Part shown: positions 1 through 64,000 of the stretch, piece after piece
Layout of the letters: each line of letters starts with the position of its first letter
How positions within the stretch are numbered: the first letter of the stretch is position 1
Assembly: GCA_020854835.1 (NCBI GenBank)
Contig: JAHKLX010000022.1
Span: 55,242 to 119,241 of the forward strand
Origin: Candidatus Micrarchaeota archaeon
GTDB taxonomy: Archaea; Micrarchaeota; Micrarchaeia; Anstonellales; JAGGVH01
DNA length: 64,000 bases
Direction of reading: 5' to 3'
Made by a program: the position numbers and the translations under genes
Notes under the pieces: model-generated
Seen by the model: the letters and a program-made list of their open reading frames with translations, nothing else
Database searches by the model: none
Told to the model about the DNA's origin: nothing

Positions 1-45
1 GAAGAAGAATTTTCTGGATTAGAGGTTTTTGGCTGAGGTGATAAA

Positions 46-1110
46 ATGTTTAACACTCCCCCTTTTTCTTCTTTTGAAGAAGAAGTCAAAGACAATACCA
101 AAATACGAATTGCAGTGGTGGGTGTAGGTGGCGGTGGTGTTAACACCGTCCACCGAATCACCAACCTCGGTATTAAATCAGCAGATACCATTGCAGTTAA
201 TACAGATAAATTACATTTAGATACAACTAACGCATCTAAAAAAATTTTACTTGCACCAAGCATTACTAAAGGATTGGGTGCAGGAGGATTTCCAGAAGTA
301 GGTCAAAAAGCTGCTGAAATGAGTAGTGATGCATTGGCTTCTGCTTTAGAAGGTTACGATTTAATTTTTTTAACTTCAGGAATGGGTGGAGGAACTGGAA
401 CTGGAGGTGCGCCAGTAGTTGCAAAACTTGCTAAAGCAGCAGGAGCACTTGTTGTCGGAATTGTGACCTATCCTTTTAATTTAGAAAGAGCCAGAATAAA
501 AAAAGCAAAATGGGGAATAAACGAGCTAACTAAACACTGTGATACAGTTATTGTTATTGACAATAACAGGCTGGTAGAATACGCTCCTGATCTCCCAATG
601 AATAAGGCGTTTGAGCTTGTTGATATGATCACTGCCAAAGCAGTCAAAGGTATAGCAGATACAATCATGTTCCCCTCTTTAATGAATATTGATTATGCAG
701 ATGTTAAATCAATTATGGAAGGTGGCGGAATTGCTATGATTTCAATTGGAAGAGCATCAGGCCATGACAAAATCGAGAAGGTTGTTGAAAGTGCTTTAAA
801 ACATCCTTTGTTAGATGTCAGTTATGCTGGTGCAAAAGGTGCATTAGTGCACGTCGGCAGCAGTGAAAAATTATGTTTGGGAGATGCAGTTAAAATTGGT
901 GAAAATTTAACAAGTGCTTTTGATTTAAACGCTAACGTTAAATTGGGTGCAAGAATACTTGAAGATTTTGATGACAGTATTGAGGTTATTTTAATTGCAA
1001 CTGGCGTTAAGTCCTCCATAATAGAGTCATCGTGCGGGCATAATTCTGAATCACAAAGGGAAAGTGTTGAAGCTGATGAAAGTTTTGTAGAAGACTTCGC
1101 TTTTATTTAA
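46..1110 (+). CDS. ftsZ: Cell division GTPase FtsZ
   Basis: Tubulin signature GMGGGTGTGGAPVVAKLAK and an N-terminal VVGVGGGGVN GTP-binding loop. GAGGTGA SD lies 5 nt upstream of the ATG. Confidence 0.95.
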   Translation: MFNTPPFSSFEEEVKDNTKIRIAVVGVGGGGVNTVHRITNLGIKSADTIAVNTDKLHLDTTNASKKILLAPSITKGLGAGGFPEVGQKAAEMSSDALASALEGYDLIFLTSGMGGGTGTGGAPVVAKLAKAAGALVVGIVTYPFNLERARIKKAKWGINELTKHCDTVIVIDNNRLVEYAPDLPMNKAFELVDMITAKAVKGIADTIMFPSLMNIDYADVKSIMEGGGIAMISIGRASGHDKIEKVVESALKHPLLDVSYAGAKGALVHVGSSEKLCLGDAVKIGENLTSAFDLNANVKLGARILEDFDDSIEVILIATGVKSSIIESSCGHNSESQRESVEADESFVEDFAFI

Positions 1111-1263
1111 TTTTTTCTTTTTTTAATTTTTTTTAATTTAGCATACTATTATAAATTTTTTTAAAACAAATATTTGTTCTAAGGATTATATTACGTATAG
1201 TTTTGATGAAGGATAGGCCGATTATGGTTTTAAAGACGTAGAGGTATATAATTAGGTGATTAA

Positions 1264-1980
1264 ATGCTTTCAAATTTAAAAAAGGATTTATACTATTTAA
1301 AGAATTCTGAAAAATCCAAGATTTATTCCAAGTATTTTAAAACAGGAAAAGGCGAATATGGAGAGGGGGATATTTTTATTGGCGTAACTGTTCCCAATCA
1401 AAGAATAATTGCCAAGAAGTATAAAGATTTTTCTTTATCAGATGTTTCAAAACTTTTAAAATCCAAGATCCACGAACACCGATTAACAGCTTTGTTTATT
1501 TTGGTTTATAAGTTCAAAAAATCCGATGAAAAAACAAAAAAGAAAATTTACAATTTGTATTTGAAACATACAAAATATGTTAACAATTGGGATTTAGTTG
1601 ACAGTTCTGCGCATTATATTGTTGGGGCATATTTATTTGATAAAGACAGAACAGTTTTATATGGGCTTGCAAAATCTAAAAACCTCTGGGAAAAAAGAAT
1701 ATCCATTATTTCCACGTATTATTTTATATCAAAAAATGATTTCAAAGATACCCTTAAAATTAGCGAATTTCTTTTACATGATACGCATGATCTTATTCAC
1801 AAAGCAGTTGGCTGGATGTTGAGAGAGATTGGAAAGAGAAATATGGAAACTGAAGAAAAATTTCTTTTAAAACATTACAAAACCATGCCCCGAACAATGT
1901 TGAGATATGCAATTGAGAAATTCCCTGAAAAAAAGAGAAAATATTATATGGCAAAACATGAGATTTACTTGTTATATTAA
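1264..1980 (+). CDS. DNA alkylation repair protein (AlkD/AlkC-like HEAT-repeat family)
   Basis: Family-typical segments: GEGDIFIGVTVPNQR, HEHRLTALFIL, NNWDLVDSSA, KAVGWMLREIGK. AGGTGA SD upstream. Confidence 0.8.
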   Translation: MLSNLKKDLYYLKNSEKSKIYSKYFKTGKGEYGEGDIFIGVTVPNQRIIAKKYKDFSLSDVSKLLKSKIHEHRLTALFILVYKFKKSDEKTKKKIYNLYLKHTKYVNNWDLVDSSAHYIVGAYLFDKDRTVLYGLAKSKNLWEKRISIISTYYFISKNDFKDTLKISEFLLHDTHDLIHKAVGWMLREIGKRNMETEEKFLLKHYKTMPRTMLRYAIEKFPEKKRKYYMAKHEIYLLY

Positions 1981-2612
1981 TCAATAGCGATCCAATACCA
2001 TAAAATAGTCGAGAAAAAATCCTCTGTGCTCTCTGTTTTATCTATTTCTCTATCTATTTTTTCTCCTACAATTGCCAAATCAGTTCTGTTGACTTCTACG
2101 TACCCATTACTTCCTTTGTATGTGAATGTAACTAACACACTTCCTTCTACAAATCTTCTTCTGTTTTTGCTGATTAGATCTTTAATGTTATCTTGAAGTT
2201 CGTTTTTGGAGCAGTAAAATCCTTCTTTAAATATTTTTGTTCTTAATCGTTTGTCTTTTGGGATATTTCTAACCACACACGAAAAATTTATCTGGGGTTT
2301 CTCAAGTTCCTCTTTCTGAAACAAATCAAACCTTTTTTTAACAATAATTTCATAGTTCTCATCGACATTATAATGTTCAAATTGCCATATCCATTTACTG
2401 CATTTGACTTCTCTGTAATACTTCTCACCATCTTCATGTGTATCTACTATTCTGTGAGTATCATAGCATCCGTTTATGCTACTTACCGCAATACATCCTG
2501 CTGCCACCAGAGGTAGAAAACTTTTGAAATGTCTTTCTTTGGCTAAAACAGGGAGATTTGTTTTAACAACTTGGGATTCCAGAATATTTTTTCTTATTTG
2601 TTTTATTCCCAT
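1977..2612 (-). CDS. Hypothetical protein with one N-terminal hydrophobic segment
   Basis: Long ORF. The track start at 2621 is a GTG inside an AGGTGA SD, so I placed the start at ATG 2612. No recognisable family. Confidence 0.5.
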   Translation of the reverse strand: MGIKQIRKNILESQVVKTNLPVLAKERHFKSFLPLVAAGCIAVSSINGCYDTHRIVDTHEDGEKYYREVKCSKWIWQFEHYNVDENYEIIVKKRFDLFQKEELEKPQINFSCVVRNIPKDKRLRTKIFKEGFYCSKNELQDNIKDLISKNRRRFVEGSVLVTFTYKGSNGYVEVNRTDLAIVGEKIDREIDKTESTEDFFSTILWYWIAID

Positions 2613-2745
2613 ATCCGTCACCTTTGATTAACTAAGGGGATTTATTCTATTTAAAACTTAGGTGGGAATATTTTTAATAATTTAAGATAGTGCCGGTATC
2701 TTTATTATATTTTTAAAAATATTAGTTACTTTTTTTATGATACAG

Positions 2746-3582
2746 TTAAACTATTAGAACTACCAATCCCAAAACAAGCAAAAGTATTGCCAAATATTTC
2801 CAGTTTGGCAGTTTTTCTTTTAAAACCACAAATGCCACAATAGAGTTAAAAACAGGAGTTGAGCTTGCTATTATTGATGTTAAAGCGACACCTATTTCTT
2901 TAATTGCAATCATGTAAAAAACAGATGGAATAACCATACTAAAACCTGCAATTATCAATGGAATCCCACTTTTTTTAATTTTACTCGGTTTCATTTTTTC
3001 AAAAACTAAAACAGATACTAACACAAATAAAAAAACACTCAATTCAATATACAGTGATGCATTTAATGGAGTTAATCTTTCAACAACAATTTTTAAAATC
3101 GCATATGATATCCCTTGAAAAAACAAAGCAGCTATTGAAAACAAAATACCTTTACTAAACGATGGCATTTTAATCTCTAATTTTTCCTGAGATATCATAT
3201 AAACAGAAATCAAAATCAAAACAAAACCCAAAATATGATTCAAAAAAATTGTTTCGCCCAAAAATATAACTGCCAAACTAACTGTAATAACAGGGTAGCT
3301 GTCTATAATCGGTGCTGCCACACTAATTTTTTCGTTTTTGAATGCTTCACAGATAGTGTATTTTGAAACAAATGCCAGAAAACTCGAAATAACTATTAAA
3401 AACAAAACATTAAGTTCTGGGATCATCAAACTATCAAACGCAAAAAATATCAGAATCAAAATTGGCAAAGCTATCAAATATCTGTAAAATAAAAAAGAAA
3501 TTGTTTTCAATTCTTCTAAAGCTTTTTTAGCAAACGAATTATTTATGCTCCACCCTAATGGAACTAACAATGCTGACAGCAT
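2746..3582 (-). CDS. EamA/DMT-superfamily transporter
   Basis: About ten hydrophobic helices arranged as two similar halves, about 280 aa, typical of the drug/metabolite transporter family. Confidence 0.7.
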   Translation of the reverse strand: MLSALLVPLGWSINNSFAKKALEELKTISFLFYRYLIALPILILIFFAFDSLMIPELNVLFLIVISSFLAFVSKYTICEAFKNEKISVAAPIIDSYPVITVSLAVIFLGETIFLNHILGFVLILISVYMISQEKLEIKMPSFSKGILFSIAALFFQGISYAILKIVVERLTPLNASLYIELSVFLFVLVSVLVFEKMKPSKIKKSGIPLIIAGFSMVIPSVFYMIAIKEIGVALTSIIASSTPVFNSIVAFVVLKEKLPNWKYLAILLLVLGLVVLIV

Positions 3583-3632
3583 AGACTATCTTTTCTACAA
3601 ATGTTTTTAAACAATAACTATTTATTTGAATT

Positions 3633-4076
3633 ATGAAAGTAACTATATGTGGGAGTATTGCATTTTACGAAGATATGTTGAAAATTAAAAAACAATTAGA
3701 GCATCTGGGGCATGATGTTGATCTTCCACCTATTGAAGTTGAAGATGAAAACGGAAACATGATTCCCGTTTCAGAATATTACAAACTACGAAAAAATTCT
3801 GATGAAACTGTTGCTTGGGTTTGGGAAAGAAAGAAACAAGCCATTTTATGGCACTTTAAAAAAATTGAATGGGCTGATGCAGTTTTAATATTAAATTATG
3901 ATAAAAAAGGGGTTGAAAATTATATAGGTGGGAATACTTTTTTGGAAATTGGTTTGGCGTTTTATCTACACAAAAAGATATTTTTATATAATCCAATTCC
4001 TGAAATATCCTATAAGGAAGAGTTGCTAGGTATGGATCCAGTTATTTTAAACAAAGATTTAACTAAAATAGGTTGA
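3633..4076 (+). CDS. Nucleoside 2-deoxyribosyltransferase-like (Rcl/DNPH1-like) protein
   Basis: Begins MKVTICGSIAF and ends with the GGNTFLEIGLAFYLHKKIFLY motif typical of this Rossmann-like family. By-eye match only. Confidence 0.5.
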   Translation: MKVTICGSIAFYEDMLKIKKQLEHLGHDVDLPPIEVEDENGNMIPVSEYYKLRKNSDETVAWVWERKKQAILWHFKKIEWADAVLILNYDKKGVENYIGGNTFLEIGLAFYLHKKIFLYNPIPEISYKEELLGMDPVILNKDLTKIG

Positions 4077-4080
4077 TTTT

Positions 4081-4770
4081 ATGGTTGATTATTCGAAAAG
4101 ATTGTATGTGGGTTTAACAGGTAAAACAGATGATGATTGGAAAACTAAAATCAAAGATATTAATAAATACAAATTAACTGAAATATCTTTGTTTTTAACA
4201 AGATTTAATTATGAACAAAGGCAAAACATATACTCTACACTTCTCAAATCATCTGTTAAAAAAATACCTCTAGTTCATATACGCCATGATATGATAAAAG
4301 AAGAATTAAGTTTTTTAGAAGAAAATTTCAAATCAAAATATTTCACAATTCATGAAGATGGGTTTAAGATTCTGAATAGGTGGAGAGGGCATTATAAAAA
4401 ACTTTATTTAGAGATGGATACTGATAATTATGTAGGGGAGCATGTCGAGGTCAGTAGAATTGGCGGTTTTTGTGTAGATCTGTCCCATTTCAAATGTCAA
4501 GAAAGAGTTTGGTCTGAAGAATATGAATATATGCTCAAAAGAAAGAGATTTCACAAATATTTTGCCTGTAATCATATAAATGGTTATTCTTATGATAAAA
4601 ACCGAGATCTTCACACTGTTAACAGTTTGGGTGATTTCAATTATCTAAAAACTCTGCCTGAATTTATATTTGGGGGAGTTATAGGTATAGAAACAGAAAA
4701 TCCTATCCCTCAACAATTAAAATTCAAAGATTACTTGGGAAATCTTCTAAATAAAATTTTTCACAAGTGA
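4081..4770 (+). CDS. Hypothetical protein
   Basis: ORF starts 5 nt after the preceding gene, preceded by a TAGGTT SD-like motif. No family recognised. Confidence 0.5.
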   Translation: MVDYSKRLYVGLTGKTDDDWKTKIKDINKYKLTEISLFLTRFNYEQRQNIYSTLLKSSVKKIPLVHIRHDMIKEELSFLEENFKSKYFTIHEDGFKILNRWRGHYKKLYLEMDTDNYVGEHVEVSRIGGFCVDLSHFKCQERVWSEEYEYMLKRKRFHKYFACNHINGYSYDKNRDLHTVNSLGDFNYLKTLPEFIFGGVIGIETENPIPQQLKFKDYLGNLLNKIFHK

Positions 4771-4810
4771 TTCCGTAAGCTTTATAATTAATAAAGCTCA
4801 TATATCCAAT

Positions 4811-5137
4811 ATGTTTTTTGCTTTATCAAACAAAAAAAATACACATTGGTATTATGATGTTATATCCTTAGTTATTGGTATAACTCTCGCATCAATGATT
4901 TTCGTTTATTTCATATATAATCTATCTGCATCTATGGGTTTATCCTTGGGCGTTCTGTTAATTACTTTTTTATTGTATATATACGACAAAAAAAATCTCA
5001 AAAGGCTTGCCTTAGTATGGATATTTCTCATCCAATACATAATTATATCCAGCACTTATTTTATTTATATAATATTTTTTGCAATATTAGATATTATTTT
5101 AATTCATTATCTAATCAAAAATAAAATTTTAATCTGA
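4811..5137 (+). CDS. Hypothetical small membrane protein
   Basis: Three hydrophobic segments. Composition is ordinary for this AT-rich genome. Confidence 0.4.
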   Translation: MFFALSNKKNTHWYYDVISLVIGITLASMIFVYFIYNLSASMGLSLGVLLITFLLYIYDKKNLKRLALVWIFLIQYIIISSTYFIYIIFFAILDIILIHYLIKNKILI

Positions 5138-5905
5138 AATTTTCTGCATTTTTCTAATAGATTTCATTGGTTTATCTTTTTTTGAAATAGGTACAACACT
5201 TTCTTGATTTTGACTCGAATCAATAATGATATTTTCTTTCATATATTTAAATTTCGCATAAGCAGAATATGTTTTATCCAAAACTGCTTGATACTTTATT
5301 TTTATTGCTTCGCCAGGTTTAACTTTTTTCAATTTCCATACTAACTTTCCTTTTTTTTCATTTTCAGGAGGAATTGAAACATTTGATATGTCTTCAGGTA
5401 TCTCATCTTCAATTATCACATTTGAAACTTCCTGTTCTGTGTTGTTTTGAAATATGAGTGTGACAGAATTATTATCGTATTTTTTAGAAAATTCAAATGT
5501 GTGTTTCATAGCTTTATTCAATGTAAAAAGAATAATTGCCCCACCAATTAACATCCCTAATATTATAATTATCAAGAATATTACATATGGGTTTTCATCT
5601 ACTCTGGCAGATGAAACAGAGTTTGCATCACCAGTCACATAAAAAGTTTTTTTAATTCCTTTATATTCCACAAACCACTCACCACTTTCAACAGCCATTA
5701 TTTGGGTTTGGCCATCAACAAAATCTACTGCAGATTGGTGATTGCTTGGATTAGTAACAAATACAGTTCCATTTGTCAAATATCCTTTGTTATCTACGTC
5801 ATCAACAAATATATGTACAGTTCCCCCCACTTGTGTTTCATTAGCGACGTATAACTCTGAAAAAATTATGTTTATCAAAAACAAAAATATAATCAGTTTT
5901 TTCAT
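5129..5905 (-). CDS. Hypothetical secreted/membrane-anchored protein
   Basis: Signal-peptide-like MKKLIIFLFLINIIFS from ATG 5905 (the track start at 5914 is GTG). Central TM segment VIFLIIIILGMLIGGAIILF. Confidence 0.55.
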   Translation of the reverse strand: MKKLIIFLFLINIIFSELYVANETQVGGTVHIFVDDVDNKGYLTNGTVFVTNPSNHQSAVDFVDGQTQIMAVESGEWFVEYKGIKKTFYVTGDANSVSSARVDENPYVIFLIIIILGMLIGGAIILFTLNKAMKHTFEFSKKYDNNSVTLIFQNNTEQEVSNVIIEDEIPEDISNVSIPPENEKKGKLVWKLKKVKPGEAIKIKYQAVLDKTYSAYAKFKYMKENIIIDSSQNQESVVPISKKDKPMKSIRKMQKISD

Positions 5906-5910
5906 AATAC

Positions 5911-6438
5911 TCACTCAAAATGATTTTTTGCAGATCTCCAACATCTTCTATGCCATACATCGCTATCAATTGATTCCAGATATTGGGGTTCGAGTTGGTT
6001 GCAGTATGTCGGTGAAGGCAATCTGGAGCCTGCTTTGGCAACACACTGCCCTATTTGTTCATCTCCTGGAAGGTTTAAACATATTGTCAGATCCAAATGT
6101 GCTGCTGCGAAATCCCCTATACAGACAATATAAAAATAAGAATTTTCATTTGTTTTACAATTTTCATGGGCTTCTAGCCATGTAGTGGGAGAATATTTTG
6201 GAGAGACAACTATTTCTTCATTCCATTTAGAAGTGTATATTGTTTGAAGCTCCTCTTCAGGGATATCAACATCCACAGTTTCATTCAAAGGTTCGTCCGT
6301 TATATTTTTTATAGGTTGTAAAATAACAACTGTTTTGGGTATATCTTCAATTTCATCAACTGTATCAGTTTCAAAAATATTGCAACAACCACAGAAAATC
6401 AAAAAACTAAATAAAAAAACTATAAAAATTTTTATCAT
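5911..6438 (-). CDS. Hypothetical lipoprotein-like secreted protein
   Basis: N-terminal hydrophobic leader ends in FLIFCGCC (lipobox-like). The mature part is cysteine-rich. Starts 10 nt downstream of the tfe stop. Confidence 0.5.
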   Translation of the reverse strand: MIKIFIVFLFSFLIFCGCCNIFETDTVDEIEDIPKTVVILQPIKNITDEPLNETVDVDIPEEELQTIYTSKWNEEIVVSPKYSPTTWLEAHENCKTNENSYFYIVCIGDFAAAHLDLTICLNLPGDEQIGQCVAKAGSRLPSPTYCNQLEPQYLESIDSDVWHRRCWRSAKNHFE

Positions 6439-6447
6439 AACCTACAA

Positions 6448-7200
6448 TCAGATGTAAAGTTTTTTAAGTCTTTCTTTAAATTCTTGATCTGCTTCATTTA
6501 AAACAGATCCGCATCTTGGGCATTTAAATTTCATATCCATTGCTTCATCAAAACCCCATGCTTCATCACTACAATTACTGCAATAATACAGCATTTCAGG
6601 TATGATAGATAATCTTTCTGATAATTTACTCTCAATTACATGTGTCATGTCCATAACATTGCCATGCCTCACATTCCATTTATATGTATACCAACCTGTT
6701 TCTTCATCTTTACTTCGCGAATATTTTGCTAATCTTAATCCATGAAGTTTATTCAAAGTTGATCTGATCTCACTAACTCTAACTTTCATTTTTTTAGCAA
6801 GATCTTCATCTGTTGTTGGATCAACAAGATTTTGAACAATTACAAGTGCATGTTCGCCTGCATTTTGAATGAGATATTTTCTAACCTCTTCTTTTGTTAA
6901 AATTGTTTTTCTCTGTCTTTTCAACATTCCCAAATTAACAGGTTTTTCTTCTAATTTTTTGTCTTTTTTTATAGCTTTGGTTTTAACGATTGTCTTTTTC
7001 AAAATTTTATTTTTTGAAGCCCCTTGAGTTTTTTTCAATGCAACCTTGCCAACAGTTGTTTTTTTCTTAACTGTCTTAGATTTTGTTTTTTTAACAATAA
7101 CTTTAGTTTTGCTAACTGTTTTTTTCTTCACAGCAGATTTTTTTGTTTTCAAAGCTTTTGTAGGGCTCTTCTTTTTGAGATTAGTCTTTTTAGTCTTCAT
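6448..7200 (-). CDS. tfe: Transcription factor E (TFE-alpha/TFIIE-alpha homologue) with a lysine-rich N-terminal extension
   Basis: Winged-helix core (ALVIVQNLVDPTTDEDLAKKMKVRVSEIRSTLNKLH...WYTYKW) followed by a zinc ribbon CSNC...CPRC. It is preceded by about 85 aa of K/T/V-rich tail. Confidence 0.75.
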   Translation of the reverse strand: MKTKKTNLKKKSPTKALKTKKSAVKKKTVSKTKVIVKKTKSKTVKKKTTVGKVALKKTQGASKNKILKKTIVKTKAIKKDKKLEEKPVNLGMLKRQRKTILTKEEVRKYLIQNAGEHALVIVQNLVDPTTDEDLAKKMKVRVSEIRSTLNKLHGLRLAKYSRSKDEETGWYTYKWNVRHGNVMDMTHVIESKLSERLSIIPEMLYYCSNCSDEAWGFDEAMDMKFKCPRCGSVLNEADQEFKERLKKLYI

Positions 7201-7339
7201 ACTCTAATAATGTGTATTTTTTTGTTTTTAAATGCTTGCTTTTTCAAAATTATTCAGACGTTCCTGTTTACACATACATCTAAATTATGTAAACATATAA
7301 AACCATTAAAAACAACAGGTATAAACACTTTAAAACACT

Positions 7340-7870
7340 TTAAACAACTATATCCTTATCTTTTTCAAATTCTTCCACCATTTTCTTTAAATATTCATCC
7401 CTAACAAACCATTTATACTCATATTTCCCTGTTTCAGAGTCCCTAATTTTTGAATATTGTGTTAATCTTAAGTTATACAATCTATTTAAACAAGCTCTGC
7501 ACCAGCTCAATTTAAAATTAAATTCTCTTGCCAATTCATCTGCAGTTTTTGGTGTGATCAAATTTTCTATTATTATCGGGGCATACTCTCCACCCTTCTC
7601 TTGAAGATATCTAGCGATTTCTTTATTTTTTAATACTTCTTGCCGTTGTTTTTTTATATCTAAATTGGATTTCTTGGAAATATTTATAGATTTTTTTTCT
7701 TTTTTAATATCGTCATTCTTTTTAACTGCTGCTTTTTTTACAGGTTTTTTCTTTGCAACAGTTTTCTTCTTCATTGATTTAGTTTTTGTTTTTTTAACAG
7801 CAATTTTACTTTTAACTGCTTTTTTCTTCACATTTTTTTTGTTTTTTATAGATTTTTTTGTTTTTTCCAT
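7340..7870 (-). CDS. TFE-like winged-helix paralogue lacking the zinc ribbon, with a lysine-rich N-terminal extension
   Basis: Aligns by eye with the winged helix of the neighbouring tfe (APIIIENLITPKTADELAREF...YEYKWFVRD). There is no CxxC pair. About 65 aa of K-rich tail. Confidence 0.6.
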   Translation of the reverse strand: MEKTKKSIKNKKNVKKKAVKSKIAVKKTKTKSMKKKTVAKKKPVKKAAVKKNDDIKKEKKSINISKKSNLDIKKQRQEVLKNKEIARYLQEKGGEYAPIIIENLITPKTADELAREFNFKLSWCRACLNRLYNLRLTQYSKIRDSETGKYEYKWFVRDEYLKKMVEEFEKDKDIVV

Positions 7871-7894
7871 AATTTAAACAAACAGACCAAGTTT

Positions 7895-8734
7895 TTAAAC
7901 CTGTTGATTAATTGAATCATACGTTATTAATTTGTAAACTAATTTTGAGGCAGTTAGATTGGGGTACTCTAAATTTTCAATCGGACAAAGTTCAACTACA
8001 TCAGCACCCACAATTTTTCTTGATCTAAAAACTTCTTTTAAAATTTCCAACAATTCATACCAACCTAGTCCTCCGGGCTCTGGAGTTCCGACGGCAGGCA
8101 TAACTGAGGGGTCTAAAACATCAAGATCAATAGATATATACACATTTTTTTTGAGACTAGATATTAATTTTTTAACATCATAAACATTATCCCACTGAAC
8201 TTTAAGTTTATTGTTTTTCACAAACTCTATTTCTTCCTCGCAACAAGACCTTACACCCACATAAGATACGCCTACTCCTTTCTCATTAATACGCCTCATC
8301 ACACAAGCATGAGAATATTTCTCTTCAAACTTATCTCTCAAGTCCAAATGGGCATCAAAACATAAAACAGATAATTCTTTATAATATTCTTTAAATGCCA
8401 AAACAGGCCCTATAGAAATTGTATGCTCACCACCCAAAAAAATAGGAAATTTATTTTTTTTATTTATAAATCTGCAAAATTCTTTGGTTTTTTCAATCAA
8501 TTCCAAAGCACTATCACAGGATATTGGATCAGTTGTATAAATTCCTTTTTCAGCAGCATTAATTCCTGTTTCATAATCAAAAAGTTCAATATTTCTAGAT
8601 GATTTTAATATTGCATCAGGACCTTTTTGAGTACCTTTCATATATGACGTGGTCTTTTCATAAGGTATGGGTACCACCATAACTCTAGATCTAGCAAAAT
8701 CCCTAAAATTTTCATCCAAATCAGCAAAATTCAT
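7895..8734 (-). CDS. speB: Agmatinase (arginase/ureohydrolase family)
   Basis: Metal-binding motifs GGEHTIS, DAHLDLRD and SIDLDVLDP, plus GTPEPGGL. Start could be GTG 8743 or ATG 8734. Confidence 0.85.
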   Translation of the reverse strand: MNFADLDENFRDFARSRVMVVPIPYEKTTSYMKGTQKGPDAILKSSRNIELFDYETGINAAEKGIYTTDPISCDSALELIEKTKEFCRFINKKNKFPIFLGGEHTISIGPVLAFKEYYKELSVLCFDAHLDLRDKFEEKYSHACVMRRINEKGVGVSYVGVRSCCEEEIEFVKNNKLKVQWDNVYDVKKLISSLKKNVYISIDLDVLDPSVMPAVGTPEPGGLGWYELLEILKEVFRSRKIVGADVVELCPIENLEYPNLTASKLVYKLITYDSINQQV

Positions 8735-8864
8735 ATTATTCACACACTTTTTATGCTCAAACTTTAAAAAAGTATAAAAAGGTTTAAATATATATCTTAT
8801 TAGATTTATGTTTAGCGTTGTGTTTAATTAGCCGTTTACTTAATAGTTATAAGGAGGTATATAT

Positions 8865-9290
8865 ATGGTAACCGTTTACGATGTTGAACCAAATAAGTTG
8901 ATTGAAAAAGCAGCAGAAAAACTTGAGAAAGAAGTCAAGGTTGAAAATCCTGAATGGCTCAAATACGTTAAATCAGGTTCTTTTGCTGAACGCAGACCAG
9001 AACAAAAGAATTTCTGGTATCTAAGAATGGCTTCAATTTTAAGGAAGTACTACGTCAATGGGAAGACAGGTGTCAATAATCTGAGAGACCATTATGGCGG
9101 AAGAAAAAACAGAGGCAGGAAACCTGACAGACATGCCAAAGCCGGCGGAGCAATAATAAGAAGATCCATACAAGCTCTTGAAAAACATGGTTTTCTTAAA
9201 AAAGAAAAAGTTGGCAGATTAATAACTGCTAAAGGACAAGCATTGCTTGATAACGCAGCTAATGATGTAGCTAAAGGAGGAAAAAATTAG
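8865..9290 (+). CDS. rps19e: 30S ribosomal protein S19e
   Basis: Full-length match to the eS19 pattern (PEWLKYVKSG, FWYLRMASILRK, GGAIIRRSIQALEK). AGGAGGT SD upstream. Confidence 0.95.
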   Translation: MVTVYDVEPNKLIEKAAEKLEKEVKVENPEWLKYVKSGSFAERRPEQKNFWYLRMASILRKYYVNGKTGVNNLRDHYGGRKNRGRKPDRHAKAGGAIIRRSIQALEKHGFLKKEKVGRLITAKGQALLDNAANDVAKGGKN

Positions 9291-9299
9291 GTGTGTTCA

Positions 9300-9617
9300 A
9301 TGGATGATTCTGAACTCAATGAGATCAAACAAAAAAAAGAAGCCGAATACAAAAATCAAATGGATCAGGCTGAACAACAAATGAAACTAGAGGAAGAATT
9401 AAAGAAGAATATTAGGTTATTGCTGGAAGAAAATGCATATGATAGATTGATGAACGTTAAAATAGTGAATTATAGGTTGTTTGTGCTTGCAAGCCAATAT
9501 GTGTTGCAATCTTCACAAAAACTTGGTGGGAGAAAAATAACCGAAAAAGAACTCATTGATTTATTAAAATACCTAAAAGGAGATTCTGGCAGAAATACAA
9601 AAATAAAGAGGATATAG
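9300..9617 (+). CDS. DNA-binding protein of the PDCD5/TFAR19 family (MTH1615-like)
   Basis: Conserved position after rps19e. The motif LLLEENAYDRLMNVKIV...GRKITEKELIDLLK resembles archaeal PDCD5 homologues. ATG 9300 follows a TAGGTG SD. Confidence 0.8.
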   Translation: MDDSELNEIKQKKEAEYKNQMDQAEQQMKLEEELKKNIRLLLEENAYDRLMNVKIVNYRLFVLASQYVLQSSQKLGGRKITEKELIDLLKYLKGDSGRNTKIKRI

Positions 9618-9623
9618 GAGGTT

Positions 9624-9839
9624 ATGGTTATGGGAAGTAAAAAATCAGATGAAGAAAAAGAAAAGATTGTTGTTGAAAATAGAAAAACAAAGCGTTTGCC
9701 ACCTTTTGTGACAATAAGAACACAAAGAAAATTAAGAGATAATCCCAAAAGACGAAATTGGAGAAGAAGAGGAATTAAAATGAAAACTTTGCTAAAAGAG
9801 CATTCTGTAAAAGCTAGGAGACTCAAAAAAAGTAAATAG
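9624..9839 (+). CDS. rpl39e: 50S ribosomal protein L39e with a basic C-terminal extension of about 18 aa
   Basis: Core RLPPFVTIRTQRKLRDNPKRRNWRRR matches eL39. Synteny supports it. GGAGGT SD upstream. Confidence 0.85.
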   Translation: MVMGSKKSDEEKEKIVVENRKTKRLPPFVTIRTQRKLRDNPKRRNWRRRGIKMKTLLKEHSVKARRLKKSK

Positions 9840-9847
9840 GTGATCTT

Positions 9848-10366
9848 ATGGAAAGAATTTATACAATCCCTTTGTCTGAAGCTTATAAAACTATAAGGCA
9901 AAAGCGTGCTAGGAAAGCAGTTAAAATTATTAGATCGTTTGCAGCAAAACACATGCATGTTGAAGAAGAAAATGTTAGAATGAGTATGGGGGTAAATTCA
10001 AAGATTTGGGCAAGAAGTATACAAAAACCCCCCAGAAAAATCAAAGTTAAAATTATCAAAGAAAAAGAAGATGATACTGAAGTTGTTAAAGTCATGCTGC
10101 TTGATGAAACTTGGAAAGTTGTAAAAATCAATTATCCTGATGAAGAAGGCGAATCTAAAAAAGAAAAACCTAAATCTTCTGATGATAAGAAAGATAAATC
10201 TGCAAAAGAAGAATCAAAAAAAGACAGCAAAGCAAAAACTAAAGATAAAGACGAAACAAAGGAAGAAAAATCAAAGAAAGAAGACAAACCAAAAGAAAAG
10301 AAACCAGAAGTAAAAGAAAAAACCCAAAAGACTGAAGAGGTTAAAGAAGATGATAAAACCGCCTAA
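9848..10366 (+). CDS. rpl31e: 50S ribosomal protein L31e with a long K/E-rich C-terminal tail
   Basis: The N-terminal 85 aa (ERIYTIPLSEAY...KRARKAVKIIRSFAAKH...NSKIWARSIQKPPRKIKV) match eL31. They are followed by about 80 aa of low-complexity K/E/D sequence. Confidence 0.9.
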   Translation: MERIYTIPLSEAYKTIRQKRARKAVKIIRSFAAKHMHVEEENVRMSMGVNSKIWARSIQKPPRKIKVKIIKEKEDDTEVVKVMLLDETWKVVKINYPDEEGESKKEKPKSSDDKKDKSAKEESKKDSKAKTKDKDETKEEKSKKEDKPKEKKPEVKEKTQKTEEVKEDDKTA

Positions 10367-11033
10367 AGCTGATTTTTTTGGGAATCCTTTTCTTTCTTTA
10401 TACTTCAAAGCTAATGATAATTTTTGTTTAGGTCCATTGGCTATTGATGAAATGTTAATTAAAATTATAAATGAGAGATTGGAAGTTCCTTTAATCAAAG
10501 TTGACAGTGGAGGAAGTGATTTAACTGGTCTTTACACTGCATTAAACAACAAAGGTGTAGTATTCAGTGATATTTTTGGGGATGTTGGTTCTGAAACTAT
10601 GAAACAAGTATCAAAAGATTATAATGTTCATCTCCATAAGTCTTCCAATGTTCATAATGCAAATGGGAATAATATATGTGTAAATGACAGTGGAGGTATT
10701 ATTAATCCCGATATAACCTCTCCCGAAATAAAAAAAATAAGTGATGTTTTGGGAGTTGAAATTATACCTATGGAGATAGCAGGATACAAAACAGTGGGTT
10801 CTATGTGCATGGCAACCAATTCAGGATTTATTTGTCATAACGAAACTCCTCCTGAGGTTATAAAAGAACTTGAAACTATCTTCAAAGTCAAAGGTATTAA
10901 TGTAACTGTTAATTTCGGAGTTCCTTTTGCAGGAACAGCAGTAATAGCAAATTCAAATGGGTATTTAATAGGTTCAGAATCAACAGGTGTAGAAGTTCAA
11001 CGTGTAGAAGAAGCATTAGATCTTATGAGGTGA
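10350..11033 (+). CDS. eif6: Translation initiation factor 6 (aIF6)
   Basis: Pentein-repeat pattern (FGNPFLSLYF, TGLYTALNNKGVVF, NANGNNICVNDSGGII, VGSMCMATNSGFI, AVIANSNGYLIG). Canonical position after rpl31e. Confidence 0.9.
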   Translation: MIKPPKADFFGNPFLSLYFKANDNFCLGPLAIDEMLIKIINERLEVPLIKVDSGGSDLTGLYTALNNKGVVFSDIFGDVGSETMKQVSKDYNVHLHKSSNVHNANGNNICVNDSGGIINPDITSPEIKKISDVLGVEIIPMEIAGYKTVGSMCMATNSGFICHNETPPEVIKELETIFKVKGINVTVNFGVPFAGTAVIANSNGYLIGSESTGVEVQRVEEALDLMR

Positions 11034-11038
11034 AAATT

Positions 11039-11215
11039 ATGAAATATGAAGTTTCTGGAGATATTAAAATGGGAATTAAATCAAGAAAATTTAATTTTAA
11101 TGTTGAGGCAAATTCGGAAGGGCATGCAAAAACAAAAACATATGCACATTTCGGGGCCAAGAACAAACTTAAAAAGGGTAATGTTGTTGTTAAAAATATT
11201 AAAGAAGTTAAATAG
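11039..11215 (+). CDS. rplX: 50S ribosomal protein LX (L18Ae/L20A family)
   Basis: Small basic ORF in the conserved slot between eif6 and pfdA. ATG 11039 lies 5 nt after GAGGTGA (the track start at 11030 is the GTG inside the SD). Confidence 0.75.
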   Translation: MKYEVSGDIKMGIKSRKFNFNVEANSEGHAKTKTYAHFGAKNKLKKGNVVVKNIKEVK

Positions 11216-11226
11216 GTGGTGATATT

Positions 11227-11679
11227 ATGGAACCTTTTATTCAACAAGCCCTTGATAATGCTCAAAATGATGAGGAAAAACTTTCAGTTGTGACTTATTA
11301 CTATAATTTATATACTCAAAAAACAAAACATCTTCAAGATCAAATAAGAATGATTGAAGCCCAGATTGATGAACTTTCAACTGCTTTGGGTGCAGTAAAG
11401 GATATTGAGAAAAATCCAAGCATAAATTTCAATATTGGCGGAGGAATTTATGTTCCTGGAAAACCTGTTAAGGGTGATGTTTTCATCGATATCGGTTCGT
11501 ATTATGTTTCAAAAACCCAACCTGAAGAAGCGGTTAAAATTACATCGGAAAGGCTGGAATTCCAAATAGAAACTCTGAAAAATTTAACAGAGGAATTTAG
11601 TAAGGGTGTTGAAACTGTTTCCAAATTAAATTCAATTGGACAGTCTTTGCTCGCAAAAAATGTTGATGGCAAGGAATAA
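11227..11679 (+). CDS. pfdA: Prefoldin alpha subunit
   Basis: Coiled coil, two beta-hairpin segments (NFNIGGGIYVPG, VFIDIGSYYV), then coiled coil. Conserved synteny. Confidence 0.85.
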   Translation: MEPFIQQALDNAQNDEEKLSVVTYYYNLYTQKTKHLQDQIRMIEAQIDELSTALGAVKDIEKNPSINFNIGGGIYVPGKPVKGDVFIDIGSYYVSKTQPEEAVKITSERLEFQIETLKNLTEEFSKGVETVSKLNSIGQSLLAKNVDGKE

Positions 11680-11691
11680 CTGGTGTTTTGA

Positions 11692-13254
11692 ATGTTCGAT
11701 ATTTTAAAAAAGAAATTATCTAATTTCATTGGCAATATCGTTCAAAAAAAGGAAGAGGAAACAAAAGAACCTTTGGATAAAAAACCCGAACCCAAAAAAT
11801 TTAAAGAAAAACCCAAAGAAGAAGTTAAGGAAAAACCAGAATCTAAAAAACAAGAAACATCAGAATCAAAACCTAAGAAAGCTGAAGACAAACCAAAAGA
11901 AAAGAAACCAGAAGTAAAAGAAAAACCCAAAGAAGAAGTTAAGGAAAAACCAGAAAAAAAATCAAAAGAAAAAATTGCTTTGGAAAAATCAGAAACTACT
12001 TTTATAAAAGATGAAATAATTATTGAAGATTTAGATGAAATAAAAACTATTGGGGAAGAGGATGAAAAACCCCAACAAGAAGTTAAATCTGCAAAAATCA
12101 AAAAAGAAAAAAAAAGAGACAAACCAAAAGAAAAAGAAGAAAAAAAAGTAGAATCTAAACCGTTTAAAGAAATTGAAACAAAAGAGGAGAGTATTGAATC
12201 TGTTGAGGAACCAGAACCTAAACCAATACTTCCTATTTCTGATGATTATATAGAACCTGAAATTTCAGATTTAGATTATAAAGAAACTGATGTAATCAAG
12301 TACGATATATCTGAGAAACAAATTGAAGATAAACCTTCAAAATTTGTTGAAGAAAAGAAACCTGAGAAAAAAATAAAATTAGACCTTTTCAAAAAAGTTA
12401 CTTCTATACTGACTAAAAAGATTACAATATCCCAAAAAGATATTGAAGAGTATCTTGATATGTTGGAACTGGAGCTTTTAGAGGCAGATGTTGCTTACAT
12501 TGTTAGTCAGGAAATTATTTTAAAAATAAAAGAAAGTTTGGTGGGCGCTGAAATACCTAAAGATAAATTGCATGAAGAAGTCGCCCAAAGAATCAAACAA
12601 GCGTTGATCGATGTTATGGATATGGAAGGACCTGATGTTTTTGAAGAAGCCAAATCCCGAGAAAAACCAGTTAAAATACTTTTTATTGGCCCCAATGGGG
12701 CAGGAAAAACCACAACAATTGCAAAATTTACTTACCATTTTCAAAAACAAAACAATTCTGTTTTATTGTGTGCTGCAGATACTTTTAGGGCTGCAGCCAT
12801 CGAACAATTAGAGATTCATGGGTCGAGGTTAAATGTTCCTGTTATTAAATCAAAATATGGGGCTGACCCTGCTTCTGTGGGTTTTGATGCTGTCAACAAT
12901 GCCAAATCCAAAAAGATAGATGTTGTTTTAATTGATAGTGCAGGAAGACAAGACACAAACCATAATTTAATGGAAGAATTAAGGAAAATAAACAGAATTG
13001 TAAAACCTGATTTTGTTATATATATAGGTGAGGCAGTTGTTGGAAACGCGATTGTTGAACAAATAAATAATTTCAAAGAGATAATTCCTATCGATGGCGT
13101 TGTTTTGACCAAGTTAGATTGTGATGCTAAAGGAGGTTCTGCTTTATCAGTTGCATATGGTACTGGTACGCCCATCATATATATTGGAACGGGTCAGAAA
13201 TATGAAAATTTGGAGAGATTCGATGCCAAAACTATTGTTGGGAGAATGATCTGA
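11692..13254 (+). CDS. ftsY: Signal recognition particle receptor FtsY with a long K/E/P-rich N-terminal A-domain
   Basis: NG domain motifs GPNGAGKTTT, DTFRAAAIEQL, DSAGRQ and TKLDCDAKGG. Confidence 0.95.
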   Translation: MFDILKKKLSNFIGNIVQKKEEETKEPLDKKPEPKKFKEKPKEEVKEKPESKKQETSESKPKKAEDKPKEKKPEVKEKPKEEVKEKPEKKSKEKIALEKSETTFIKDEIIIEDLDEIKTIGEEDEKPQQEVKSAKIKKEKKRDKPKEKEEKKVESKPFKEIETKEESIESVEEPEPKPILPISDDYIEPEISDLDYKETDVIKYDISEKQIEDKPSKFVEEKKPEKKIKLDLFKKVTSILTKKITISQKDIEEYLDMLELELLEADVAYIVSQEIILKIKESLVGAEIPKDKLHEEVAQRIKQALIDVMDMEGPDVFEEAKSREKPVKILFIGPNGAGKTTTIAKFTYHFQKQNNSVLLCAADTFRAAAIEQLEIHGSRLNVPVIKSKYGADPASVGFDAVNNAKSKKIDVVLIDSAGRQDTNHNLMEELRKINRIVKPDFVIYIGEAVVGNAIVEQINNFKEIIPIDGVVLTKLDCDAKGGSALSVAYGTGTPIIYIGTGQKYENLERFDAKTIVGRMI

Positions 13255-13272
13255 TAAAACAATTGGGGGTAT

Positions 13273-13848
13273 GTGAAAATGATTGAAAAAGGTAAAATTT
13301 TTTGGGAAAGTGATGTAAACAAAAGCACGGTCAAGAATATTTTTCACATCTCAAAATTTTTTACACAGATTATAAATATATTACTGCTGTTTTTTTTTCT
13401 TTTATTTGGTTCTACAGTTTTTTTAATGGGTATTTTTATTTTGTTTAGAAACGTTTTAATTGGATTTTTCATTATTTTGTTTGGTTCTGCAATCCTATTT
13501 TTGTTTTGTTTAAATTTATTATCTATAATAGCATTTTTATCAGCAAATTCATATTTAAAATTATATGAGAATGGTATTGGTTTCAATCAAAATTGCAAAG
13601 ATATTTTTATAATTTGGGAGGATATAAAATCAGTTAAGTTGGGATTTGGTTTTTTTCCTTCCCCGCCTGCAGCATATGCTCGCCATTTGTCCGTTAAAAC
13701 TAAAGATGGGAAAAATTATAAATTACTTCTCAATTCTACAGGTTTAAAATGTTTACGACCTGCTTTATTTTATGGTTTATTCACATCCGACCATAACTTC
13801 AAAACAGCTTATAACAAAATAAAAAAAGCACCAAAATTAAACAATTAA
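13273..13848 (+). CDS. Hypothetical membrane protein
   Basis: Three strongly hydrophobic helices followed by a soluble tail. The true start may be ATG 13279. Confidence 0.45.
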   Translation: MKMIEKGKIFWESDVNKSTVKNIFHISKFFTQIINILLLFFFLLFGSTVFLMGIFILFRNVLIGFFIILFGSAILFLFCLNLLSIIAFLSANSYLKLYENGIGFNQNCKDIFIIWEDIKSVKLGFGFFPSPPAAYARHLSVKTKDGKNYKLLLNSTGLKCLRPALFYGLFTSDHNFKTAYNKIKKAPKLNN

Positions 13849-13859
13849 AAAAATAAAAA

Positions 13860-14051
13860 TTATTTTTCTTCCCATTTAATTGCTTGTACAGGACAGACAT
13901 CAATTGTTTGTTGTATCTCATTTTCAGATGCCCCTTTGCAGTCCACAACTTTAGATTTTCCATCATCATCCATGATATATACTTTTGGGCACATGGCTAC
14001 GCAAGATCCGCATCCGACACAAGCTTCTTTATTCACAATTGGACATTTCAT
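13860..14051 (-). CDS. Small single-cluster 4Fe-4S ferredoxin
   Basis: CVGCGSCVAMCP plus a distal CP motif in a 63-aa protein. GAGGTG SD upstream. Confidence 0.8.
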   Translation of the reverse strand: MKCPIVNKEACVGCGSCVAMCPKVYIMDDDGKSKVVDCKGASENEIQQTIDVCPVQAIKWEEK

Positions 14052-14142
14052 ATAAACACCTCATATGTTTTATATAAATATTAAAACTTTATAAAGCCTT
14101 CCAAAGGGGATAATATTTAAATATTTGTATTGAAAAATTTAT

Positions 14143-17100
14143 ATGTCACATACTTTTAGAATAGATGAAGAAACAAGAAAGGAAGGGGTAAGTCTTTCTT
14201 TGATAGTCCCCACCCGAGTTCAAGACAAATATTCTATCGGTGCACCCACAGATTATTATACTACTTATCTATCTTTTTCAAACGATCAATTAGTGAGCGA
14301 ACTAAGGTACATAAATGATCAATTAAACAACAAAGATTCAAATACACTAAACGATTGCAAACTAAGACTCAATGCAATATCTAGGGCATTGGAATTCAAG
14401 TCACATGATACGATTGAGTTAAAACTTGCAAGTGTAAAATTATTGGCAGCATCAAAAATGTTGTCTGAAGATTCCAAAATTGAATCTATTGAAAATGCTA
14501 GAACATATATAGAAGATGTTTCAACTAGAATTGACACATATCAACAAAACGAATATATGAAACACTTTTCTCAAAACATTAAGACTGTTCGCAATCAAAT
14601 ACGGGGAGAATTAGAAGGATTAAATTTCTCCCCTGAGTTAAAAGAAAAAGCAATTGCTTATTGGGAAAACCAATATGATGCAATTGTCAGCGATAAAAAT
14701 TTCAATACTATGAAAGAAAAAGCAAACAATTTCATACAGTTGACTGATTGTATAATCTCGATTGGATCTCTGGATGCCGAAGCAAGAGAGTATATTCTCC
14801 CTTATTTTGAGCAGGGATTGGAAGAACAAGATTATGGTTTGATATACAAATCTAGATTGATGGGAGAAATACATTTATTGGTTTACAACAATCCACTTTC
14901 TAATTTAACGGACGAGCAAAAACAAAAAATTCAAGAGATTTTAGGTTTATCTGTTTTTCCAGATCAGTATTTCATAAATCTTTTTGAAAATACTTCTCCA
15001 GGCCTTCTTCCAATATCAGAATTAGAAAATTTCTATGAGAATTTAGATTTTGAGACACGCGTCATTATAGCTGTGACTAATTCTTTAGATAACAATTATT
15101 CTGAATCTGCCGAACTATTTGTTCGAGCATACAATTCCAAAGATAGAGATTTATATATGCGCGGTTTACTTTCAACAGAATACGATACAACAATTGGGCA
15201 ATTTATTGAACTTTCTAGAGAACTTGGTTATACTGAATCTGAAATTCAAAGTGTATTGGATAAAGCATATGAATTAAAAAAGGAAATACCTGGCGCAGGC
15301 AATGAAAGATATAATGATTTGTTTTTTGAATTGGATGTTTTAAAATATTTAACACTTGTTATGGCATATCAAATAGAATTAAACCAAGTTAAACCAGATT
15401 TCAAAGTAATTATTGATAATTTAAAACAATTGGGTTCTGATGGCGAAAAGATAGCAGATAATTTAACTGATGTTTTTAACATTTACAATAATTCAATTCA
15501 AAATTCATATGATATGCTGCAAATAAATGGAACGGTTGATGAGCAACTTTATATGGCTAGACTTCAGCTTTATACCTCTATTGAAACAGCCCAAAATACG
15601 ATTGAAAATTTTAGGCAAATTCAAAGAGCGGAGCTCGAGGGTTTAATTTTATTGACCCATATAGAACAAGATGCAGGTATACATGATTTTTTTCCGCCTG
15701 TTTCTACAATACAATCAACATTGCCAGATAACTCTTTAGATTCGGTGGGGTTTTCAACTACACAAACTCGTACAACAACAAGGGATTATCTTAGCATGTT
15801 GGATCCTTTATCTTTCATCAGAGGTAAACAAAATGATCAAACAACTCCTCAAGATCAATTAGAGGAGTTTAAAAGAACAAGATTTCCTTATCCTTCTCCT
15901 GAGCAAGTAAAATCCTCACAACTTCCTGATGTTGTTAGGAATGATTTTGAAAATACTACATATTATTACAATTTATCCCAGAAACAAGATGAAAAAGATA
16001 AACAGGTAATTGAAGAATTCGAGAAAGCAACAACCCCTCTCGAACGCCAAAAAATTATTCTAACGCAGCGGATTGAAAGAATTTTTGAGAGAGATTTAAA
16101 ATTGAATAGGCCCATGAATGAAAACTCAGTTTTTCTTAGGCACATGTCTTTAGATATAGGGCCTTATATTGAAGAATGGAAAGATATGATTGATTCTGCA
16201 AAAAGTCTTGCTGATTTAGGGGACATATATTTTCAAATATCTAAACAAGCATCAATGCTTTCAGTTATGAAACCTATGCTTATCGAAGCAGGAGAAGGAC
16301 AGATTAACATATCTATACCTCGGACTAGTGTGTATGTGCAAGCAATACTAGATTCAAAAAACAGTGAAGAATTGCAGGACAATATTAACAAAGCAATGGC
16401 AGTTTTAAAATTAGCAGCAGAATTAAAATCTATTTCAACAGTTTTAAATCAAAACCGCCAAGAAGATGCGTCTTATGAAATAGAAAAAATGCTTAATGAT
16501 CTTTTGTTATATGGCAATGTAGGAGGTTCAGGCTCATTTATTGATCCAAGAAACGAATTGGTTTTAAGCGGGAAGTTAAGTGATATATCCATCGCTTTTC
16601 TTGTGATGGGAGATTCATTTTCTGATTCAGAAATAAATGACATCTTACATGCAGTACATTTGTCATTAAATGCAATGGGCGGTTCTTCAGAACAAAAAAC
16701 AAATGCAATTGAAGCTTTTAATGTCTGGAGTGAAAAAAGACAAGCAGCAGAATCTGCTTTTTATGCTTCAGATAATCCTTATGCAAATCGCTGGAGCCAG
16801 ATATTAGGCGGAAAATATTCTAGATTCATACCGTTCTGGAATCCTGAATTATACAGTTATCTCGCATCTGATAAAAATAATATATATTGGTCACCCCATC
16901 CAATATACGATAGGTTCAATGATGAATGGACAGAAAGTGCGTTTTCAGGTTTTATAAACGACCCAAAAACACAAGGTCTCATGGTGGCATCATCATTTTT
17001 AGGGGGAGCAGTTGCATATAAGGGGGTTCAAGTACTTTCATTGGCTTCTAGATTTTCACAAGGTTTTTATTTAGGCAGGGCAGCACTCTTAGGTTCAAAA

Positions 17101-19587
17101 TATGCTGTTGATTCATTTAGATATGAAAATCCTGCATATTTTTTTAATTGGAACACTCTTGTTTTGGCAGGTCAAACAATGCTTATGGCAACACCCATGT
17201 TAAGACCATCTGGAGGTTATTTAACTCGAGGAATTGAAAATGAACTCAGTCAAAGAACTGCTTTAAGATGGTTTTTGAATGTTGCTCCGGTTTCAACAGC
17301 ATCAACCAAAAGCGTTGCATCAAATTTACTTGCAGATGGACTGAGATTAACTGATATGGCTATGAGTGCATATTATCTATCAAGAACGGGTTATAGGGTT
17401 GTTGATTTCATATCTGGTGGAGAAACTACATTGGGTGATGTACTTTTAGATGTTGCATATGCTAGTTATGCAGGAATGAAAGTTACGGGCCGTATGCCCT
17501 ATATCAACGTTACTCCATATACTGGGGGCGATGCTGTTTTTAGGTTTAGAAATCCAGATACGGGAGGTTTTGGTTTTAAATTTGCGCCTCGAGCTATTAC
17601 ACTTGATTATGGTATCACTAATTCTAGATTTCATAGGAGACATGTGTATAATGTCCAAACAGATGTTTTCAGATCAAAAGAATCTGGAGTTGATGCAGTT
17701 CAAGGTTATAGTTCGGAAGCGTACAGTACAAATACTTTTCTTAGAAATTTTGTAGGGCTTAACGAAGATCAATTATATAAATTGTCTATTGTTTTTTCAG
17801 ATGGTGCATCAACCAAAAATCTGAATGACAGATTGATAAGGGAAGAACCTGATTTAGTTTTGGGGCGTATAGTTGAGTCATCAAACAATTTTGTATCTGG
17901 ATTAGAAGGGTATAACAAACCCCTAACGATGGTATCTGGAGAAGAAGTTTTTGGATTATATTTAATTTCTGATGTAAGCAGGGCAAGAGATATTGTAAAT
18001 AACGCTCCAACATACCGAACAAATCTCCTCAATGATCCTCTTTTACAAAGATCGAGTCAAACATTTAGTGTACGGGGGAAACATGGTCTTTTAGATATAC
18101 CCTATGAAAGGACAAGCATCGTTGTGTTTGATCCGAAAGCAGTAATTGAAGGCCGATCAAATCCAGCAGATTTGGCCAGTGTTGCTGACAGGATGCATAA
18201 TGTTGAAAAAAATATTTGGAAGCCAATAGGAGAGATGACACGGAGAGTCAATCTTCAGGGTCAAGAGATGTATGAATTTCAATTAAGAATATATGATAAT
18301 GCTAGGAACGGTGTAAACTTCAATAATTTAACTGATGATATTCGGAGCAGTATAAGTGAAACACAATACAATGCATTATCAAATGAGATTGTTATAATAC
18401 GAAACAACCTTATAAAAGCTGGTGCTTCAGATAATTTAGTAGACAGGTTCTTAACTGGCATTTCAGGAAGTATTCTATATGTTGAAAATTATGCTGTGGC
18501 CAGAGATTTTTTAGAAAGATATGAGCCAGTACCTCAATTCAGGGCAGACCAATTCATTAAAGTTGAACCGGTAATGAAGGATCTCAACAATTCTGCTGAA
18601 GCTTCTTCAAAAACAGGAAAAAGAACACTTGTTGTTAATGGTAAAACAGTTAGTTTAGACAGTGGTGGGCCCAATAAAGATTTTCAAAACACATTGAAAG
18701 ATGGCGATGTGGTTATGCTTCTTGATTTAGATATTGACCACAATTTCAAAATTGGTAAATCAAATGTTCAATTTGGGGGAACGCGTACTCTCAAAACAGC
18801 AAACAGCGCAACAGGATATACTGAAGCAAACAAAATTGTAATTACACATATCGCACACGCAGTATATAGTGAAGCATCTAAAATTGATCCTGATGTCCAG
18901 ATTTCATTCAACGGAACTAAAATACTTGTCAAATTCAGTTCTGCAGGATTGGGTGAAAGACCAGTTACGAGTTTTATATCTAATGTGGAGCAAAACATTG
19001 CCAACAATTTTGAGATAGATAGGGGACATATCATGTTGCACGGTTCATCTATTGTATGTACGGGGGATGCGGCCAATGATCTAACTTTATTGCACGAAGG
19101 GTTTAAAATTTCTCAAAACAATCGTGATTTCAGAGGCAATAATCGTAGTTTTTTAGTTATTGATAGAAACGCCCTAACATCCATATACACAAATTCTGAA
19201 ATCAGTAGGGTTTTATCTAATCAACTAACCAGTTTGGCTGACGAAGTAAGGAATTTTGGAGAAGGAGTTATCAGAAATGAGGATAGGGCAATGCTTGATA
19301 TACTTCTTGGTGCAGATGGGGCCAACCGATTCTTAGAGACTGTTCGTTCAAATAATAGTGTAATTAATTTATTATATGGGGAAATATACGACCGAAATGC
19401 AAATTCGCTAATAGATTGGGGCCAATTCAATCAAATTGTTCTTAATAATGGAGGAATGCCTAATTGGTATGAAAATCATGTGTATACTGCACAAAACAGA
19501 AACCTTCCTACTGATGTAAGAGCATTGATCGGAACTCCAAGTGAAATTAGTTCGGCTTTGGGTGCATTATTCCCTCAAACAAAGTAG
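14143..19587 (+). CDS. Giant orphan protein (1,814 aa) with a helical N-terminal half, a central hydrophobic block and a large C-terminal region
   Basis: Uninterrupted 5.4-kb ORF with ordinary codon composition. No signal peptide. Hydrophobic segments at about 16960-17500. TATA-like box about 25 nt upstream of the ATG, so probably leaderless. Confidence 0.7.
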   Translation: MSHTFRIDEETRKEGVSLSLIVPTRVQDKYSIGAPTDYYTTYLSFSNDQLVSELRYINDQLNNKDSNTLNDCKLRLNAISRALEFKSHDTIELKLASVKLLAASKMLSEDSKIESIENARTYIEDVSTRIDTYQQNEYMKHFSQNIKTVRNQIRGELEGLNFSPELKEKAIAYWENQYDAIVSDKNFNTMKEKANNFIQLTDCIISIGSLDAEAREYILPYFEQGLEEQDYGLIYKSRLMGEIHLLVYNNPLSNLTDEQKQKIQEILGLSVFPDQYFINLFENTSPGLLPISELENFYENLDFETRVIIAVTNSLDNNYSESAELFVRAYNSKDRDLYMRGLLSTEYDTTIGQFIELSRELGYTESEIQSVLDKAYELKKEIPGAGNERYNDLFFELDVLKYLTLVMAYQIELNQVKPDFKVIIDNLKQLGSDGEKIADNLTDVFNIYNNSIQNSYDMLQINGTVDEQLYMARLQLYTSIETAQNTIENFRQIQRAELEGLILLTHIEQDAGIHDFFPPVSTIQSTLPDNSLDSVGFSTTQTRTTTRDYLSMLDPLSFIRGKQNDQTTPQDQLEEFKRTRFPYPSPEQVKSSQLPDVVRNDFENTTYYYNLSQKQDEKDKQVIEEFEKATTPLERQKIILTQRIERIFERDLKLNRPMNENSVFLRHMSLDIGPYIEEWKDMIDSAKSLADLGDIYFQISKQASMLSVMKPMLIEAGEGQINISIPRTSVYVQAILDSKNSEELQDNINKAMAVLKLAAELKSISTVLNQNRQEDASYEIEKMLNDLLLYGNVGGSGSFIDPRNELVLSGKLSDISIAFLVMGDSFSDSEINDILHAVHLSLNAMGGSSEQKTNAIEAFNVWSEKRQAAESAFYASDNPYANRWSQILGGKYSRFIPFWNPELYSYLASDKNNIYWSPHPIYDRFNDEWTESAFSGFINDPKTQGLMVASSFLGGAVAYKGVQVLSLASRFSQGFYLGRAALLGSKYAVDSFRYENPAYFFNWNTLVLAGQTMLMATPMLRPSGGYLTRGIENELSQRTALRWFLNVAPVSTASTKSVASNLLADGLRLTDMAMSAYYLSRTGYRVVDFISGGETTLGDVLLDVAYASYAGMKVTGRMPYINVTPYTGGDAVFRFRNPDTGGFGFKFAPRAITLDYGITNSRFHRRHVYNVQTDVFRSKESGVDAVQGYSSEAYSTNTFLRNFVGLNEDQLYKLSIVFSDGASTKNLNDRLIREEPDLVLGRIVESSNNFVSGLEGYNKPLTMVSGEEVFGLYLISDVSRARDIVNNAPTYRTNLLNDPLLQRSSQTFSVRGKHGLLDIPYERTSIVVFDPKAVIEGRSNPADLASVADRMHNVEKNIWKPIGEMTRRVNLQGQEMYEFQLRIYDNARNGVNFNNLTDDIRSSISETQYNALSNEIVIIRNNLIKAGASDNLVDRFLTGISGSILYVENYAVARDFLERYEPVPQFRADQFIKVEPVMKDLNNSAEASSKTGKRTLVVNGKTVSLDSGGPNKDFQNTLKDGDVVMLLDLDIDHNFKIGKSNVQFGGTRTLKTANSATGYTEANKIVITHIAHAVYSEASKIDPDVQISFNGTKILVKFSSAGLGERPVTSFISNVEQNIANNFEIDRGHIMLHGSSIVCTGDAANDLTLLHEGFKISQNNRDFRGNNRSFLVIDRNALTSIYTNSEISRVLSNQLTSLADEVRNFGEGVIRNEDRAMLDILLGADGANRFLETVRSNNSVINLLYGEIYDRNANSLIDWGQFNQIVLNNGGMPNWYENHVYTAQNRNLPTDVRALIGTPSEISSALGALFPQTK

Positions 19588-19628
19588 ATAAGTATATAAA
19601 GATCAAAGGTCATAAATAATGGTATAAA

Positions 19629-20900
19629 ATGGTGAAGGAAATGGAAAAAAGGATTGGAATACGTGAAGACAAAAATGTTGGAAAAAAAGATAATGAAAAA
19701 AAACAAAAAATTAATCTTAAAGATGAGCTAACAGAAGGTATACCTGATATTAAATTTATTAATGAAGTTTTTAGAATTGTAGAAGCAAACAGACATTTTA
19801 TGTTAAATCCTGCCCTCAAAAAACTGGTTGTTGATTTTCTCAAACAACAACTAGAAAACGATCAACGAGATTTGTTTTTTGAATTAAATATTTTAAACTT
19901 ATATATTAAGAGATTGGGAAATTCAGTGGGTAGCATGTTCGAATATCAGGTTTTTGGTGAAAAAGGAGAAGAATATCATTTTAATTTAGATTTTATTTTA
20001 TCATATTCTAGTGCTTTGCAAGAAGTTTTATATAATGCAAATCTGCCCAAAAATTTTGATTTTAATGATGTAGAGAATATAGTTGTGGATATGTTTTCAA
20101 GAATACAGAAAAGAGAATTAACTGAAATGGATTTTGAGACATATTATTCATCTTTTTTTAAATTTTATTGTTTTAGGTTTAATGATGAAAAATCAACAAA
20201 ATTAAAATTAAATATCGTGCGAGAAATTTATTCATCTTATAAGGATTCGCCAATTCCTGCAGCAGAAGGATTTCTTACACTTGAATATGATCTAATATTA
20301 TCTAATGTCCTCCAATCTTTACCCGAAGACGTAATAAAAAGTGAATTGGATTTCTTGAAAGAATTGTCCGTTTGGACATTTTTGCCAAAGAAAAGCTTGT
20401 ATGATCTAGTATCAATGCTTTTACCTTTAATAGATGATATAGAATATTGGGATAATTTGCTTTTCAGTTTATCAAATGATGGTGCAATTCAAAAAGCAGA
20501 CTATGCCCCTTATGATTTATCATATGCCACATTCCAGAACATAAAAACAAAAATAACTAAATCTGAATTTGATAAAATACTGGATTCTATTGAATCAGGT
20601 TCAAAATACGCCCCAAATACTAAACATATTTTTTATGAAGCTATTAAACCAAACGAAGCACTAATATATTTTGAAAAATTAATAAATTTAATAATAACTC
20701 GAAACATTTACGACAGAGAAATTATTGATATAGTTAGGGATTTGTATTATTTCAATTTACAGAAAAATCCTGTGCATTATTTGGGGGATTCATTTGTCCA
20801 ATCTGTAAAAACTTTACAAACAAGCAGTCTTTTTGACGGAATTGAGATTAGCGGGGGAAATTTTAAAGATGTTTTATCAAGAAAGATAACAGGGGATTAA
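19629..20900 (+). CDS. Hypothetical protein (423 aa, predicted helical)
   Basis: ORF begins 41 nt after the giant gene. No family recognised. Confidence 0.55.
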   Translation: MVKEMEKRIGIREDKNVGKKDNEKKQKINLKDELTEGIPDIKFINEVFRIVEANRHFMLNPALKKLVVDFLKQQLENDQRDLFFELNILNLYIKRLGNSVGSMFEYQVFGEKGEEYHFNLDFILSYSSALQEVLYNANLPKNFDFNDVENIVVDMFSRIQKRELTEMDFETYYSSFFKFYCFRFNDEKSTKLKLNIVREIYSSYKDSPIPAAEGFLTLEYDLILSNVLQSLPEDVIKSELDFLKELSVWTFLPKKSLYDLVSMLLPLIDDIEYWDNLLFSLSNDGAIQKADYAPYDLSYATFQNIKTKITKSEFDKILDSIESGSKYAPNTKHIFYEAIKPNEALIYFEKLINLIITRNIYDREIIDIVRDLYYFNLQKNPVHYLGDSFVQSVKTLQTSSLFDGIEISGGNFKDVLSRKITGD

Positions 20901-20981
20901 TTCCGAGCAATTAATTAAACTTCTAACTGCCAATTTTATTGTTTTGTAAAGGTTTTTAAATTTTGACATGGATTATCTTTT

Positions 20982-21710
20982 ATGGAAAGAATACCAACTC
21001 ACATATATGGTTTGGATGATTTAATACAAGGGGGATTTCCTAAAGGAAATACTATACTTGTATCAGGACCTGCAGGAACTGGGAAAACTGTTTTTTCATT
21101 ACAATATCTATGCAAAGGTGCTGAAAAAGGCGAAAAATGTGTTTTTATATCTTTTGAGATGATGCCCGAACAATTGTTGGAACAATCTGAACAATTTGGA
21201 TGGAAATTGAGAGATTATGTTGAACAAGGAAATGTTATTTTGAGATATTATGATTTAAATGCTATTCACGTTTCAACAGTACTAAAAGATCTTCAAACTA
21301 TATTGAAAAGATACAATCCAACAAGACTTGTTATTGATTCTTTGACAATTTTGGGAGTTTATGCAGAACTTGTGGAAACATCAGAAATTATAGAAATGCT
21401 CAACATGAATGATAAAATAAGCATACCTACCGAAGCCGTAACCCGAAGAACCATAACTAATCTAATTCATATGCTTGATGTTCATCCTGTAACATCTATT
21501 GTTACATCTGAATTAGGTGAAGGTAGCAAATGGCTTTCAAGAGATACAATTTCTGAGTTTATCTGCGATGGTGTTGTACTTTTAAAAAATGAACCTACTG
21601 GAAGATCTCTATCAAGGACAATTGAAGTTAGAAAAATGAGGCTTACCAATATCCGAGGGGGGATATATGGATTTACATTTTCTCAAAATGGCATAACGGT
21701 GAACATATGA
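20982..21710 (+). CDS. KaiC-like / RadA-like RecA-superfamily ATPase (single domain)
   Basis: IPTHIYGLDDLIQGGFPKGNTILVSGPAGTGKT (Walker A), RLVIDSL (Walker B-like), length about 240 aa. Confidence 0.85.
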   Translation: MERIPTHIYGLDDLIQGGFPKGNTILVSGPAGTGKTVFSLQYLCKGAEKGEKCVFISFEMMPEQLLEQSEQFGWKLRDYVEQGNVILRYYDLNAIHVSTVLKDLQTILKRYNPTRLVIDSLTILGVYAELVETSEIIEMLNMNDKISIPTEAVTRRTITNLIHMLDVHPVTSIVTSELGEGSKWLSRDTISEFICDGVVLLKNEPTGRSLSRTIEVRKMRLTNIRGGIYGFTFSQNGITVNI

Positions 21711-22102
21711 AGCTTCCAGGGGTTTCTAAATTTTTCAATGTTAATAATGAGTTGTATGGTGAAATTTTGAAGATAGATTCCAAAACTCCTGATTTTTCCC
21801 TAAAAGCAACTAGATATGGGAAAGAGCTCGCAAAAAAGAAAAGAGTATCTTCCATACTATATATTTATGAATTGTTTAAGGACCTAGGTTCAGAAATTAA
21901 AATACTTTCTTCAACTCCTTTCACAATCCAACTAAATATTGCTGAGTCAAATTTCATTGTTTTTTTTATGAAAGGTTTATTTTTAGAAATTTATGGACTT
22001 GAATTTGAATTTAAAACTAAAAAAACAAAACCTCTCATTCTTGAAGGCCGAGTCAAAAAGAATAAAAATGAGTTCTTTGAAACAGTATCTAATGAAAAAT
22101 AA
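21707..22102 (+). CDS. Hypothetical small protein, translationally coupled to the KaiC-like ATPase
   Basis: Its start overlaps the ATPase stop in an ATGA arrangement. No family recognised. Confidence 0.45.
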   Translation: MKLPGVSKFFNVNNELYGEILKIDSKTPDFSLKATRYGKELAKKKRVSSILYIYELFKDLGSEIKILSSTPFTIQLNIAESNFIVFFMKGLFLEIYGLEFEFKTKKTKPLILEGRVKKNKNEFFETVSNEK

Positions 22103-23006
22103 AAAAAACAGAGAGTTCTACTCAAAAGGAAAGTTAAATTTTCTCACTTTTGCCAATGATAAATATATATCGCAGGCGAACGCCATTGAATTTTCAAGAA
22201 GATTTGATTATTTAGATGAAATAGAAGTTTGGGAGTTTGGATGTGGAACAGGTCACTTTGCGCTGAATTTTTTAGACCATCTGAAAAAAACAAATCGAGA
22301 AATCTACAAAAAAACAAATTACACAGTTTTTGATTTCTCAAAAAAAATGCTTTCCAACGCCAAAAAATTACTTGCTAAACATAGAATTGAAACAGTTGTT
22401 TATGAAGGTCCTGATGAAATACCCAAAGATAAGGTTCATTATGTTAGAATGAATGAATTTTGGGATGATTTGGAAGCTGATATTTTTACTTTTAAACAAA
22501 ATAAGGTATACAACATTTTAAAGAAAAAATACCAGAATAATCCTGCCGCATACGAATTCCTTAAAATGTTGCCTTCTGAAAGCGAGGTTGTGATAAATTC
22601 CCAAGCTGCGCATCATCTATGGCAAATCAATACGAAGTTGGTTTACGGTGGATTAATTGACGTTTTTGATTATGGTTTCACAACTATCGAGTGCCCCTTT
22701 GACACAAATCTAGGTTTTATACGGAGAGAAAATGAGCACATAACTTACGATATAAATTTTATTTATATGAAAGCCTTTGCTAGATCATTAAACCTGAATA
22801 CATATATTGAGCTTCAAGAAAACTATGTCAATTCTATTTTCTCAGATTTAAGAGAGGTTGAAATGGAAGGCAGACTTTGTTATATGTCTCCGGATGAATT
22901 AAAAAAGAATTCCAAAAAACTTAAACTAAGAGGATATTCTGATGCTTTTATACTAGGAGATACAATAGAAGCAAGTGAATATCATCATATGAGAATATGG
23001 AAATAG
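22068..23006 (+). CDS. Class I SAM-dependent methyltransferase, MidA/DUF185-like
   Basis: Motif I VWEFGCGTGHFALNFLDHL and the late IDVFDYGF motif typical of the MidA family. The track start at 21993 overlaps the previous ORF by 110 nt; ATG 22068 or 22092 is more plausible. Confidence 0.6.
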   Translation: MSSLKQYLMKNKKNREFYSKGKLNFLTFANDKYISQANAIEFSRRFDYLDEIEVWEFGCGTGHFALNFLDHLKKTNREIYKKTNYTVFDFSKKMLSNAKKLLAKHRIETVVYEGPDEIPKDKVHYVRMNEFWDDLEADIFTFKQNKVYNILKKKYQNNPAAYEFLKMLPSESEVVINSQAAHHLWQINTKLVYGGLIDVFDYGFTTIECPFDTNLGFIRRENEHITYDINFIYMKAFARSLNLNTYIELQENYVNSIFSDLREVEMEGRLCYMSPDELKKNSKKLKLRGYSDAFILGDTIEASEYHHMRIWK

Positions 23007-23037
23007 TTTTTTAAACAATTTCCCACAATACATATTT

Positions 23038-23655
23038 ATGACTTCCCAAAAAATTGTTAAATGGAGAGAAAATATTAGATATGTTCAAAGAGGAGAATTT
23101 GATTCAAGGTTTGAAAGCAGATTAATTGGTACTCAATATGTTGGAGAGTCTGATGCATTCATGGGCCCCAAATCACCAGTTATTATTACAGGTACAACGA
23201 AAGCCAGTATTTATGAATTAAAGATTGCGGCAGATATAGCAAAAAACGAATTCAAAAAATCAAAAAACATAATAACAACTGGATCCCATGGGGTTGAGGA
23301 ATATGTTATGAAAATGGTTGCTCATTTTCAAGGTCAACAAGCTGTTTTTATTGTTTCACCCTTGCGCAGTCCGACACCTTCTGAAAATATCTGGCTATTT
23401 GAAATGATTCTAAAACATAAGGGGGCTATAATTTCAACACCAAATTGCGAATTACCTGATGAGAGTATTATGTTAAGAAATCAAATAATGGTTTATCTGT
23501 CAGATAACCTTGTTATTGTTTCGGCAAAACCTAATTCAGGAAGTATAAATATATTGGAAGAAAGTCTTAAACAAAAAAAGCCTGTTTATGTTGTTGATTA
23601 TCCTCCAAATGATTTTTTATTTGCCCGTTATCCTGTTGAGGAATATAAATTCTAA
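23038..23655 (+). CDS. DprA/Smf-like Rossmann-fold (SLOG superfamily) protein
   Basis: The ordered motifs match the DprA core pattern by eye: VIITGTTKAS.YELKIAADIAK, IITTGSHGVEEYV, AVFIVSPL, LRNQIMVYLSDNLVIVSAKPNSGSINILEESLKQKKPVYVV. Confidence 0.55.
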   Translation: MTSQKIVKWRENIRYVQRGEFDSRFESRLIGTQYVGESDAFMGPKSPVIITGTTKASIYELKIAADIAKNEFKKSKNIITTGSHGVEEYVMKMVAHFQGQQAVFIVSPLRSPTPSENIWLFEMILKHKGAIISTPNCELPDESIMLRNQIMVYLSDNLVIVSAKPNSGSINILEESLKQKKPVYVVDYPPNDFLFARYPVEEYKF

Positions 23656-24470
23656 TCAACAATCACAAGACCTGTGTTTTTTTCATCCAGCCTCTTCAAT
23701 TTTCTTTGAAGATATTTTGGGTTGGATATAGAAGCTCTAATTTCAATGTTTTGTTCATCAAAACTTGGTAAAACAACTGTTCCTCCCTCACTTAATTTTC
23801 CAAAATGTATGTGATAATATCCATGTGCCCCATCAATTCTTACTAAGGTTGAAAACTCAGATCTCAAATCTTGTTTTTTATGTCCTGTCCAACCTCTAAC
23901 ATTGTATTTAAAATCAGACCAACCATTTTTACCAGTAAAAGTTAAATCTTTGATGATAAACCCATTATTAACAAAAACTATTGCGTCCACCCTAGTTATT
24001 CTATCTCCTTTTTGTGTAAGTGTGAACCAATATTTGAATTTTCTTTTATAGTTATAATAATCTTTCCCATTCCAATCAACGACTGTTTCTGGCAACCAAA
24101 GATCGCCCCAATAGTTTTCTGAAAAAACATCATAAATAATTGTTTCGTCGGTTGTAACTTGATAACTGGTACCACTATCCTCGATTATTTCAACAAACAT
24201 TCTGGGCATTTTGTTTGTTTTCAATTTTGATTTTCGCACAGCTTCTTCGAATTTTTGAAATTGAGATGGAGTTCTTTCAAACCCGAATTTGTAACCTGTT
24301 ATTGAAATTATTTCTCCTCTTCCCCTCTCATTCAAACCTGATGTTTTTGATATCATGAAAAGATTGTCTTTAGCAAAAACTGCTGCACCAGTCTTTTTTC
24401 TTTCAGGTGAAACAAGATTGGGGTAAATTTCAATTCCCTGAGTGAAAATGGACTTAAGGTTGGAAACCAT
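23652..24470 (-). CDS. Hypothetical protein
   Basis: Long ORF. The track start at 24488 is TTG; the first ATG is at 24470. It runs divergent to the radical SAM gene. Confidence 0.5.
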   Translation of the reverse strand: MVSNLKSIFTQGIEIYPNLVSPERKKTGAAVFAKDNLFMISKTSGLNERGRGEIISITGYKFGFERTPSQFQKFEEAVRKSKLKTNKMPRMFVEIIEDSGTSYQVTTDETIIYDVFSENYWGDLWLPETVVDWNGKDYYNYKRKFKYWFTLTQKGDRITRVDAIVFVNNGFIIKDLTFTGKNGWSDFKYNVRGWTGHKKQDLRSEFSTLVRIDGAHGYYHIHFGKLSEGGTVVLPSFDEQNIEIRASISNPKYLQRKLKRLDEKNTGLVIVD

Positions 24471-24629
24471 AACACTATTATAATACAAATCATTTTTATT
24501 CTTTAACTATTGTTTGAAATTGTGTTTGCATTCAAAAACTAAAAATTACGATTGGTTTTTGTTAAACTGATTTTCACGACTTTTATTCTCGCAGAAAGTT
24601 TTTTAAATTGTTTTAGAGTATATATATTT

Positions 24630-25592
24630 ATGGCTACTCATTCCCATCATACCAACCTTAGAGATTTTGTTCGCATGGGTGTAACGATTGTAAAAACTGC
24701 TGACATTCGCGATGCAGTATTAAATGCATTTTATTTTACACATCATCATCTTCGTTCCACCAGGTTTATTAAATCTCAAGTTTGGTATCCGTCAGTTAAT
24801 ATAATTGAAATGACGTACGGATGCAATCGTAACTGTCTTGGTTGTTATATTCCTTTAGAACAGAGGCACGATAAAAAGGTTATAGATTCTACCATACTCG
24901 AGAGAACTATCACTGAATCAAAAAATATTGGCATTCCTCTGTTTGTTCTTGTTGGTGGTGAAGTTATGTCAGAACAAATGATGCCCCTTCTGGAGGCAAC
25001 AGTGCGTTCCAATAAAGACTGTATGTTTGTGGTTTGCACGAACGGAGATTATATTGCTAAACAGGGCGTGGGTACACTCGCAAATGTTCACAATATCTCT
25101 TTTTCAGTTAGCATTGATGGTTTTCAAGAAGAGCATGATTTTATACGCGGACATGGGTCGTTTGAAAATACCTCTATGGCACTGGATAGATTGAGGGATT
25201 CTCACAAGGCCTTTTTTGTTTCTTCAACTATGAGAAACAACAATGATGCCACAGTGTTATCGCCAGAGTTCAACCATTTTTTGAAAAGTAAGGGTGTTGT
25301 TTATCAGGGTGTACAGAGGTTCAGATCTCCAAATCCTGAAGAAGAGTACCCATCTGAAAAATTTCTTAATTATCTTTGCCATATTGCAAATCATAGATGT
25401 TCATATCCTGTCCCAATAATCCATGGGCATATAAGTGAGGATCTTCTTTCTCAGGATACGCAGTTCTCCTATATTATTACTAGTATGAATGGAGATATTC
25501 GAATTGGCAAAGTAAAGGAAGAATATGGCAATATGGCAGAAGAGTCCTTGCCCAATATAATTGAAAAAATAAGAAACGACCATCGAATATAA
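24630..25592 (+). CDS. Radical SAM protein (MoaA/PqqE-like core, function unknown)
   Basis: CNRNCLGCY CX3CX2C cluster motif, GGE-type motif VLVGGEV, and SVSIDG. The TTG at 24552 in the track is replaced by ATG 24630, which has a TTTTAAAT box about 27 nt upstream. Confidence 0.8.
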   Translation: MATHSHHTNLRDFVRMGVTIVKTADIRDAVLNAFYFTHHHLRSTRFIKSQVWYPSVNIIEMTYGCNRNCLGCYIPLEQRHDKKVIDSTILERTITESKNIGIPLFVLVGGEVMSEQMMPLLEATVRSNKDCMFVVCTNGDYIAKQGVGTLANVHNISFSVSIDGFQEEHDFIRGHGSFENTSMALDRLRDSHKAFFVSSTMRNNNDATVLSPEFNHFLKSKGVVYQGVQRFRSPNPEEEYPSEKFLNYLCHIANHRCSYPVPIIHGHISEDLLSQDTQFSYIITSMNGDIRIGKVKEEYGNMAEESLPNIIEKIRNDHRI

Positions 25593-25606
25593 AATATTAT
25601 TTATCT

Positions 25607-28078
25607 TTAATCAATGTTCTCGTTTTCATTTTCAATATCTTCCTGCTCTGGTATGGGATCGGCAGATGTGGAACCATTCTCATTTTGATCTGAAGCAACA
25701 ACAGAGCTTGCAACCACTGTTTCACTGGCTTCAAGGTCAAGACGCATCAACCTAACTCCAACTGTGTTTCTTCCAACAACTCTTATGGAATTTACAGCTA
25801 TTCTAACTATTTTTCCTGATGTGCTCAACAATATCACTTCGTCTTCGTCTGTTACATTATGGGCAGAAACTACGTTACCTTTAGTTGTTTTTATCCCTAT
25901 AACTCCTTTTCCGCCTCTTTTTTGTTTTCTATAGTCCTCAATCGCCGTTCTTTTTCCATATCCATTTTCAGTTATAGTTAATGTTTGATCTTTTGCGACA
26001 CACAAGGCAACAACTCTGTCTTCTTTTTTCAATCTTATTCCTCTTACACCTTGGGCAGTTCGTCCCATAGATCTCGCATCTCTCTCATCAAATCTAATTG
26101 CCAAACCTTTATGGGTGATTATAATTATATCGTCTTCACCTTCAGTTCTCTTAACACCCACAACTCTATCATTCTCTCTCAGGCTCAAGGCTATTATTCC
26201 GTTTGATCTGGGATGGCTGTACGCTTTTAACTCAGTTCTTTTGACATACCCCTTTTCTGTAACTGCAAACAAATACCCTTTCCAATCATTATTCACAGGA
26301 ATAACTGTTCTCACTTTGGAGTCGCCAACTTGGAGTAAGTTTTTAATATGCCTTCCTTTCGCATACCTGCCCATTTCAGGTATTTGGTATGCTTTTATCC
26401 AGTAAACTTTTCCATCTTCTGTGAAAACCAAAAGCCAGTCTCTATTTTTAACAGCTATGATATCATCAACCATGTCTTCTTTTGTTTTCATTCCTATAAC
26501 TCCTTTTCCGCCTCTTCCCTGTGCGCGATATTCATCCATTTGAACTCTTTTAACATATCCATCTTGCGTCAAAATAATGACAACTTGATCATCATTAACC
26601 AATTCATCATTATCAAACGTTTCAAAAACTTGGTTTGAAATTTCTGTTTTTCTTTTGTCGCCGTATTTTTCTTTTATTTCTAAAAGTTCATCTCTTATTA
26701 CTTGCATTAAAACAGATTCATTGTCAATTATTGTTTTATATGCTTTAATTTTAATTTGAAGGTCTTTTAATTCATCCTCGAGCTTAGATCGTTCTAAACC
26801 AGTAAGTTTTTGAAGTTTCATATCCAAAATTGCCTTTGCTTGAACTTCGCTTAGATTAAATCTTGACATTAATTTTTCTGAAGCTTCTTTAGGATCATTC
26901 GACTGTTTTACAATTTTAACAGTTTCATCAATATTATTAACGCAAGTTATCAAACCTTCAACTAAATGTTTTCTTTCTTCTGCTTTTTTCAAATCAAATT
27001 TAGTGCGCTTTAATACAATGTCTCTTCTGAAATCTATAAAATTATTCAAAAGTTGTTTCATGTTTAATTGTTTAGGAATGCCATTTACAATTGCCAAATT
27101 AATTATTCCATAAGTTTTGCTCAGATCTGTTAACTGGTATAAATTTTTCAGTACAACATCAGGATCAAAACCTTTATCAATGTCAACCAATACTAACATT
27201 CCTCTCCTGTCAGACATATCTCTGATGTCTCTTACTCCCTCAAGTTTTTTGTGTTTAACCAAGCTTGCGATTTTGCCAATCAAACTCGCTTTATTTGTTT
27301 GGTAGGGGAGTTCAGTTATTCTTATTTGCATTCCTTTTTTTGTTTCAACAATTTCTGCTTTTGCATTAACTCTAATTGAGCCTCTTCCATTTTTGTAAGC
27401 ATTAAGAATCCCGTTTTTGCCCATTATTGTTCCACCTGTTGGGAAGTCAGGACCTGGGAGTACCTTTAAAATTTCTGTTAAATCAACAGAGGGAGTATCT
27501 ATTGTCATAATCAACGCATCAACAACTTCTCCTAAATTGTGGGGCAGCATATTTGTAGCCATGCCTACTGCGATTCCAGATGATCCATTTACCAACAGAG
27601 TTGGAATTTTGGTTGGCAAAACAACTGGTTCTTGCAATGATCCATCAAAATTATCTGTAAAATTAACAGTTTCTTTTTCAATATCCTTCAAAATTTCATC
27701 TGATATTTTTGATAATCTCGCTTCTGTATATCTCATAGCAGCAGCAGAATCTCCATCAACAGAACCAAAGTTTCCCTGACCGTCAATTAATTCATATCTC
27801 ATTGAGAAGTCCTGTGCCATTCTAACCAATGAATTATAAACAGCCAAATCGCCATGGGGGTGAAATTTACCCAACGTTTCTCCAACTATTCTTGCACATT
27901 TTTTATATGCTTTTGAATGAGTGTTCCCCATAGCATGCATAGCAAACAATATTCTCCTGTGAACTGGTTTGAGACCGTCTCTAACATCTGGTAATGCTCT
28001 GCCTATAATAACACTCATTGAATAATCTATATATGATTCTTTCATTTCTTTTTCAATAGGTTTAATCAATTCTTTCAT
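25607..28078 (-). CDS. gyrA: DNA gyrase subunit A
   Basis: Full-length match including the AAMRYTE active-site tyrosine motif and the GyrA C-terminal beta-pinwheel with QGRGGKG and RGGKG boxes. AGGTGA SD sits in the end of gyrB. Confidence 0.97.
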
Positions 28079-28088
28079 TTAACTCACC

Positions 28089-29975
28089 TTAAATATCAAG
28101 CATTCTAACATCTTTAGCATGTTTTTGGATAAATTCCCTTCTAGGTTCTACTTCTTCACCCATAAGTATGCTAAAGAGTTCATCTGCATATGCTGCATCT
28201 TCAATATTCACCTTAATCATTGTTCTAGTGTCTGGATTCATAGTTGTATCCCACAATTGCTCAGGATTCATTTCTCCCAAACCTTTGTATCGCTGTATCC
28301 CTGGATTACTCCCAATTTCTTCTAAGGCTTTTTTCAATTCTTCATCAGAATAAACATATCTGTTTTTTCCAATTTTATATAATGGGGGCATCGCAATGTA
28401 TATCCTTCCATTTTCAATCAATTCGCGCATATATCTGTAAATCAACGTCAATAGTAGTGTTCTAATATGTGCACCATCTACATCTGCATCAGTCATTATA
28501 ACTACTTTTCCATATCTTAATTTTTTAATATCAAATTCTTCTCCAATATTTGTACCTATTGCTTTAATCAAAGTCCTAATCTCTGCACTATTCAAAATTT
28601 TATTTATTTGTGCCTTTTCAACGTTCAATATCTTTCCCCTGAGTGGTAAAATAGCTTGTGTTGTTCTATCTCTTGCTTGTTTGGCCGAACCACCTGCAGA
28701 ATCACCTTCGACAATATATATCTCACTTTTTTCTAAATCATGTGTTGCACAATCAGCAAGTTTTCCAGGCAATATGGCAGTTTCCAAAGCGCTTTTTCTT
28801 CTTATAAGGTCTTTTGCTTTTTGTGCTGCTTCTCTTGCTCTTGCAGCCCGCAGAACTTTATTTAATATTGTGTTTGCGCTTTCAGGATGTTCTTCTAAAA
28901 ATTGTTTTATTTTTTCATAAGCGATTTTACTCACAATTCCTTGAACTTTCAAATTTCCAAGCTTTGTTTTAGTTTGTCCTTCAAATTGAGGATCAGAAAT
29001 TTTAATAGAAATTATTGCTGTTAAACCTTCTTTTACATCTTCTCCACTTATTTTATCATTTATTTTGTTGTTTTTTGCAAAATCATTAATTGCCCTCGTA
29101 ATCGCAGTTTTAAACCCAGTTAAATGAGTTCCGCCTTCTATAGTATTGATATTGTTTACAAAACTCAATATGGTTGGAGAATAAACAGTGGTGTATTGCA
29201 TTGCAATATCAACATATACATCTCCTTGTTTATTTGAGAAAAATATTACATCGTGAATACTTTCTTTTGCACGATTTATGTATTTTGTAAAGCCTATCAT
29301 GCCTTCTTGGGAATGAAAGGTGTCGCTTTTATTTGTTTTTTCATCAAAAATTGTGATCTCTACTCCTGCATTCAGAAAGGACAATTCTCTGAAACGAGAT
29401 GCCAAAATGTCATAGTCAAATTCAGTACTTTGAAATATTTCTTTGTCAGGTTTAAAATGAATTGTTGTCCCTGTCGTTTGAGTTTCTCCAATGTTTTCAA
29501 CATCTGAAACGGGTTTTCCCAGTTCGTATCTCTGTTTCCAAATCTTTCCATCCCTATAAACTGTAACAATCATTATTTCAGATAAAGCATTAACTACACT
29601 AACACCAACTCCGTGCAGCCCTCCGCTAACTTGATATGTTTTTTTGTCAAATTTCCCACCTGCATGCAAAACAGTCATAACAACTTCCAATGCAGATTTT
29701 TTTAATTTAGGGTGTGGGTCTACTGGCACACCCCTCCCATTATCTTTTATCAGTACGCTCCCATCTCTTTTCAAAATAATTTCAATTTTACTGCAAAATC
29801 CTGCCATTGCTTCGTCTATAGAATTATCTACAACCTCGTAAATTAAATGATGAAGCCCCCTCATACCTATGTCTCCTATATACATTGCAGGTCTCTTTCT
29901 AACAGCTTCTAAACCTTCTAAAACTTGAATGTTTTCGGCCGTATATCCATTATTATTTCCATTTACATTTTCCAT
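28089..29975 (-). CDS. gyrB: DNA gyrase subunit B
   Basis: GHKL ATPase motifs (GLHHLIYEVVDNSIDE, GGLHGVG), Toprim EGDSAGG, and PLRGKILNVEKA. Confidence 0.97.
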   Translation of the reverse strand: MENVNGNNNGYTAENIQVLEGLEAVRKRPAMYIGDIGMRGLHHLIYEVVDNSIDEAMAGFCSKIEIILKRDGSVLIKDNGRGVPVDPHPKLKKSALEVVMTVLHAGGKFDKKTYQVSGGLHGVGVSVVNALSEIMIVTVYRDGKIWKQRYELGKPVSDVENIGETQTTGTTIHFKPDKEIFQSTEFDYDILASRFRELSFLNAGVEITIFDEKTNKSDTFHSQEGMIGFTKYINRAKESIHDVIFFSNKQGDVYVDIAMQYTTVYSPTILSFVNNINTIEGGTHLTGFKTAITRAINDFAKNNKINDKISGEDVKEGLTAIISIKISDPQFEGQTKTKLGNLKVQGIVSKIAYEKIKQFLEEHPESANTILNKVLRAARAREAAQKAKDLIRRKSALETAILPGKLADCATHDLEKSEIYIVEGDSAGGSAKQARDRTTQAILPLRGKILNVEKAQINKILNSAEIRTLIKAIGTNIGEEFDIKKLRYGKVVIMTDADVDGAHIRTLLLTLIYRYMRELIENGRIYIAMPPLYKIGKNRYVYSDEELKKALEEIGSNPGIQRYKGLGEMNPEQLWDTTMNPDTRTMIKVNIEDAAYADELFSILMGEEVEPRREFIQKHAKDVRMLDI

Positions 29976-30198
29976 ATTCTCTCCTCTAAATAAAATTAAA
30001 TTTTATTTTAAACATCTACAAATATTTGCTCTTTAAACATATTTCTTTTGTGTTTTTTATTTATAAAGCTTCGCTTTATTCTATAAATTGATTTTCGCAG
30101 CTTTTTACCGACGTTAAAATTACCATTAAAAAGCCATTAAAAAACACAAAATAAAAAAGGCTTTCACATATGGCTAAAAAGTGCGACATTTTAATAGA

Positions 30199-31362
30199 TC
30201 ACTTTAATACCAATTGTTGTTGGCCTTCACACACCCCTATCTTTTCTTCTTCATTTATTTTGTAAAACATTACTGGTTTTATTAGTTCAATTTTATTTCC
30301 ATCGGGCGTCATTGTTTTCAAAGATAGCGTATACAGATCGGAATTGCCGTATTTTTTAATTTCTAATACAAATGCCTTTCGCACAGTTTTTGATCCCTCT
30401 TCAGTATCTTTTTCACATTCGGGAGAGGGGACTATACCATTTCTAATTATTCTGTAAGTTTTATTTTCAGATCCTGTTATATCAACACCAATATGCTGTT
30501 TAATTTTTCTGAAAAACACACTTTCTGAAATTTGAGGATATGTTTCACAATATGCAGCAATTGTCAGCAGATATCTTATTTGCTCGTGAAGAGGAGGCAA
30601 TTCCCAAGATATATCTCCGTTGTATTCTCTAACGTTCCCTTGAATTTTTAGTTTTATAGAGGGCTCTTCTGAAAATTCTATAGATGCAATCATTTCTTGA
30701 AATATCATTCCAGCCATGTCTTCCTCAGTTTCTTTTTTTATTAATCTTTTTTTAATTTCATCCAATTCTTCTCGCATCTGTTCTAATCTCTTCTCTTTTT
30801 CTGAAGAAGATGCCAAATCTGCTTGTGCAATACCAAGTTGTTCATAATATCTTTTTAGCCCTATAGTTTCTATATTTCTTTCAGTTATAAGTTCTGAAAC
30901 TTTTAAAATATTAGTTTTACTAAAGGCGTCTTCCCATTCCCTATTGATAAGTGATAAATGTCTGAAAATATCTTTTGCAATTAACACAGTCGCATCATAT
31001 TCATGTTTTCCAATATGTGTGGCCGATGGTCCTGCGTTTTCAATTTTTTCCATCATAGACACAAGTTCGTTTTTTTGTCGCGACAACATTTTTTTCAATT
31101 CCAATCTATCAATATCTTTTGATTCCCAAATTACAATTCTTTCATATTCTGCAATTTGAGATCTCTTTTTTCTTATTTCTTTTTTGCATTCATCGATTAT
31201 TGTTTGCAATTTAAATTTTTCATTTCCAAATTTTGGAGAACTAATTTCTTCAGAAAGAAGAGCAATATCTGTTTTCAATTTCCCAAAGTTTTGTGCCGTA
31301 TGTTTATTTTCGATAATACGTTTTACAATTTCTTTTACATTTACAGATTTTCTATGTGTCAT
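30199..31362 (-). CDS. Hypothetical coiled-coil protein
   Basis: Long ORF with a GGGGAGTGA SD. The K/E-rich heptad-like N-terminal two thirds suggest a coiled coil. No family recognised. Confidence 0.55.
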   Translation of the reverse strand: MTHRKSVNVKEIVKRIIENKHTAQNFGKLKTDIALLSEEISSPKFGNEKFKLQTIIDECKKEIRKKRSQIAEYERIVIWESKDIDRLELKKMLSRQKNELVSMMEKIENAGPSATHIGKHEYDATVLIAKDIFRHLSLINREWEDAFSKTNILKVSELITERNIETIGLKRYYEQLGIAQADLASSSEKEKRLEQMREELDEIKKRLIKKETEEDMAGMIFQEMIASIEFSEEPSIKLKIQGNVREYNGDISWELPPLHEQIRYLLTIAAYCETYPQISESVFFRKIKQHIGVDITGSENKTYRIIRNGIVPSPECEKDTEEGSKTVRKAFVLEIKKYGNSDLYTLSLKTMTPDGNKIELIKPVMFYKINEEEKIGVCEGQQQLVLK

Positions 31363-31483
31363 TTAATCACTCCCCTTTTGTTAACTAATTTGTTTAATAT
31401 GGTATATTATGGTGTTTAAGTATATAAACGTTTGGATATTTTTTTCAAGAAAATTTTTAAATGCTCCATACATACATACTGCA

Positions 31484-32596
31484 ATGACAATTGAAAAACA
31501 GATTAAAGAAGGAAGCGTTGTTTTTGATCTCGGCAATTCTTTTTACAATCCTGCAATGGAGTTAAACAGAACTGTTTCTTCTTTATGTGTTGGTGCGATA
31601 GATGAAACTTTGAAAATTTGTGACGGTATGTCAGCCTCAGGGATTCGAGGACTAAGGTATAAAAAAGAAAATAAAAATGTAGAACTGGTGAATTTAGTTG
31701 ATACAAACAAAAGGGTTTGTCCTTTGATTAAAAAAAATATAAAACTCAATAAAATAAAAAACTGTAAAGTATTTTGTGAAAATATTTTAGAACATCTATC
31801 TGCCCATCATGAGTATAATTTTATTGAACTGGATCCGTTTGGAACACCAGGTCCCTTTTTGCATAGTGCAATGAGTTCCTTTGCTGCAAACTCTTCAACA
31901 AAAAATGCAATTTTATCGGCAACAGCAACTGACACGGCAGTTCTTCATGGTGCGCATTGGAGGGCAACACCCAAACAATATCACGCAAAGCCAATCCACG
32001 AAATGTTTTTGTATGAATTTGGCACAAGAATTTTATTGGCCCATATTGCCCGTGTCGCGCACGAATATGAATATAAAATAGAACCAATAATGAGTTTTTC
32101 ACACAGACATTATGTCAAATGTATTATGCGCGTTGTTCGTGGTGCAATTCCTGCAACAGAACAGGAAAATCAAGATATTGGATATTTAATTTTTAATCCA
32201 AAAACTTTTGAATTCAAATCTGTTTGCTTAAAGGATTTTTACAACAATGGTTTGAAAAAGAAAAAAGATGAAATTATTGGGGGTCCGATATACCTGGGCA
32301 AAATTCAAGACGGAAAAATATTGAAAAAAATGCTCCAATCTTCATCTTTTCTTTATCCTAATTCTCAAGCAACCAAAATGATTGGTTTAATGGCTGAAGA
32401 AAAAGAATTACTATATTATGATTTGCATTATATGGGGGGGATTTTGAAAAGCTCTGCCCCAAAAACAATGGATGTTATCGAAAAACTAAAACAAAAAGGA
32501 TTTAATGCAACTTTAACACATTTTGTTTCAACTGGGGTTAAAACCAATGCCTCAGCAAAAGAAGTTAAAAAGGTTTTCAATCGTTTAAGTAGGTGA
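31484..32596 (+). CDS. trm1: tRNA (guanine26-N2)-dimethyltransferase Trm1
   Basis: FYNPAMELNR, DGMSASGIRGLRY and ELDPFGTPGPFL motifs. ATG 31484 has a TATA-like box about 27 nt upstream; the track start at 31409 adds an implausible hydrophobic leader. Confidence 0.9.
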   Translation: MTIEKQIKEGSVVFDLGNSFYNPAMELNRTVSSLCVGAIDETLKICDGMSASGIRGLRYKKENKNVELVNLVDTNKRVCPLIKKNIKLNKIKNCKVFCENILEHLSAHHEYNFIELDPFGTPGPFLHSAMSSFAANSSTKNAILSATATDTAVLHGAHWRATPKQYHAKPIHEMFLYEFGTRILLAHIARVAHEYEYKIEPIMSFSHRHYVKCIMRVVRGAIPATEQENQDIGYLIFNPKTFEFKSVCLKDFYNNGLKKKKDEIIGGPIYLGKIQDGKILKKMLQSSSFLYPNSQATKMIGLMAEEKELLYYDLHYMGGILKSSAPKTMDVIEKLKQKGFNATLTHFVSTGVKTNASAKEVKKVFNRLSR

Positions 32597-32600
32597 TTAA

Positions 32601-33284
32601 ATGGAAAAAATTATTTTATCGTTGGGTGGGAGTGTTGTTAACCCTGGAGAACTAAATATCGGATTAATCAAAAAACTTTCAAAGATTTTAATCAAATCAA
32701 AACAAAAATACGGTATTGTTGTTGGTGGGGGGTGGCTTGCTAGAAAAATGGTTTTAGAAGGAAAAAAGCTTTCTACAAATCAAGATTATTTAGATGACTT
32801 GGGCATAAATTCAACTAGGGTTAATGCGCAGGCAGTTTTAGGTTATTTTATTGAAAAAAAACAAAAAGTTTATCCAAAAATTTGTTTAACTGTTGAAGAA
32901 GCAGAGAAGAAATTGAAAAAATACAATTTTGTTTTTATGGGTGGCACTGCACCCGGGCATACGACCGATTATGTTGCTGTTAAACTTGCAGAAAAATGCA
33001 AAGCCAAAAAAGTTGTAAATATCAGTAATGTTGATGGAATTTATACTGCTGATCCAAAATATGATAAAACTGCAACAAAAATTCCAGAAATGAGTTTAAA
33101 TGATTTGTACAAGATGATGATAAAAGAAAAGTTCAAACCCGGGCAGAATTTAATTTTTGATCAGAAAGCAACTGTTTTAGCAAAAAGAAATAAAACAGAA
33201 CTGCATTTTATAGGTTCTATAAATATGGGCGATATAATTAAAATAATAAAAGGAAAAAAACATGGGGGCACCACAGTAAAATAA
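32601..33284 (+). CDS. pyrH: UMP kinase, archaeal type
   Basis: ILSLGGSVV, VVGGGWLAR, GGTAPGHTTDYVA and NVDGIYTADP. AGGTGA SD upstream. Confidence 0.9.
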   Translation: MEKIILSLGGSVVNPGELNIGLIKKLSKILIKSKQKYGIVVGGGWLARKMVLEGKKLSTNQDYLDDLGINSTRVNAQAVLGYFIEKKQKVYPKICLTVEEAEKKLKKYNFVFMGGTAPGHTTDYVAVKLAEKCKAKKVVNISNVDGIYTADPKYDKTATKIPEMSLNDLYKMMIKEKFKPGQNLIFDQKATVLAKRNKTELHFIGSINMGDIIKIIKGKKHGGTTVK

Positions 33285-33311
33285 ATTCAGACTAACCTTT
33301 CACTGTAAAAT

Positions 33312-35018
33312 TTACTTATCTAATTCATCAAAATCTTCTTTTCTTTTTTTCAAGTGTGCAATATGTTTTTCTTTTTCTTTTTTAAATTTTACTTTCTTAA
33401 ATTTATATTTTTCAATCATGGATGCTACTTTTGTTCCGCCAAGAAAATGTGGCATTATAACATATGTAACTCCTTCATCATAGAGTTCAAAGACATCTTC
33501 AATTTGTGTTGAAACAGGTAGGAAGATTGGCTTTTTCTTTTGACTTTTTATTTTTTTGGATATCAATAAATTAGTTTCAACGTCAGGTATTGTGGATATA
33601 ATCATTTTTGCGTTTCCAATTTCCAGTTCATCCAAAAGTTCAGAATCATTTGCATCCCCATATCTGCACTCAATCCCTTTATTAGAGAGTTTGATAATTG
33701 TTTCCGGATCATAATCAACGACAAGTATATTTTTATCAATTTTTTTCAATGTTTTGAATACATCAAATCCAATTCTATTGTATCCGAACAGAATTATTCC
33801 ATATTTCCCATCTGTTTGATATTTATACTCATCAATTTTTTTCCCCTTTCGTTCAAAAAATGAAAGAAAACCCGATATGTAGGGATAAATTTTTCCAGAA
33901 TAAAGAATCATATATGTTGAGCCAGTTATGGTTATTATTCCAACTATTGTTATAATGGACAAAATCTCATTTGTTAAATGCCCCAATCGTATTCCTAAAG
34001 TAATCAAAATCAAGGAAAATTCGCTTATCTGTGCAACAGTTAGACCTGCCATGAATCCATTTCTTTTTGTGTATCCCATTAATCCCATCAATATTATTAC
34101 AATTAATGGATTTCCAATAAGTATAAGTGCTGATAAAACTAGTATTAATGGTATTTGCTGAAGAATGTTTCCAAACACCATTTGTGATCCTAACATTATA
34201 AAAAACAGCACAATGAAAAAATCTCTGATTGGTTTTACCCTCGAGCTTATTTCGTGATTGTAAGGCGAAAAAGAAAGCATAACTCCTGCAACCAATGCTC
34301 CTGCTTCAATTGAAAAGTCCAAAATATAAAATACGCTTGAGATTACAAGGCACCAACCTATAACAAACAAAAGCAGATATTCTTGTGATTGTGCAATGTG
34401 TTTTGTGACAGGAGGTATGACAAACCACCCTACAAGTCCCAATGCAACAATTACCACCAACCCTTTTACAGCGGTAATCAAAACCATCTCCAGCATGCCG
34501 ATTCCATTTGAAGATGGGGCCAGCATCATCAAAATAAATATTGCTATCAAATCCTGCACGATCAAAAAACCTATCGCAATTTTTCCGTACAATGTTTCAA
34601 GGTCTTTTTTATCTGATAAAAGTTTCATGATAATAATTGTACTGCTGAATGTGAGGGCAATTGCAATATATATTGATTCAATAATAGAAAAACCCAGAGC
34701 CTGACAAATCAAAAAACCTAAAATTGTTGTAAACACAACCTGGCCCACACCAGTTATCAACGAAACTTTTCCAATTTCCCTTATTATTTTTGGATTTAAG
34801 TGCAGACCAACCAAAAACAAAAGAAAAGATATGCCCATCTGTGCAAATATTGATATCGTTTCAATAGATTGAGTTAGGCTGAAAAACAAAGGACCTGCCA
34901 ATATTCCTGATAAAATGTATCCAATAATGAGGGGTTGTTTCAAAAGTTTCATTATTCCACATATTGTAATCGTCAGAGCAAATATCATTGTCAACTCAAA
35001 AAAAACATTTGAAATCAT
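33312..35018 (-). CDS. Monovalent cation:proton antiporter (CPA2/Kef-type) fused to a TrkA-N/RCK domain
   Basis: About 12 TM helices of Na+/H+ exchanger type, followed by a Rossmann segment ILFGYNRIGFDVFKTL...VVDYDPE. Confidence 0.85.
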   Translation of the reverse strand: MISNVFFELTMIFALTITICGIMKLLKQPLIIGYILSGILAGPLFFSLTQSIETISIFAQMGISFLLFLVGLHLNPKIIREIGKVSLITGVGQVVFTTILGFLICQALGFSIIESIYIAIALTFSSTIIIMKLLSDKKDLETLYGKIAIGFLIVQDLIAIFILMMLAPSSNGIGMLEMVLITAVKGLVVIVALGLVGWFVIPPVTKHIAQSQEYLLLFVIGWCLVISSVFYILDFSIEAGALVAGVMLSFSPYNHEISSRVKPIRDFFIVLFFIMLGSQMVFGNILQQIPLILVLSALILIGNPLIVIILMGLMGYTKRNGFMAGLTVAQISEFSLILITLGIRLGHLTNEILSIITIVGIITITGSTYMILYSGKIYPYISGFLSFFERKGKKIDEYKYQTDGKYGIILFGYNRIGFDVFKTLKKIDKNILVVDYDPETIIKLSNKGIECRYGDANDSELLDELEIGNAKMIISTIPDVETNLLISKKIKSQKKKPIFLPVSTQIEDVFELYDEGVTYVIMPHFLGGTKVASMIEKYKFKKVKFKKEKEKHIAHLKKRKEDFDELDK

Positions 35019-35279
35019 AGTAATCCCTTCATCAGTTTAAAAATGATATAACTATTTTAAATGTTTTGGTTCGTTTTAATTTCAAAAGGAGTACTAAAAA
35101 ACTTGATTATCAGATTTTCTTACAAATTCTTTATCTTTAATAGTTTGTATTTGAAAATATTTAAAGATTTAAATTAACTTTTTTATTACTTTTTTAACTA
35201 TAAAAGCTTGCTTTTATGACAGAAAAAACTATTTAAAAATTAAGATAACTTAGCCATTTCTTAAAGCAAATATTTATAA

Positions 35280-36095
35280 ATGCCTTTATTTAATACAACT
35301 ATCATGCAAGTTTTTCCTGGTACTAATGTTGGAACTTCAGAGGAATTTATGAGCGGTGACAATACTTACTCTGAAGATGGTCAGATTTATTCAGAATCTA
35401 CTGGAGAGTTAGATGTATCTAACAAGGAGGTTAGAGTAAATCCTAAAAAACGTGTTTTGAATTTTAAACCAGGGACCTTAGTTTATGGCAGAATTGAAAA
35501 CATAATGGATCCTATTGCTATTGTATCTATAATACCTGCTGAAGATGAGGAAGATATAAGATATGCAAATCCTGATATTTGGGCAGCTTTGCACGTATCC
35601 AAATTGGGATTCGGATATGTTAATGAATTACGCGATGTCATTATGGTGGGGGACATTATAAGGGCAGAAATAACAAGGTATGAACCTAGAAAGGGTACTG
35701 TTGACATAACAATGGATGGAAAAGGGTTGGGAGTTATAATTCCAAGATTTGGTAGAAAAATCCAACCTCCTAAATCTTCAAGACCTCGCAGAGATTTTGG
35801 GGATAGAGGAGGATACAGGGATTCGAGACCTCCTCGAAATTCTGGACCTAGAAGCTCTAGGGATTCTGGACCAAATAAAAGATCTTTTGGACAAAAAAGA
35901 AACTATGAGAATAACGATTCAAAAAGTTCTACTTCAAGACCAAGTTCTACTTCAAGACCTTCCCAGGATTCTTCATCTAATGTTCAAAAATACCAAAAAT
36001 CCTATCAAACAAACCGTAAGAAAAAAGTTTATGGCAACAAAGAAACTACTCGAGAAAAATCTGTTAAAAACATTAAAAGAATGATAAAAGAATAA
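35280..36095 (+). CDS. csl4: Exosome RNA-binding subunit Csl4-like with a degenerate zinc ribbon and an R/G/S-rich tail
   Basis: N-terminal PGTNVGTSEEF...GELDVSNKEVRV and an S1 domain (GTLVYGRIENI...AALHVS). Sits immediately upstream of rpoL, as in many archaea. No cysteines where the Zn ribbon normally lies. Confidence 0.6.
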   Translation: MPLFNTTIMQVFPGTNVGTSEEFMSGDNTYSEDGQIYSESTGELDVSNKEVRVNPKKRVLNFKPGTLVYGRIENIMDPIAIVSIIPAEDEEDIRYANPDIWAALHVSKLGFGYVNELRDVIMVGDIIRAEITRYEPRKGTVDITMDGKGLGVIIPRFGRKIQPPKSSRPRRDFGDRGGYRDSRPPRNSGPRSSRDSGPNKRSFGQKRNYENNDSKSSTSRPSSTSRPSQDSSSNVQKYQKSYQTNRKKKVYGNKETTREKSVKNIKRMIKE

Positions 36096-36104
36096 GGTGA
36101 TTTT

Positions 36105-36368
36105 ATGAATTTTGAAATTATCAAAAAAGAAGAGGATTATCTTGAAATCAAATTTATAGGTGAAGATTCTTCAATATTTTATGCATTAAGGGATGTATTG
36201 GCAGCAGACAAGGATGTTGAATTCATTTCTGTTTTACAAGAGCATCCAGAAATTGAAAATGTAATTGTTATATTGAGAACCAAAAAAAGCAAACCAATTG
36301 ATAAATTAAAAGAAGGTTTAAAATCCATTCACAAAACAATTGAAGATCTAGAAAAATCTTTGTTTTAG
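36105..36368 (+). CDS. rpoL: DNA-directed RNA polymerase subunit L (Rpb11 homologue)
   Basis: An 87-aa protein with LEIKFIGEDSSIFYALRDVL...HPEIENVIVILRTK, matching the RpoL pattern. AGGTGA SD upstream. Confidence 0.8.
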   Translation: MNFEIIKKEEDYLEIKFIGEDSSIFYALRDVLAADKDVEFISVLQEHPEIENVIVILRTKKSKPIDKLKEGLKSIHKTIEDLEKSLF

Positions 36369-36376
36369 GTGTATTC

Positions 36377-37378
36377 ATGGACGACCGCACTAAAAAAAAG
36401 TTAGAATCTTTTTTTTATTTTATTGATAAATTCCATATCTTAACTATATTATTTGTTCTTGTTTTAGTGCTTTTTGTGCTTGTTCGTCAAAATGTATTGG
36501 GTTTAATGTTGGGATTAATATTCATTGTGATGGTTGCAGAAGATGTTATCAAAGGACTTTTAAAAGATGGAGTTAAATCTGAGATAAAAGAACTGCTCAT
36601 CGGAATTTTAATTGCAATTGCAGTTTTATATGGAATTTCTTTTTTATTAAATACTTCAACACCCATAAGTGCAGTTGTAACTTGTTCTATGGTGCCCCAA
36701 TTAGATCGGGGCGATATGGTTTTGATAAGAGGTACAGATGTTAAAACCTATGGAACTTTGTATATGCCTGATGTTTCAGTTTATGATATTACACCCGATG
36801 CTCGCGTTGCAATAGGAAACATGAGTATGAATTTAGAAGGTTCAATTGATATTTATTGTTCTAAGTTTGAGGATCCGGACACAGATCCTTTTTGTTATGA
36901 ATATAGAAGAAATCCTGAATATATAACAGAATATCATGGCCCTCTGGCATTCCAGTATGGCATATGTGAAAGAAAATCTAGAAGGTCAGATGAAACATTT
37001 GAAATTCCCTGTGTAGTTTCTGTTAAAGATGTATATTCTGGACAAGAAATTAGTTTATATCCTCACTCAAAAGAAGGTGACATAGTAGTTTATCAACCCA
37101 ATGAAGGCGATCTATTTTCAAACGTGGGCGACATAGTTCATAGGGCAGTTGTAACTGTAAAAACTAAGGAAGGAACATATTATTTAACAAAGGGAGATAA
37201 TAATCACATAACTGATCTGCAAATTTATATGCCAGGTTATGGAGGAAATCATTTGATACCTGAAAAAAACGTTAAAGGAAATGTTATTTTTGGTGTGCCT
37301 ATTGTGGGTTATATCAAACTTTTCATGTCTGCGCAATTCCATATGCCAGAACAATGTGATTATATATTTAATGAATAA
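36377..37378 (+). CDS. Signal peptidase I, archaeal/Sec11 type, with a large internal insertion
   Basis: N-terminal TMs, catalytic box CSMVPQLDRGDMVLIRG, later GDIVVY, GDIVHRAVV and TKGDNN boxes. A cysteine-containing segment of about 110 aa lies between the first and second boxes. Confidence 0.75.
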   Translation: MDDRTKKKLESFFYFIDKFHILTILFVLVLVLFVLVRQNVLGLMLGLIFIVMVAEDVIKGLLKDGVKSEIKELLIGILIAIAVLYGISFLLNTSTPISAVVTCSMVPQLDRGDMVLIRGTDVKTYGTLYMPDVSVYDITPDARVAIGNMSMNLEGSIDIYCSKFEDPDTDPFCYEYRRNPEYITEYHGPLAFQYGICERKSRRSDETFEIPCVVSVKDVYSGQEISLYPHSKEGDIVVYQPNEGDLFSNVGDIVHRAVVTVKTKEGTYYLTKGDNNHITDLQIYMPGYGGNHLIPEKNVKGNVIFGVPIVGYIKLFMSAQFHMPEQCDYIFNE

Positions 37379-37453
37379 ATGTCTAAAATATTACAATAAT
37401 TAAAATTTTATTGCTGCAACCTTTAAATATAATGTTTTCAATAATGTTAAAGC

Positions 37454-40400
37454 ATGCACTCGATTAAACCCAAAAAAATTAAACCTAAAAACAGACAGCT
37501 TAGTACGTTAGGCTTGGCAGGAGCTGTTTTCTTTTCAGCTTTTCAATCAACAATTGCTCAGGTACATGACCCGGGGGGGGAATATGTGCAAAACGAATCT
37601 ACTCAACAAAAAGAATATAAACTTTCACAGGCACATTTTACTACAGAAGGTGAGGAAATGGTTAGGTATGAAAATAAAAGCGAGCAATCTGTAAGTAATG
37701 AAATGCCAAAAGCTATAGAAGATTTATTTAAAAAACAAAAGTTAATGTCAGGTAAATTAGATGAATTCAAATCACACTTTTCAAGAGTTGCAGGTGAAGA
37801 TTATAACAAAGCCTTATTTGCAGCAAAATATGTTCTTTTAACAGGAGATACCAACACATGGAATGAAATAACATCTGAAACAACAATAAGGGATATTCAA
37901 ATTAAAATTAAAGAAGTATATCTTACTAATAATCTGCAACATATGTTTATTGAAAATGGTTTTAAAGATATTCTCCCTTCTATTGAATCTTTAAATTCTG
38001 TTCCTGTGAGTATTATAAATGCTGAAAAATATAATGAGGGTTTGGAATTTGGAATAAAATTTGCACACATAATGCAATACTTTATGATAAGTGGTTCTTA
38101 TGACGAATTAAATTATATTATTTCAAATCTAGAACAATGCGCCATGTATTTAAATGATTCAAATTATTCAAAAGGATTTTATGATGCATCTAAAGGCGTA
38201 AATAAAAAATACACAAGAGCTGCCATAGATAGAATAATAAATTTTGCTAAAAACACTAGAGAATTTATTTTTGATTTGGATGCATATTCTAGTTTGATGA
38301 ACAACCCCAATTATGTTTTTTCAGCGGATGAAAAAGAAGTTTTTTTGGGTAGGATGCGAAACTATGAAACATCATATGGTTCAGCTGCGTTTTTGTTTAT
38401 TTTAGAAAGACACTATGGTCTTAAAAATGGTGAAACGACAGGAATAGATCTTCTTGATAACATGATAACCAGAATGTATGGCTCAGTGTCTGATCCTCGT
38501 AAAACTTTAGACAATTATTTTAGTTCAGGATCAAAAACTAACTTAGATTTTACAAACACATACGATTCAGCAGTTACAAAAGCAAGATCAAGTGTTTCAA
38601 ATTTTATAGATAAAAAAATGAAAAGAACATTGGATTATCAAAGTACTTTTTCAAGTGTTGATATTTTTGCACAATATTATCTATTTTGCCAAAAAGATAA
38701 AGATGGAAACACACTCTATGATGATATGATTGGCAGATTTGGAGAACATACGACATCTATAATGCAGGATTTATCAATTTTAAATACTTTGTCTGTAACA
38801 GGACAGCAGGCATTTTTGACAGATGTTTTTGATCCGCTGAGTAAAGTTTTTCCATATTTTATATATGAAGTCTTACAAACCATGTCAGGTTATGATTCAC
38901 AAATAAATGGATTGAGTTTTCCTTTCAAAGATGAAACAAACCGTTCATTAACAGTTAGAAATTTTTATTTAAACATCCCCAATGCAATTAATACAGCCGG
39001 TAAAAATATTATTAGAAATGTAATGGAAGACATGTACCAAGGGGGAATGATCGATGCGTATGGTCAAGAGAGAGATATTGAAACAATTAACAGTGTTTCA
39101 GATGAAATATTGAGGAGAATAATTGAACTTCCGAGTGTTTCATATGCCGACATCAATATTCCATTCTTTCCAGATATATATGAAACCACTAGATCCTCTG
39201 CAAGTCCTTTCTTATCTCTGGCACAATTATTTTCTCCATTTGGAAATGAAATGATTTCTGAAGTGAGAGAAAGAACTGATGTGATGGTAAACTATATGCC
39301 GAATTTAATTGTTCTGCTCGAAGCGATTGATTATTTAGTTCCAGTTCATCCCCCAATAATTGAAGTTACAAGAAGAGTAACTGAGGGGCAAGCTTCAGGA
39401 TCAGCGTCAGGAAATAGAGAAGAAACATTTTCAAGATATGCTGAGGGTTCGGTTGGCCAGGAATTAGCAGGACCAATGGGTACAAGAAGAAAATGGGCAC
39501 TCACAGCAAACACAAATGATGAATATACTTTTGAAGGAACAACTCGGGGGGATGATTGGTCTGGACTCATGAATTCACTATATTTGGATCAAGCATATTT
39601 GGGCGTTGCATGGGAAGGCATTGAAGGCACAAAAAGTCAGGGAACAATGACTGATCTTGATGTATGGTTAAAAGCATACAGACCTTCTTCAGATACCCAG
39701 GACAAAGTTGAATTTTATGAAGTTTGTAAATACAACAAAGAAAGCAATGTATGGGAATTGTATTCTTTTGCAAACACTGGAGATTATGGTGGAAAGTTAT
39801 ATTTCATAGGAAAAAGAGAATTTGATTTTGAAGAAACTCAAAATGGGTATGTGAGAACCTGGTTGGGAGGTATTATTGATATAAAAGATGTTCATAATTT
39901 TGAAAACAATGAAAATGGTTTTGTGTTTTCTGCTTTAATTCCTAAATCAAGTTTAGGCGCTGGAGGGGTTGTTGCTAAAGATGAGACTTGGGGTGCAGCA
40001 ACTACTATATCTGGTGAAGAGTCTGAGATTATATTTAGATTTTCACATCTTAAAAACTTTGAAGAAGCTGCTGCCACATTTATCAAAAATGAAAAAACTT
40101 TGGTTGAAATTGCGACAAGATTTGAAGGAGAATCTGGACTTGCAGGAAGGTATGTCATAAAGAGAGATTGGGGTTATTCGCAGGGTATGACAAATTTACA
40201 AATCGAAAGAATTAAAGAACGCGGTGGAGTGGGTGCAGAGGCTTATATTGAAGATATAAATCTTTATTTTATTGAAAATATAAATCTTTATTTGAATGCA
40301 GGAAGAATTTGGGGATATCAAGAGACATGGAATTCAATTGGCAAATTTTCGTGGTCAAAAGGTTTTTTACAAGGTTCCGTAACCTCTGAATCTGAATCTG

Positions 40401-41188
40401 CAACAGGTCATGCTTTAGCTTCGTTTGGAACTTTCAAAGCTTCAATGCCTTTTGTTTTTGATGTTTTTAAACAAGAATTCGAAAAAACAAATTTAGAGAT
40501 GTTATACTCGCCAGATCAAGTTTTATTGTTTAATGCTTCATTTATGGCAGATTCTGAAACAGAACAGCTGATAAGATCAGCAGGGGTAAGTGCAGGAGTA
40601 TTAAGTGAAACAGATGAACTAGTTCTCGGGGGAACTGCCATTATGCAGTCAGGCGATAACAAATATTTTTTAGGTGCGGGAGTTATGCCGGGCATGGCAG
40701 GAATCACTGGAGGAATACTAACTCCTGAAGAGCTTCTTAATGGAACTTTAATAGCATTTGTTCAAGGTGCGTGGGGAATCAACGAAAACGATGCGGCTAA
40801 AATAGCTGCTGTGCTTGCAGACAGAATGAACAAAGGAGAAATATATTTGGGCGTACAATATGATAGAAATGTTGGAAGCCCAGTTATTAGATTATTATCT
40901 CCCGACACCATGCCTGAATACGAAAGACAGGGTGCCCTCATAGGAACAAAAATCTACACTTTGGTCGGCGAGGGGAAAAAAAGAGGTTTACTATCAGTTG
41001 ATTTGCGCACAGAATATTCAAGAGAATTAAAACCTGAAGATATAATTTCAATAATGAGCAGACTCAGGGTTGATTATCAAAGAACCAATTTAAGTGGATA
41101 TGGCGAAATTAATTACGAGTGGAAAAGGACTGGAGCGGATTGGGATAAGTCGTGGGGAATTAGTTTCGGTGTGACTTATTGGTTTTAA
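37454..41188 (+). CDS. Large secreted orphan protein (1,244 aa)
   Basis: Signal-peptide-like N-terminus (KKIKPKNRQLSTLGLAGAVFFSAFQSTIAQV). Uninterrupted 3.7-kb ORF. C-terminus is ...WGISFGVTYWF. Confidence 0.65.
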   Translation: MHSIKPKKIKPKNRQLSTLGLAGAVFFSAFQSTIAQVHDPGGEYVQNESTQQKEYKLSQAHFTTEGEEMVRYENKSEQSVSNEMPKAIEDLFKKQKLMSGKLDEFKSHFSRVAGEDYNKALFAAKYVLLTGDTNTWNEITSETTIRDIQIKIKEVYLTNNLQHMFIENGFKDILPSIESLNSVPVSIINAEKYNEGLEFGIKFAHIMQYFMISGSYDELNYIISNLEQCAMYLNDSNYSKGFYDASKGVNKKYTRAAIDRIINFAKNTREFIFDLDAYSSLMNNPNYVFSADEKEVFLGRMRNYETSYGSAAFLFILERHYGLKNGETTGIDLLDNMITRMYGSVSDPRKTLDNYFSSGSKTNLDFTNTYDSAVTKARSSVSNFIDKKMKRTLDYQSTFSSVDIFAQYYLFCQKDKDGNTLYDDMIGRFGEHTTSIMQDLSILNTLSVTGQQAFLTDVFDPLSKVFPYFIYEVLQTMSGYDSQINGLSFPFKDETNRSLTVRNFYLNIPNAINTAGKNIIRNVMEDMYQGGMIDAYGQERDIETINSVSDEILRRIIELPSVSYADINIPFFPDIYETTRSSASPFLSLAQLFSPFGNEMISEVRERTDVMVNYMPNLIVLLEAIDYLVPVHPPIIEVTRRVTEGQASGSASGNREETFSRYAEGSVGQELAGPMGTRRKWALTANTNDEYTFEGTTRGDDWSGLMNSLYLDQAYLGVAWEGIEGTKSQGTMTDLDVWLKAYRPSSDTQDKVEFYEVCKYNKESNVWELYSFANTGDYGGKLYFIGKREFDFEETQNGYVRTWLGGIIDIKDVHNFENNENGFVFSALIPKSSLGAGGVVAKDETWGAATTISGEESEIIFRFSHLKNFEEAAATFIKNEKTLVEIATRFEGESGLAGRYVIKRDWGYSQGMTNLQIERIKERGGVGAEAYIEDINLYFIENINLYLNAGRIWGYQETWNSIGKFSWSKGFLQGSVTSESESATGHALASFGTFKASMPFVFDVFKQEFEKTNLEMLYSPDQVLLFNASFMADSETEQLIRSAGVSAGVLSETDELVLGGTAIMQSGDNKYFLGAGVMPGMAGITGGILTPEELLNGTLIAFVQGAWGINENDAAKIAAVLADRMNKGEIYLGVQYDRNVGSPVIRLLSPDTMPEYERQGALIGTKIYTLVGEGKKRGLLSVDLRTEYSRELKPEDIISIMSRLRVDYQRTNLSGYGEINYEWKRTGADWDKSWGISFGVTYWF

Positions 41189-41288
41189 AGTAAGCCAGTA
41201 AACTGACAAAATAAAAACCTATATAAACATTGTGATTTATTAAATAAAACTTATATTCTTAAATAATGAATCATTTGAGGTGAATAAA

Positions 41289-43010
41289 ATGGAAAATAAG
41301 TATTATGTTCTTGGTTTAGTTTTAGTGATTGCACTCGTATTTGTTTTGGCAATTATTTTTATGGGTCCAGGATCTGGAAGCCCAAACAACAACTCCACAG
41401 TTATGGGCGATTCAAATTCTAAAACATTTGTAATGTTTGTTGATCCAAGAGATACAGCTTCTTCTCAAGTAGTTTTTAGATTAGAAGAGATTACAGATGC
41501 ACAAATAGAAACAAGATGTATTGATATGTATGAGTTTTATTATGGCCAACCTAGCGAGGCAAAAGATATTTGTTTGCAGGTAAATCCAACTTATGAAGAA
41601 GATTTAGAAATGATGGTGACATTTGCAATGAATAATCAGGTTTCTTCATTGTATTATTATGATGGGGAGTATAAACCTATAGAAATGAGTGCCAATCCTG
41701 CAGTAATAGCGGGAAAAATGTGCGAACACACAGGTTGTAAGGCTCCAGAACTTGAAAAAATCAAAGCTAAAGTTTATTATGCAAACGAATTGGAAGATAA
41801 AGAGTTTATTGAACAAACATTAAGCATGTTGGCACCTATTGGATTAGATTTTGAATATGAATATGTACCTATAACCCAACAAGAAAAACAAATTTTCAAC
41901 GAGGATTATAATCTACAATATGCGCCAGTTATTATATTTGAAAAAGCTTCCATGAGTAAGGACAATGCAATTGCTTTTTCATCACTTTCTCCACAATTAA
42001 CCAATCCTTCTGTTGCCGAACAACAAATTGGATGGTATTTTTATGATTTAACTGATTCTTATATTGCCGAACCTGTTTATTTAATAAGCAATGATCATCT
42101 TTTGTTAAAATTAATTGAAATGAAAGGAAATATATATGTTCAATCAACAGGTCAAGAGCAGTATTTCACAGTACTCGAGAGTGTCGGAGTAGATCTTGAT
42201 TATGAAATTATTGAATACAATGAATCAATAGATATAAATGTTGATTATCTCCCTGCTTTAGTTATTACTGATATTGAAGAAGAGGATATACCTTTAATTT
42301 CAAAAAGAACAGAGGGGTATTATTCTTATTCTGAAGATGAGGAGAATGGACTGGTGTTTGAATTATCAAAACCAGATCTAAAAAATTATATAGGTGAGGG
42401 ACAAGATAAAGCTGTTTTAGACATATATATAATGTCACAATGTCCTTATGGTTTGCAAATGCAAAAAGCAGTTATACCTGTCGCAAAACTTTTCAAAGAC
42501 ACTCCCAATGTTGAAATAAATAACAAGTTTGTACATTATGTAATGCATGGCCAAAGCGAAACCAATGATAATCTTTATCAATATTGTGTTGATAAAGAAT
42601 ATCCTGATAAATTATGGGATTATATTGAATGCTACTCAGAAGCAAAAGGAAAAGAAGTATCATGTCTAGAAACTATAGGTGCAGACAGAGATGTTGTTGA
42701 TGAGTGTGTTGAAAAAACAATTTCTGAATATGATGTAGTATCTTTGATGCCATCTGGATTGCCTGTTTTCAACACTCATCTAAATGAAACAACTAAATAT
42801 GGTATAACTGGCTCGCCAGGATCCGTGTTTAATGGAATAACCGTAAACATGCCAAGAAATGCAGAGGATATAAAAACTATTATCTGTTTGCATTTAAAGG
42901 ATAAACCTGCTGAATGCGACACAGATTTAAGTTCTTATGGTTCTGCAGGTGTGAGTTATGGGCCACTTATTGGAACAACTTTGGCAGCCACAGATGCAAC
43001 CTGTGGTTAA
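41289..43010 (+). CDS. Membrane-anchored/secreted protein with a possible thioredoxin-fold (GILT/DsbA-like) C-terminal domain
   Basis: N-terminal TM YYVLGLVLVIALVFVLAIIF. The C-terminal third carries SQCPYG followed by HGQSETNDNLYQYC and several further cysteines. ATG 41289 lies 5 nt after GAGGTGA (the track start at 41280 is a GTG in the SD). Confidence 0.5.
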   Translation: MENKYYVLGLVLVIALVFVLAIIFMGPGSGSPNNNSTVMGDSNSKTFVMFVDPRDTASSQVVFRLEEITDAQIETRCIDMYEFYYGQPSEAKDICLQVNPTYEEDLEMMVTFAMNNQVSSLYYYDGEYKPIEMSANPAVIAGKMCEHTGCKAPELEKIKAKVYYANELEDKEFIEQTLSMLAPIGLDFEYEYVPITQQEKQIFNEDYNLQYAPVIIFEKASMSKDNAIAFSSLSPQLTNPSVAEQQIGWYFYDLTDSYIAEPVYLISNDHLLLKLIEMKGNIYVQSTGQEQYFTVLESVGVDLDYEIIEYNESIDINVDYLPALVITDIEEEDIPLISKRTEGYYSYSEDEENGLVFELSKPDLKNYIGEGQDKAVLDIYIMSQCPYGLQMQKAVIPVAKLFKDTPNVEINNKFVHYVMHGQSETNDNLYQYCVDKEYPDKLWDYIECYSEAKGKEVSCLETIGADRDVVDECVEKTISEYDVVSLMPSGLPVFNTHLNETTKYGITGSPGSVFNGITVNMPRNAEDIKTIICLHLKDKPAECDTDLSSYGSAGVSYGPLIGTTLAATDATCG

Positions 43011-43067
43011 TTTTTTCTTTTTTATTTTAACGATATCTTTTTAAATCCATTTTCTGTATTATCTCTC

Positions 43068-43793
43068 ATGAGAATTATTGCATTTAAAGCATTAGGCGAT
43101 GCGTTGAAAGTAGCAGTTAATTTTCCTTTGGAAACATTAAAAGCTGCGTTTTTGTTTTTTTTAGCAGTTAGTTTGCTGATATCTGCAGGATTAACACCTG
43201 CTTTAGTTGTATTTTATGCTATCACAGCAATTAATATGTGGACAAGTATAACGAGCTTTATTCTTGTTAGTATGTTGTTGATTAGTTATGTTGTTGTTTG
43301 GTTTTTCATATCCTCTTATACGGCGGCATTTGTCAAAACACTTTTTGATTTGTTTAAAGAAAGAAAAAGACCTTCTTTGTTCACTTATATTCAGTTGGGA
43401 TTGAAATACGGAAGAACTTACTTTGCTTATGCAGTTATAAAAAATTTTATTTTATTGGTGATTTTAATACCCTTGTTGGGGATCACATATTATTTTAATG
43501 TTTTAAATTATCTGCCGTTAATATTCCTGCCCATATTTGTGCTTTTCTGGTTTTTAACAATGTTTGTGCCTATTTCAATTGTTGTAGATGAAGCACATTC
43601 TTTAACTGCGATCAAAAAAGGAATCAAATTTATATTCAAAAAACCTTTAGATTCTATCATTATATTTACAATGATAACAATACCTTTTGTTTTACTATTT
43701 CTTGTGCCCATAATAGGCAACATATTACAAATGCTAATTATTTTACCACTATCTTGGTTGGCATTGCTTTTAACATACTATTATGGTAGGTAA
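43068..43793 (+). CDS. Hypothetical polytopic membrane protein
   Basis: Six or more hydrophobic helices. TATA-like box about 27 nt upstream. Confidence 0.5.
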   Translation: MRIIAFKALGDALKVAVNFPLETLKAAFLFFLAVSLLISAGLTPALVVFYAITAINMWTSITSFILVSMLLISYVVVWFFISSYTAAFVKTLFDLFKERKRPSLFTYIQLGLKYGRTYFAYAVIKNFILLVILIPLLGITYYFNVLNYLPLIFLPIFVLFWFLTMFVPISIVVDEAHSLTAIKKGIKFIFKKPLDSIIIFTMITIPFVLLFLVPIIGNILQMLIILPLSWLALLLTYYYGR

Positions 43794-44301
43794 AATGATT
43801 AAATCTCTGGAATTTTTTATTGCAGATTTAAACATACCTATATTCCATGAATTAAGTATATTTTTAGATCATCCTTTAGGTTTGCTTATAGTCACTTCTT
43901 TATTAATCTTCTCAATGACTGTTTTATTCAAACAAAAACGTACAGTCATGCCCATAGTGTTAATGTCTCTTTTATTGACATCAATTTTTACAGTCGGTGC
44001 AAAATTTGTCTATCTCGACGAAAGGCCATGTATAAGCGAAAAAGTTGAATGCACAGAATCATATTCTTTTCCAAGTGCCCATTCTGCAATAGGTTTTTCC
44101 TTGCTTCTCCCAAGTTTAGGAACGCCTGCGTTTTGGTTTTATTTGATATATGCATTAATTCTGGCTTTTTCAAGATTGTATCTTGGTGTGCATACAATAT
44201 TAGATGTTGCAGGTGCTTTAGGAGTTGCAATAATCGCATACACAATTTCAAAGTTCGTTATATTGAAAATAGAGATGGTGGCCCATGAGATCAGAATTTG
44301 A
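43783..44301 (+). CDS. PAP2-family phosphatase (polyprenyl-diphosphate / lipid phosphate phosphatase)
   Basis: The three PAP2 motifs are present: KFVYLDERP, SFPSAHS and SRLYLGVHTILDV. Confidence 0.8.
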   Translation: MVGKMIKSLEFFIADLNIPIFHELSIFLDHPLGLLIVTSLLIFSMTVLFKQKRTVMPIVLMSLLLTSIFTVGAKFVYLDERPCISEKVECTESYSFPSAHSAIGFSLLLPSLGTPAFWFYLIYALILAFSRLYLGVHTILDVAGALGVAIIAYTISKFVILKIEMVAHEIRI

Positions 44302-44845
44302 AAGGCAAGTTTTCCACATATTCTTAGGTTTTGTATTTATTTTAATGCATTTATTTTTGAAAAGAGAAATTTTTTCAATTATTATGGCGTTTATAATAAT
44401 GGGGGGATTGATTACAATCCAAATAAAAATGTGCTATAAAATAAAAATACCGTACATTGATTTTTTCTTAAGAATGTTTGAGCGCCCGAGAGTAGCACCG
44501 GGGTTAGGAAGTTTATGGTATTGTGCAGGAGTTTTTGTAACTGGTTTATTATTTTATTCTTTCAATAAGTTTTTTGCAGTGGTTTTGATGTTGGCAGTTG
44601 GCGATGGTTTGGCAACTATTTTTGGAATACATGGAAAGCACAAACTTCCATGGAACAAAAGAAAAACATTTGAAGGTTCTTTTGCTTTTTTTGCAGGTAG
44701 TTTGACTGCATTAATTGTTTATCCCTTCCCGATTACGTTTTTTGTTATTATAGTGAGCACAGTTATTGAATCTATTGATTTTAAATTAGATGATAATGCA
44801 TTGATACCTCTGGCGGCAGGAGCGCTTTATTTTTTATTTAAATAA
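44285..44845 (+). CDS. Dolichol/polyprenol kinase-like (CTP-dependent, CDS family) membrane protein
   Basis: GDGLATIFGIHGKHKLPWNKRKTFEGSFAFFAGS matches the dolichol/phytol kinase signature region. Overlaps the PAP2 gene by 17 nt. Confidence 0.65.
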   Translation: MRSEFERQVFHIFLGFVFILMHLFLKREIFSIIMAFIIMGGLITIQIKMCYKIKIPYIDFFLRMFERPRVAPGLGSLWYCAGVFVTGLLFYSFNKFFAVVLMLAVGDGLATIFGIHGKHKLPWNKRKTFEGSFAFFAGSLTALIVYPFPITFFVIIVSTVIESIDFKLDDNALIPLAAGALYFLFK

Positions 44846-45150
44846 CCAAATTTCCTTTCAGAACCGCAGTTTAAACACCTATAAATAATTCTTTTGTTTG
44901 AATGATTTTGAATTATTTTTACAGTGTTTCCAGGAATCCAAAAAGTATGGCATTTCTTGCAGAATTTAATTTTTTGCTGTTTTGAAAGTCTCAGATTGAC
45001 TGTTTTTCTTATTTTATCTATCATTAAACAATATTTTTTTGAATACAAAGAATTAGTTTTAGAATAAAAATCGGCTAAGTAAAATAGCCTATTTATTCTT
45101 TCTTTTGCAATTTCCTGTTTTAATTTTTTAGAATTTTTTACTGTTCGCAT
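44827..45150 (-). CDS. rnp4: RNase P protein component 4 (Rpp21/Rpr2 family)
   Basis: AKERINRLFYLA helix, then the zinc ribbon FCKKCHTFWIPG...YRCLNCG. Confidence 0.85.
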   Translation of the reverse strand: MRTVKNSKKLKQEIAKERINRLFYLADFYSKTNSLYSKKYCLMIDKIRKTVNLRLSKQQKIKFCKKCHTFWIPGNTVKIIQNHSNKRIIYRCLNCGSERKFGYLNKK

Positions 45151-45371
45151 TTACATACCGCAATACCATTGTTTTGGTTTACTTCACAATGCCAAAGATT
45201 GCATGTTTCTGTTTGTCCAACATAAAAATCTTCTGCAACTTGTTCGTCAGGAACAAATGCCGCAGCTCTTGTGTTTGAGTTAAGTGATCCACTTGATCCG
45301 CCGTATGCTACTACTCCTATTAGCACAATGACAACAAGTGCAAAAAATATTCCCAATTCTTTTCTATTCAT
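45138..45371 (-). CDS. Small secreted or membrane-anchored cysteine-containing protein
   Basis: ATG 45371 lies 6 nt after an AGAGGTG SD. N-terminal hydrophobic segment IFFALVVIVLIGVVA. Four Cys near the C-terminus. Overlaps the rnp4 start. Confidence 0.45.
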   Translation of the reverse strand: MNRKELGIFFALVVIVLIGVVAYGGSSGSLNSNTRAAAFVPDEQVAEDFYVGQTETCNLWHCEVNQNNGIAVCKCEQ

Positions 45372-45392
45372 TCTGCACACCTCTTTATTGGA

Positions 45393-45503
45393 TGGGCCAG
45401 GCCGGACTTGAACCGGCGACCTACGGTTTGCTCAGACATGAGAAACTTGCGCCAGAACGGGTCATATAAGACCGTCGCTCTAACCAGACTGAGCTACTGG
45501 CCC
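45393..45503 (-). tRNA. Intron-containing tRNA, most likely tRNA-Ile(UAU) with a 36-nt intron at the canonical 37/38 position
   Basis: The reverse complement reads GGGCCAG-TA-GCTC-AGTCTGGTTA-GAGC-G-ACGGT-CTTATA[36 nt]A-ACCGT-AGGTC-GCCGG-TTCAAGT-CCGGC-CTGGCCC-A. All four stems pair perfectly. The T-loop is TTCAAGT. CCA is not encoded. Confidence 0.85.
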
Positions 45504-45528
45504 CCAATTAATGTTAGTATATAGATGA

Positions 45529-45540
45529 AAGTTTTTAAAG
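45529..45540 (-). promoter_or_regulatory. TATA-like box for the tRNA gene
   Basis: On the minus strand, CTTTAAAAAC lies about 28-37 nt upstream of tRNA position 1. Confidence 0.45.
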
Positions 45541-45571
45541 CTTTACACAATCTAAACTATAAGGTGAATAA

Positions 45572-46069
45572 ATGGGATGCGATAAGTTTATGTATTATTT
45601 AAATGTGTTGGTATTTATTTTATTATTAGTTTTATCTATATTATTTATAATTAATAGTCAAAATCTGGAGGCCATACTTTTTCTTATCATCAGTTACTTT
45701 ATTATACCTAGTTCAGAACCTTATGATTCTTTAGTTAAAGGTAAAAAAATTATTTTGAAAAAGAAGTTTAGAAAACATGAATTTCAAATTTCTGATGTTA
45801 ATTTGAGATTATATTATAAAAATCCCCAATTTCCATATTTATCACAAGCTGTTTTAACATTTAAAAATGAGGAATATATGTTGGCGAACAATAAAGTTTG
45901 CTGGAATTGGTGTGTTAATAATTTTCTGAAAGATTATGTTGAAAAAGGAGGAAAAGCAGAGCTATTTATAGATGATAAATTAACAAAACTGACAAATAAG
46001 GATTTATCAAAAGGGGAAGAAGGTTTTTTAGAATTGCTTATCAGAGAAGCAAACACAAAACAAAATTGA
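45572..46069 (+). CDS. Hypothetical membrane protein
   Basis: AGGTGA SD. Two N-terminal hydrophobic helices. No family recognised. Confidence 0.45.
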   Translation: MGCDKFMYYLNVLVFILLLVLSILFIINSQNLEAILFLIISYFIIPSSEPYDSLVKGKKIILKKKFRKHEFQISDVNLRLYYKNPQFPYLSQAVLTFKNEEYMLANNKVCWNWCVNNFLKDYVEKGGKAELFIDDKLTKLTNKDLSKGEEGFLELLIREANTKQN

Positions 46070-46071
46070 TT

Positions 46072-46443
46072 TCAATCTTCATTTTCTTCAATAAATCTCT
46101 CAATCTTTTTGTCAATCGTTTCCCAGTATTGCAATTTCAACAGTCCTGAAAGTTGTTTTCTAATCTGGGTGTTACAATATTTAGAAGTACTTCTGCAGAT
46201 ATTTTCCAATTCTTTTGCCAGTCTTTCTCCTTCTTTATCCATATCAGTAAGAATAATTATTTTTTCAGAATCAATTTTTTTAAAGAGATTTTCAATTTGT
46301 TCAAATTTTTTTCCCTGAATGGGAATAATATTTCTACAACCTATATTTTTCAACGCATCCTTGTCTTTTTTTCCTTCAACAACAACATAATTGTTTTTGA
46401 GTTCTAGAATTAGTTTTTCAAACAATTTAAAATTTTTCTCCAT
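46072..46443 (-). CDS. Toprim-domain protein (small primase-like / RNase M5-like, COG1658 type)
   Basis: VVEGKKDKDAL and IIILTDMDKEGERLA, the Toprim E and DxD motifs, in a 123-aa protein. Confidence 0.8.
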   Translation of the reverse strand: MEKNFKLFEKLILELKNNYVVVEGKKDKDALKNIGCRNIIPIQGKKFEQIENLFKKIDSEKIIILTDMDKEGERLAKELENICRSTSKYCNTQIRKQLSGLLKLQYWETIDKKIERFIEENED

Positions 46444-46581
46444 ACTTGTTTTTTATCAGAAAATTTTATAATGATTCTCAAGTTTTTACTTTTAGAAAAG
46501 ATTTATAAATCTTGCCATATTTTAAAAAAGCGTGATGAATTCTTTTCACAATATGGGTTGAATTAATTTTAGGTGATATAT

Positions 46582-48066
46582 ATGGATAGTATGAAATATT
46601 TTGTTTTTGCAGCATTCGTGCTGATGATTTTTGGAATGGGCATTGTTAATGCTAGTCTTGCTTTTGAACAAGGAGTTTGTAAGCAAACAGTTATGGAAAG
46701 TATTATTTTAACTGAGGATATAACTTGTGTGAAAGAAAATTTGGGCCAATTTGATGCTGGTTTAGATGTGGGCGCAGATAATATTGTTATTGATTGTCAA
46801 GGACATACACTAACGGGTCCAGGGGGATTTTCAGATTATTATCCTAGGGGAATTAATAATAATGGTCATAATAATGTAACCATAAAAAACTGTACGATCG
46901 CCGATTTTTATACTAGTATTATGTTTAGTGGTGCAAGCAATAGTACAATTGAGAATAACAATCTCAGTTACAGCACTAATTATGGTTTATATTTCAAGTC
47001 AAGTTCTAATAATAACACTATTGCAAATAACCTTATTAGTTACAATGGTAATAATGCACTAATTTTTACCGGTTGTTCTGAAAATTTGTTAATAAATAAT
47101 ACTGTAAATTACAATTCACAAATAGCGTTCTCATTTACCGAGAGTTCAAATAATAATACCTTCATAGGTAATACTGCCAATTCTAATTATATGTACGGTT
47201 TTTTATTGCGTGACAGCACAAATAATATTCTTATCAATAATATTGCCAATTCAAATGAGTATGAGGGTATCGTAATCTGGGATAGTTCCAATACTACTCT
47301 TGACAACAATACTGCCAATTCCAACTTGGCGCGTGGTATTTACATAACTGGTGTTTCCGATAGCACCATAAACAATTTATATGCCTGCGGTAATGTTGTG
47401 GGGGATTTGTATGATAGTAATGTCCCAAATAGCAATTGGACAAATTCCACTTATAGTACTTCTTCAACCCCCTCAGGCTGTGGAGCAGAAGATGAAGACT
47501 GCAGAGAATATTTTGATCAGATTGCTGAATGTGAAGAAGCACCAGAATGTACAATCCCATCAGACGGAATGTTGATAGATGAAAGTGTAATTTTATGTTC
47601 AGGAACTTATAATTTAGAAAATGGAATAACAATAAACGCAAATGATGTTACTGTAACCTGTGATGAAACTGTTTTGAACGGAACTGGTTCAAATAATGGA
47701 ATTTATCTTGGTTCAAAACAAAGAGTAACTGTGACTGGTTGTACTGTTCAGAATTATAATCATGGCATTTACCTTTCAACTAGTAGTTTTAATACTTTAA
47801 CTAATAACACGGTTTCCAATAATTATAATGGAATCCTTCTTACTGGGGGTACTGTAAATAATCTTATTAACAATACGGTTACATTAAACAATAATCATGG
47901 TATTTATCTTGCTAGTAGTAGTTTTAATACTTTAACTAATAACACAGTTTCCAATAATACTGAAACTGGAATACGCATCGAATCAAGTGGAACGTGTACT
48001 TTGGATAATAATATTGTTACGGACAATAATGACGGTATTAAACTAATGGCTAGTATTAATAGCTAG
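46582..48066 (+). CDS. N-terminal fragment of a modular right-handed beta-helix (PbH1/NosD-like) surface protein; the reading frame is broken at 48064 by a 13-bp duplication
   Basis: Signal/anchor segment MKYFVFAAFVLMIFGMGIVNA, then repeated N-rich motifs of about 22 aa (NNTI.NN....G). ATG 46582 follows AGGTGA. Confidence 0.8.
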   Translation: MDSMKYFVFAAFVLMIFGMGIVNASLAFEQGVCKQTVMESIILTEDITCVKENLGQFDAGLDVGADNIVIDCQGHTLTGPGGFSDYYPRGINNNGHNNVTIKNCTIADFYTSIMFSGASNSTIENNNLSYSTNYGLYFKSSSNNNTIANNLISYNGNNALIFTGCSENLLINNTVNYNSQIAFSFTESSNNNTFIGNTANSNYMYGFLLRDSTNNILINNIANSNEYEGIVIWDSSNTTLDNNTANSNLARGIYITGVSDSTINNLYACGNVVGDLYDSNVPNSNWTNSTYSTSSTPSGCGAEDEDCREYFDQIAECEEAPECTIPSDGMLIDESVILCSGTYNLENGITINANDVTVTCDETVLNGTGSNNGIYLGSKQRVTVTGCTVQNYNHGIYLSTSSFNTLTNNTVSNNYNGILLTGGTVNNLINNTVTLNNNHGIYLASSSFNTLTNNTVSNNTETGIRIESSGTCTLDNNIVTDNNDGIKLMASINS

Positions 48067-48074
48067 TATTAATA
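48049..48074 (+). repeat. Perfect 13-bp tandem duplication (GCTAGTATTAATA x2) causing a +1 frameshift
   Basis: Positions 48049-48061 and 48062-48074 are identical. Deleting one copy joins ...KLMASIN to NNLNNNTVCSNT... in a single frame. Confidence 0.95.
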
Positions 48075-48079
48075 ACAAT

Positions 48080-51000
48080 TTGAATAATAATACTGTTTGC
48101 TCAAATACATTGGATTTAAATGGTACATGGTCATCTTATCCAAATAATGACTGGTCTAATTCAACTTATGATACGTCCGACCCTGATAATCACATTTATT
48201 TTGATAGAATTTCTTGGTGTAATGGCACTGAGTTCACTTACACTCCGATCAATGTTACTTTAACCGGTCCAGCAAATGGAGCGTTAATTACTGAAGATTC
48301 AACAACATTAAATTATACTGTTAACATTGAAGCGAACTGTACTGTTTATCACAACATAACTGGCTGGCGCGCAGACTGCGAGACAAACGGGACAACTGGC
48401 GCATCATGCGGAGTCAATTCAATGGAAGATGGAGTTTATGAATGGAATGTTTATTGTGTTGACGCTAATGATGAAATAAACAGTGCGTGGGCAGAAGAAA
48501 CTAATCGGACATTTACTGTTAACACAGGGTTTATTCAAGGAGTTTGCGAACAAACAATAACCAAAGATGCGACCCTTACAGAAAATTTAGATTGCAGGGA
48601 TGAAAAAGGGATAATAATCGGAGCGGACAATCTTGTAATTGATTGTGATAATTATAACCTAACTGGTGACGGAACGTATTTGGGTATAGAAATTAATGGT
48701 TACAATAACATAACAGTTCAAAACTGCAACATATATACTTTTGCAACTGGAATTTCATTGGCACATACTGTTAACAATACCATTCAAAACAATTACATGG
48801 AAGATAATGGTTTCGCTCCTACGACAGGAATTAATTTGTATAATGCGAATTACACAGACATTTTAGATAACATAATTGTTTCCGATAGGGGAGATGGAGT
48901 TCACCTTGAAGAGAGTTTTTACAATAATTTGGAAAGAAATAATGCGAGCACTAACGCAAGACATGGATTTTATATAGAATTAAGTGATAACAATACTTTA
49001 ACAGATAACATTGCAGTATCCAACGGAAAATACGGTTTTTATGTTGAGTTAAGTTATTACAACATTTTAACAGGCAATTATGCAGGTTATAATGGTTATG
49101 ATGGATTATATTTATCGGGAAGCGATAATAATACCTTAATTGAAAATGTTGTAGAAAACAATTATTTCAACGGTTTGTTTTTAGACGGAAGCTCTTACAA
49201 TATTTTAACTGGTAATGAAGTGAGCGGGCATCCACTGGGAGAACCAAGCGGATATTTTGGTTTAGGATTACTTGACAATTCAAATTTTAACACATTGGAA
49301 GATAACTTAATGACCAATAATTTTATAGGATTGTATTTGTTTGGCGTTCATAATAATACATTTATTAATACCACCACAACAAATAATACGTACGGTACTC
49401 AACAATTTATAGATGCGGACAATACTTTTATAGACACTTATGCGTGCGGAAACGATGTTTATGATATACTCGAGGATGATTTAAACAACACTTGGATACG
49501 CACCATTTATTCAATTTCTGATGCAAATGCAACCTATCTTGACCAGATAGCAACATGCCCGATCGTGCAGGGTGTCTGCGGACAGATTATTGGAATAAAT
49601 ACTGTATTAACTGAAGATATTATTTGTGAAGATGGAGATTTAGGTGAAGGTGAAGCCGCTTTAAGCATTGTTGCCGATAGTATAACAATAGATTGTAATG
49701 GTTATGCATTGGTAGGTTATGAAGGCATAGGTATAGGCATAGAAGGAGTTGGTTATGATGGAATAACACTTGTTAATTGTAATATAACTAATTTCTTGAC
49801 TGGTGTTTATATTGAAGATTCTATCGGAACTGAAATTTATGATAATCATGTACATTACAATGGAATGTGGCGTCCCGATGATACTGGAATTCATTTCTAT
49901 AATGTAAACTATTCTTCAATATACAATAATTTTGTTTATGAAAATGATATCGGAATAGTATTGGAAGATTCAAATGAAAATGAGATTTATGGCAATGAAA
50001 TTTATGAAAACTTAGGTTCTGGAATAGAATTTTACAATTCAATACATAATGAAGTATATGAAAATGAAATTTACTTTAATATGTATGGTATGTATTTTGA
50101 AAATACTAATAATACATTAATGTATGACAATTTAGTATGTTTAAATGATCTTATTGATATTCTTTTCCGTGAAGATGCTGAAGGAAATGAGGGAGAAAAT
50201 ATTTGTAATGTCTTAAATGATATCGCCGAGTCTAATGCAGAAGTTTCCTGCCCGACAGGATGCCCATATTATGGGACTTGTGGAGCTGAAATAGGTAATA
50301 GTATTATTTTTGGTAAAGACATGGAAAATTGCGAAAATGGATTATTAATCACTGCATCTGATGTTGTAATTGATTGTAATGGTTATGGAATTTATGGAGA
50401 TAATACAAGTGGGGGATTTGGAATAGTAGTAGATTCAGTAGATAATGTAACCATACATAATTGTACTATTAAATATTTTGGAGAAGGAATTGCACTATTC
50501 GGCTCTAATGGTAGTACTATTACTAACAATCATTTAGATTCAAACGGAGTAGGCAGTATAGGTACAGGTATTTTAATGATTGAAAGCAACTACACTACTG
50601 TTCAGAATAATCTTATTGAAAATGATCTTGGGAATGGTATATATGTTCTTTTAGGAAATCTCAATACCATCGCAAATAATGAGTTAATCAATAATTATTA
50701 CGGAATGTTAGTTGAAGGTTCAAATAATAACTCAATAGAAGATAATATTTGCAATGAAAATTTAGAAGGAATTGTTTTATCTGACAGTTCAAATTACAAT
50801 ACCTTATTAAGAAATACTGTAAACAGGAACGAATTATTTGGAATTTATTTGACTGGCCCCAGCATGCACAATTATTTAATTGAAAATACTGTCAGTCAAA
50901 ATTATGGGGGCCCCTCTTATGGAATTTTGATTGATACTGGTGCCGATAATAATACGCTAACAAACAATACTGTTATTCAAAATGATGTAGGTATTTCAAT

Positions 51001-52912
51001 TGACTCTGCAGACAACACATTAACAGATAATTTTGCGTGTTCGAATACAAATTTTGATGTCACAGATTCTTTAAACGAAAGCACATGGACAAGAACAACT
51101 TACACCCTATCTGATCCTATAAATACAACTTACTTTGATCAATTGGATACTTGCCCCTTCCTACAAGGTGTCTGTGGACAGACAATAACTGAAAGCATAA
51201 CTTTGACAGAAGATATGGATTGTTCTTGGACAAATATTGATGGTATAAAGGTTATTGGTGCAGGAGATTTAGTAATTGACTGCGATGGACACAAACTAAT
51301 CGGTGACGGTGGAGAAGAGGGGAATGTAGGCATATACATCTTAGAACAAAATAATATTGAAATACTCAATTGCGAAATAGAAGGATTCTTTTATGGAATA
51401 GAAATAGATACGGGGGATAATGTTAGTGTAGAAGATTCGAATATACATGATAATACTTGTGAGGGTTTGTATATTTATGAATCAAACACAACAGTCAAAA
51501 ACACAATTTTCCAAGACAATTTGGATTTATGCGCCAGAACAGGTTTGTACCTCTCAGCTTCAACTTTACACCTATTCAACAGCCATTTCATTAATAACGA
51601 TGAATATGGGTTGTATGAAGAATTCAGAGTAGAGTTGGACACAGTCTACTGGACAATAGAGGATTATGCATCATGTATAGATAATAATATGCAGTTTAGT
51701 ACAGAAGACGGATACATAACTTTTGACGGTGGAATATTACATCTAGACAACTGTGTTTTAGAAATTTATAATCAAGAAACAGAAACATGGGCAAATTGGA
51801 CAATTACGGGCAACATGACAGATTATGTTCCGCCAAAAGAAATGGAAGAAAATGATACTGCAACATTTGAATTTGATAATTCAGACACACAAATAGACTT
51901 AAATTTAAATGACACTGTTAATGCCTCAGTTTTTGTAGGTTTGTTGGATGATGAAGATGTGGGCAGTTTAGGAATCGGACCAATCGGTATGTTACCTTTC
52001 AAAGGTATTCAAGTAGAATTAAACGAAGATGCAAACAATACATTAAATTGGGCAATAATTAGAATATATTATACAGATGCAGAATTAGATGCATTAGGAA
52101 TTGAAGAGTCCTCATTAAGAATGTACTATTTCAATGAAACATCTGGTGAATGGGAACTTGTAGAAGAGCAGGGAATCGTTACAACTCCTCCTAAATATGT
52201 TTGGGGAAATGTAACACATTTCAGTACGTATGCTTTATTTGGTGAGGAAGCAGAAGAGGCAGATGACGACGATGATGACGACGATGATGACGATCCAGTA
52301 AGAAGAGGTGGAAGTGGAGGGGGAGCAGTTGCAGTTGGCTCAAGACCTCCAGCAGATGAAGAAGATGAAGATGATACAACTGAACAAGATGTAATTGATG
52401 ATATTATACCAGAAATAATCCCTCCAGTTCAACCATATAAATGTTATGAAATGACATGGAATTATGAATACAACAATTTAATCAACCAACCAGTAACAAT
52501 AACAGTTTTAGCAAACGATCAACCAGCTGAAAATGTTTTAATTGACATTGTTTCACCATTAAACAAAATAATTTCTTTAACAACTGACGCAACAGGCAGA
52601 GCAACTTTCACACCAGATTATGAAGGCATCTACAAAGCACAAATAAGAAGCTGTGATACAAAAGGTTCAATAAACGTTTTAACATCAATGCCCTCAGTTA
52701 AACCTCCAACAACAGAACCAGATCCTGGATCAACAATAGTTGAACCAGAACAACAAACAGATTGGCTTTGTATTGGTGCAATAATTGTCATTGTTTTGAT
52801 AATAGGAGTTGCGGTTCTTGGTGGAGCAGGCGGACTTGCTGCTTTAGGAGCAACAGGGAAAACACCAATAGGTAGTTCTCCTGATAAAAGTCTTCCTAAA
52901 AAACGCAAATAA
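48080..52912 (+). CDS. C-terminal part of the same beta-helix surface protein: multiple PbH1 modules, poly-Asp linker, Ig-like domain, C-terminal TM anchor
   Basis: The frame is open from 48047 and has no ATG or SD of its own (the track uses TTG 48080). It repeats the QGVC.QT...LTED..C...D..VIDC.G..L.G cap modules, carries an 11-residue poly-Asp run, and ends in WLCIGAIIVIVLIIGVAVLGGAG followed by the basic tail PKKRK. Confidence 0.8.
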   Translation: MNNNTVCSNTLDLNGTWSSYPNNDWSNSTYDTSDPDNHIYFDRISWCNGTEFTYTPINVTLTGPANGALITEDSTTLNYTVNIEANCTVYHNITGWRADCETNGTTGASCGVNSMEDGVYEWNVYCVDANDEINSAWAEETNRTFTVNTGFIQGVCEQTITKDATLTENLDCRDEKGIIIGADNLVIDCDNYNLTGDGTYLGIEINGYNNITVQNCNIYTFATGISLAHTVNNTIQNNYMEDNGFAPTTGINLYNANYTDILDNIIVSDRGDGVHLEESFYNNLERNNASTNARHGFYIELSDNNTLTDNIAVSNGKYGFYVELSYYNILTGNYAGYNGYDGLYLSGSDNNTLIENVVENNYFNGLFLDGSSYNILTGNEVSGHPLGEPSGYFGLGLLDNSNFNTLEDNLMTNNFIGLYLFGVHNNTFINTTTTNNTYGTQQFIDADNTFIDTYACGNDVYDILEDDLNNTWIRTIYSISDANATYLDQIATCPIVQGVCGQIIGINTVLTEDIICEDGDLGEGEAALSIVADSITIDCNGYALVGYEGIGIGIEGVGYDGITLVNCNITNFLTGVYIEDSIGTEIYDNHVHYNGMWRPDDTGIHFYNVNYSSIYNNFVYENDIGIVLEDSNENEIYGNEIYENLGSGIEFYNSIHNEVYENEIYFNMYGMYFENTNNTLMYDNLVCLNDLIDILFREDAEGNEGENICNVLNDIAESNAEVSCPTGCPYYGTCGAEIGNSIIFGKDMENCENGLLITASDVVIDCNGYGIYGDNTSGGFGIVVDSVDNVTIHNCTIKYFGEGIALFGSNGSTITNNHLDSNGVGSIGTGILMIESNYTTVQNNLIENDLGNGIYVLLGNLNTIANNELINNYYGMLVEGSNNNSIEDNICNENLEGIVLSDSSNYNTLLRNTVNRNELFGIYLTGPSMHNYLIENTVSQNYGGPSYGILIDTGADNNTLTNNTVIQNDVGISIDSADNTLTDNFACSNTNFDVTDSLNESTWTRTTYTLSDPINTTYFDQLDTCPFLQGVCGQTITESITLTEDMDCSWTNIDGIKVIGAGDLVIDCDGHKLIGDGGEEGNVGIYILEQNNIEILNCEIEGFFYGIEIDTGDNVSVEDSNIHDNTCEGLYIYESNTTVKNTIFQDNLDLCARTGLYLSASTLHLFNSHFINNDEYGLYEEFRVELDTVYWTIEDYASCIDNNMQFSTEDGYITFDGGILHLDNCVLEIYNQETETWANWTITGNMTDYVPPKEMEENDTATFEFDNSDTQIDLNLNDTVNASVFVGLLDDEDVGSLGIGPIGMLPFKGIQVELNEDANNTLNWAIIRIYYTDAELDALGIEESSLRMYYFNETSGEWELVEEQGIVTTPPKYVWGNVTHFSTYALFGEEAEEADDDDDDDDDDDPVRRGGSGGGAVAVGSRPPADEEDEDDTTEQDVIDDIIPEIIPPVQPYKCYEMTWNYEYNNLINQPVTITVLANDQPAENVLIDIVSPLNKIISLTTDATGRATFTPDYEGIYKAQIRSCDTKGSINVLTSMPSVKPPTTEPDPGSTIVEPEQQTDWLCIGAIIVIVLIIGVAVLGGAGGLAALGATGKTPIGSSPDKSLPKKRK

Positions 52913-52974
52913 CTTCTTTTTTCTTTTTTTAATTTTCAAAAACCTTAAATTACTATTGTTTATTAATTATACTA

Positions 52975-54723
52975 ATGAAAGCTTCAGAATTAAAAAAGTT
53001 ATATATTGATTTCTTCAAATCTAAAGGTCATGCTGTGATAGAATCAAATTCACTTGTACCCGAACATGATCCAACTGTTTTATTTACAACAGCAGGAATG
53101 CACCCTTTAGTTCCCTATATTCTTGGTCAGAAACATCCTTTGGGGAAAAGACTAGTTAATGTTCAAAAATGCTTAAGAACAGATGACATAAATGAAATTG
53201 GAGATTATTATCACCATACTTTCTTTGAAATGCTTGGTAATTGGTCATTGGGAGATTACTTTAAAATTGAAGCAATTGAATATAGTTTTGAATTTTTAAC
53301 TGAGATATTGAAAATACCTTTGAATAAATTGGCAATAACTTGTTTTGCAGGAGATGATGACTCTCCAAAGGATGAAGTATCTGCAAACGTCTGGAAAGCT
53401 TTGGGTATTTCTGAAGAACGAATTGTTTTTCTAGGGAAAAAACATAATTGGTGGGGTCCCCCTGGGGCAACAGGTCCTTGTGGTCCAGACACTGAAATGT
53501 TTTATTGGGCAGACGAAAGCAAACCCCCTGAAAAATTTGATCCTGAAGATGATAGATGGGTAGAGATATGGAATGATGTTTTCATTCAATATGAAAAAAC
53601 ATCAGAGGGGAAATATATTCCCCTAAAACAAAAATGTGTTGACACAGGTTTGGGTGTTGAAAGAGTTTCAGCAGTTTTACAAGGATATATGGATAATTAT
53701 AAGACCGAACTTTTCTGGCCCATCATCGAAAAAATCCAAGAATTAACAAAAAAAGATTACCAAGACAACAAAAAAATAATGAGAATCATTGCAGACCACA
53801 CACGTGCCGCAGTTTTTATTCTGGGGGATGAAAGAGATGTTGTCCCTTCAAATGTTGATCAAGGTTATATCTTAAGAAGATTGGTTCGAAGAGTTATTCG
53901 CCATATGAAAATGCTTGGCTGTGAAAAATCAATGAGTATTCTGGCAGGAGAAGTAATTTCAATATATCAAACCAATTATTCTTCATTAAATTCAAAAAAA
54001 GAATATATATTGGGTGAATTGGAAAAAGAAGAAACAAAATTCCAAAAAACATTAGAAAAGGGATTAAAAGAATTTGAAAAAATAACTGAAAATTCAAACG
54101 AATTACTTGGAAAAGACGCGTTTTTATTATTCCAAAGTTATGGTTTTCCCATTGAATTAACAAAAGAATTATGCAACGAACAAGGAATAATTTTGGATAA
54201 AAAAGGATTTGAAAGAGAATACGAAAAACACCAAATGCTTTCAAGGGTTGGTGCAGAGCAAAAATTTAAAGGAGGATTGAGCGAAGCATCTGATGAAACA
54301 AAAAAACTCCATACTGCAACCCACCTTTTAAATGAAGCCTTGCGCAGAGTTTTATCTTCAGATATCAAACAAAAAGGAAGCAACATAAATTCTAAAAGAC
54401 TGCGATTTGATTTTAATTTTGATAGAAAATTAACTGAAGAAGAAATCAAGAGGATTGAGGATGAAATCAACCGAATTATAGGATTAAATTTACCCATAAC
54501 TGCACAAGAAATGCCTCTACAAAAGGCTTTGGATTCTGGGGCTCAGGCAGAATTTGGTGCGAAATATCCTGATGTAGTTACAGTTTATTATGTTGGTGAT
54601 TATTCAAAGGAGATTTGCATGGGTCCTCACGTTGAGAATACTAAGGACTTAGGGAGTTTCAAAATATTAAAAGAAGAATCAAGTGCAGCAGGAATAAGAA
54701 GAATAAAAGCAGTTTTAGAATAA
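52975..54723 (+). CDS. alaS: Alanine--tRNA ligase, bacterial-type N-terminus, short form without a C-Ala domain
   Basis: LYIDFFKSKGHAVIESNSLVPEHDPTVLFTTAGMHPLVPYILG, FFEMLGNWSLGDYFK and GPCGPDTEMF, plus the editing-domain motifs HTATHLL and CMGPH. Total length is only 582 aa. Confidence 0.9.
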   Translation: MKASELKKLYIDFFKSKGHAVIESNSLVPEHDPTVLFTTAGMHPLVPYILGQKHPLGKRLVNVQKCLRTDDINEIGDYYHHTFFEMLGNWSLGDYFKIEAIEYSFEFLTEILKIPLNKLAITCFAGDDDSPKDEVSANVWKALGISEERIVFLGKKHNWWGPPGATGPCGPDTEMFYWADESKPPEKFDPEDDRWVEIWNDVFIQYEKTSEGKYIPLKQKCVDTGLGVERVSAVLQGYMDNYKTELFWPIIEKIQELTKKDYQDNKKIMRIIADHTRAAVFILGDERDVVPSNVDQGYILRRLVRRVIRHMKMLGCEKSMSILAGEVISIYQTNYSSLNSKKEYILGELEKEETKFQKTLEKGLKEFEKITENSNELLGKDAFLLFQSYGFPIELTKELCNEQGIILDKKGFEREYEKHQMLSRVGAEQKFKGGLSEASDETKKLHTATHLLNEALRRVLSSDIKQKGSNINSKRLRFDFNFDRKLTEEEIKRIEDEINRIIGLNLPITAQEMPLQKALDSGAQAEFGAKYPDVVTVYYVGDYSKEICMGPHVENTKDLGSFKILKEESSAAGIRRIKAVLE

Positions 54724-54960
54724 CTATTTCTTTTTTATTACCATAATCAAAACAATGATTGCCCCCAGACAACTAAGCCCATTTAATCCTGCAAGTACTG
54801 GGTCAGAGCTATATGTTTCAACTATAATAAAGAATATCCCTAATGCTTGTAAGACAGCAAAAACAGGTGAAATGGTTTTTTCATTTTTGTTTTTAAACAA
54901 CAAGTATATCTGAAACGACCATGCTATTATAATCAAACAAAGCCCAATCCACGATAACAT
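54724..54960 (-). CDS. Small three-helix membrane protein
   Basis: A 78-aa protein with three hydrophobic helices. Loosely resembles 3-TM PQ-loop/LAB_N-type proteins, but no diagnostic motif is seen. Confidence 0.4.
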   Translation of the reverse strand: MLSWIGLCLIIIAWSFQIYLLFKNKNEKTISPVFAVLQALGIFFIIVETYSSDPVLAGLNGLSCLGAIIVLIMVIKKK

Positions 54961-55032
54961 ATGCCATACTGAGTAATTATTGTTTAAAAAGGTTTCTTTA
55001 CAACAGCTAAATTTTCAAAAAATAACAAAACA

Positions 55033-55042
55033 TTTATAAATA
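55033..55042 (+). promoter_or_regulatory. TATA box for the downstream structured RNA gene
   Basis: TTTATAAATA is centred about 27 nt upstream of the first G of the closing helix at 55064. Confidence 0.5.
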
Positions 55043-55063
55043 TCACTGTTTTATAGAATTAGT

Positions 55064-55289
55064 GGATGGCAAGGACTATTCGGTTGCTCTGGAAAGAGTG
55101 TGACCATATAGGCCTCTGACATGCATTCAGCCAGTAATGTGGTGACTGGACTATAACTCACTTCATGAAACCTGTGTATGCTACGCTGGTGTATGGCTCA
55201 AAGGAGATAACCTTAGAGTGGGAGGGTAGGTTAGGATTTAGGCCCAGAAACACTTGAGGCACTTCTTTACCGAGTCCAGTATGCCATCC
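55064..55289 (+). ncRNA. Unclassified structured RNA, about 226 nt
   Basis: A local GC-enriched island in an AT-rich genome, with no plausible ORF. An 8-bp closing helix GGAUGGCA/UGCCAUCC (55064-71 / 55282-89) extends into GGACU/AGUCC and CGG/CCG. There is a CUCU-GGAA-AGAG GNRA hairpin at 55087-98. TATA box upstream and a T-rich tract downstream. Confidence 0.6.
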
Positions 55290-55300
55290 TTTATATTTTT
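55290..55300 (+). terminator. Oligo-T tract after the structured RNA
   Basis: TTTATATTTTT lies directly after the closing helix. Archaeal termination typically uses T-runs. Confidence 0.4.
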
Positions 55301-55322
55301 AACAAATAAGGTGGTGTTTTTT

Positions 55323-55655
55323 ATGGTGGTTAAAAAAGTAAGGGGAAAAGTATCTAAAACAGTTAAAGGTGCTGTTAAAACCAAAAAGAAAGCAGTGAAA
55401 AAAGTATCTAAAACAGTTAAAGGTGCTGTTAAAACCAAAAAGAAAGCAGTTAAAAAAGTATCTAAAACAGTTAAAGGTGCTGTTAAAACCAAAAAGAAAG
55501 CAGTGAAAAAAGTAAGCGGTAAAATATCTAAAACAGCTAGTAGAGTAAAGAAAAAAATAACTTCTGCAATCTCTATCTTAACAAAGAAAAAACCCCGCAC
55601 CAAAAGTAAAAAATCAAAAAAATCTAAAATCGAAAAAATGAAAAAATTAATTTAA
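55323..55655 (+). CDS. Lysine-rich repeat protein (linker-histone-like low-complexity basic protein)
   Basis: ATG 55323 lies about 8 nt after a GGTGGTG SD. The unit KKVSKTVKGAVKTKKKAV occurs three times, plus one degenerate copy. The track start at 55254 would run through the RNA gene. Confidence 0.6.
   Translation: MVVKKVRGKVSKTVKGAVKTKKKAVKKVSKTVKGAVKTKKKAVKKVSKTVKGAVKTKKKAVKKVSGKISKTASRVKKKITSAISILTKKKPRTKSKKSKKSKIEKMKKLI
55350..55511 (+). repeat. Three near-perfect 54-bp in-frame tandem repeats
   Basis: Copies start at 55350, 55404 and 55458, and I see one substitution among them (G/T in cagtGaaaa vs cagtTaaaa). A diverged fourth copy starts at 55512. Confidence 0.9.
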
Positions 55656-55810
55656 ACAAATCTTATTTTTTTATATTTTTCCGTCATCCAATATTTTTTC
55701 TTAACAATTACTTTTAATGTTATTCAAGTATCCCAAAATTGAAAATATAAAAATTTATAATATTTGGATTTCAAATAAATTTAAAAAAAAGAAGTAATGC
55801 TTTTCAAAAA

Positions 55811-55945
55811 TTATTTTTTAAGAAATTTTGAAAGCACATTACAGAGGCAGCATCCTTGTTTTTTTTCACCTGCTTCTTTCTTAGCTTTTGCTCTTCCTCT
55901 ATGAACCTTTTTTCTAGTTTGTCTTCTTTTTGCTGGTTCTTTCAT
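55811..55945 (-). CDS. Candidate 44-aa basic small protein (below the ORF-track cut-off)
   Basis: My manual translation gives MKEPAKRRQTRKKVHRGRAKAKKEAGEKKQGCCLCNVLSKFLKK. The ATG is preceded by GAGGTGA at 5-nt spacing. No family recognised. Confidence 0.3.
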   Translation of the reverse strand: MKEPAKRRQTRKKVHRGRAKAKKEAGEKKQGCCLCNVLSKFLKK

Positions 55946-56013
55946 TAAAATCACCTCAATAACAATTAATTAAACAACATATATTTTAAAAACCTTAACT
56001 TTGTTATAAATAT

Positions 56014-56691
56014 ATGAAATCTTCTAAAAACCTTAATGTCAAACCCAAACACAAACCCAAAAAAACATCAAAAAAAGAACAACTTGAAAAAACAGTTATA
56101 GATATTGCGTTGGATGTTGCCAGAGAAGGTAAGGGAGCATTATTTGTTATTGGAAACCTAAAAAAAGGAAAAGATTATGTTTGTATGTACCCGAATTTAT
56201 TTGAAAAAAACCACATGTCTCTTTTGAAAAAAGGAATGGGCCCGATAGTTAAAAATCTATCAGGTTTAGATGGTGCAATTATTATAAATACTGATGGAAA
56301 AATCCTTGCTTATGGTGCAAGAATAAAACACCAAAAAAATATACCTGGTTTTGGTACAAGACACGCAGCAGCGAGAGGAATTTCAAATACGGGTGCGTTG
56401 GCAATAACTGCATCAGAGGAGAATCATATCGTAAGGATTTTTAAACAGGGCAGTATAATAATGGAGATAAACCCTTATACTAAAACAGTCAGAAAAAATC
56501 TTGATAAAATTGTCAGTATATTAAATTCTCCTGAAACCAGTGCAATGGTCGCAGGTGCTTTGGGTTCGGCATTTATTGCTGGTGCTGTTACTGCAACAGC
56601 TGTTTTACCTGGGGTAATAGTATTCACAGGAGGATATGTTGTTTCCAGAAAAATCATGGATTTTCTTGAAACACTCCAAAAAAAGAGGTGA
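56014..56691 (+). CDS. Diadenylate cyclase (DAC-domain protein) with a K-rich N-terminus and a C-terminal TM segment
   Basis: DAC motifs LDGAIIINTDGKILAYGARI and GTRHAAARGIS, then ITASEENHIVRIFKQG. Hydrophobic C-terminal segment AMVAGALGSAFIAGAVTATAVLPGVIVFTGGYVV. Confidence 0.8.
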   Translation: MKSSKNLNVKPKHKPKKTSKKEQLEKTVIDIALDVAREGKGALFVIGNLKKGKDYVCMYPNLFEKNHMSLLKKGMGPIVKNLSGLDGAIIINTDGKILAYGARIKHQKNIPGFGTRHAAARGISNTGALAITASEENHIVRIFKQGSIIMEINPYTKTVRKNLDKIVSILNSPETSAMVAGALGSAFIAGAVTATAVLPGVIVFTGGYVVSRKIMDFLETLQKKR

Positions 56692-56696
56692 AATCG

Positions 56697-57788
56697 ATGA
56701 ACATATATGATGGCGATTACAGAAAATTGATGATTCTACCAATATTATTAATATTAGTTGGTTTATTCTTTATCCCAAGTGTTCAACTTGGTATTGATTT
56801 TCAAGGTGGAACAATTATAAGATTGTACACTCCTGACGAAGCAAATATCGATGATCTAAAAGCAAATCTTATTGAGAATGGATTGAATATTCGTAAGGTT
56901 CAACAAATACAAACTCAGATTCAAAATGTAGTTGAAATTGAATTGGATCAAGATGACAAATTATCTGCTGCAGAGGATTTAAGGGGCATTTTTTATACTT
57001 ATTTTGATGATTATGTATACCTGGAAAGTATTGTAACAGATCCAACAATAAGTGATGCAAACTTAGAAAAACAACAAGCCCTTGAGGAATATAATGAGAT
57101 TTCTCCTTTCGTTTTAGATTCTGCAAATCAAATGTTTGAAATCGCAGATTACACACCTGATTATACAGAAGCGAATGAAATGAAAAGTGATTTTGATGCG
57201 GCGTATAATTCTGTTAAAAAAGATTATCAGGAGAGAGTTTCATCTTCTATAAACATAGAATATGATTCAATATCTGTTAAAACCGTATCGCCCACTTTGG
57301 GAGTCAAATTTATTGAAAGAGCTTTATCTGCTATTTTGTGGGCATTATTACTATCTGTGATTTTGGCATTCGCAGTATTTAGAAAAATTGCTACAAGTAT
57401 AATTGTTTTTATTGGAGCATTTGCTGATGTAGTTATAACCTTGGGTGCTATGGGTTTATTTGGAATTCCTTTAACCTTGCCATCATTTGCTGCATTACTT
57501 ATGATGTTGGGTTTTTCATTGAATACTGATATGCTTTTAACAATGAGGCTGATTAAACAAAGAAAAGGAACTTTAAGAGATGCTTCTTGGTCTGCTCTCA
57601 AAACCGGAACAACAATGAGTACGACCGATTTAATAGCGTTTTCATCTTTGTTGATATTAGGTCATTTGACACATTTAACAACTTACTCACAGATAGCTTC
57701 TATTGCAGTTATTGGTCTTGTGGGCGATTTAATCGCAACATGGATGCTTAGCGCTCCACTGATTATGGTTTTACTTAAGGAAAGGTGA
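56697..57788 (+). CDS. secF: Protein-export membrane protein SecF
   Basis: GIDFQGGT motif after the first TM and six TMs with a periplasmic loop. ATG 56697 follows GAGGTGA (the track start at 56688 is the GTG in the SD). Confidence 0.85.
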   Translation: MNIYDGDYRKLMILPILLILVGLFFIPSVQLGIDFQGGTIIRLYTPDEANIDDLKANLIENGLNIRKVQQIQTQIQNVVEIELDQDDKLSAAEDLRGIFYTYFDDYVYLESIVTDPTISDANLEKQQALEEYNEISPFVLDSANQMFEIADYTPDYTEANEMKSDFDAAYNSVKKDYQERVSSSINIEYDSISVKTVSPTLGVKFIERALSAILWALLLSVILAFAVFRKIATSIIVFIGAFADVVITLGAMGLFGIPLTLPSFAALLMMLGFSLNTDMLLTMRLIKQRKGTLRDASWSALKTGTTMSTTDLIAFSSLLILGHLTHLTTYSQIASIAVIGLVGDLIATWMLSAPLIMVLLKER

Positions 57789-57793
57789 TTACT

Positions 57794-59404
57794 ATGGATT
57801 GGCTTAAAATTAGAATTTATCTTTTTATCGTTCTTGTAGCAGTAGGTTTGGCATCAATGGGTTACAGATATTACACTGAAGGTACTCCGGTTTATTTGGG
57901 TATTGATTTTTCAGGAGGTACAAGGATTCCTGTTCTTTTGGAAAGACCTGTGGATGCAGATACTATGAGTGATATTGTTGATAATATCAAAAAAAGAGCA
58001 TCATCATTTGCTTTAACCGAGGTCAAAGTTAGGGCTCTTGGAAGCGATGAAATAGCTATAGAACTGCCCACCAGCAGTGAAGAATATGTTTCTAGGGTTG
58101 AAGAGATACTGTCCTCTAAAGGAGTTTTTATGGCGATAGTAGATGGAAAAATAGCAGTTACTGGCGAGGATTTGTACGAATCTTCAATAAATGATGCAAC
58201 AGAAAGTGCTCGTATGTCAAAGCCAGGTGCAGGACCTGGTTTGTGGGGAGTTGGATTCACAGTTACACAAAAAGGCGCTGAAAAGATGGCTGCCACAATG
58301 AATAATAAAGCTAACTATCCAGTTTACATGTTTCTTGATAGACCTTCAAACTCAGTTATTTTAGTTCCTAGAAGTGCATTATTAGAAAATGTTCCTGCAT
58401 TACAAACAGAGTTTGAGAAGAGAGGAACAATTGGAGATACAGGAGAACAAATGCTTCTTAATGTATTGATAACTACTATGAAACTTGAAAAAGATGATGT
58501 TCCAGTTTATATTTTGGAGGATACTAATTCGTATGCTTTGATAACACCTACAAATAACCAAACAAAAGTTTTAGTTCCGGACAATGTTTCGCCAGATGTT
58601 GTTTCTAATTTGGAATCAAGAGGTTTTAGTGTTGTTAGACGTCCATACAGTGATTTTGTTCCAAGTTATATGCCAAATGAAATACATGGTGTTGTTGCTG
58701 ATGAATGGGCAGTTGCAGGTTTAATGAATGCACCAGGAGTTTCACCCGATTTATCTATAGGAGTTGCAACAGGTAATTCCTATTATGTTAGTGGTGTGGT
58801 GGATGCTCAAACAAACACACTGGCAGTTCAAAAAGCACAAGAACAAAAACAGAGAATTATGTCAATATTAAAAGGTGGCGCTCTACCTGTTCAGATAACT
58901 TTGGGGAGTAGAACTATTGTTCCTGCACCATTAGGAGGAAAATTCCTTGAGTATAGTGTTTTGGGCATCCTCCTAGCAATCATATCAATATCTCTCTTTA
59001 TTGGATTAAGATATAGAAGTCCAAAGGTTATAATTGGATTACTTCTGGCAAGTTTAGGAGAGGTAATCATATTAGTTTCATTTATAGGATCTTTTTCAAT
59101 TGATCTGGGTGCAATGGCAGGTATAATTGCAGCCATTGGCATTTCGGTTGATTCAGAGGTTGTTATAACTGATGAAATGTTGAGCAAGTCGGGAAATATT
59201 AAAGATAGAATAAAAAGAGCTTTTGAGATAGTTATGACAACAGGAGCAATTTCTGTTATAACTATGATACCTTTGATATTCTCTGGTTTGACAGAAATCA
59301 TTGGTTTTGCAACTTCAACAATGCTTGGAACGCTTATTGGTATGTTTATCAGCAGATATGCCTATGCCGAATATATTAAAAGATTTGTGCTACAAGAAGA
59401 TTAA
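57794..59404 (+). CDS. secD: Protein-export membrane protein SecD
   Basis: GIDFSGGTRI motif, a large extracytoplasmic domain and a C-terminal six-TM bundle. ATG 57794 follows AGGTGA. Confidence 0.85.
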   Translation: MDWLKIRIYLFIVLVAVGLASMGYRYYTEGTPVYLGIDFSGGTRIPVLLERPVDADTMSDIVDNIKKRASSFALTEVKVRALGSDEIAIELPTSSEEYVSRVEEILSSKGVFMAIVDGKIAVTGEDLYESSINDATESARMSKPGAGPGLWGVGFTVTQKGAEKMAATMNNKANYPVYMFLDRPSNSVILVPRSALLENVPALQTEFEKRGTIGDTGEQMLLNVLITTMKLEKDDVPVYILEDTNSYALITPTNNQTKVLVPDNVSPDVVSNLESRGFSVVRRPYSDFVPSYMPNEIHGVVADEWAVAGLMNAPGVSPDLSIGVATGNSYYVSGVVDAQTNTLAVQKAQEQKQRIMSILKGGALPVQITLGSRTIVPAPLGGKFLEYSVLGILLAIISISLFIGLRYRSPKVIIGLLLASLGEVIILVSFIGSFSIDLGAMAGIIAAIGISVDSEVVITDEMLSKSGNIKDRIKRAFEIVMTTGAISVITMIPLIFSGLTEIIGFATSTMLGTLIGMFISRYAYAEYIKRFVLQED

Positions 59405-59416
59405 TAGGTGAAATAG

Positions 59417-59866
59417 ATGGGGCATATATTAAAATCAAAAGAAGGTGTGAATGTTGCTCAGGAAATCAATAATATTCATAATACCCTACCTGAAATATGG
59501 TCTAAGTTTGATGAGAAATACATTGTTTCAATATGCAAAAAACACGGAATTGATGTAAAATTTGATACAGAGATATTTGTCCCCTCTCAAGCTGAAATGG
59601 GTTTCTTTTTGAGTCCAGAAGATATGCCAGAGATAAGAAGACCTTTACCCGGTCATTCTGTTTCCTCTTCAGTTGATTTTCTTGCTTTCAAAGAATATAA
59701 TGTATCAGAATCGGGACAATTTGTTTTATTAAAACAAATAAATCTTTTACCTGCGGAGAATAAAACTGCAGATTGGGCAGGTTTAAGACAGGAATTAGAA
59801 GATGTTAAAACATCTTTCAAGAAAGATTTTACATTAAAACAAATTCCCAAAATAAAAAAAGTTTAG
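59417..59866 (+). CDS. Hypothetical protein
   Basis: AGGTGA SD. No family recognised. Confidence 0.5.
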   Translation: MGHILKSKEGVNVAQEINNIHNTLPEIWSKFDEKYIVSICKKHGIDVKFDTEIFVPSQAEMGFFLSPEDMPEIRRPLPGHSVSSSVDFLAFKEYNVSESGQFVLLKQINLLPAENKTADWAGLRQELEDVKTSFKKDFTLKQIPKIKKV

Positions 59867-59887
59867 ATACTAAGTAGTTTCATATTT

Positions 59888-60349
59888 ATGGCCAAGGAAA
59901 AGTTTATTGAGTATCAAGGAGAACAGATTCATGTTTCAGTTGGTGCAGTAATTATTGTTGACAACAAAATATTAATGATTGATAGAGTTAACTTTCCTTT
60001 AGGTTGGGCCTGTCCTGCAGGCCATGTCGATGAAGGCGAAACAGTTGAACAGGCTTTGGTTAGGGAAGTTAGAGAAGAAACTGGTTTTAATGTAACTTTT
60101 GCTAAAGAAATTTATACAGAATTTACCTCTTGGAATGAATGTAATAGGGGAGTTAAGGGCCATTTCTGGCATATTTTTCTTTGCACAGGCGAAGGGAAAA
60201 TTACAACTAGCAAAAAAGAAGTTAAAGATTGGGGATGGAAAAAATTAGACGAAATAGAAGAAATTTTAAAATCAGAAAAAATGGAGGAAGTTTGGGTTTT
60301 CTGGTTTAAAAAATTCAAAAAAGATAAATTATTTGATTTTATTGGGTGA
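59888..60349 (+). CDS. NUDIX hydrolase
   Basis: Nudix box GHVDEGETVEQALVREVREETGF. Confidence 0.85.
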   Translation: MAKEKFIEYQGEQIHVSVGAVIIVDNKILMIDRVNFPLGWACPAGHVDEGETVEQALVREVREETGFNVTFAKEIYTEFTSWNECNRGVKGHFWHIFLCTGEGKITTSKKEVKDWGWKKLDEIEEILKSEKMEEVWVFWFKKFKKDKLFDFIG

Positions 60350-60353
60350 AACA

Positions 60354-61346
60354 ATGGCAAGAAAAAAGAAAATAATTGATTATAATGATGATTACTTAAA
60401 TTTATTGGCTAAGCAAGGTTACCATATTATTGGCAATCACTCAGGAATAAAACCATGTAAATGGTTCCATGAATCCTTAAGAGGGGGGGAACTTTGTTAT
60501 AAGGCCAAATTTTATGGGATTCGATCTCATCAATGTATGCAGTCAACTTCATGTTTGCAATTTTGCACAAACTCTTGTGTTTTTTGTTGGAGACAGATGC
60601 CAGAAAAAGAAGAAGACGATACTCCCAATAACAGTTTCAAATGGGATGATCCCAAATTTATTGTTGATGGTTTGATAAAAGAGCAATTAAAATTTGTTCA
60701 AGGATATAAGGGCTATGATAAATGTCCGCCCGATAGATTGGAAGAAGCTTTCGATCCCAAACTTCTAACACTTTCTTTAACTGGCGAGCCAACTATTTAT
60801 CCTTATTTGAGCGATCTGATTGGAGAAGCAAAAAAAAGAGGGAGATATGTTTTTCTTGTTACGAATGGTGCTTTGCCAGAGAGGTTGGAAAAACTTGAAA
60901 ACCTGCCGACTCAGTTATATGTTTCAATGGATGCTCCTGATGAAGAAACGTATTTTCTTGTTTGTAGACCACATAGCAAAACAGGTTGGGAAAAATATTT
61001 GAAAACTTTAGATTACATGAAAAAAATTAAAGGAAAAACAAGAACTGTTCTAAGAATGACATTAGTCAGAGATAGAAACGATCACGGTTGGGAAGGTTAT
61101 GCCAAACAAATAAAACAAGCTGAGCCAGATTATGTTGAGGTCAAAAGTTTTGTTTTTGTCGGGGGAGCAAGAAATCCCGAGAGGGGTTTAAGGTTAGAAG
61201 ATATGCTTAAAATGGACGAAATTCGTGAAATCGGAAAGATATTGGCGAATTTAACAGGATATGTTTTAACAGATGAGCATGTTTCATCCAGAGTTGTTCT
61301 ACTTTGTAGAGATAAAAAAGCTATTGATGAAAGGTTTATTGAGTGA
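60354..61346 (+). CDS. taw1: tRNA 4-demethylwyosine synthase Taw1 (TYW1 homologue, radical SAM)
   Basis: GYHIIGNHSGIKPCKW, CYKAKFYGIRSHQC and the CTNSCVFCWR cluster motif. ATG 60354 follows GGGTGA (the track start at 60333 is TTG). Confidence 0.85.
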   Translation: MARKKKIIDYNDDYLNLLAKQGYHIIGNHSGIKPCKWFHESLRGGELCYKAKFYGIRSHQCMQSTSCLQFCTNSCVFCWRQMPEKEEDDTPNNSFKWDDPKFIVDGLIKEQLKFVQGYKGYDKCPPDRLEEAFDPKLLTLSLTGEPTIYPYLSDLIGEAKKRGRYVFLVTNGALPERLEKLENLPTQLYVSMDAPDEETYFLVCRPHSKTGWEKYLKTLDYMKKIKGKTRTVLRMTLVRDRNDHGWEGYAKQIKQAEPDYVEVKSFVFVGGARNPERGLRLEDMLKMDEIREIGKILANLTGYVLTDEHVSSRVVLLCRDKKAIDERFIE

Positions 61347-61430
61347 TATGAAAATTCTACTACATAAATCTAAATGTTTTTTATTTATAAATATCTTAGG
61401 AAAATTAGAAAAAAATAAAAAATAGAAAAA

Positions 61431-61449
61431 TCGCCACCGAAATGGCGCT
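61431..61449 (-). terminator. Hairpin plus T-run on the minus strand, a possible csp terminator
   Basis: The minus strand reads CGCCA-UUUCGG-UGGCG followed by AUUUUUCUAUUUUUUAUUUUUUU, about 175 nt downstream of the csp stop. Confidence 0.35.
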
Positions 61450-61622
61450 TAAAAATCAAACATATATGACAGCTTTTTAAAGTTTGAGAATATTCGAAAC
61501 AACAGTGTTTAAATAAAAAAATTATCAAAACTTATTGTTCATTAAATATTCTAAATACACATAAATCTATCATACCTATCTGTTTTTCATGTAAACATTT
61601 TCAATAAGAAAATAAGTTTGAT

Positions 61623-61814
61623 TTAAACTTTTTCTACATTTACAGCTTTGGGGCCTTTTTCTCCTTGTTCTACTTCGAAGTTTACTTCGTCCCCCTCGTT
61701 TATTCTTACGCCGGCTTTCAAACCAGTTGAGTGAACAAAATAATCTGTTCCATCATCACCGGTAATAAAACCGAAATTTTTTATTACATTATAGAATTTT
61801 ACTGTACCTTTCAT
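61623..61814 (-). CDS. csp: Cold-shock protein (CspA family)
   Basis: MKGTVKFYNVIKNFGFITGDDGTDYFVHSTGL carries RNP1/RNP2-like motifs in a 63-aa protein. AGGTGA SD upstream. Confidence 0.9.
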   Translation of the reverse strand: MKGTVKFYNVIKNFGFITGDDGTDYFVHSTGLKAGVRINEGDEVNFEVEQGEKGPKAVNVEKV

Positions 61815-61890
61815 ATTAAATCACCTAATTTTTTTATCCCAATAATAAGGGATAACTTATTTTTAACCCGTAAGTTTATATATTGTTCGT

Positions 61891-62922
61891 TCAGTTTATC
61901 TTGAATCTCAAAAGGGCCATAAGTCCTCCAAGACCTTTCAATTTTCTACCTGAATCGCTTTCACTTGAAAATAAAACATATTCCACTCTTTTTTTATCAC
62001 ATTCATCTAAAAGATGTTTTATGTTCTCTTTTTTTATTAATTCCTCATAAACGAGCAATAATTCAGTTGCACCACACATAACACTATCCTTGACATTTTC
62101 ATAACCATACACACAAAGACCATCATCTTTTCCCAGGTGAGTCATTGCTTTTTCCAGCAAATTGGCTTCTTCTGCAAGCTGGTGTTCGTGTAGAATAGAA
62201 GATAAAGAATTTTTTATTATTTCATTAACTCCCGAACTTCCAGATACTGATGTGTTGACAAAAAGCATTCTTTTCAATAAATCATTATTATTTTTTTCAA
62301 GATATTTTTTCAGTGAATCTTTTGTGAATCCTGTCCCCCCCACTATTATTTTTCCTTCGGTATAAGTTGTTTCAATAAATTTTGAAACTTCATTCAAATA
62401 TTTAACAAAGTTTTCAGAATAATTCGGATCTCTTTTAGATGTGTTTGAATGAATTTCTCCTGCAGATTGGACTCCATATGTTAAAACTTTTGAGAATGCT
62501 GCTGATTCGTCATCAATAACTACTATTCCTACTTTTATCTTTTGTGCGTGTTCAATCGCCATTTTAAATCTTTTTCGATCTGCAGAGGTTATTTCTTTTT
62601 GAATTGTTATTGTATCGTTTGGTTTAACTTCGATAGTATGATATGAACCTACTTGTACGAATTCCTCAGGTCGGCCTTCAATTATTTTGCCAGTTACTCT
62701 CAAATTTACACCATACTCTGAAAATTCAACTTTTTCAGTTTCAACAGTTAGGTTAACAGGTTTTCTATCTGCGGGAGCATCTGGTCTTGGTTTATAGGTT
62801 CTGTAGGTTCTACCACTAATCAACGAACCCGGAACAATAATTTTTTCTAAATGCCAAAGATCTTCAACACTTTGAGGTGTTGCCAATATCCTTTGATCTT
62901 TATTGTTAATTTTAGCTTTCAT
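61891..62922 (-). CDS. pelA: Pelota (Dom34 homologue), mRNA surveillance / ribosome rescue factor
   Basis: DLWHLEKII..GSLISG motif and an eRF1-like three-domain length. ATG 62922 is preferred over the track start at 62967, which overlaps the upstream gene. Confidence 0.85.
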   Translation of the reverse strand: MKAKINNKDQRILATPQSVEDLWHLEKIIVPGSLISGRTYRTYKPRPDAPADRKPVNLTVETEKVEFSEYGVNLRVTGKIIEGRPEEFVQVGSYHTIEVKPNDTITIQKEITSADRKRFKMAIEHAQKIKVGIVVIDDESAAFSKVLTYGVQSAGEIHSNTSKRDPNYSENFVKYLNEVSKFIETTYTEGKIIVGGTGFTKDSLKKYLEKNNNDLLKRMLFVNTSVSGSSGVNEIIKNSLSSILHEHQLAEEANLLEKAMTHLGKDDGLCVYGYENVKDSVMCGATELLLVYEELIKKENIKHLLDECDKKRVEYVLFSSESDSGRKLKGLGGLMALLRFKIN

Positions 62923-62947
62923 AAATAAAAAAAGGAGAAAAGGGTTT

Positions 62948-63787
62948 TTATTCGTTTGTTTCAACAAAGGGTCCTAAACGTCTTTCGATCTGTATTGCAT
63001 CTTCCTCAAGTTCTACTGCTTCCCTACATAAATATGCAGCTTCTTTAGTTTTACCTTCAGCAACGTTTTTGATTTCTTTTGTAAGTTCAATTATTTGTTT
63101 TGCTTCATCTTTGGCTTTACCAACCCATTTTAGCATCTTTATTCTAATTTTTTCCGAGAATAATCTTTCTGGAAGTTCTGCTTTTCCAACATTTTCTCTA
63201 ATTTTTTTGTTACATACCCATTGTGAAAAACCAAGGGCAAATAAGGGGACTGTAATAAAGATTAGAGCACTATTTGCCAATGTTGCCATAATTGATTTAA
63301 AATCTGTAACAATGAATCCCGGATTTGCCATAAAATATTTCACTGCATGGTATGAAATTGGCAATGTGGCTAAAACTGCAACCCCTGCGAAGAATTTTTT
63401 TATTCCTCCTAAAACTGCATTTTTATCATCCATATTGTTTTCCCATTTATCTCTTTGTTTCACTGCTTCTTTTATGGCAGTTTTACCAAAGTTTACCTCA
63501 TCCTGGATTACGTTTACACCATCCGCAATTAAAATAATTGAAACTATTTTTTTCCGATTTTTTTCATTTATTCTTTTGACTATTTCTCCAAGCCCTATCA
63601 AATCATCTATTATTACTCCTTGTTTTGCTTCAAATTCTTCAATACTGGGAATCTCGGCCAATCCTTTAAATCTCAAAACTTCCTCTAATATTTTTGCAGC
63701 TTCAACAGGATTTTCTTCTTTCCTTGCTCGTTTTACTTCTTCTTTGATATGTCCCAAAATTGTTCTATCGTACCCAATCCTTGCCAT
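62948..63787 (-). CDS. Hypothetical protein with K/E-rich helical ends and two central TM helices
   Basis: GAGGTGA SD 6 nt upstream. Its composition is protein-like, unlike the S/F-rich antisense ORF on the plus strand. Confidence 0.55.
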   Translation of the reverse strand: MARIGYDRTILGHIKEEVKRARKEENPVEAAKILEEVLRFKGLAEIPSIEEFEAKQGVIIDDLIGLGEIVKRINEKNRKKIVSIILIADGVNVIQDEVNFGKTAIKEAVKQRDKWENNMDDKNAVLGGIKKFFAGVAVLATLPISYHAVKYFMANPGFIVTDFKSIMATLANSALIFITVPLFALGFSQWVCNKKIRENVGKAELPERLFSEKIRIKMLKWVGKAKDEAKQIIELTKEIKNVAEGKTKEAAYLCREAVELEEDAIQIERRLGPFVETNE

Positions 63788-63898
63788 AAAGTGTCACCTC
63801 AAAACATAGTTTATAACAATATATTTTATGTGTGAGAAGGTTTAAAAACGTTTGTTTAAACAGCAACGTTTATTTATTTATGTCTCTTATTAAATAAT

Positions 63899-64000
63899 AT
63901 GATTCCAAATCCACTTAAATTTGCAGGGAGCCTGTTGAAGATTTTTGTAGCAGTATTGATTTTAGGAGGTTTTATTTACCTTTTTATGAATTATAATGTT
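63899..64000 (+). CDS. 5' end of a hypothetical membrane protein (runs off the window)
   Basis: The ATG opens a frame encoding MIPNPLKFAGSLLKIFVAVLILGGFIYLF..., which stays open to the window end. Confidence 0.3.
   Translation, partial: MIPNPLKFAGSLLKIFVAVLILGGFIYLFMNYNV

Follow-up and report, generated by a model that had tools for sequence, protein, structure and literature searches.

Two long open reading frames follow each other on the forward strand of the DNA analysed here, a 64-kb stretch that we call the window. The first runs from 46582 to 48066 and the second is called from 48080 to 52912, and where the first ends a 13-bp sequence is present twice in a row. The question that this locus raises is whether these frames are two genes or one gene that the repeat has split and, if they are one, what kind of event split it. 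The initial annotation, which was made from the letters of the sequence, took them to be one gene and named three possible outcomes: recent pseudogenisation, on/off variation within the population, or an artefact of assembly or consensus. From the data below we consider it highly probable that the two frames are one gene for a 2,105-aa membrane-anchored beta-helix protein, broken by a recent 13-bp tandem duplication, and that this loss-of-function allele coexists with an intact one. All coordinates are those of the window and all features lie on the + strand.

A 13-bp tandem duplication interrupts a long reading frame

In the window, GCTAGTATTAATA occurs twice in perfect direct tandem at 48049-48074. 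Copy 1 (48049-48061) is the original sequence and is present in all alleles. Copy 2 (48062-48074) is a 13-bp insertion that is missing from contigs with one copy; when the window is aligned to one of these (L001, from ERZ27252299), the extra segment is placed at 48062. The locus reads ...AAACTAATG GCTAGTATTAATA GCTAGTATTAATA ACAATTTG..., and with wider flanks the two copies stand between GGTATTAAACTAATG and ACAATTTGAAT. The junction of the two-copy allele is TTAATAGCTAGT and that of the one-copy allele is TTAATAACAATT. In the frame of the ATG at 46582, the second copy forms a premature TAG at 48064-48066 (read as AGC TAG), and the duplication moves the remaining 1,611 codons to the +1 frame. 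This downstream frame extends from 48047 to 52912, with its stop at 52910-52912. Its first possible starts are TTG 48080 (1,610 aa) and TTG 48110 (1,600 aa), which are those that gene callers use. Re-reading the sequence thus bore out what had been claimed about the duplication, about the TAG that its second copy creates, and about a downstream frame that is open from 48047 with no ATG or Shine-Dalgarno sequence and starts at TTG 48080.

Base composition predicts about 0.0045 perfect, non-simple tandem duplications of at least 13 bp per window, and duplications of this class arose in 2 of 300 first-order Markov simulations. Chance origin of the tandem is ruled out directly because sister contigs have exactly one copy. 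We found no further occurrence of GCTAGTATTAATA in the 64-kb window, even when one mismatch was allowed (0.10 matches are expected from shuffled sequence). Templated insertion from elsewhere was considered and ruled out, since the 13-mer is unique to this site within the window.

The window has only one other perfect, non-simple tandem duplication of at least 13 bp: an in-frame 18-mer at 35924, in the tail of Csl4. This unit is present in two copies in the window and in ERZ27252302, and in three copies in JGI 3300033172 and 3300033173. Contigs also differ by two units in the copy number of a 54-bp repeat in a small Lys-rich ORF. These strains were seen to differ at few places, and a large part of those differences are of the slippage type.

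The two frames compared with an intact allele

Start signals distinguish the two frames. A Shine-Dalgarno-like AGGTGA (46571-46576) lies 5 nt upstream of the true start, ATG 46582, and the motif AGGTGA/GAGGTG precedes many ATG starts in the window. No comparable motif was found before TTG 48080 or TTG 48110. We also scanned for sigma-70 promoters and terminators; counts were near the shuffle expectation, and a sigma-70 model is not informative for an archaeon.

The upstream fragment (46582-48066) has 494 codons followed by the premature TAG. It contains a predicted Sec-type signal peptide, MDSMKYFVFAAFVLMIFGMGIVNASLA (46582-46662; n-, h- and c-regions judged by eye on the translation), beta-helix module 1 and most of module 2. 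The downstream frame encodes four more beta-helix modules, a distinctive C-terminal domain, an acidic linker and a putative hydrophobic transmembrane anchor, WLCIGAIIVIVLIIGVAVLGGAGGLAALGA (52763-52852, judged by eye), which is followed by a basic tail ending ...KSLPKKRK.

For a direct comparison with an intact allele, one copy of the 13-mer was deleted by joining 46582-48061 to 48075-52912. The repaired ORF has 2,105 aa and matches P0001, a 2,105-aa protein from a JGI metagenome, with 100% identity from end to end, which upholds the claim that 46582-48066 and 48080-52912 are one gene. The upstream fragment corresponds exactly to residues 1-493 of P0001 and then ends in one aberrant Ser. At 90% clustering, the intact protein falls in a cluster of six sequences. 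Two of these are full-length at 2,105 aa, P0001 and P0123, the latter differing by Val273Met. Three begin just past the break: P0121 and P0125 (the latter from JGI) are 1,610 aa and start at TTG 48080, and P0122, an NCBI record, is 1,600 aa and starts at TTG 48110. The last, P0124, is a 194-aa fragment from JGI 3300033169. The truncated 1,610- and 1,600-aa forms come from JGI, ENA and NCBI.

Domain matches also run across the break. The best Pfam matches to the intact protein, a Beta_helix stretch (residues 348-501) and a NosD stretch (343-524), both cross the junction at residues 493/494; with the upstream fragment alone the Pfam match ends at the break. Paralogous modules end in sequences that align with the restored junction, ...GIKLMASINNNLNNNTVCSNTLDLNG..., which shares their G, C, N and D columns and fits the module-end motif G..N.L..N..C.N...D. 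The crossing stretches and this alignment agree with the earlier statement that the one-copy version continues the repeat pattern seamlessly. In an AlphaFold single-sequence model of residues 320-645, residues 493/494 are placed in a beta-helix strand with three strands after it, at a pLDDT of 60-70.

More distant homologues with a comparable architecture are each encoded by one ORF, of about 1,600-3,600 aa. The nearest, P0002 (1,978 aa, a single ORF), aligns with the N-terminus and also with the distinctive C-terminal domain, the latter at 39% identity; its gene sits in a genomic context unlike that of the window. A tblastn search with the intact protein over 80 genome loci around AlaRS relatives found no beta-helix gene beside alaS (E ≤ 1e-10).

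Protein family and genomic context

The intact protein has a Sec-type signal peptide (by eye), six beta-helix modules, 62 N-X-S/T sequons, an acidic linker, and a C-terminal anchor (by eye) with a basic tail. It matches PF13229 with 375 bits (cut-off 25.9) and PF05048 with 367 bits (cut-off 23.6), each in 10 stretches, and TIGR03804 with 347 bits (cut-off 19.45) in 16 stretches. The model of residues 320-645 has regular strands of 4-5 residues over residues 11-189 of the segment, mostly at a pLDDT of 70-87, as expected of a beta-helix fold. No NCBIfam sorting-signal family was among the matches of the intact protein. A true NosD was ruled out by a score of 192 bits against the 300-bit cut-off of NCBIfam TIGR04247. 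The protein probably has a surface or adhesin role.

The window has a GC content of 32% and its gene context is archaeal, with genes for Rpr2, Pelota, wyosine synthesis and SecDF. Rfam gives a 111-nt tRNA match, which is long enough for an intron, and ARAGORN reports no tRNA. The nearest AlaRS sequences are from MAGs labelled Micrarchaeota, Woesearchaeota and Pacearchaeota, with 62-70% identity. The organism is an uncultured archaeon, most likely a member of the DPANN group, and is probably host-dependent.

One- and two-copy alleles in sister assemblies

Contigs were retrieved via the protein and its neighbours and were then compared with the window. One copy is present in six assemblies (ERZ27252299, ERZ27252305, JGI 3300033176, Logan SRR10872661, Logan SRR10872648 and that of P0001, seen as protein only), where allele states are those of assembled contigs or consensus and several public assemblies may share sequencing runs, so that independent observations are fewer than contigs. 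Two copies were read in DNA in the window and in contig k141_292121 of ENA ERZ27252302, assembled with MEGAHIT. The two-copy state of P0125 (JGI) and P0122 (NCBI) is deduced from truncated gene calls and lengths, not read from DNA. Intact alleles, as expected for a disrupted gene, are thus represented by P0001, P0123 and the sequenced one-copy contigs L001, L086, L088, L089 and L095. The JGI sample identifiers of this series are listed as an anaerobic digester in Wageningen, Netherlands (PMC10159854).

The backgrounds of the two alleles are very similar. An 18.8-kb alignment of the window with the one-copy contig L001 shows two SNPs and the 13-bp indel, and a further 7.6 kb shows no differences, making about 26 kb compared in all. 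One SNP, at 37573, is synonymous; the other, a G/A change at 47398, exchanges Val273 for Met. Two SNPs and one indel over 26 kb between the alleles indicate that the duplication is real, recent and segregating. There is no secondary decay downstream of the lesion, as the window is identical to L001 from 48075 to 55406, and this lack of further change indicates that the duplication is very recent.

The SNP at 47398 is G in every two-copy contig and A in the sequenced one-copy contigs. P0001 has one copy with Val273 and is the exact predicted ancestor of the two-copy allele. The haplotypes seen are therefore Val with one copy, Met with one copy, and Val with two copies; these three need only one forward mutation and no reversion. 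Intact and two-copy alleles are found side by side within one near-clonal digester population, and the consensus (majority) allele of some samples is the two-copy one. Among the three outcomes proposed initially, population-level variation is the one that these data show, since one- and two-copy contigs are found in sister samples on backgrounds 2 SNPs apart. The alternative that the split is ancestral is refuted.

An exact 28-mer common to both alleles had no match in the metagenome_contigs or genome_contigs collections, which indicates that these two collections do not contain this population.

A possible second, independent frameshift allele was seen in the same gene. In JGI 3300033169 a 1-bp deletion in AATAATAAT (47155-47157) gives the 194-aa product P0124. 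This deletion is in contig L084, 35 bp from its end, and may be an error. In SRR10872652 a Logan contig stops exactly at 47155, the last base common to the wild-type and deletion alleles, as would be expected if a real variant made the graph branch there.

Origin of the duplication and its predicted effect

The bases before the repeat suggest how it could have arisen. TAATG at 48044-48048 is an imperfect match to TAATA (48057-48061), which ends the unit, and is the likely site of slippage misalignment. Because TAATG precedes the unit and TAATA closes it, Tandem Repeats Finder extends the array to 48044, with 2.4 copies and 94% matches. During replication, a nascent strand ending in ...TAATA (48057-48061) could re-pair with TAATG (48044-48048); extension past the terminal mismatched A would then copy 48049-48061 again, and this route reproduces the observed sequence exactly. 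Slippage mediated purely by TAAT was ruled out, since it predicts G at 48061 and A is observed. The initial annotation had offered slipped-strand or microhomology duplication. Of this pair slippage is favoured; exact junctional microhomology is absent, as the match is 4 bp (TAAT) with a terminal mismatch. We infer slippage from the sequence on this basis. Extension from a mismatched 3' end is unusual, and the exact mutational route is uncertain.

The effect on the product can be predicted from the reading frames. The 13 added bases would shift the frame by +1 and stop translation after codon 494. What could still be made is a fragment with the signal peptide and without the last rungs of beta-helix 2, the later modules and the anchor. 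Because the 1,611 downstream codons lack an ATG, a ribosome-binding site and a signal peptide, they are most likely neither expressed nor exported, although low-level translation may occur from a TTG or by +1 slippage at AGC-UAG-U. The two-copy allele is most likely a null: at best it would yield a truncated 494-aa fragment, secreted but unanchored, in place of a functional surface protein. It is a mutation and not a programmed feature.

Alternative explanations

The alternative that survives best is that the duplication is one state of a reversible switch, of the kind described for cap3A. Here the duplication would turn the gene off, precise slippage loss of one copy would turn it on, and selection, through virus pressure or host attachment and detachment, would shift the ratio of the two states. 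Perfect tandem duplications are intrinsically prone to precise reversion, and this property is one reason to take such a switch seriously. Both copy states are found on near-identical backgrounds, each as the consensus in different samples, and the 1-bp deletion in L084, together with the Logan contig that stops at the point of divergence, may be a second independent off allele. The product is a large surface protein, a kind that phase-varies in bacteria, and other tandem repeats of this population also differ in copy number. Precedents exist in pneumococcal cap3A and Ralstonia solanacearum phcA. Against these points, we see only one duplication, at one site, with one change of copy number, and the haplotypes are explained by a single forward mutation and zero reversions. 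In the ancestral allele there is no tract of repeats to make the forward event more frequent, and the 1-bp deletion, so near its contig end, could be spurious. On balance we think a duplication-mediated switch unlikely. A broader form of the idea is that the locus is a true switch or a recurrent target of selection, in which a giant adhesin is repeatedly turned off (by the 13-bp duplication and by the 1-bp deletion) and turned on again by precise loss of a copy, driven by virus pressure or by changes in host attachment in the digester; we regard this as slightly less probable again. A single, recent loss-of-function duplication that is segregating in the population is our preferred reading of the locus.

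It is very unlikely that the second copy was made by an assembler or polisher and that the organism has only a one-copy gene, which was the third of the outcomes first proposed. The gene does contain internal repeats and breaks many short-read assemblies. Two 68-nt direct repeats within it (47756-47823 and 47891-47958) are 91% identical; several short-read assemblies break there, and contig ends or starts lie near 47775-47809 in L088, L097 and L098. The nearby 54-bp repeat differs in copy number between assemblies, which could reflect collapse. However, an identical 13-bp insertion is present in the window and in ERZ27252302, which are distinct contigs with a SNP between them at 37573 and a length difference of 108 bp in the 54-bp repeat at 55346, and matching truncated gene calls occur in JGI and NCBI records. 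The same MEGAHIT-style ENA pipeline yields one copy in ERZ27252299 and ERZ27252305, and two copies go together with one SNP state, G at 47398. A tandem duplication of 13 bp, being shorter than k, is also not something that de Bruijn assemblers usually create.

Programmed +1 recoding at AGC-UAG-U, giving the full-length protein with a 4-aa insert, is hardly credible, and the same holds for two true genes. Recoding would account for the open +1 frame that comes after the 0-frame stop: if U48064 is skipped and AGU is read next, the protein is restored (by eye), and the junction-spanning peptide expected from this is ...MASINSSINNNL.... Stop codons can stimulate low-level +1 shifts, and there is a stop codon at the shift site. 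The site is not conserved, however, as sister contigs of the population are in frame with one copy. No slippery motif was found in 48047-48066 (ATG GCT AGT ATT AAT AGC TAG; by eye, no CUU-UGA-C, CUU-AGG-C or A-AAA-AAX), and a Ser tRNA reading AGC cannot re-pair on GCU. For two genes, the second would have no Shine-Dalgarno sequence or ATG and the split would fall inside a beta-helix domain. The homologues, being single ORFs, argue against both ideas.

The footprint of an insertion sequence that made a 13-bp target-site duplication and was later excised can scarcely be entertained: a perfect direct duplication without exact junctional microhomology does resemble a target-site duplication, but the copies abut with zero bases between them, no element was found at the site in any contig examined, prokaryotic insertion sequences rarely leave a clean duplication on excision, a duplication of 13 bp is atypical, and TAAT slippage with one mismatch explains the sequence fully.

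Significance and comparison with known systems

For annotation, these results mean that 46582-48066 and 48080-52912 should be entered as a single gene with a frameshift and not as two proteins, and that the public 1,610-aa and 1,600-aa entries are truncated artefacts of the break. The locus is a clean, datable case in which some strains of an uncultured archaeon have lost a giant surface protein. Since a series of digester metagenomes that already exists contains both alleles, it can serve as a test case for whether such a protein is dispensable, counter-selected or switched while the reactor runs. The general significance is modest, as the type of event, a short tandem duplication that causes a frameshift, is already well known. 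If the doubtful alternative of a switch were true, the locus would give the first example from nature of a putative host-contact protein that phase-varies by duplication in an archaeal episymbiont.

The protein can be compared with several known families. It resembles NosD, which acts in maturation of nitrous oxide reductase, in that there is a PF05048 match in every module. It differs in its size of 2,105 aa, its repeated modules and the lack of nos genes nearby, so that what is common is the fold and not the function. A closer likeness is to the multi-module beta-helix adhesin-like proteins of Methanobrevibacter and Methanosphaera (PMC11532034) and to the pectin-lyase-fold surface proteins of the DPANN archaeon Nanobdella aerobiophila, which are proposed to act in host contact (bioRxiv 10.1101/2023.10.27.564410). 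Like these, the window's protein has a signal peptide, parallel beta-helix modules, sequons and a C-terminal anchor, and it shares with them a presumed function in contact with cells or glycans. Relatedness to them was compared via the beta-helix repeats only, and the window's protein has six modules and a C-terminal domain of its own.

Among systems where slippage turns a gene on and off, the simple-sequence-repeat contingency loci of Haemophilus, Neisseria and Campylobacter are alike in that a slippage frameshift controls a surface-exposed product, and here too on and off alleles occur in one population, in sister digester samples 2 SNPs apart. Contingency loci differ in having a standing tract of many short units that changes at a high rate in both directions. 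No such tract of short (1-7 nt) units was found in the on allele at this locus, where only one or two copies of a 13-mer were seen. With a single ancestral copy of the 13-mer, the forward event is an ordinary rare mutation.

The nearest parallel is cap3A of Streptococcus pneumoniae, in which tandem duplications turn the capsule off and reversion turns it on (Waite et al. 2001, as described in PMC11163986); phcA of Ralstonia solanacearum, in which tandem duplications also occur, offers another precedent (Poussier et al. 2003). As far as these accounts describe the two systems, the likeness to cap3A is that the off state comes from a perfect tandem duplication within the reading frame of a gene for a surface structure, the allele with no duplication is the on state, and both states occur in one population. 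At our locus, likewise, a perfect tandem duplication lies within an ORF and abolishes its product. By the same accounts, cap3A has many different duplications and its reversion was measured in culture; here one duplication was found among the contigs examined, the other candidate off allele being the 1-bp deletion, and the product is not a capsule enzyme but a giant protein of an uncultured archaeon.

Sequence variation in the surface-protein gene

Besides the 13-bp duplication, the gene for the beta-helix surface protein (46582-52912, + strand) may carry a second frameshift allele. In a contig of the sister digester assembly JGI 3300033169 (L084), a 1-bp deletion in AATAATAAT, at 47155-47157 of the window, leads to a 194-aa product, and this deletion sits 35 bp from the 3' end of the contig. 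The Logan contig L096 (SRR10872652) terminates exactly at the final base that the wild-type and deletion alleles have in common. The same gene contains two 68-nt direct repeats (47756-47823 and 47891-47958) that are 91% identical and code for the repeated rung HGIYL(S/A)(T/S)SSFNTLTNNTVSNN. Several assemblies, including ERZ27252305 and JGI 3300033175, are interrupted at these repeats.

Repeats and homopolymers elsewhere in the window

Copy number also varies at a perfect 18-bp in-frame tandem repeat (35924-35959) that encodes SSTSRP twice in the low-complexity C-terminal tail of an exosome Csl4 homologue (35280-36095). There are two copies in the window and in ERZ27252302, which also has the two-copy allele of the 13-bp duplication, and three in JGI 3300033172 and 3300033173. 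Logan contigs end within this repeat. A 54-bp tandem repeat (55346-55514; 3.1 copies, 98% identical) codes for KKVSKTVKGAVKTKKKAV units in a Lys-rich protein of 110 aa (55323-55655, + strand). Contigs differ here by 108 bp, or two units, resulting in products of 74 or 110 aa. This difference could be genuine, or k141 assemblies could have collapsed the repeat.

Two very large ORFs, 14143-19587 (1,814 aa) and 37454-41188 (1,244 aa), had no matches in Pfam. The 1,244-aa ORF has a signal-peptide-like N-terminus, a 24-bp tandem repeat (40246-40293), and a G8 tract at codons 40-42 (37573-37580). This tract is the longest G/C homopolymer in the window (32% GC) and is a candidate for slippage. Among the contigs compared no length variants of it were seen; other contigs have TG7 in place of G8, which is a synonymous SNP at 37573.

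RNA and translation genes

An Rfam tRNA match at 45393-45503 (- strand) spans 111 nt, a length that leaves room for an intron. Over the entire window, no tRNAs were predicted by ARAGORN despite this match. The alanyl-tRNA synthetase (52975-54723) is only 582 aa, with the catalytic and second additional domains present and the C-terminal domain absent. DPANN-labelled MAGs contain relatives of similar length that are 50-68% identical, but so do many MAGs assigned to Bacilli, Clostridia and other groups, which suggests gene transfer or mis-binned contigs.

Follow-up and report, generated by a model that had tools for sequence, protein, structure and literature searches.

A G+C-rich island in a DPANN archaeal genome as a probable orphan structured RNA of a single species

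An island of 226 nt in an AT-rich archaeal genome probably represents an orphan structured RNA, found in a single species. It was analysed within a stretch of 64,000 nucleotides of DNA (the window, whose first letter is position 1), and we give about an even chance to the proposal that it is a genuine, independently promoted and compactly folded RNA of unassigned class, tentatively a protein-binding scaffold that is possibly co-expressed with a basic protein. DPANN archaea are uncultivated organisms with tiny genomes, and their repertoire of non-coding RNAs is almost unexplored. Should the RNA prove real and conserved, it would represent a stable RNA specific to its lineage, in a size class whose only other occupants are RNase P and SRP RNA, and it may be linked to an unusual histone-H1-like basic protein. 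Its present value is that of a target with clear limits, for which a 5' end and a fold have been predicted; it is not yet a discovery.

Results

Composition and coding potential of the island

The window has a mean G+C content of 32.3% and carries archaeal genes for S19e, eIF6, prefoldin, TFE, Rrp4, a Pelota/aRF1-like protein, Tyw1 and two FtsZ proteins. The island is flanked on one side by a membrane ORF of 78 aa on the - strand (54724-54960) and on the other by a lysine-rich repeat ORF of 110 aa (55323-55655, K-rich ORF hereafter). Its G+C content reaches 47.8%, a level attained by only 0.011% of all 226-nt windows, and the maximum of the whole window is localised exactly at its coordinates (Table 1). 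The sole other site in the 64 kb with such a content is an intron-containing tRNA (45279-45509), and the other ORF-free intergenic gaps of the window show values of 19-30%. On the + strand G (62) exceeds C (46), and the island is present as a single copy in the 84 kb of genome formed by the window and 10 kb on each side.

Stop codons interrupt all six frames, and the frame fragments gave no Pfam matches. For an open stretch of 39 aa, which contains an internal 31-aa ATG ORF, a search of 1.84 billion protein representatives brought up no true relative. A pseudogene or a small protein was discarded: there is no Pfam match, and the lone phmmer match was summed noise on a 4001-aa repeat protein. 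The first-pass annotation of this DNA had been right in the coordinates and the length of 226 nt, in the G+C enrichment and in the lack of a credible ORF.

Table 1. Coordinates of the island, its predicted elements and its surroundings in the window
Feature	Position	Strand	Remarks
TATA-box-like promoter motif TTTATAAAT	55033..55041	+	matches TTTWWAWAH
Candidate structured ncRNA	55064..55289	+	226 nt, 47.8% G+C, G62/C46
Terminal helix P1, 5' strand GGAUGGCA	55064..55071	+	nt 1-8, pairs with 55282-55289
Long irregular 44-nt hairpin	55072..55115	+	nt 9-52, GGAA tetraloop cap at 55091-55094
Domain-closing helix, 5' strand ACUGGACU	55145..55152	+	nt 82-89, pairs with 55273-55280
Domain-closing helix, 3' strand AGUCCAGU	55273..55280	+	nt 210-217, ensemble fold
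Terminal helix P1, 3' strand UGCCAUCC	55282..55289	+	nt 219-226
T-rich tract TTTATATTTTT	55290..55300	+	immediately 3' of P1, contains T5
Lysine-rich repeat protein gene, 110 aa	55323..55655	+	Shine-Dalgarno-like AAGGTGGTG at 55308-55316
1.09-kb segment	54724..55810		78-aa membrane ORF (- strand), RNA, K-rich gene, spacer

Promoter geometry and 3' end

The motif TTTATAAAT ends 22 nt before position 55064. A TATA box had already been reported at 55033-55042, and TTTATAAAT followed by an A is indeed present there. It belongs to the promoter motif of this genome, TTTWWAWAH, which mostly takes the form TTTTTAAAC or TTTAAAAAC. In at least 12 window genes lacking a Shine-Dalgarno sequence, 20-21 nt (range 16-23) separate the end of the motif from the ATG, and the mRNAs of these genes are leaderless; in the window genes led by a Shine-Dalgarno sequence (GGTGA type) it is located 37-52 nt upstream. 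Regular examples of the promoter are found upstream of the genes at 2746-, 3633+, 7340-, 20982+, 23038+, 43068+, 54724- and 56014+, in which the sign gives the strand. In the intergenic DNA of the window, TTTWWAWAH is expected to occupy the appropriate 5-nt slot by chance with a probability of about 0.036; a sigma-70-style promoter scan is not relevant for an archaeon. Since TTTATAAAT shows the spacing of the leaderless genes, transcription is predicted to start at 55062-55064, a position that coincides with the first base of the terminal helix or lies at most 2 nt from it.

At the opposite end the flanking tract described in the first-pass annotation, TTTATATTTTT, is present at 55290-55300 and may represent an oligo-T terminator. 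It overlaps a near-consensus TATA motif, ATTTTTAAC, located 19-20 nt before the next ATG (55323).

Predicted fold

The + strand folds with a minimum free energy (MFE) of -74.7 kcal/mol (z = -2.07) and the - strand with -62.1 (z = -1.42). Among 300 dinucleotide shuffles, between 2 and 5% are as good as the + strand in MFE, ensemble diversity and positional entropy, and 1% in the share of well-determined pairs; the ensemble diversity is 25.9 vs 52.5 in the shuffles, and 43% of the bases are in pairs with P>0.9 vs 19%. The - strand is weaker on every folding measure and stays outside the 1-5% tail of the shuffles. In terms of significance, the statistical support for structure in the island is moderate.

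Analysing the ensemble it is possible to see that both ends of the RNA are joined by a perfect 8-bp helix, P1 (GGAUGGCA/UGCCAUCC), with a pair probability of 0.97, as the first-pass annotation had proposed. P1 is followed by the long irregular hairpin, formed by the helices 9-11/50-52, 13-16/45-48, 19-22/39-42 and 23-27/32-36 (P 0.78-0.97); its distal part, GCUCU-GGAA-AGAGU, contains the hairpin CUCU-GGAA-AGAG of that same annotation and has a probability of 0.78. Two small hairpins (nt 53-67 and 67-80) precede a further perfect 8-bp helix, ACUGGACU/AGUCCAGU (82-89/210-217, pair probability 0.96), which closes a second domain with three hairpin arms at nt 101-132, 133-156 and 166-208. The fold does not change upon addition of the next 61 nt downstream, and no pairing to the Shine-Dalgarno sequence or to the AUG is formed.

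Other helices proposed at first sight have fared differently. The complementarities GGACU/AGUCC and CGG/CCG, from which a rod-like base had been drawn, do exist, but the rod is not favoured, AGUCCAGU preferring ACUGGACU (0.96), and enforcing it alone yields -69.5 kcal/mol (a cost of 5). Likewise, CCAGU/ACUGG and UAACCU/AGGUUA are truly complementary, but as hairpins they are competing alternatives and not part of the favoured fold. When all the helices of the first-pass annotation are enforced together the energy is -62.5 vs -74.7 kcal/mol, a cost of 12, and is no better than that of the shuffles. The RNA contains several competing complementarities, CACUU occurring three times and GAGUG and GGACU twice each.

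Comparison with known RNA families

The Rfam search that had been recommended was carried out with Rfam 15, and the RNA matches no family. At gathering thresholds the search of the whole window found only the tRNA and nothing on the island, and at E<=10 with lax filters, on 551 nt and 236 nt, it returned only noise (mir-7177, trypanosome mitochondrial LSU, Parecho_CRE, SNORA14 and sR36). ARAGORN found nothing on the island, and the covariance models RNaseP_arch, RNaseP-T, the bacterial and nuclear RNase P types, Archaea_SRP and bacterial SRP gave no match to the RNA. A search of the literature on non-coding RNAs and RNase P in DPANN/Woesearchaeota yielded nothing relevant. The initial description of a stand-alone, G+C-enriched structured RNA gene outside the known families is supported by the composition, the promoter geometry, the strand-specific folding, the lack of coding signal and the lack of an Rfam match.

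The candidate resembles archaeal RNase P RNA (RNaseP_arch RF00373; type T, RNaseP-T RF02357) in being of the class of stable RNAs of 200-330 nt with their own promoter, in the pairing of its 5' and 3' ends in a terminal helix, in forming a G+C-rich island in an AT-rich genome and in containing the string GGAAAG. However, there is no model match at E<=10 and the conserved elements are missing. RNase P RNA carries the universal regions CR-I (GNAANNUCNGNG) and CR-V (ACNNNANNNNGNNUA), which form the P4 pseudoknot. Both are matched no better in the RNA than in shuffles: CR-I is matched only at 2 mismatches (4 observed vs 3.2 expected), its best match failing at two of the seven specified positions (the U and the C), and CR-V has no match in the RNA at <=1 mismatch and matches at chance frequency at 2 mismatches. 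By eye, a pairing of AAAGAGUG (30-37) with CACUUCUUU (197-205) can be drawn, after which come a single A and a helix strand. Nevertheless, two different pairings can be drawn for P4; both of them break well-supported hairpins, the candidate strands lying within hairpins of P 0.78-0.99, and one leaves no P3. This ambiguity counts against the assignment to RNase P. In the comparison of the core, P1 is present, a P2-like pairing is possible at a cost of 5 kcal/mol, and taking GGAAAG as CR-I leaves the RNA without a P3 hairpin. RNase P RNA matures the 5' ends of pre-tRNAs together with Pop5, Rpp30, Rpp21 and Rpp29; a scan of 30 window ORFs revealed no gene for an RNase P protein.

Archaeal SRP (7S) RNA (Archaea_SRP RF01857) also has a terminal helix made from both ends and a comparable size class, together with a pair of small neighbouring hairpins beyond the 5' region and a distal domain with hairpin arms, features that the candidate shares. 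In SRP RNA, SRP54 is bound by helix 8, whose tetraloop is of the GNRA type and whose conserved symmetric loop has AGCA on its 3' side. The candidate differs in lacking this motif and any model match: AGCA occurs nowhere in the 226 nt, and GGAANNNAGCA, used as a test for helix 8, has no match even with 2 mismatches. Moreover, the GGAA loop is situated in the 5' hairpin, which is the wrong place, and archaeal SRP RNAs exceed the candidate in length by about 70 nt. The first-pass annotation had likewise seen no convincing SRP or RNase P signatures, in agreement with the absence of AGCA and the chance level of CR-I and CR-V, and had nonetheless offered a divergent SRP RNA and a reduced RNase P RNA as candidates. 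Neither proposal is supported, the former for want of the helix-8 signature, the latter because of the chance-level regions and of a P4, drawn by eye, that conflicts with the two best-defined hairpins.

The way in which the candidate was detected, as a sharply bounded island that is rich in G+C, free of ORFs and preceded by an archaeal promoter within an AT-rich genome, resembles that of the Hgc RNAs, which Klein, Misulovin and Eddy reportedly found in 2002 by composition screens in Methanocaldococcus and Pyrococcus. The candidate shows no sequence or model similarity to HgcC or to other Rfam families. The majority of the Hgc RNAs have since turned out to be guide RNAs of the C/D or H/ACA type; the candidate carries no convincing boxes of these types.

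Several other classes were considered and rejected. A tRNA would show a cloverleaf with D and T arms and the T-loop sequence beside the acceptor stem. For a tRNA with a large, giant or non-canonical intron both ARAGORN and the Rfam tRNA model were silent, and inspection by eye revealed no T arm ahead of GCCAUCC; the Rfam tRNA model does find the intron-bearing tRNAs of this organism, yet not the island. Box C/D sRNAs have C (RUGAUGA) and D (CUGA) boxes at their ends and measure about 50-70 nt. The only match of this kind was sR36, with 11.3 bits vs a gathering score of 55 and E = 1.3 over the first 60 nt; the RNA contains no UGAUGA and is 226 nt long. H/ACA RNA, the lysine and c-di-AMP riboswitches, the 11-nt tetraloop receptor, Y RNA, 6S RNA, bridge RNA and omega-RNA were dropped, by eye or with Rfam, as the defining motif or the associated gene was missing.

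Searches for homologues and the syntenic site

In same-species contigs from at least 7 samples the element is 100% identical, and these contigs are essentially clonal over 9 kb; they are thus uninformative about conservation. The alanyl-tRNA synthetase gene (AlaRS; 52975-54723, +) has a best identity of 68% among 5.8 billion proteins, the nearest named sequences belonging to Woesearchaeota or Nanoarchaeota, and the nearest relatives show identities of 66-71% for DAC and about 68% for AlaRS. In the nearest relative the 1.09-kb segment is missing between AlaRS and the conserved 44-48-aa ORF/DAC. At locus L088 the AlaRS stop abuts a 45-aa ORF, and at L091 and L092/L093 other genes occupy the site, so that in the three closest relatives (DAC loci) the RNA, the K-rich gene and the 78-aa gene are jointly absent at the syntenic position.

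Searching 80 AlaRS genome loci for the island with blastn and nhmmer gave no match and no common neighbours. Five viral-contig scans (two 20-mers, one 15-mer and two 16-mers) returned nothing or chance, coding or 5S rRNA matches, and BLAST against phages and plasmids returned nothing. A metagenome scan with a G-rich junction 18-mer (R allowed at one position) produced 61 matches, all of them actinobacterial 5S rRNA or chance; it did not return the organism's own contig, which places the lineage outside that collection. A single-sequence covariance model, run on archaeal loci totalling about 290 kb, recovered nothing but itself. Since no homologue was found in the collections searched, a new RNA class cannot be claimed.

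A G+C-rich and ORF-free island of ~190 nt (L002 7845-8045) lies directly after AlaRS in a relative with 64% AlaRS identity; it has no Rfam match and an MFE z of -1.68. It was rejected as a diverged homologue, being dissimilar in sequence, model score and architecture.

The lysine-rich gene downstream

The K-rich ORF begins 34 nt 3' of the RNA on the same strand, in accordance with its initial placement directly downstream of the island. It consists of 54-nt tandem repeats whose number varies among samples, giving products of 74 and 110 aa, and the protein has no Pfam family and no detectable homologue. Two signals precede its ATG, the Shine-Dalgarno-like AAGGTGGTG and, at leaderless spacing, the near-consensus TATA ATTTTTAAC. 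The former is useful only if transcription starts upstream, so an upstream start is needed, and for this ORF the TATA position usual in Shine-Dalgarno-led genes falls inside the RNA. One of the two signals, either AAGGTGGTG or ATTTTTAAC, is fortuitous. By its adjacency, the K-rich gene is possibly co-transcribed with the RNA or encodes a partner of it.

Discussion

The island stands out by its composition and sharp boundaries, a promoter at the spacing of the genome's leaderless genes, foldability on one strand, and the absence of both coding signal and known-family signatures. The expression of the RNA, its stability, its 3' end, its partner and its function are inferred. As the most likely reading we propose that the island is a gene for a compactly folded non-coding RNA of about 226-237 nt, driven by its own promoter, in a DPANN archaeon resembling Woesearchaeota, and that the RNA belongs to no described family. 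The moderate folding statistics, the competing complementarities, the failure to find homologues in the collections searched and the near-consensus TATA of the K-rich gene weigh against this reading. Transcription would start at the first base of the 8-bp terminal helix, or at most 2 nt from it, and the transcript would fold as a self-contained module in which P1 closes a junction formed by the 44-nt GNRA-capped hairpin, the two small hairpins and the second domain, the latter being shut by another perfect 8-bp helix. Such an RNA may act as a stable protein-binding scaffold, for which the lysine-rich repeat protein would be the most plausible partner, and the K-rich ORF would probably be expressed at least in part by read-through from the promoter of the RNA. 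In its favour, a tRNA of this genome is likewise trailed by a Shine-Dalgarno-led ORF that leaves no space for a promoter, and the RNA, the K-rich gene and the 78-aa gene are jointly missing from the relatives' site. A broader version of this proposal, in which the RNA is a new class limited to a Woesearchaeota lineage, forms a ribonucleoprotein with the K-rich protein or is processed from a transcript shared with it, and was acquired together with it as a small accessory module, seems to us a long shot.

The island may instead be a structured 5' leader of the K-rich mRNA, starting at the same 55062-55064 and serving in cis, for example, as an autoregulatory site bound by the basic protein or as a stabilising or processing module, a reading that we take seriously and nevertheless judge unlikely. 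The Shine-Dalgarno sequence AAGGTGGTG, of use only with an upstream start, the TATA slot (37-52 nt) that falls within the G+C-rich element, and the common strand with a gap of only 34 nt all speak for it, and the genome offers a precedent in the tRNA at 45393-45503(-), followed 20 nt further on by a Shine-Dalgarno-led ORF; there being no room for a promoter between them, a tRNA-mRNA co-transcript is implied. The arrangement is reminiscent of the autoregulatory leaders of RNA-binding (ribosomal) proteins, in which a structured element is placed just upstream of, and co-oriented with, a very basic Shine-Dalgarno-led gene. However, the element folds autonomously and neither sequesters the Shine-Dalgarno sequence and the AUG nor offers an alternative pairing to them, and the K-rich protein has no known RNA-binding domain. 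The T5-containing tract after P1 and the near-consensus TATA ATTTTTAAC at leaderless spacing before the ATG also disfavour a leader, and in a genome whose first genes mostly lack leaders a long structured one would be unusual. Quite improbable in our opinion is an origin of the island as non-functional foreign DNA, be it the remnant of a decayed gene or an insertion of the MITE type whose terminal inverted repeats measure 8 bp. In that case its G+C content, unlike that of the rest of the genome, would reflect the source and not a selection for structure, and the terminal inverted repeats, the location inside a 1.09-kb segment missing from relatives at this site and the lack of detectable homologues would be accounted for. 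Against an insertion of this type, the element is single-copy in 84 kb, its flanks (TTAGT and TTTAT) show no target-site duplication and the inverted repeats are of only 8 bp; a gene fragment is countered by the lack of protein similarity in any frame. Furthermore, the island starts just where a promoter with the spacing typical of this genome would place it, and both the folding signal and the excess of G over C are strand-asymmetric.

We consider very unlikely that the island is a highly divergent or reduced RNase P RNA, or with even less likelihood an SRP RNA, too diverged for the Rfam models. A minimal archaeon is expected to have few stable RNAs of 200-350 nt, these two are universal, and no canonical version of either is found in the 84 kb examined. 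The TATA of the window tRNA, located 27 nt upstream, predicts a leader of about 7 nt for which a 5'-processing activity is needed. The paired ends, the GGAAAG string and the pairing of AAAGAGUG with CACUUCUUU, with its single A and helix strand as at P4/P2, can be read in the same sense. On the other side, even at E<=10 with lax filters there is no Rfam match, CR-I appears only at 2 mismatches and at chance frequency, CR-V does not appear at <=1 mismatch, and the absent AGCA excludes an SRP helix-8 loop; the candidate P4 would leave no P3 and would destroy two hairpins with P>0.8-0.9. The absence of the gene from the relatives' syntenic site also argues against this assignment, weakly, as such genes move.

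Other observations on the genome

All three tRNA genes seen contain introns: that of the window (45393-45503, -) has an intron of 37 nt, and two more, spanning 116 nt (L222 2911-3026, +) and 151 nt (L224 8160-8310, -), came to light in the 10 kb added at either end. ARAGORN misses the window tRNA, and the Rfam tRNA model finds all three. The tRNA-ORF arrangement lies at 45350-45545 (-), the tRNA being followed after 20 nt by an ORF with the Shine-Dalgarno sequence AGAGGTG and an ATG at 45371.

The AlaRS encoded next to the island is short (582 aa) and bacterial-like, with 54-56% identity to sequences from Bacilli and CPR, and L091 carries in the same place, on the opposite strand, an AlaRS of 898 aa; these features suggest that the gene was replaced, or transferred between bacteria and DPANN archaea. 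The conserved 44-48-aa ORF is very basic, is equipped with a Shine-Dalgarno sequence and a TATA of its own and belongs to no Pfam family. It is located at 55814-55945 (-) in the window and at L088 5112-5249, L091 4518-4664 and L092 810-953, directly upstream of and divergent from DAC-SecF-SecD in all the relatives. The two FtsZ paralogues are in tandem (L222 8912-11065; window 46-1110). Finally, the window encodes at 48080-52912 (+) a 1610-aa surface protein with NosD/beta-helix repeats, a tract of poly-Asp and, at the C-terminus, a membrane anchor; the called length of its gene varies between assemblies from 1610 to 2105 aa.
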